The notes: generated by a model not told the origin, from the sequence alone. Shown: positions 1-20,000, numbered from the stretch's first letter. The stretch is DNA of 20,000 bases from an uncultured virus (IMG/VR IMGVR_UViG_2808606491_000002) (IMGVR_UViG_2808606491_000002), one strand, 5' to 3'. Numbers and translations are program-made.

Positions 1-377
1 GTCAACGACAGGTCGAAGTTCGCCGCGTCGAGCGCGGCCAGCTCGGCACGCAGTACGGCTTCATCCCAACCCGCGTTTTCGGCGATGCGGTTGTCCGCGA
101 TCACCAGCGCCCGCCGCTGCGTCGGACTCAGGTGGTCCAGCACCACCACCGGCACTACCTGCAGGCCCAGCTTCATGGCAGCGGCGAGGCGTCCGTGGCC
201 GGCGACGATGACGCCGTCGCCACCGGCCAGGATGGGGTTGGTGAACCCGAACTCCACGATGCTGGCCGCGATCTGCGCGATCTGTTCGTCGGAGTGCGTC
301 CGAGCGTTGGCGGCGTAGGGGGCGAGCCTCTGGATCGGCCAGTGCTCGATCTTGCCTGCGAGCCAGGAGGCCGTCAT
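1..377 (-). CDS. ParB-N-terminal-domain protein, probably a second site-specific DNA methyltransferase (5' part only, runs off the window)
   Basis: Manually translated (absent from the ORF track): MTASWLAGKIEHWPIQRLAPYAANARTHSDEQIAQIAASIVEFGFTNPIL...VAGHGRL...ADNRIAENAGWD. RBS GAGGAGG; ATGA overlap with the upstream gene; clearly paralogous to the N-terminus of 374-1774. Confidence 0.85.
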   Translation of the reverse strand, partial: MTASWLAGKIEHWPIQRLAPYAANARTHSDEQIAQIAASIVEFGFTNPILAGGDGVIVAGHGRLAAAMKLGLQVVPVVVLDHLSPTQRRALVIADNRIAENAGWDEAVLRAELAALDAANFDLSL

Positions 378-1774
378 TGCACCACCTCCTCGCCCGCCAG
401 GCGCTCGGCCGCAACGGCCGCGAAGGTCTGGCCGGTCGACTGCAGCGTCACCGGCGCCTCGGGGAAGTTCTGCTGGAAGCGCTTGATCGCGACGTCCACG
501 TACTCGGGTGCGATCTCGACGCTGTGGCACAGGCGACCGGCGCGCTGCGCAGCCAGCATGGTGGTGCCGCTGCCGCCGAAGGGTTCGAACACGATGTCGC
601 CGGCATCCGAATACGCGTCGATCACGAACTCCGGCAGGGCGACCGGGAACACGGCCGGGTGGTCGATGTCGCGGCCGATCTTGCCCTTGTGCCGCATCAC
701 ACGGATCACCGAATCCGGGATCCGGGTGTCCTGGGTAAGTTTGCCCTCGTGTGTCCAACTCCCGCGAACGCCGTCCTTGCCCCGCATCGAGGTCGACGTG
801 CCGTCGGGGCGCAGGTGCTCGTCCTGGCCAGCGTACTTGCAAGGCACGGTCTTGTTTGCCTGGCGAGCCTCACGATTGAAGTGGAAGACGAATTCGAAGG
901 ATGGTGCCAACCGGCCACGCCAGTCGCCGGGCATGCCCGGTCCCTGGTCCCACACGTACCAGCCGAACCGCCGCCAGCCCTGCGTGCGCATCCACGCGAT
1001 CCAGGCATCCCAGTATGGGACGACCTCGCTGTCGCGGTGGACCAGCCCGAGGTTGACGAGCACCTGGCCGTCGCCCGCCATCGGCACGTTGCCGAAGACG
1101 CCGCGCATCAGCACGTCCCAGTTCGCGATACCACCGGTGGTGTAATTGCGCTGGTTGGCGTAGGGCGGCGAGGTAAAGCACAGCGCGGCTTGTTGGCCCG
1201 CCATCAGGGCCGCGATCACCGCGCTGTCGGTGGCATCGCCGCAGATCAGGCGGTGCTCGCCCAGGAGCCAGACGTCGCCCGGCCGGGACACCGGCACCGC
1301 CGATGCTGCGGGCACGTCGTCCGCCTCATCCGGTTCCGGATCGCTCGCCCCATCGTCCTCAGCTTCGCCCAGCTCGTCAGCCAACAGCGCGTCGATCTCG
1401 GCGTCATTGAAACCGGTCAGGGCCAGGTCGTAGCCGGCGTCAGCGAGTTCCGCGAATTCCAGCGCCAGCAGTTCCTCGTCCCAGCCCGCATCGAGCGCGA
1501 TACGGTTGTCGGCGAGGATCAACGCGCGCTTCTGCGTCGGCGACAGGTGGGCCAGCTCGATCACCGGCACCTCGTCCATGCCGAGCTGGCGCGCGGCGGC
1601 CAGACGCCCATGGCCCGCGATCACACCGTTCTCGCCATCGACCAGGACCGGGTTGGTCCAGCCGTACTCCACGATGCTGGCGGCGATCCTGGCCACCTGC
1701 TCGTCGTTGTGGGTCCTCGGGTTCCTTGCGTAAGGAATCAGCGCCGCGACCTTGCGGTACTCGACGTTGAGCAT
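374..1774 (-). CDS. ParB-like domain + N4/N6 DNA methyltransferase (beta-class motif order), 466 aa
   Basis: Start re-assigned to ATG 1774 (MLNVEYRK). ParB-N motif IAGHGRL, acidic linker, RLICGDAT, catalytic motif IV TSPPY preceding SAM-binding motif I FEPFGGSGTT. Confidence 0.92.
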   Translation of the reverse strand: MLNVEYRKVAALIPYARNPRTHNDEQVARIAASIVEYGWTNPVLVDGENGVIAGHGRLAAARQLGMDEVPVIELAHLSPTQKRALILADNRIALDAGWDEELLALEFAELADAGYDLALTGFNDAEIDALLADELGEAEDDGASDPEPDEADDVPAASAVPVSRPGDVWLLGEHRLICGDATDSAVIAALMAGQQAALCFTSPPYANQRNYTTGGIANWDVLMRGVFGNVPMAGDGQVLVNLGLVHRDSEVVPYWDAWIAWMRTQGWRRFGWYVWDQGPGMPGDWRGRLAPSFEFVFHFNREARQANKTVPCKYAGQDEHLRPDGTSTSMRGKDGVRGSWTHEGKLTQDTRIPDSVIRVMRHKGKIGRDIDHPAVFPVALPEFVIDAYSDAGDIVFEPFGGSGTTMLAAQRAGRLCHSVEIAPEYVDVAIKRFQQNFPEAPVTLQSTGQTFAAVAAERLAGEEVVQ

Positions 1775-1792
1775 GTTCTGTTTCGGGTTCCC

Positions 1793-1879
1793 AAAAGAAG
1801 ACGGCCCGCGCGGGAACGGATCTCGGCGCAGGCCGAGCGGAAATGAAAACGCCCGCCGACGGCGAACCGTAAGCGGGCG
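1793..1879 (-). terminator. Two tandem hairpin + T-tract elements in the leader of the methyltransferase operon
   Basis: Minus strand: CGCCCGC-TT-ACGG-TTCG-CCGT-CG-GCGGGCG-TTTT (1846-1879) and GGCCTGCGC...GCGCGGGCC-GTCTTCTTTT (1793-1834). Confidence 0.5.
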
Positions 1880-1889
1880 CGGAATGAGA

Positions 1890-2046
1890 GGGGTGCGAAC
1901 CTGTGGGGTGCGAACCAGCACTGGGGCAGGTTCGCACCGCCCCCAAAACACAAGACCCGCGCAAACGCAGTGCTGGCGCGGGTCTGGAGGGAATGGCCGG
2001 TTCGTTGCGGCCGGAGGTGCGCACCGTGCGAACCCAGGTTCGCACC
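1890..2046. repeat. Cluster of GGTGCGAACC repeats in direct and inverted orientation (candidate cosB / small-terminase binding sites)
   Basis: GGTGCGAACC at 1892-1901 and 1907-1916; inverted GGTTCGCACC at 1929-1938 and 2037-2046; variants at 2016-2025 and 2025-2034; a 10-bp inverted repeat (1953-1962/1976-1985) lies between the two sub-clusters. Confidence 0.8.
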
Positions 2047-2060
2047 CTGACGGTGGGCAA

Positions 2061-2107
2061 GCCTTGCGCTTGTCCCTCCCGTATTGCGCTTTAGGAAGGA
2101 AGGACCC
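2061..2107 (-). other. Putative lambda-like cos site (cosQ + cosN)
   Basis: Minus strand reads GGGTCCT-17 nt-TACG-GGAGGGACAAG-CGCA; lambda reads GGGTCCT(cosQ)-19 nt-TACG-GGGCGGCGACCT-CGCG. Confidence 0.6.
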
Positions 2108-2163
2108 CTTCGCCCCCTGGGGGGCCTCGCGGCCCCGGCGCTTATGTCGTCACGATAGGCGTA

Positions 2164-2278
2164 AATGTACCGCTTTTCGGGAGAGATGCGACACCCCCCT
2201 TTTTGCGTTGGCTTATCAACCGTTAGCAACCCTTCGCAATATTGCGCAGGCGTTGCCAATATTGCGTAATTTTACGCA
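2164..2278 (-). promoter_or_regulatory. Candidate activator-dependent late promoter with upstream phased repeats
   Basis: Minus strand GTCGCA(2187-2192)-17 nt-TACATT(2164-2169). CAATATTGCG is repeated at 2237-2246 and 2257-2266; palindromes CGCAATATTGCG and TGCGTAA-TT-TTACGCA lie at the 3' end of the DUF6362-like gene. Confidence 0.45.
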
Positions 2279-2679
2279 CGGCCAACCTGCTCGCCTCCGT
2301 TGAGCCGGTCGACCACCGTCTGCATCGCGCGTTGCCAGCGCCGTTGTGCCGTCTTGATGCAGCACGCATAGCGCTTGGCGATGTACTGCCATTCGTCGCC
2401 TTGCGCGCGCATCCAGACCAGGTGCCGGTGGTCCACGTCCAACCACTGCACCCACCGCATCGTCTCCAGCATTCGGTCGATGGCTGCGGGACTGGGCGGA
2501 TAGTAGTGACGCGGCTGGTCGTCCGCTGCCAGGCGCTCCCATTGCTCGCGCACGATGTGCGGCCAGACACGGAAGTAGCCCTGCACGCGGACGGGTGGAA
2601 GCGTGCGCCCTGTACGCGCCGCCTCCTCGAAACGCGCTGCGACGGAATCAAGTGTCCAGGCGGTCGTGCTACCGGTCAT
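2272..2679 (-). CDS. DUF6362-like phage protein, probable late transcription regulator (C-terminal HTH), 135 aa
   Basis: WTLDSVAARFEEAARTGRTLPPVRVQGY...MLETMRWVQWL...WQYIAKRYACCIKTAQRRW. Start ATG 2679 with RBS GGAGG; located between the replication genes and the cos region. Confidence 0.8.
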   Translation of the reverse strand: MTGSTTAWTLDSVAARFEEAARTGRTLPPVRVQGYFRVWPHIVREQWERLAADDQPRHYYPPSPAAIDRMLETMRWVQWLDVDHRHLVWMRAQGDEWQYIAKRYACCIKTAQRRWQRAMQTVVDRLNGGEQVGRA

Positions 2680-2881
2680 GGCGCTTGCCTCCCTCACCGT
2701 AGAGCCGTTCACCGATGCGGCGCACCAGCTCGCGTTCGAGGAAGTCCAGGCGGTCGTCGGATTCGTTCACCACGAGGATGCGCTGGTCCCGCCAGCCTTG
2801 CCGTTTGAACGCTTCGAGGTCCGTGACCTCGGGCTGCGTGCGGGCCAGTGCGGATTTGTAGGACGGTGTGGGAATCTTCAT
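2669..2881 (-). CDS. Phage hypothetical protein, 70 aa
   Basis: RBS AGGAGGT; overlaps both neighbours; sequence MKIPTPSYKSAL...KRQGWRDQRILVV. Confidence 0.75.
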   Translation of the reverse strand: MKIPTPSYKSALARTQPEVTDLEAFKRQGWRDQRILVVNESDDRLDFLERELVRRIGERLYGEGGKRHDR

Positions 2882-2970
2882 GCCACACCTCCTAAGTCTC
2901 GGAACATCAGCGGCTGCAATGCCCGGCCAAGCTTGCTGTTCTGATGTTGGGCGACATGGGTCGTCGTCAT
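2878..2970 (-). pseudogene. 30-aa mini-ORF, possibly an internally deleted gene remnant
   Basis: MTTTHVAQHQNSKLGRALQPLMFRDLGGVA*; RBS AAGGA upstream; its stop overlaps the next start (ATGA at 2878-2881). Confidence 0.45.
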
Positions 2971-2994
2971 GGTTTCAGTCCTTCGTTTTGTTCG

Positions 2995-3093
2995 GACCGA
3001 CGCAGCTGGCGCAGTACATCGAAACTCCCTTGAGGTGCGTGTACGCGCACGTACGCGTAGGAGTTACGACGTAGTACGTCAGCTGCGTCGGTC
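2995..3093. other. Long imperfect inverted repeat, putative phage replication origin
   Basis: 34-bp arms at 2995-3028 and 3060-3093 (29/34 match) around a purine/pyrimidine-alternating core GTGCGTGTACGCGCACGTACGCGTA, about 20 bp downstream of the primase stop. Confidence 0.55.
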
Positions 3094-3112
3094 GGATGTG
3101 TCGGCGTGAAGC

Positions 3113-5410
3113 TCAGTTGTCCGAGTACGAGCTATAGGTCGGCATCGGCGGATTCTTCAGGCTCACACCACGGAAGCCCCGCAAACCCGCTGTGTTGCGC
3201 CATTTCTCGACCCCGCGGGTGATCAGCAGATCGGAGAAGCGCCTTTGCGATCCGACGAATTCGCCAGCCGAGTCAGCCCACTGTTTCCAGTCGTTGAACA
3301 ACTCGGCGGTCAGCGTCTTGGCGTTGATCTCTCGCACGCAGCGTTCGTCCAGCCAGCGACCCAGCGCGTCCTCGGCCTCGAAATACTCCTCCGTCGCATC
3401 CAGCACCTGTTGCGGCGGCTGGAGCCGTCCCAACCGCTGCCAGTCCAGGCAGCCCTGGATGGCCCACGCCAGGATGCCGTCCCGCTCGGCCAGCAGCTTC
3501 TGCTGCAAGGTCTTGTCCCGCCGCTCAGGCGGCACCGTCACCGTGAACGGGATCAGGTGCAGCCGCCGCTTCATCGCCTCGTCGATGTTGCGGATGGCCG
3601 GTTTGTGGTTGCCCGCGACGAACAGCTTGAACTGCGGGAAGAACTCGAAGAAGTCTTGCCGCATGAAGCGCGCGGAGATCTTGTCGCCGCCGGTGAGGTT
3701 CTTGACCTTGGATTCCGCCCAACGCCGTCCCTGCTCGGTCTCGATGGCCGCCACGAAGCGTGCGCCGCGCAGGCCCGCCATGTCGGTCGGATGCCGGTCG
3801 GCGCGCGTTTCCATGAACGTGTCCATCGCCGCGTTGACCGCGTAGTCGCCCAGAATCGTGGCCAGCGTGTTGACGAACACGGACTTGCCGTTGGCGCCCG
3901 TGCCGTAGAGGAAGAACAGCGCATGCTCCTGTGTCGACCCGGTCAGTGCGTAGCCCGCCATCCGCTGCAGGTAGGCCTGCAGTTCGGCATCACCGCCCGT
4001 AACCTCGGCGAGGAACTGCCGCCAGGTCGGGCAGTCGCCCTTAGGCGTCGCTGTGGTCACCTTCGTCATCCGGTCCTCGCGCCGATGCGCTCGCAACTGG
4101 CCCGTGCGCAGATCGACCACGCCGCCGGGGGTGTTGAGCGCCCACACGTCCGCATCCCACTCGTCGGCCGTGGCCGCGTGCTTGGGATCCGAGCGTGCGA
4201 TCTTCTCGACCGAGGCGATGGTCGATGAGCTCGCCAGCTTGGCCTTCTGCCGCGGCGTTTCCGCCTTGCACGAGGCCGCACGGCAGATCCCACGCGACAG
4301 GTGGGTGACGTAGAGCAGCTGGTCGGGATTCCACCGCACGCCGGTCCACACCAGCCACTTGCCCCACAGGGAGCAGTAGCGCCAGTCGTCGCCATAGCGG
4401 CGCGTGAAGGCCGTGGCCAGCCCGTCCTCGGTTTCCCAATCCACGCCCTCCAGCACGTCTGCCGACACGGTGTCGTCCACCTCCGGCACCACGGGCACCC
4501 GCGCGCCGGCGGCGAGGTAGCCGGCGACGTCGAACCCCTCTTCGATCGCGTCGGCTGCATCCCAGCCCTCCGCCTTGTCGTCCGGCGGCAGCAGGATGGT
4601 CACCGACAAGGCGCCCGCCTGCAGGATCGCCTGCGACGCCCGGTCGGCATACTCCCAGCCCGGCTTGTCCCGGTCGGGCCAGATCAGCACAGCCTTGCCG
4701 GCCAGGGGCGACCAGTCGGTCTTCTCGACGGGCGCGTTCGCCCCGTGCATCGCCGTCGTGGCAACGATGCCGGTGTCGATCAGGGCCTGGGCGCATTTCT
4801 CACCCTCGACCAGCACGACCTGCGTGGCGCTCGCCAGTCCGGGCTGGTTGTACAGCGGGCGTGGATCGGGCGGGGCCATCTTGCGCCGCTTGGCGTCCCA
4901 CGGCCGGAACTCCTTGCCCCGGCCGGGCGGGTCGTAGCGGTACACCACCCCGATCAGCCTGCCGGCGGCGTCCAGGTAGTCCCACTTGGCCGTCTCAGGG
5001 CCGAGGTCGTCCGTCGGCGGCTCCTTCCGCTTGCGCCGCACTGGCTGCGTGCTGGCGAGACCAAGCAGGTCAGCAGCGCGCGCCAGCACCCTCGGGAATT
5101 CCGTCTGCACATCGACACCCAGGGTGCCCGCGATCACGGCGAACACATCCCCGCCGTCGCCGGTGGCGCGGTCCGTCCACAAGCCGGCCTTCTCGCCGTC
5201 CAGCACGATTTCCAGGCTGTCGCCCGGATTGCCCTGGATGTCGCCGATCACGAACTTGTTCCGCCGCTTCTTGCCGGCCGGAAACAGGATGGCCAGCACC
5301 GAGTCCAGCCGGTCGAGCAGCAGGCCCCGGATGCGCTCCCGCTCCCCGTCCGAGGATGCGGGACGAGCGACCTCCCGGCCCTGCGGTGGGCTGTCATTGA
5401 AGTCGAGCAT
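3113..5410 (-). CDS. Phage/plasmid primase-helicase, P4 family (TOPRIM + D5_N + SF3 helicase), 765 aa
   Basis: TOPRIM motifs VLVEGEKCA and WPDRDKPG; D5_N-like LNTPGGVVDLRTG; Walker A YGTGANGKS; NLTGGDKISARFM; GNHKP; AMKRRL. Confidence 0.95.
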   Translation of the reverse strand: MLDFNDSPPQGREVARPASSDGERERIRGLLLDRLDSVLAILFPAGKKRRNKFVIGDIQGNPGDSLEIVLDGEKAGLWTDRATGDGGDVFAVIAGTLGVDVQTEFPRVLARAADLLGLASTQPVRRKRKEPPTDDLGPETAKWDYLDAAGRLIGVVYRYDPPGRGKEFRPWDAKRRKMAPPDPRPLYNQPGLASATQVVLVEGEKCAQALIDTGIVATTAMHGANAPVEKTDWSPLAGKAVLIWPDRDKPGWEYADRASQAILQAGALSVTILLPPDDKAEGWDAADAIEEGFDVAGYLAAGARVPVVPEVDDTVSADVLEGVDWETEDGLATAFTRRYGDDWRYCSLWGKWLVWTGVRWNPDQLLYVTHLSRGICRAASCKAETPRQKAKLASSSTIASVEKIARSDPKHAATADEWDADVWALNTPGGVVDLRTGQLRAHRREDRMTKVTTATPKGDCPTWRQFLAEVTGGDAELQAYLQRMAGYALTGSTQEHALFFLYGTGANGKSVFVNTLATILGDYAVNAAMDTFMETRADRHPTDMAGLRGARFVAAIETEQGRRWAESKVKNLTGGDKISARFMRQDFFEFFPQFKLFVAGNHKPAIRNIDEAMKRRLHLIPFTVTVPPERRDKTLQQKLLAERDGILAWAIQGCLDWQRLGRLQPPQQVLDATEEYFEAEDALGRWLDERCVREINAKTLTAELFNDWKQWADSAGEFVGSQRRFSDLLITRGVEKWRNTAGLRGFRGVSLKNPPMPTYSSYSDN

Positions 5411-5792
5411 GGACGCTCCGTTCTTGCAGTTCGTCAGGGGCCTCCAAGAGATAGCCGGTCTTGACCGCCACCTCGCGAACGAACGCGGGATTGAGGTCGA
5501 TCAGCCCAGCCACCTGTGCGAGATCGTCGCCGCGCAGGAAACGCTCTGCGTCCTCCTGCACGGACCGGTTCTCCCCATAACGGGCGTCGGCGATGGCCTG
5601 GCAGAGCACCGCCAAGATCAGGCGCTGCTCGGGCATGAGCCCTGTGACCGGCGCATTGACGTGGCGCTGCAGCAGCCGCTCCACGACTCGCATGGTCACC
5701 AGCGGGCGCGGACGCGCGGCCCGCCGGGTGCGGCGCGGATCGATGGCGCTGCGGGTTTTAGGGCGGGGATTGCGGTGATTGAAATCCAGCAT
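5394..5792 (-). CDS. Phage hypothetical protein, ~132 aa (alternative GTG start 5804)
   Basis: Fills the gap between two operon genes and overlaps the primase start; begins MLDFNH; contains RLILAVLCQAIADA...AERFL. Confidence 0.7.
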   Translation of the reverse strand: MLDFNHRNPRPKTRSAIDPRRTRRAARPRPLVTMRVVERLLQRHVNAPVTGLMPEQRLILAVLCQAIADARYGENRSVQEDAERFLRGDDLAQVAGLIDLNPAFVREVAVKTGYLLEAPDELQERSVHARLQ

Positions 5793-5797
5793 CTCGG

Positions 5798-6265
5798 TTA
5801 CCACGGAATGTCATCTTCCAAGTCGGCGAACGCATCCGCCGACAGTCCTACGGAACGCTTCTGCCCCATTGAGGTGGCCTGGGCGCGCGGCGCGTCGAGC
5901 GCCATCGCTTCCACATACGCGAACACGATGGCTCCGATCACCCGCAAGGCCTCGTCTTCGGCGTAGTGGGCCAGCGGCTTGTCGAAGCCGATCTCGCCGG
6001 CCACCTGCCCGAACGGTCGCAGGCATCGGCGCATCGCAGCACGCTGCTGCGCAGCGGTCTCAGGCATATGCGCCTCCCTCGTGAGTGATTCGGACAACGG
6101 CGGCTCGGTCTCGCGCCAAGCCCCGTAGATGGCGTGGAAGGCATCCTGGCAGCGGCGCGAGCAGAAGGCCCAGTCGGGCGGATGGCGACGCGGATCGCCC
6201 ACGCGGAAGCGCAGGTCCGAGTGCCGGTAGCCACGTGCTTGTTGGCGACAAACCCAGCATTGCAC
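5798..6265 (-). CDS. DUF6511-like protein with N-terminal Zn finger and acidic C-terminal tip, 155 aa
   Basis: GTG start with RBS GAGGAGG; CWVC...FCSRRC; IGFDKPLAHYAEDEAL; ends FADLEDDIPW. Confidence 0.8.
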   Translation of the reverse strand: MQCWVCRQQARGYRHSDLRFRVGDPRRHPPDWAFCSRRCQDAFHAIYGAWRETEPPLSESLTREAHMPETAAQQRAAMRRCLRPFGQVAGEIGFDKPLAHYAEDEALRVIGAIVFAYVEAMALDAPRAQATSMGQKRSVGLSADAFADLEDDIPW

Positions 6266-6274
6266 GGTCCCTCC

Positions 6275-6907
6275 TCACTGCGCCCACGCCGGGCGCGTGA
6301 AACCGGCCGCCGGCCGGGGTTGGGCGGCACGTGCCGGTGCCGACGCGGCAGGCGCGTGTGCGCGGCCGACACCGGCATTGGCGGCGTTCGCCGGCGGCGC
6401 GTTGCCGGCCATGAGCGCCACATAGTCTTTGTGGTTCGGCTCCACCGCCTGCCGGATCACGTTGCGGGCGTCGCCCCGGCTGTCGAGCTCGATGTCGACA
6501 CGGCCGATGAATTCCATGCCGTGAAGCTCACCGAAATCGCGGATACGTCGGGAGAGCTGGGCCGGCTCGGTGTTGTCGTCCGGGTGCACGCCACGCGCGG
6601 AGTTCAGCGCTGCACGCACAAACGCACGCCCCATGTTGGCCCACTCGTCCCCCTTGGGCGAATGCAGACCGATCATCGACCACAGCTTGCGCTTGGCGTA
6701 CGGCCCTTCGAGGACCACGAATTCGGCGGCGAGATACACACTGCCGGTGTGCTCGGATTCGGTGGCCCAGCCCCCCGTCCAGCCGCGGGACGGATCATCG
6801 AAGCCGCCCTGACGGATCGTCATGCGGATCTTGAGCAGCGTGCCCTTGGGGATCAGGTCAAAACCAACCTGCCGGCCGGCGTCGTTGAAATCGTTCCAAA
6901 ACGTCAT
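6275..6907 (-). CDS. Phage single-stranded DNA-binding-like protein (DUF669/gp2.5-like), 210 aa
   Basis: FDLIPKGT, YLAAEFVVLEGPYAKRKLW and an Ala/Pro-rich tail ending RPAWAQ; directly downstream of a Sak4-like ATPase, the usual pairing. Confidence 0.7.
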   Translation of the reverse strand: MTFWNDFNDAGRQVGFDLIPKGTLLKIRMTIRQGGFDDPSRGWTGGWATESEHTGSVYLAAEFVVLEGPYAKRKLWSMIGLHSPKGDEWANMGRAFVRAALNSARGVHPDDNTEPAQLSRRIRDFGELHGMEFIGRVDIELDSRGDARNVIRQAVEPNHKDYVALMAGNAPPANAANAGVGRAHAPAASAPARAAQPRPAAGFTRPAWAQ

Positions 6908-6925
6908 GATCAAAGCTCTCTGGTA

Positions 6926-7798
6926 TCAGGAAAAGTTCGGTTGGGTCGTGGCGCCGGCCAGCGGCACGGGCTTGCGGGGTGCAGCGGTCTTGGCGATCAA
7001 CTTGCCCAGGTGCGGCTCCTCCAGGGCATCCAGCCGGCCGGAGCGGTCCTTGGCCGGGTAGCCCCAGGCGTTGTCGGTATTGGTGACGAACGCTCGGAAC
7101 GGCTCTGCGGGCGCGGCGGCCGCGTCCCCTTCCGCCGGTGCGTCGGGGCGCAGCAGCGCCAGCGTGATCACCTCGTCGATGACGCCGGGCAACTCCAGCG
7201 CGGTCTTGCTGCCCTCGAGCTGGATCGCGAAAAACCGCCGGTTGAACTCATCGACCTTCTCTTCCAGAATCGCCACGAACACGACGTGCTTGTCGCGCAC
7301 GTGCTGCAGATGCGTAAGCGCCGCGATCATCTCGGTACCGAGCAGGCCGTAGGCACCCCGCGTGTCCGGCTTGCCAGTGCGCTCGGAGAACGCCTGCGGT
7401 TGCGTCTTGGCCCAGGCCAGGCACAGCCGGGACAGCACGGTGATCGAGTCCACGAAGTACGTGCTGTACTTCCGCAGTTGCGCCGGATCGCCATAGCGCT
7501 TGCACACCGCATCGAAATGCGCCTGCGAGTACGGCTGGTCGGGGCTGGCCGCCGGGTTGGGGCCTGCCAGGAACACGACCAGATCGCGGAACTCGGGCCA
7601 CGAGCGTGGGCGCAGCGTGTCGCCGTACCAGTCCAGCACCGCCAGGTCGCCCGCCTCCAGATCGACAAACAGGGTGCTGTCTTCGGGCAGCGTCTTGAGC
7701 TGGCTGGTCTTGCCCGCGCCGGGAATGCCGACCAGGACGATCTTGGCGCAGCGGGGCTCAGCCAGGCGCTGGTCTGCGCTGATGATGGGCAGCGTCAT
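6926..7798 (-). CDS. AAA_24 / Sak4-like phage ATPase (recombination/annealing), 290 aa
   Basis: Walker A GIPGAGKT, FVDLEAG, Walker B YFVDSIT, PAKDRSG. Start ATG 7798 with RBS GGAGG and ATGA overlap. Confidence 0.88.
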   Translation of the reverse strand: MTLPIISADQRLAEPRCAKIVLVGIPGAGKTSQLKTLPEDSTLFVDLEAGDLAVLDWYGDTLRPRSWPEFRDLVVFLAGPNPAASPDQPYSQAHFDAVCKRYGDPAQLRKYSTYFVDSITVLSRLCLAWAKTQPQAFSERTGKPDTRGAYGLLGTEMIAALTHLQHVRDKHVVFVAILEEKVDEFNRRFFAIQLEGSKTALELPGVIDEVITLALLRPDAPAEGDAAAAPAEPFRAFVTNTDNAWGYPAKDRSGRLDALEEPHLGKLIAKTAAPRKPVPLAGATTQPNFS

Positions 7799-8292
7799 TG
7801 CCATGCCTCCTGACCGGCGCGCACGACTTGCGGCTGCTCCAGCGTGAAGGTGGACTTGCCGGGGCGCACGGTACGAGCCGCCTCGAATTGCTTGCGGAAG
7901 ACGTCGGACCAGTTCTTGTACTTGTTCTCCGACACCTTGTAGGTGATGGTCATGTACTGCTCGGGGATGTCGCCCGAGGCGGCGATATTGCACGCCAGTT
8001 GCCTCAGCTTGGCCTGATCCCACACCACGTTGTTCACCAGTTCGCACTTCACGGTCTGGCCGTGGTCGTCAATGCGGACCGTGCCGTGGTCGCGGCCGGT
8101 TGCCAGAATGGCTTGGCGAGCCAGGTCGGCATAGCGCAGTTCATTGATCTGATCGGCGAATGCGCGCACCTCCTTGGTGAACGCGTGCAGTTGCTCGACT
8201 TGGGCGATGAACTGACGGTACGTGTCCAGCGGCGCCTCGGCGTAGTGCGCCGGGGGAAGGTGCATGGCGTGTTGGAGTGCGACGAGGTTCAT
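7795..8292 (-). CDS. Phage hypothetical protein, 165 aa
   Basis: Start ATG 8292 (RBS AAGGAG, ATGA overlap); GRDHGTVRIDD, VVWDQAKL, FEAARTVRPGKSTF. Confidence 0.78.
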   Translation of the reverse strand: MNLVALQHAMHLPPAHYAEAPLDTYRQFIAQVEQLHAFTKEVRAFADQINELRYADLARQAILATGRDHGTVRIDDHGQTVKCELVNNVVWDQAKLRQLACNIAASGDIPEQYMTITYKVSENKYKNWSDVFRKQFEAARTVRPGKSTFTLEQPQVVRAGQEAWQ

Positions 8293-8579
8293 TCTGCGGC
8301 TCCTTGCAGGTACTGGGCTGTGGCGGGTTGGCACGTGGCGATGTCACGCTCGGTTTCCTCGGACCGGCTGCTCGAGCTGGCGAACAGGTTCTCGAGCTCG
8401 AAGCGCTCGACGTCTTCCTGGCGGTACAGCACGGCACCGCCGATCTTGAGGAATCGCGGGCCGACACCGTCCGAGCGATAGCGTGCGATGGTGGCTTCGG
8501 CCTTGCCCCAGCGGAGGGCGAGGTCTCGCTGGGTCAGATGGGGACGCCTGGAGGCGTCGTGGGTCTGTTCAGACGACAT
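8289..8579 (-). CDS. Excisionase/AlpA-like winged HTH protein, 96 aa
   Basis: HLTQRDLALRWGKAEATIARYRSDGVGPRFLKIGGAVLYRQEDVERFE matches the MerR-superfamily/HTH_17 pattern. Confidence 0.88.
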   Translation of the reverse strand: MSSEQTHDASRRPHLTQRDLALRWGKAEATIARYRSDGVGPRFLKIGGAVLYRQEDVERFELENLFASSSSRSEETERDIATCQPATAQYLQGAAE

Positions 8580-8666
8580 GGAATCTTGCGTTCAAATGTG
8601 GATACACACCGGTTGCGAAGGCTTGCGCCAGCGCTGCAACCGATGTCCGTATCGTCTCGAACGGGA

Positions 8667-8916
8667 TTCCTCAGACCGTTCCTCAGATTCCTCAAACTCG
8701 TTCCTCAAATCGAATCTGTGTGGTCCAGATGCAAAAAAACCCGGTCTGATCGCGATCAGTACCGGGTTGCTGAGGTGGTTTGGGTGATGGGTGATCGGAA
8801 CGGCGTGACTGGTGCCAACCTGAGGAAAGCGCTCCTGAGCCTACCCAAGCCGGCCCCCTACAAGAGAGACCAGACGTTCCGAGCGTTCCTCAGATTCCTC
8901 AAACGAGTTCCTCGGA
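8667..8916. repeat. Duplicated clusters of TTCCTCA(G/A)A direct repeats (candidate operators)
   Basis: Units at 8667, 8679, 8688, 8701 and 8886, 8895, 8908 (variant); identical 21-mer CGTTCCTCAGATTCCTCAAAC at 8677-8697 and 8884-8904; an inverted unit at ~8820-8827. Confidence 0.85.
8733..8768 (-). terminator. Rho-independent terminator between the two repeat clusters
   Basis: Minus strand AACCCGGT-A-CTGATC-GC-GATCAG-ACCGGG-TTTTTTT. Confidence 0.75.
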
Positions 8917-9281
8917 CCGATTTGGGTTGTCCGGGCATCGGGTCCAAGTAGCCAAGCCGGCGGCAATGCCGCATGAAGCCCTCCCAGCTATCGCAGCGCA
9001 GCTACGATAGTAGCGGTGCCTGTGGGAGGGCCTGGGATCGTCCGTGAAGAACGGACGGAGGCCGAGTTCGGCCAGCTGCAGCCGCTCGCGAACACCGAAA
9101 AGCAGGAAGATGAAAAACCGCAGCAAGCGCGAAAGCTGACATTAACGTTTGACATGAGCGGCTGCAGGCGCTGGTGACAACGGACCATCTGCCTGCTGTC
9201 ACTGACCGCGCCAGTTGGTGCTGACCGAGCGACCGGTCACGTTGGCGTCGCTGGCGGCTTGTCAGATGATTTCCCCATGAC

Positions 9282-9310
9282 GCCCGGGCTTCGCACCGGG
9301 CTTTCCTTCT
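9282..9310 (+). terminator. Terminator-like hairpin
   Basis: GCCCGG-GCTTCGCA-CCGGGC-TTTCCTTCT just beyond the stop of 9317-9973. Confidence 0.4.
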
Positions 9311-9316
9311 GCTGCG

Positions 9317-9973
9317 TCACGGCTCGACTACCACAGTGATGACGACATGCGGCACCGCGTCATCGAAAACCTGCTGTACGGCAACATTCCGATTGGGCCA
9401 GTCGTCAGGGTTGGGCAACCGTCCAGGCTCACACAAGTGCACGAACACCGCTCCATGCTTCGGCCCGAGCACGCCCTCTGCGACTTCAACAACCCCCGTG
9501 AACGAGCTTCGGTCGCAGACAGCACCGGAGCCGTGTCCCGCATAGCCGCCGAGGTTCTCCACGCCTTGAAATACACCACCCAATGGTTGCTTCTTGCGCC
9601 GTCCGAACTTCTCCCCGAAGCTCTTGACGTGCAACGTCCCGTCCAAGTGGTAGCTCGTGTGAGGGTCCCAGTCCTTGCAGCCGCGCGGGACCATCACGAA
9701 GAACTCACCCTTCCTTGATCGCCTGACCCACAACGTCAGCCAAAGATCACCGCCATCCTTAATAGCGACCGCGTAACGGCTTTCTCCAGACTGCAGTACG
9801 GACAGCTTCATCAGTCCAACTTTCGGTGCAGCCTCCGCCCGCGTTCTAGACTCTTCGAACAACTCACGCCACGTCTCGAGCTGCTCCGCACTCAGCGCGG
9901 TCGGATCGATCGCCTGAAACGTCATCCAGCCCTCAAATGTCTTCAGATCGTCTTCGCTGATGAAGGCCGACAT
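9317..9973 (-). CDS. Hypothetical cargo protein, 218 aa, with His-rich motif
   Basis: Start ATG 9973 with RBS GGGAGGT; globular, beta-rich sequence; motif PHTSYHLDGTLHVK. Confidence 0.8.
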   Translation of the reverse strand: MSAFISEDDLKTFEGWMTFQAIDPTALSAEQLETWRELFEESRTRAEAAPKVGLMKLSVLQSGESRYAVAIKDGGDLWLTLWVRRSRKGEFFVMVPRGCKDWDPHTSYHLDGTLHVKSFGEKFGRRKKQPLGGVFQGVENLGGYAGHGSGAVCDRSSFTGVVEVAEGVLGPKHGAVFVHLCEPGRLPNPDDWPNRNVAVQQVFDDAVPHVVITVVVEP

Positions 9974-10105
9974 GTTACCTCCCGCGTTCGCTGTGAATTG
10001 AGGTAAGGCGCCCCGCGCGCGCACTTGGAGGTTGAGCGGACAGCGCCTCTTTCAGGAAATGAAAAATTTGCTTGAATTTCGCGAGTGAACCATGCATTTC
10101 GTATG

Positions 10106-10759
10106 CTATGCATCCTTCCATGTGGCATGTAGCCAATCTTCAGCCTGAATCAGGTTCTTCTGACGAAGCTCTTCATATCGCAAACCATTGCGGATAACGT
10201 CGAGCAGCGCATTACCATCACTCGACATGATGAAGTGCTCGTACCCGACCTCGCTATCGTGATAGTGCGCTTCGATCTTGTTCATGTAGATTCGGAGCAG
10301 AGACAGGGCATCTTCAATCATTTGCCGAGAAATGCCAGGAAGCGGATCTGGGCTCGATTTCATCGAAGTTGTAAGATCAAGGTGGGCGAGTTGCTTGTTT
10401 CTCCAGATCCTGAACGGTTTGCACTTATCGTGAAGCTCGTCGAGCATCGGGCGCATCTGCCTCGCTACACTCTGATCGCCGTATTTTTTCAGTTGAAGCT
10501 GAAGGTGTTCGAGCGATAGATTGGCGTGCTTGCCCCTGCATGCAGGATCCGTGAGCTTACTGAGGGTGATTTGCACATCACCAATGAGTAGGTCTTGAAT
10601 TATGTAGAAGAATGCCGAGGCGCACTCATTGAGCATGTCGATCCGTCTGGTCGATTCACCGAATAGCTGCCTGTACACGATCCATCGACCATGAAGCCAA
10701 GTAACCTCAGTTTTGAGCGCTTCGTAGACTTCGGCGATACGTGCGGGAATCGTGGTCAT
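10106..10759 (-). CDS. HEPN-domain protein, AbiU2-like (putative RNase), 217 aa
   Basis: Start re-assigned to ATG 10759 (MTTIPAR). All-helical; LSKLTDP...NLSL; HEPN R-x5-H motif WRNKQLAHLD. Confidence 0.75.
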   Translation of the reverse strand: MTTIPARIAEVYEALKTEVTWLHGRWIVYRQLFGESTRRIDMLNECASAFFYIIQDLLIGDVQITLSKLTDPACRGKHANLSLEHLQLQLKKYGDQSVARQMRPMLDELHDKCKPFRIWRNKQLAHLDLTTSMKSSPDPLPGISRQMIEDALSLLRIYMNKIEAHYHDSEVGYEHFIMSSDGNALLDVIRNGLRYEELRQKNLIQAEDWLHATWKDA

Positions 10760-11096
10760 TATTTGGCTTCTCGGGGTATTGCGACTGGATGCCTGATGAT
10801 TGACACGTGCAGCGTAAAGAAACTGCAGGCCGCGCAGCACTTGTCTTACTGCCAATGGAGAATTGCGGCCCAAAGGACAGGGAGGCGAATCATCCGGACC
10901 GCAACCTTTGGAGCTTCCGTTGAGAGCATCTCCGCTGGCCTTGGCAGAAGGGTGCGGCAATGACTCCCCACGCCAATGAAGGCCAGTGCGCAAATCTTGC
11001 ACAAAAAAGTGCGAGAGTCCTGCATTTGTACGCTCGCAAAATGCAAGCGTTCTGGCTGCAATCCTCTTGCTAGCCTCCCAATATAGCACTTGGGAG

Positions 11097-11273
11097 GATG
11101 CAGGCTATGGGGCGCACACCATGCGTCGGACCAAAGCATCGCTGATTTACCGCCGCACGAAAAACCTACGGGCGGTACAGTTACTCGGTCACACGAAGCT
11201 CGAAAGCATGGTGCGATACCTCGGCATCGAGGTCAACGATGCGCTCGAGATCGCAGAACAGACGGAGGTTTGA
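11097..11273 (+). pseudogene. C-terminal remnant of a small tyrosine recombinase/integrase
   Basis: YGAHTMRRTKASLIYRRTKNLRAVQLLGHTKLESMVRYLGIEVNDALEIAEQTEV has H-x-x-R, LGH and the catalytic Tyr. The N-terminal part with the first Arg is missing, and one Leu of the usual QLLLGH is lost. Confidence 0.88.
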
Positions 11274-11281
11274 GCCAAGGT

Positions 11282-11313
11282 TGGCCGGACAGTGACTGGG
11301 CACTGTCCGGCCA
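11282..11313. repeat. Perfect 13-bp inverted repeat directly after the recombinase stop
   Basis: TGGCCGGACAGTG-ACTGGG-CACTGTCCGGCCA. Confidence 0.85.
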
Positions 11314-11461
11314 GTTGCGGTCACTCGACACTGACTCTAAGATCGTTGACAATCAACGGGCAGTTGCAGGCGGATGTCATGCCAGCATGCGGTGCGCGGG
11401 ATAGCCATTGCTGCGGGAGCGGCGAAAGCCGAGGTACACACAACAAACTCTGGAGTTCATT

Positions 11462-12742
11462 GTGACACTAGAAGTGATACATCGAACCGCGGACGTCTAC
11501 GGGATTGGGCGCGAGTTGCCGCTCAACTATGTATCTCGCAAAGCTGTAGACGAACACTTCGTCGCAAATCTCACGCGCGACAAGCACGTCATCATTTACG
11601 GCAGTTCCAAGCAAGGTAAAACGTCTCTTCGCAAGCATTGCCTTCAAGATGACGACTATATCGTCGTTCATTGTTCCAACAAGTGGGGGATAGCAGACCT
11701 TCACTCCGCGATTTTAAAGCGCGTCGGTTATGAGGTAACGCAAGCGTCAACGCGCACAACTTCTGGCCGGAACAAGATCGTTGCGGCATTTAAAGCTAGG
11801 ATTCTCGGCGTAGGAGTCGAGGCAACAGGCGAGCAGGAAGAGTCAAAGACGAACGCAGTTACTACTGCCCCACTTGAGCTCGATCCAGAGGACGTAAACG
11901 ATATCATCTCCGCCCTCAATGGGTTCTCTAAGTTCATTGTTCTTGAAGATTTTCACTATCTTCCCATCGATACGCAGAAAGATTTCTCGGTTGCGCTCAA
12001 AGCATTCCACGAGCAATCAAAGCTATGCTTTATCATCGTCGGCGTCTGGTTGGAGGAAGGACGTCTCACTGTCTACAATGGCGACTTGACGGGGCGTATC
12101 GTTGGAGTTAATGCGGATAAATGGACTAGAGAAGAACTTCGCGATGTCATCGCTGCTGGCGAAGCACTTCTTAATATTTCATTCGCATCTTCTTTCAAGA
12201 ATGCAGTCATTGGTGGCTGCCTAGACAGCGTCTATATTGTTCAGGAGGCTTGCTATCAGGCGTGCGTGAGGGAAGGCATTAGCGCCACTCAGGATGAATT
12301 GCATCAGGACGTCGGAAAGGATGTAGATGTTTCTTCCCTAATTAGGGAGGTCGTAAATCAGCAGACTGGGCGATACAATTCGTTCATTACGCTCTTCGCA
12401 ACCGGCTTCCAGGAAACTACTCTGCAAATGTACAAGTGGCTTCTATATCCAATTCTTACGGAAAAAGTCAACACTCTGGAAGCTGGCCTGACTTATCGCA
12501 ATTTGCGCGATATCTTGCGCAAGCATCACCCGGAAGGTGTTGCCCTAAACATCGGGAACCTCACTCAGGCGCTTCAGTCCACCGCCTCACTCCAAGTTAA
12601 GAAAGAGATCAAACCAATCGTGCTGGATTATGACCAGACGAATCTCAAGCTCAACGTGGTTGATCGGGGCTTTCTTATCTGGCTCGGAAATCAGGATCGT
12701 AAGGAGTTGCTGGAACTCGCGGACCTCCCCACGGCCGCTTAG
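11462..12742 (+). CDS. P-loop NTPase (AAA+/STAND-like) with probable C-terminal winged helix, ~426 aa
   Basis: GTG 11462 with RBS GGAG (ORF is open from 11408). YVSR pre-P-loop motif, Walker A YGSSKQGKTS, Walker B FIVLEDFH; visibly lower GC than the prophage core. Confidence 0.85.
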   Translation: MTLEVIHRTADVYGIGRELPLNYVSRKAVDEHFVANLTRDKHVIIYGSSKQGKTSLRKHCLQDDDYIVVHCSNKWGIADLHSAILKRVGYEVTQASTRTTSGRNKIVAAFKARILGVGVEATGEQEESKTNAVTTAPLELDPEDVNDIISALNGFSKFIVLEDFHYLPIDTQKDFSVALKAFHEQSKLCFIIVGVWLEEGRLTVYNGDLTGRIVGVNADKWTREELRDVIAAGEALLNISFASSFKNAVIGGCLDSVYIVQEACYQACVREGISATQDELHQDVGKDVDVSSLIREVVNQQTGRYNSFITLFATGFQETTLQMYKWLLYPILTEKVNTLEAGLTYRNLRDILRKHHPEGVALNIGNLTQALQSTASLQVKKEIKPIVLDYDQTNLKLNVVDRGFLIWLGNQDRKELLELADLPTAA

Positions 12743-12956
12743 CCGGGCGACTAAACCCTCCCGGGCTGCTGCACCGGTTATTCTGGGCCTTCGAGCGACC
12801 GCTTGCTGCGGACACGGACTGACTGTTACAGGTCGTTTAGCGACGCTGCCCCCGCAGCAGGTCGGCGAGGAACCCCAAGATTCGCCTGGCCTGATTGCTA
12901 TCGAAGCTTGGCTAGAGGGCCGTTTGCCCTGTGAAGCCGGTGATGCATCACTGCAG

Positions 12957-13931
12957 TTACCCCAGCCACTCCCTGTCCCCGTCGGGAATGATGAGTGCGT
13001 AGCGGTCGTCATCTCGCAGATAGCGGATGAAGGTCTTGTAGGCGACCAGGTTCCGGTCGAACTCTTTGCTCGGGGAGAACCGTTGCGCCTGCGAGCCACA
13101 AGCGGTCTTGAGCGCCTCCTTGCCCATCTCGTGATCGAGATCACTGATCAGGGCGAGCAGTATCGCCTGCTGGCGCGGCTCCAGCGTATATTCGGCGCCC
13201 TCGATGAAGGCTTTGCCCAGCGTGCGCACGTAGCGCAGAGTAGTCTGCCCCCTCGCCTGCGGTTGAGCCTCTTCAACCTGCTGCGCCCCCAACTCAGCCT
13301 GCCGGTCCGCAAAGAACTCGAAGCGGCTCTGGCCAATCCGCGCGACACTGCGAAGCGTGCGCACGTCGAAGCCCGTCAGCGGTGAGCCGATGGGCAATGG
13401 GAGGTCGCTGCTGGTCAGCACCACGCAGGAAGCGCCAGTGCGCTCGAGCTGGATCTGCTCGCGCAACCGCGCACCGACCTCCGGCCGCCCAAGCTGTCGG
13501 GCGAAATACCACGTCAGCGGCTTACCTCGCGTCGGCTCCGTCGTGCCCAACCGCCATACCCGATCGGGCTCAATGACTTTCATGCCGCCGGCGTTCATCC
13601 CCAGCCCGCTCAACACGGCTGCGACGGCCCGCGCCGGCACCGCCTTGTACGTTTCCCGCAGACGACGCGACGCGTCAACATCCTCGCATTCCGGGCAAAG
13701 CAGTGCGATCCGGTCGGCCGACACATCGCGCACCACCCGTGCGAGTTCCGAGCAGCACTCCGGACAGTTGACCCAGTCCAGCGGGTGGCCTACCACCAGC
13801 AGCCGCTCGCGCAGCAGATGCGTCGCAGCCTCCGCCCCCGCGTCGAACAGGGCCTGGCCGTTGTATTCGGGCTTATCGCGCTCCAGCAGCCGGCATAGCA
13901 ACACCGTGGCATCAACCTGAGCCTGACTCAT
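12957..13931 (-). CDS. Uncharacterised phage protein with Zn ribbon and predicted C-terminal winged HTH, 324 aa
   Basis: CPECC...CPEC; C-terminus AFIEGAEYTLEPRQQAILLAL...MGKEALKTACGS resembles an OmpR/PhoB-type DNA-binding domain; ATGA overlap with the upstream gene. Confidence 0.8.
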   Translation of the reverse strand: MSQAQVDATVLLCRLLERDKPEYNGQALFDAGAEAATHLLRERLLVVGHPLDWVNCPECCSELARVVRDVSADRIALLCPECEDVDASRRLRETYKAVPARAVAAVLSGLGMNAGGMKVIEPDRVWRLGTTEPTRGKPLTWYFARQLGRPEVGARLREQIQLERTGASCVVLTSSDLPLPIGSPLTGFDVRTLRSVARIGQSRFEFFADRQAELGAQQVEEAQPQARGQTTLRYVRTLGKAFIEGAEYTLEPRQQAILLALISDLDHEMGKEALKTACGSQAQRFSPSKEFDRNLVAYKTFIRYLRDDDRYALIIPDGDREWLG

Positions 13932-15214
13932 GCGATTGCGGCCCCCCTGGGCACCAGCGCGGCCTCGTCCTCCGCGTCGATCACCATCAGCGCCTGCAGA
14001 ACCTTGCGGGCCAGCACCTGGTTTCTCAGCGACAGGTTTTTGATAGTAGACACGCCCGAAGCACGGATGTTGAAGCTGAAGTGGCCGGCGCGGCCGCCAT
14101 CGGCCACCTGCGTGTAGACGATGACGGTCGCAGCGTCGAGGTGATATTCAGCCTCGAACATATGCTCGACTTTGAGCGCCGCGCGGGCGATGCGGATTGC
14201 GTCACCCTGGGCCTTGTCGGGGGAAGCCTCGACGGTGAAGCTAACGCCCGCGATGCCCACTGGCGTCAGGCGTGCGCGGCGCAGACGGACCATTTCCACA
14301 CCGTAGGCCGACCAGTCCTCGTAGGGCTGCAGGCCGTCACGCAAAGCGTTGAGGTGGTAGCGCTGCGGCTCGATCCGCTCGGGGGCAAGATCCTGCTGGA
14401 CGACATGCTTGCCAAACAGTTCCAGCATCGCGGTGTGGTTCTTGGCGCCGCCCTTGACGACGGTTTCCACTTCGCCGGTCGCCGGATGGTAGACCAGCGC
14501 CGACTCCAGCGCGACGCGTGTGGTGACGCGGGTGAAATGGCTCTGCGAGAAGTGTGTCAGCGCGGTCACCGGCCCCTCGACATAGAGGGTCAGCTGGAAA
14601 CTGGACATGGCATTCGACACGCCTGAAGCGCATCGCCGTTCGGAGAGCTCGATGTGCACGCCGTCGCCGCCGCCGGACTTCTTGTACAGCTGCGCCACGG
14701 CGTGGCAGAACTGTTCAAGCCGCGTGCGTTCGTGCGTCAGCTCGAGGCCGCGCTGGATGCGGTGTTTCTTCCAGAACTTGCCGCTGGTCTTCGCCCGAAA
14801 GGCCAGGTGCAGTTCAACGTCGCGGAAAATCTTGTCGCGGAATGCCAGCATCCACAGCGCGATCTCTCGTTCGTCACGGGAGGCAAATGCCTCCAGCGCA
14901 TCGGGATCGTCCTGGCATGCGCGCCGGAACTCGACCCCCGCGAGCCCGTTGGCCATCAGGTGGGCCCGCCGCAGGTCATCGGACCAGAGCAACAGATCGT
15001 GCTCAAGTGCTTCGCGGTCGCGTGGGGAGAGATCGGTGGTGGCAACTTGGTGCGCCAACGCCTCAACCGCGTAGCAAAGCGCCCCCGACAAGGTGTCGTC
15101 CGGCCCGGACCAGTCCACCACCAGACGCGGCGCCAGCACATGCGCCTGCACGAACTCATGCAGCGCGCGCGCCGCGATGTGCCTCAGAAAATGCCGGGCA
15201 TTGAAAACCTTCAC
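13928..15214 (-). CDS. Uncharacterised phage protein, 428 aa
   Basis: Long ORF with GTG start, coupled to 12957-13931; no catalytic motif recognised. Confidence 0.8.
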   Translation of the reverse strand: MKVFNARHFLRHIAARALHEFVQAHVLAPRLVVDWSGPDDTLSGALCYAVEALAHQVATTDLSPRDREALEHDLLLWSDDLRRAHLMANGLAGVEFRRACQDDPDALEAFASRDEREIALWMLAFRDKIFRDVELHLAFRAKTSGKFWKKHRIQRGLELTHERTRLEQFCHAVAQLYKKSGGGDGVHIELSERRCASGVSNAMSSFQLTLYVEGPVTALTHFSQSHFTRVTTRVALESALVYHPATGEVETVVKGGAKNHTAMLELFGKHVVQQDLAPERIEPQRYHLNALRDGLQPYEDWSAYGVEMVRLRRARLTPVGIAGVSFTVEASPDKAQGDAIRIARAALKVEHMFEAEYHLDAATVIVYTQVADGGRAGHFSFNIRASGVSTIKNLSLRNQVLARKVLQALMVIDAEDEAALVPRGAAIA

Positions 15215-15360
15215 TGCAACAACCCCACCTGCTGTAGCTGTTTGACGGGCCTTTCGGCGAGCGGGCAGCGCAACTGGTCACCCGCTTGCTCCAATACGGC
15301 AGGGGATTGTAGGACTGCGAGCCGCGGCGAATCCTCACAAGTTGCTCACAGCAGATCTAA

Positions 15361-16534
15361 GGATAGTGTTCAAAACTCCCGCAAGCGCGGGCAGTCGAAG
15401 GAAGGTTCGCAACGCTGGATGAACCCATGAAACAAAGCGACCTTGGCCTGGACCTGAGCAACCGACGCACGCGCAAGCAGGTATTTCTGGATGAGATGGA
15501 ACGTGTGGTGCCGTGGCAGGCGTTTTTGGCGTTGATAGCGCCGCATGCGCCGGTCAAGGCGACGGGTCGGAAGCCGTTTCCAGTCGAAACGATGCTGCGC
15601 ATCCACTTTCTGCAGCAATGGTTCGGGCTGACGGACGTGGCGATGGAAGAGGCGCTGTACGACGTGCCGTTGTATCGGCAATTCGCGGGGCTGGGAGGCA
15701 TAAGCCGACTGCCGGACCGGGTCAGCATTCTGCGCTTTCGGCACTTGCTGGAGCGACACCAGTTAGCCGAGCAATTTCTGCAGACCGTCAACGCGCAACT
15801 CAGTGCGAAGGGCTACCTGCTCAAAGAGGGCACGGTGGTCGACGCCTCGCTGATTGCCGCGCCCAGTTCGACCAAGAATGGCAGCGGCAAGCGTGACCCA
15901 GAGATGCACCAGACCAAGAAAGGTAACCAGTGGCATTTCGGCATGAAAGCGCACATTGGTGTGGATGCGGACTCGGGGCTGGTGCACACCGTAGTGGGCA
16001 CGGCCGCCAACGTCAACGACGTGACGCAAGCGCACGCATTGGTGCATGGCAAGGAGGCCGACGTGTTCGGCGATGCCGGCTATCAGGGCATCGACAAGCG
16101 CGAAGAGGTGCAGGAGTTGAAGGTGCGTTGGCATGTGGCATTACGCCCGGGCAAACGCCGCGCCTTGGACAAGAGCACCGTGTCGGGTGCGCTCGTCGAT
16201 GAGCTGGAGCGGGTCAAGGCGCGCATTCGTGCCCGCGTGGAACATCCGTTCCGAGTCATCAAGCGCCAGTTTGGGCACTTGAGGGTGCGCTATCGAGGCT
16301 TGATAAAGAACACACAGCAATTACACACGCTGTTTGCCCTGAGCAATCTGTGGATGATGCGCGGGCGACTGATGCGTGAGGCCCGCGCATGAAGGAAAAC
16401 CGCCCCGAGCAGGCGGGAATCGGCCTCTCCATGCTGCGCGTAGCGTTCCGTTCGCGTCAGGCTTCGCATCGTCTGTTACGCATCCGCTTCGCTTCGATGA
16501 CTCAGTTCGACGGAATGAGTTCTGAACACCATCC
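15361..16534 (+). mobile_element. IS5-family insertion sequence, IS1405-like (1174 bp)
   Basis: 18-bp IRs GGATAGTGTTCAAAACTC / GAGTTCTGAACACCATCC (16/18); TSD CTAA at 15357-15360 and 16535-16538. Length and 321-aa transposase match my recollection of IS1405. Confidence 0.93.
15427..16392 (+). CDS. IS5-family DDE transposase, 321 aa
   Basis: GTVVDASLIAAPSSTKN, WHFGMKAHIGVD, VFGDAGY, RARVEHPFRVIK. Confidence 0.97.
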   Translation: MKQSDLGLDLSNRRTRKQVFLDEMERVVPWQAFLALIAPHAPVKATGRKPFPVETMLRIHFLQQWFGLTDVAMEEALYDVPLYRQFAGLGGISRLPDRVSILRFRHLLERHQLAEQFLQTVNAQLSAKGYLLKEGTVVDASLIAAPSSTKNGSGKRDPEMHQTKKGNQWHFGMKAHIGVDADSGLVHTVVGTAANVNDVTQAHALVHGKEADVFGDAGYQGIDKREEVQELKVRWHVALRPGKRRALDKSTVSGALVDELERVKARIRARVEHPFRVIKRQFGHLRVRYRGLIKNTQQLHTLFALSNLWMMRGRLMREARA

Positions 16535-16726
16535 CTAAGAAACAGTAAATTGCAAGGAATGAAGATACCTCTCAGCAGAAACAGGAAGAGAGGGGACTTG
16601 GAGCGGCGCACGTGATCCGAATCCGGCCAACGATTCACAAATTTTTTCAACTGGTGTAGCGAAAGCGCGGAATCCTGTGAGAACCTGCCTGCCCAACCCC
16701 CTCGCTCCTCTAGGGCGAGCCTCCAG

Positions 16727-16755
16727 CGCCCACGTCCGCCGTGGGCGATTTTTTT
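16727..16755 (+). terminator. Rho-independent terminator
   Basis: CGCCCACG-TCCGC-CGTGGGCG-ATTTTTTT. Confidence 0.7.
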
Positions 16756-16839
16756 CAGTGCGCGGTCACTGCCCCGTAGCTTCCACCATGACCCGACTCC
16801 CGAAATCGCCCCATCGGACACCCTGAACCCTCGGACGCG

Positions 16840-17166
16840 CTAAACGGCGATCGCGGTCAGAGCCTTGTCCATACTAAAAATCTTCGTCGAACCGGATGCG
16901 GTAACCACCGCGAATGCCTTGGTTTTCGCATAGGTGCCTTGGGGTCGTTGCTCATTGTCCCATTCCGTGGTCACATCGACGGCTTTCTCGGCGGGCCAAT
17001 TCGTCGCTGCGCAGTAACGCCTATAGATGTCCAGCACGTCCGTTCTTTCAGATCCAGAGAGGCGGCTGCCGGGCGGAGTAGCTTCCCTTATCCTGTTAAA
17101 GTGTTCTTTCGCGGCCGTGAGTGTCCCAAAAACAGTGCCACTCTCGACGGTTACCTGTTTTGCCAT
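16840..17166 (-). CDS. DCL/DUF3223-like small protein, 108 aa
   Basis: Start ATG 17166 with RBS GAGGT. FGTLTAAKEHFNRI... and AFAVVTASGSTKIFSMDKAL resemble the DUF3223 pattern (FxVVRxDGSxxDFSYxKC). Confidence 0.6.
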   Translation of the reverse strand: MAKQVTVESGTVFGTLTAAKEHFNRIREATPPGSRLSGSERTDVLDIYRRYCAATNWPAEKAVDVTTEWDNEQRPQGTYAKTKAFAVVTASGSTKIFSMDKALTAIAV

Positions 17167-17343
17167 TTCGACCTCATCTACGTTGCGACATGGTAGCGGC
17201 GGCTCGGTCGGCCACTCGTCTTTTCCTAGTAGTTCCAGATGTTCAGACCTACCTCGGCGCCGTTGGCCGGGCACAGTTTCCATCGTGGAGTTCGCACATC
17301 CCGCGACGCTAGCTCGTGCAAACTTGTTCATTCGGGTACGATG

Positions 17344-17392
17344 GAAAGTACCTCGCTGAAACGAGGTACCCTCTGTTGGTTGAGGTACTTTC
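17344..17392. promoter_or_regulatory. Nested inverted repeats built on GAGGTAC (candidate operator)
   Basis: GAAAGTACCTC (17344-17354) / GAGGTACTTTC (17382-17392), plus an internal CGAGGTAC (17362-17369). Confidence 0.45.
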
Positions 17393-17470
17393 ACCTGTCA
17401 CATTTGCTGGAGAGCCGGCAAAGGCTCTGGCACCGAGAACTTACCTTCGATGTTGGCGGTCGGCAATTTT

Positions 17471-17887
17471 CTACACGCTGGGACAGTTCGTAACCGGATC
17501 GGTACAGAGTTTTTCCCTCAGTTCGATGATCCTGGCGTTGTGCGCATCAATATCGCATTGATAGGCAGAAAGGGGCGCCATTTGGCCCTTGTTAGGATCG
17601 ATATAAGCGTCACAGTTGACCCGCTCAAATTTCTGCCATGCCAGCTGGGACTTTCGCAAGGCCGCCCGGCGCGAGGCTGGCAAGCTCTTGAGCGTTTGAC
17701 TATAAACTACATTCATTTCTTTCTTCAGCCTGTTGATCTCCGCACTACTACACGCTTTCATCGCCATAAGATTGGTGCTTTGCTTGTTCGTACAGTCAGA
17801 GGCTGGAACATCCTTTTCGGCGGCACCAGCCGAAGCGCACATAGCTAGAGCAAACAAACCACTAGAGAGGATCCAACTCTTTTTCAT
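17471..17887 (-). CDS. Secreted lysozyme-inhibitor LprI (DUF1311) family protein, 138 aa
   Basis: Signal peptide MKKSWILSSGLFALAMCASAGA; C...MKAC...MNVVY...LRKSQLAWQKFERVNC...C; RBS AAGGAG. Confidence 0.85.
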   Translation of the reverse strand: MKKSWILSSGLFALAMCASAGAAEKDVPASDCTNKQSTNLMAMKACSSAEINRLKKEMNVVYSQTLKSLPASRRAALRKSQLAWQKFERVNCDAYIDPNKGQMAPLSAYQCDIDAHNARIIELREKLCTDPVTNCPSV

Positions 17888-17995
17888 TTTGATCTCCTTT
17901 CGGCTTCCGGCCGTACGTGCGCATCTCGCGCTAGGTTTTTTCCTGTTCTTGAGCGTTCGTGATCAAGAGTGCAATTTTGCGAGCAATTCCCCTAG

Positions 17996-19203
17996 GGAAA
18001 CGCTGATTTATCAGGCTCGGCGGTCATCGCTGACGTAGCCGAGGACGTTGCGGAAGGAAGCTCACGGAGTGGACCGACGACGATGAAGAAGCAAACCAGC
18101 TTTTCGGAAGCGGAGTACGCGGGCAAGAAACGCGTGACCAAGCGTGAGCGTTTCCTGGCGGAGATGGAGAAGGTCGTTCCATGGACGCGGCTGGTTGCGG
18201 CAGTCGAGCCGCACTACCCCAAAGGAGAACGAGGACGGCCGCCAATCGGGCTGCAGAGGATGCTGCGCATTTATTTCTTGCAGCAGTGGTACGGGCTGTC
18301 GGACGAAGGACTGGAAGATGCGTTGTACGACAGCATGGCGATGCGTGCGTTCGCCGGCATTGATCTGGCGGTCGAGAACGTGCCGGACGCGACCACGCTG
18401 CTGAAGTTCCGGCGCCTGCTGGTCGAGCATGACCTGACTGGCAAGCTGTTCGACGAGATCGGCATCATGCTGTGCGAGCGGGGGCTGATGATGAGGGAAG
18501 GCACGATCGTGGATGCCACCATCATCGAAGCGCCGCCGTCGACCAAGAATGCCAAGAAGAGCCGCGATCCGGAGATGCACCAGACCAAGAAGGGCAACGA
18601 ATGGCACTTTGGAATGAAGGCACACATTGGGGTGGATGCGTCGTCGGGCCTGGTGCATAGCGTGGTTGGCACGGCAGCGAATGAGTCCGATGTCTCGCAG
18701 GCCCACGCGTTGCTGCATGGCCATGAGGAAGACGCGTTTGGCGATGCAGGTTACACCGGCGTTGAGAAGCGCGACGAGATGCAAGGCAAGGGTGCGAAGT
18801 GGCATGTTGCGCTCAAGCGCAGCAAGATCAAGGCGATGCGCGATGGCGCCATCAAGGACTTGCTAATCGAGGCGGAGAGGACCAAGGCTCAGATTCGGGC
18901 TCGGGTCGAACATCCGTTCCATGTCATCAAGAATCTGTTTGGTCATCGCAAGGTTCGTTACAAGGGCTTGGCCAAGAACACGGCGCAACTGTTCAGCTTG
19001 TTCGGTCTCGCCAATCTGGTGCTCGCCAGGAGACAGTTGCTGGCCAGCCCTGAAAGCATTCCGTCCTGAGCGCGCAAAGCGCGCCAGGCACCACGCGAAA
19101 ACGGCGGAAAACGTGCTCAATCGGCACTTCCTTCCCGCGATGCGGAAACCTTGAACAGGATGGCTCGCGATTCCATTCACGGACCCCATTGATCAGCGTT
19201 TCC
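17996..19203 (+). mobile_element. IS5-family insertion sequence, IS1021-like (1208 bp)
   Basis: IRs GGAAACGCTGATTTA / TTGATCAGCGTTTCC; TSD CTAG at 17992-17995 and 19204-19207. Confidence 0.92.
18083..19069 (+). CDS. IS5-family DDE transposase, 328 aa
   Basis: GTIVDATIIEAPPSTKN, WHFGMKAHIGVD, AFGDAGY, RARVEHPFHVIK. Confidence 0.97.
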   Translation: MKKQTSFSEAEYAGKKRVTKRERFLAEMEKVVPWTRLVAAVEPHYPKGERGRPPIGLQRMLRIYFLQQWYGLSDEGLEDALYDSMAMRAFAGIDLAVENVPDATTLLKFRRLLVEHDLTGKLFDEIGIMLCERGLMMREGTIVDATIIEAPPSTKNAKKSRDPEMHQTKKGNEWHFGMKAHIGVDASSGLVHSVVGTAANESDVSQAHALLHGHEEDAFGDAGYTGVEKRDEMQGKGAKWHVALKRSKIKAMRDGAIKDLLIEAERTKAQIRARVEHPFHVIKNLFGHRKVRYKGLAKNTAQLFSLFGLANLVLARRQLLASPESIPS

Positions 19204-19765
19204 CTAGCGCCGGAAGGAAAGGCGCAACGATGCTCATATGAGCAGCAGCGGACGAAATGAAGGCCTGATAATTTTTCCCGAATGACACTTTGTCATCTTT
19301 TGCGGACTCCATATGTCCTATTGCCTTCAAAATTTCCAACCTATCAGTAGCGTTTCCGATTTTATCCTCAATCGTTTGTCGCATCTTCTGAAACAGGTCA
19401 CTGTCGGTGACAAGGTTGACTGAATGATCGTTGGAATGAATGTTCACCCGCGCATTATTTCCACTAACGCTCACTGAATAGTGACCGCCCGTGTTCTTTT
19501 CGACCACTTTTGGACGCGAAACCTTCACTTGGTAGTGCGGCCCAAATGGGCCACTACTGTAGAAGGTTGGATCGTCTACAGTGAACACTTCCTCCTTACC
19601 ATTAGGCAATTGCCGACGGATCTCGTCGCCAAGTCGAATGTCGGCGCTCGTGTCGGAAACCAAGATCATGCTACCGGTGAACGCCCCCTTCACGCGGCAG
19701 CGAATTTCCCCCGCAGGCGATACGACTTCCATGTCCTCTTGCTTAACCAATCCGGGCAGACTCAT
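19193..19765 (-). CDS. Hypothetical protein whose extreme C-terminus is replaced by IS sequence (original 3' end at 17963-17995)
   Basis: RBS GGAGG. The present end LPALGKR* terminates inside the IS; removing the IS restores LPALGELLAKLHS* (196 aa, stop at 17963-17965). Confidence 0.8.
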   Translation of the reverse strand: MSLPGLVKQEDMEVVSPAGEIRCRVKGAFTGSMILVSDTSADIRLGDEIRRQLPNGKEEVFTVDDPTFYSSGPFGPHYQVKVSRPKVVEKNTGGHYSVSVSGNNARVNIHSNDHSVNLVTDSDLFQKMRQTIEDKIGNATDRLEILKAIGHMESAKDDKVSFGKNYQAFISSAAAHMSIVAPFLPALGKR

Positions 19766-19808
19766 TCGTGATCCTCCGTTTCCTCAGGCCGGCCACGCCA
19801 GCGTTTTC

Positions 19809-20000
19809 CTAAGCGCCATTGACTGTAAACGCAGTCATCCGGCTAGCGACTGCTTGCACGGCGATAGGCAATTTCGCTTCGTCCAATGCGGTGGCCTCGA
19901 TCTGTGCTTTCCAAGCGTCGTTTTGCTCGAACTCGAATGCCTTCTCACCGGTGATGATCCCTTGGGGTATGAAGTACGCCTCAAGGATCATCACGCCCAT
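19809..20000 (-). CDS. 3' fragment of an unidentified gene (probably starts beyond the window)
   Basis: Frame is open from the window edge to TAG at 19809; protein-like composition; 43 bp upstream of the next gene. Confidence 0.55.
   Translation of the reverse strand: MGVMILEAYFIPQGIITGEKAFEFEQNDAWKAQIEATALDEAKLPIAVQAVASRMTAFTVNGA

Follow-up and report, generated by a model that had tools for sequence, protein, structure and literature searches.

A Ralstonia prophage slot bracketed by two classes of related sites linked to a small tyrosine recombinase: a probable cassette-exchange platform

Results

Contents of the slot

The window analysed here, a 20-kb stretch of DNA from an uncultured virus, carries two blocks of prophage-like backbone that recur in other Ralstonia records; between them lie cargo genes, the 3′ remnant of a tyrosine recombinase gene and a set of short related sites. 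In a full site, a 6-bp spacer, either CGGCCA (class G) or GGGTCG (class A), separates two arms of ~14 bp. The features are as follows, with coordinates from the start of the window:

3113..9054, minus: left backbone of the prophage-like element, with a primase, a Sak4-like annealing protein and an excisionase-like gene (PHROG); 89-93% identical in other Ralstonia records
9055..9088, plus: left border site, class G (spacer CGGCCA at 9069-9074, cargo-side arm at 9075-9088; 21.0 bits)
9132..9145, plus: accessory arm, 57 bp inside the left G site (11.5 bits)
9155..9168, minus: lone arm at offset 94, non-recurring, no G or A spacer adjoining (8.0 bits)
9226..9239, minus: lone arm at offset 165, non-recurring, no G or A spacer adjoining (8.1 bits)
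9317..9976, minus: cargo gene of 219 aa, conserved family (871 homologues at E<=0.001)
10106..10759, minus: cargo gene with a HEPN_AbiU2 domain, defence-like (PF18734, E=2.7e-16, above cut-off)
11094..11273, plus: 3′ remnant of a small tyrosine recombinase, residues 149-208 (tblastn, 87% identity to an intact copy)
11282..11313, plus: hairpin after the recombinase stop codon (RNA fold z=-3.6), its right arm overlapping the G site
11294..11327, plus: internal class G site, the downstream site of the recombinase unit (spacer CGGCCA at 11308-11313; 24.8 bits)
11342..11353, plus: leader motif ATCGTTGACAAT after the internal G site
11459..12742, plus: cargo gene, P-loop NTPase of candidate defence family PDC-S59 (PADLOC PDLC05049, E=3e-73)
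12792..12805, minus: accessory arm, 24 bp inside the right A site (11.1 bits)
12816..12849, minus: right border site, class A (spacer AGGTCG on the plus strand at 12830-12835, one change from GGGTCG; 19.1 bits)
12850..15214, minus: right backbone with two conserved genes (phrog_37634); 83-97% identical in other Ralstonia records

The 219-aa cargo protein has no assignment in Pfam, PADLOC, NCBIfam, PHROG or the Atlas, and the NTPase found one distant match in 401 Burkholderiales-order genomes. An initial annotation of this DNA had described cargo bracketed by sites over 9057..12820, with the NTPase gene between inverted arms. The bracketing holds, with a G site upstream of the NTPase gene and an A site downstream, but the right-hand arm it named is accessory, and the true border, the A site with its spacer at 12830-12835, lies 24 bp outward and had been missed.

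A catalytic-domain recombinase family

The remnant had been recognised as such in the initial annotation, and its identity to an intact copy bears this out. It keeps only the catalytic H, R, H and Y; the 5′ part of the gene and the upstream A site are missing, tblastn finding no upstream piece, and DNA homology between the window and 79 intact genes begins at 11093-11130. Intact members are ~208 aa and consist of the tyrosine recombinase catalytic domain only (PF00589, E=1.2e-20), with R59, K87, H156, R159, H182 and Y191 invariant in 19/19 intact homologues. The structural model is a compact catalytic domain with XerA, XerH and Cre as top Foldseek matches, and the family profile aligns over 153 residues with 152 of XerD, with no long insertion. 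A stem of at least 9 bp follows the stop codon in 57/79 intact loci, versus 2/79 inside the gene, and the hairpin sequence varies among clades.

Architecture of the sites

A half-site model, trained solely on recombinase-flanking sites from other genomes, scores two sites at >=14 bits in 9001-12900 (mean 0.01 and maximum 1 in 200 shuffles), and a backbone position, 13789, also gives a half-site match at 14 bits. With the full site model at >=13 bits, three sites are found in the whole window, G at 9069, G at 11308 and A at 12830, versus a mean of 0.05 in 20 shuffles. The arm consensus, NNWGCRGHCRYTCG, is common to both arms, and the left arm, which lies outside the half-site model, carries the mirror-image G-n-C (0.74, 0.81) across 212 sites. 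A 6-bp spacer gives 506 matches, compared with 166 at 5 bp, 227 at 7 bp and 65 in shuffled sequence, although the model was itself built in the 6-bp register and the test is not fully independent; an initial reading with a 7-bp spacer was dropped because the 6-bp register fits better. Strong arms with other centres are frequent (353/496, of which 163 lie <=120 bp from a G or A site), but no such centre recurs more than six times, and we treat them as accessory arms rather than as a third spacer class.

The repeats from which the initial annotation had started are present: the 16/20 match between 11308-11327 and 9069-9088, the exact inverse of 9076-9087 at 9156-9167, and the exact inverse of 12800-12811 at 9118-9129. 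Its single family of related sites is indeed one family of arms, divided however between two alternating spacer classes instead of sharing a single motif. The "stacked empty slots" it proposed at 9060-9240 are not further sites: the region holds one full site and three lone or accessory arms (9132 plus, 9168 minus and 9239 minus), and four arms there score >=8 bits versus a shuffle mean of 0.37. The inverted copies it noted at 12792-12802 and 9226-9235 score as arms, accessory and lone, respectively, but neither is a full site. Offsets 56/57, occupied by the arm at 9132, carry an arm in 27/219 G sites (the mean is ~0.5 per offset), and offsets 23/24, occupied by the arm at 12792, do so in 31/158 A sites. 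The other two arms at 9060-9240 have no counterpart in the site family, and the one at 9155..9168 is possibly a decayed site; the 12-mer at 9118-9129 does not score as an arm and likewise lacks a family counterpart.

Linkage of the sites to the recombinase

The initial annotation had suggested looking for the motif in the flanks of intact homologues of the recombinase, where it does recur. Sites flank the intact gene at fixed positions, the downstream G site lying as in the window at 56/80 loci and a site at the other end in 59/79. Outside the gene's own sites, the surrounding DNA contains 2.12 sites per 10 kb, versus 0.05 in shuffled sequence, 0.20 in Ralstonia background, and 0.10 and 0.13 around 30 phage-type and 20 integron integrases from the same taxa. 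Spacer sequences change along with the recombinase clade. By comparison across loci, the G/A site family is thus linked to the ~208-aa recombinase gene family, and we infer that the recombinase itself cuts these sites. Sites are found in beta- and gammaproteobacteria, and recombinase homologues in alphaproteobacteria too.

Alternation of G and A sites

Across loci, the recurring order is G>cargo<A[linker or recombinase]G>, and comparison shows the two classes alternating. In 52 Burkholderiaceae/Alcaligenaceae loci, 233 of 241 typed sites are oriented G plus or A minus, and the recombinase has A/G flanks at 29 of the 30 loci typed in full. Neighbouring sites <=1.5 kb apart are oppositely oriented in 155/213 pairs. 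A recombinase gene lies inside none of 77 G>..<A intervals versus 34 of 77 A<..>G intervals; among the remaining A<..>G intervals, 16 measure 33-34 bp and seven 67-70 bp, and the minimal 33-bp linker amounts to two abutting arms. A 76-bp linker recurs, core to core, at 93-99% identity between unrelated cargos.

Several loci (L003, L004, L006 and L117) contain site-separated arrays of unrelated cargo. Cargo is generally single-gene, lower in GC and unrelated (GNAT, glyoxalase, LprI, HNH and Abi proteins among them). The initial annotation's loading of defence-like genes fits this prophage slot, where five of six alleles carry one, but not the family at large, in which ~10/85 cargo ORFs are defence-like.

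Alleles of the slot and their breakpoints

Compared among Ralstonia, as the initial annotation had also suggested, the slot varies: six alleles, each with different cargo, lie between the same prophage borders, and most of them lose homology with the window within or beside the spacers. On the left, homology ends at 9074 (L001 and L005), 9075 (L004) or 9087/9088 (L003/L002), and one contig from sequencing run X16 departs from the window at 9074; on the right it restarts at 12831 (L004) or 12834 (L001 and L005). In another allele, L182, the recombinase gene is still nearly complete and lies between two sites of its own. Two cargos recur at ~92% identity in other contexts with their ends at spacers. 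An all-against-all comparison of 85 loci yields few shared cargos; 13/58 alignment ends have sites nearby on both sides, and Ralstonia alleles account for 12 of these. None of the claims made here depends on the unpublished genome G030. Comparison thus places breakpoints in the spacers, and together these results support the initial annotation's reading of a decayed, non-integron tyrosine-recombinase cassette slot, as judged from sequence.

Scans of viral sequences gave one real relative (L090/L175), which shares the window's allele; the other loci from those scans (5/6 and 35/36) were chance pattern matches, and the phage collection had no match to the slot. No deletion joint between two G sites appeared in contigs from four runs, which drop rare forms, and no flipped segment was present among the six alleles or those contigs.

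A proposed two-spacer exchange and its alternatives

We consider it probable that the dedicated ~208-aa recombinase runs a two-spacer cassette-exchange system of which the slot is one platform. The two related arms of the 14-6-14 site would bind the enzyme, and the spacer class would set the permitted partner. Between alternating sites there would then be either a cargo module (G>gene<A) or a linker module (A<...>G); the prophage backbone and the recombinase gene would both count as linker modules, as would plain linkers of 33 bp or ~68-77 bp. Recombination of like with like (G×G, A×A) would excise or insert a circle of cargo plus linker, and a pair of such events, amounting to cassette exchange in nature, would swap the cargo while leaving the borders fixed. 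Accessory arms, lying inside the cargo ends, probably attract extra enzyme and favour one direction. The array in the window would originally have read G>cargo<A[recombinase]G>NTPase<A, before a deletion removed its inner A site along with the 5′ portion of the recombinase gene, so that the slot would now need enzyme in trans. Recombination at these sites, the spacer rule, the circles and the role of the accessory arms are what we infer from the arrangements described above.

The same enzyme and sites could instead move each module singly, like a tyrosine-recombinase transposon, with ends joined across mismatched spacers; the recombinase unit would be an IS-sized autonomous element and the cargo its non-autonomous relatives. 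Tn916, with its coupling sequences and mismatched-spacer joining, offers a parallel. We regard this as unlikely, although it would suit several observations that count against two-spacer exchange. Among 13 Pseudomonas loci, the gene's flanks are G/G (four), A/A (three), G/A (one) or A/G (one), so that spacer class is not fixed to module end there; one of the four ends of the moved cargos has switched spacer (A-like in L003, reversed-G-like in L181); and border spacers differ among the slot alleles. By itself, the recombinase unit is also shared by Ralstonia and Achromobacter, at 83% from core to core. However, a linker or gene nearly always lies between cargo modules, down to the minimal 33-bp linker, and neither the A/G polarity around the recombinase nor the conserved orientation of the NTPase homologues, which in L101 and L117 likewise have G upstream and A downstream, is expected under free spacer exchange. 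Two-spacer exchange also has to accommodate a 1478-bp recombinase-bearing repeat (G457) whose right end is at a G spacer and whose left end is at no site, NTPase homologue loci with a site upstream in just 3/34 and downstream in 3/33, flank homology that stops 80-280 bp short of the border spacer in L002 and L182, and a rearranged right flank in L003.

An alternative that we hold improbable is that a host recombinase, whether XerC/D or some other, acts on the sites and the small recombinase is a passenger module. Arrays without a recombinase gene nearby exist (6 kb in L117), and none of four allele-bearing megaplasmids, nor G001, contains an intact copy in the replicons searched, which also counts against two-spacer exchange; the layout matches that of pdif modules (PMC9455709). 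Yet no word like the generally known XerD arm occurs at the three window sites, a single consensus covers both arms, spacers co-vary with the clade of the small recombinase, and its catalytic residues are invariant.

It is likewise improbable that the repeats are regulatory, operators or promoters, and that cargo was swapped by homologous or illegitimate recombination that happened to use them. Promoter-like words do occur in some linkers and leaders (as in the L117 linkers), cargo ORFs point from G to A in 40/60 units, and ATCGTTGACAAT, possibly a -35 box or operator, lies 34-38 bases from the spacer in 19/221 G sites and 0/160 A sites; a promoter and terminator scan gave no more than the shuffle level. 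Against this, breakpoints fall within a few bases of the 6-bp spacer, while arms are merely 36-79% alike between alleles. RecA-type exchange needs more similarity than short arms of that likeness offer. The 14-6-14 dyad with its asymmetric centre is, moreover, the layout of a tyrosine-recombinase site. Chance matches in GC-rich DNA could explain the two lone arms, the 12-mer at 9118 and the backbone match at 13789, but for the three full sites the shuffle, background and integrase-locus controls refute a chance origin, which the allele breakpoints also contradict, and its likelihood is negligible.

Relation to known systems

Two-spacer exchange as proposed here resembles integrons: in both, arrays of mostly single-gene, unrelated cargo recombined at defined sites adjoin the gene for a tyrosine recombinase. 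It differs in that each cargo has two sites of different class rather than one attC, and in that arrays run on both sides of the recombinase gene. No attC pair (RYYYAAC ... GTTRRRY, the generally known consensus) 30-140 bp apart occurs on either strand of 9001-12900. IntI carries a specific insertion in its catalytic domain, according to PMC8138268; the 208-aa recombinase lacks it, scores 27.2 bits against TIGR02249 (cut-off 265) and shares with one IntI a 36-residue box II match and nothing more, in agreement with the initial annotation, which had set it apart from IntI.

In PMC9455709 and PMC13141974, pdif (dif) modules of Acinetobacter plasmids are recombined by host XerC/XerD. As in those accounts, modules of two alternating types lie between inversely oriented sites with a 6-bp centre, identical modules occur in different contexts, and cargo is diverse. 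Unlike in those accounts, the site sequence lacks an XerD-type arm, the system has its own recombinase, itself a module, as well as two recurring spacer classes, 33-bp and ~70-bp linker modules and accessory arms, and it spans beta- and gammaproteobacteria, with the alphaproteobacterial homologues besides. The system is neither an integron nor an XerC/D pdif system; it is organised like pdif modules with an enzyme of its own.

The recombinase is small and its sites inverted, as with FimB/FimE and with Rci, which acts on inverted sites in shufflons (PMC8138268). Its NF007371 score is 25.5, versus a cut-off of 222 for the FimB/FimE-type comparison, and Burkholderiaceae cargo, unlike the segments of those systems, keeps its G-A orientation and undergoes replacement instead of flipping; flipping would be open to some Pseudomonas units, whose two end spacers are alike. 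FimB/FimE-type invertases are ~200 aa. Heterospecific lox or FRT pairs serve engineered cassette exchange, a laboratory design in which two non-matching spacers around a cassette likewise permit its replacement by double exchange; here that logic is read from natural arrays.

In 2004, Nilsson, Karlsson and Haggard-Ljungquist reportedly described inverted repeats on either side of the Z/fun locus in P2-like coliphages. GenBank records AJ512685 and AJ512677 annotate 91-113-bp repeats around P2 Z/fun and name no enzyme. We find a 9-6-9 site that ends the left repeat and begins the right one (spacers GTGCCA and TCGCTC), and the same sites, in the same order, flank a 62%-identical recombinase homologue in Pantoea and E. 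coli plasmids. When scored with the Burkholderiales arm model, P2 and enterobacterial arms reach as much as 15 bits, though some come out near or below zero. Z/fun thus shares with the slot its arm consensus and its layout, a variable prophage region between fixed borders with anti-phage cargo; it differs in spacers (CGGCCA and AGGTCG in the window), phage group and host. The sites are therefore partly in print already, through the enterobacterial form inside these repeats, and to that extent the initial annotation's statement that no formal description exists needs amending; for the system as a whole it holds in the literature searched (subscription journals and bioRxiv supplements lay beyond view), which gave no description of the recombinase-site system and no link from the sites to this enzyme.

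On balance we lean toward a third general cassette platform of Proteobacteria beside integrons and pdif, with a cassette-borne, catalytic-domain-only recombinase, natural two-spacer exchange and plug-in linker or promoter modules. Such a platform would stock prophage defence slots from Ralstonia to P2 Z/fun, build integron-like arrays without a resident enzyme and supply the missing recombinase of the P2 variable locus. It would give a concrete, testable answer, with enzyme family and sites named, to how hotspots like P2 Z/fun exchange unrelated defence genes at base precision. The site model would allow cassettes to be delimited and mined for new defence genes, as with attC, and the recombinase, at 208 aa and with naturally orthogonal spacers, would make a compact tool for cassette exchange. 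The recombinase is annotated at present merely as "integrase"; it occurs in 411 plasmid records (E<=1e-30), in at least 555 genome stretches and in 27/78 genomes of one genus.

Sites flanking a small tyrosine recombinase gene

The initial annotation read the variable-gene slot of the window (9057-12820) as a decayed non-integron cassette system of a tyrosine recombinase, which is real and correct in outline; the window copy of the recombinase is decayed, and the interest lies in the system that this copy reveals. With an intact 208-aa homologue (L006) as the query, we fetched 79 loci from at least 555 stretches. In 56 of 80 loci a motif lies directly 3′ of the recombinase stop codon, and in 59 of 79 its inverse lies directly 5′ of the start. 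A half-site model trained on these stop- and start-adjacent positions alone was run over 1.006 Mb of flanking sequence (threshold 14 bits) and identified 213 additional sites. This density is 2.12 per 10 kb, compared with 0.05 for shuffled sequence and 0.20 over 100 kb of megaplasmid DNA from Ralstonia; it bears out the prediction that the motif is commoner near these recombinases than in shuffled or background DNA, and the sequence matches first quoted are all found in the window. In related genomes, one site was found around 30 phage-type integrases (0.10 per 10 kb) and one around 20 integron integrases (0.13 per 10 kb); near the small recombinase the value is 7.8 per 10 kb, from the training set and so non-independent. 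A mirror G-n-C occurs on the unmodelled side of 212 flanking sites, and the site is therefore a dyad. The best-fitting register is 14-6-14, a fit circular in part, since the model was itself built with a 6-bp spacer register. Two spacers dominate, CGGCCA (class G) and CGACCC (class A; GGGTCG on the opposite strand), and the window has three full sites:

9069, G site
11308, G site
12830, A site

A CCGGCCA word in the recombinase 5′ end, ~55 bases from the match start (L007-L085), is scored as a G site in loci L016, L027, L028, L032, and L042; it is probably a coding coincidence of the conserved LTGQ motif.

Residues R59, K87, H156, R159, H182, and Y191 are invariant among 19 recombinase sequences, and the protein is modelled as a single catalytic domain resembling XerA, XerH, and Cre (pLDDT 78; residues 1-21 disordered). 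No IntI insertion was found in it, and the named NCBIfam families all score far under cut-off. Homologues are present in 411 plasmid records from alpha-, beta-, and gammaproteobacteria. A hairpin follows the stop codon in 57 of 79 loci, and because its sequence varies by clade we infer that it is probably an RNA element.

Module organization

The 391 sites comprise 187 G+, 132 A-, 34 G-, 28 A+, and 10 untyped. G>..<A intervals (cargo; n=77) are gene-sized and none contains the recombinase, which lies in 34 of the 77 A<..>G intervals (linkers); 16 of the latter measure 33-34 bp and seven 67-70 bp, the 33-bp form being two arms (half-sites beside the spacer) abutting. With loci grouped by record title, 233 of 241 typed sites in 52 Burkholderiaceae/Alcaligenaceae loci keep the G+/A- rule, and the recombinase has A/G flanks in 29 of the 30 that are fully typed; its flanks are mixed in Pseudomonas (13 loci; G/G 4, A/A 3, G/A 1, A/G 1). 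In the metagenomic locus L117, six or more short cargos and linkers of 33-78 bp form an array, and no recombinase was found within 6 kb of it. At L117:1590-5760 the cargos encode an NTPase, LprI, a barstar-like protein, and unknowns, and the near-identical 77-78-bp linkers between them contain TGCTATGCT, an extended -10-like word pointing at the next cargo; these linkers may be plug-in promoters.

Extra arms lie 23/24 bp inside the cargo end at 31 of 158 A sites and 56/57 bp inside it at 27 of 219 G sites, offsets occupied in the window by arms at 12792 and 9132. Among the inverted arms first noted, that at 12792 is accounted for in this way, and those at 9156 and 9226 sit at no recurring offset. 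The lone arm at 9155-9168 stands opposite an arm-like word at 9177-9190, with 8 bases between; together they may represent a site that has decayed and whose centre is non-standard.

Slot alleles and cargo movement

G+C content is 0.51-0.59 in the slot (9075-12829) versus 0.64-0.65 in its flanks, which encode a primase together with proteins resembling Sak4 and an excisionase. The host is probably a member of the Ralstonia solanacearum complex, because the window flanks match its megaplasmids at 83-97% identity. The slot carries:

9317-9976, cargo gene, 219 aa, conserved, function unassigned (homologue search)
within 9075-12829, HEPN_AbiU2 gene
within 9075-12829, tyrosine recombinase remnant, final 60 codons
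within 9075-12829, NTPase gene, match to candidate defence family PDC-S59

The 219-aa family has 871 homologues (~60% identity) and received no assignment from Pfam, PHROG, PADLOC, or Atlas. Studies of soil, wetland, food fermentation, and single organisms all include runs with the exact slot, which may reflect wide spread or carry-over. A 43-bp direct repeat containing TTCCTCA units (8671-8713 / 8878-8920; 84%), 5′ of the excisionase-like gene and kept among slot alleles, is a possible operator or origin.

There are six slot alleles: the window (shared by L090), L001/L005 (common cargo, one with an extra IS5), L002, L003, L004, and L182. Left homology to the window stops at 9074, 9075, 9087, or 9088. 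The expectation that cargo swaps break at the sites holds on the right for L001, L004, and L005, where homology restarts at 12831 or 12834. In L002 there is no clear right site (restart at 12916), in L003 the right flank is rearranged, and in L182 the divergence of the flanks begins at some distance from the spacers. The layout of L182, with its recombinase split over two frames, is G>GNAT<A[recombinase]G>cargo<A, as would be expected of the window before its inner A site was lost.

In strain CFBP2957, the 1.68-kb L004 cargo and the 1.46-kb L003 cargo lie at unrelated places at ~92% identity; the left ends of both fall within a G spacer, and one right end falls within an A-like spacer, the other stopping 2-3 bases short of a spacer of a different class. 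A 76-bp linker recurs between unrelated cargos, 93-99% identical from spacer to spacer. Most likely, the small recombinase exchanges like with like at the two spacer classes. We rank this above the main alternative, an improbable one, in which single modules move and mismatch is tolerated; on its side are the mixed flanks of the Pseudomonas recombinases and the moved-cargo end that changed class. Further observations count against a clean model: border spacers differ among slot alleles, in G457 a 1478-bp unit is repeated three times with a site at a single end, no recombination product was seen in contigs of four runs, and neither four megaplasmids nor G001 yielded an intact recombinase. In run X15, a pair of contig ends whose inverted termini match exits the window within the A spacer (12831-12835), a pattern resembling the insertion of an IS at that site.

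Relationship to known systems

Enterobacterial homologues are 62% identical, with 9-6-9 sites on both sides and spacers TCGCTC and GTGCCA (3/3 examined). The same sites flank fun(Z) of phage P2, and in two P2 Z-region records they sit at the inner ends of the annotated 'inverted repeats'. Nilsson et al. in 2004 reportedly proposed site-specific recombination. That paper is cited by PMC9122126, PMC6379469, PMC13748975, and PMC13100340. In betaproteobacteria the window system is sister to the P2 Z/fun sites. Its working resembles that of pdif modules (defined in PMC9455709), but it qualifies neither as one of them nor as an integron. Our literature search found no description of it: no subgroup matching the catalytic-only family was found in the text of PMC8138268, the available text of PMC13552941 and PMC3091744 does not describe it, and a term search of preprint 10.64898/2026.02.24.707731 gave no match. 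Several plasmids of E. coli and Klebsiella (L137, H55-H60) carry a homologue of one identical score with P2-type sites around it, which in L137 is near IS26.

Cargo content

Five of the six slot alleles have defence-like family matches.

Defence-like family matches of the slot alleles
Window: PDC-S59, AbiU2
L001: PD-T7-3-like, PDC-S31-like
L002: none
L003: nSTAND1
L004: HEC-04
L182: ThiF/DUF6791 with weak E1-E2 matches; zeta toxin

The L182 cargo operon (L182:9087-11029) has Multi_ubiq, DUF6791-ThiF, and DUF6527 domains and resembles bacterial ubiquitination-like operons. NTPase homologues were examined at 41 loci, among which L101 and L117 show the G/A bracketing of the window and L113 has an A site; the gene is mostly outside the site system, since only 3/34 and 3/33 assessable loci (two sides) have a site. 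Beyond the slot, ~10 of 85 ORFs picked mechanically from 70 cargo units have defence-like Pfam domains and nine have PADLOC matches (three WYL or ParA-like); the remainder include GNAT, glyoxalase, LprI, hydrolases, and unknowns.

Right of the backbone lies a second variable stretch (15427-19765), in which no full family sites were scored. It contains transposase ORFs at 15427-16392 and 18083-19069, which we take from their motifs to be IS5-like, a HamC-like gene at 16840-17394 (PADLOC E=5e-7), and an LprI gene at 17471-17887.
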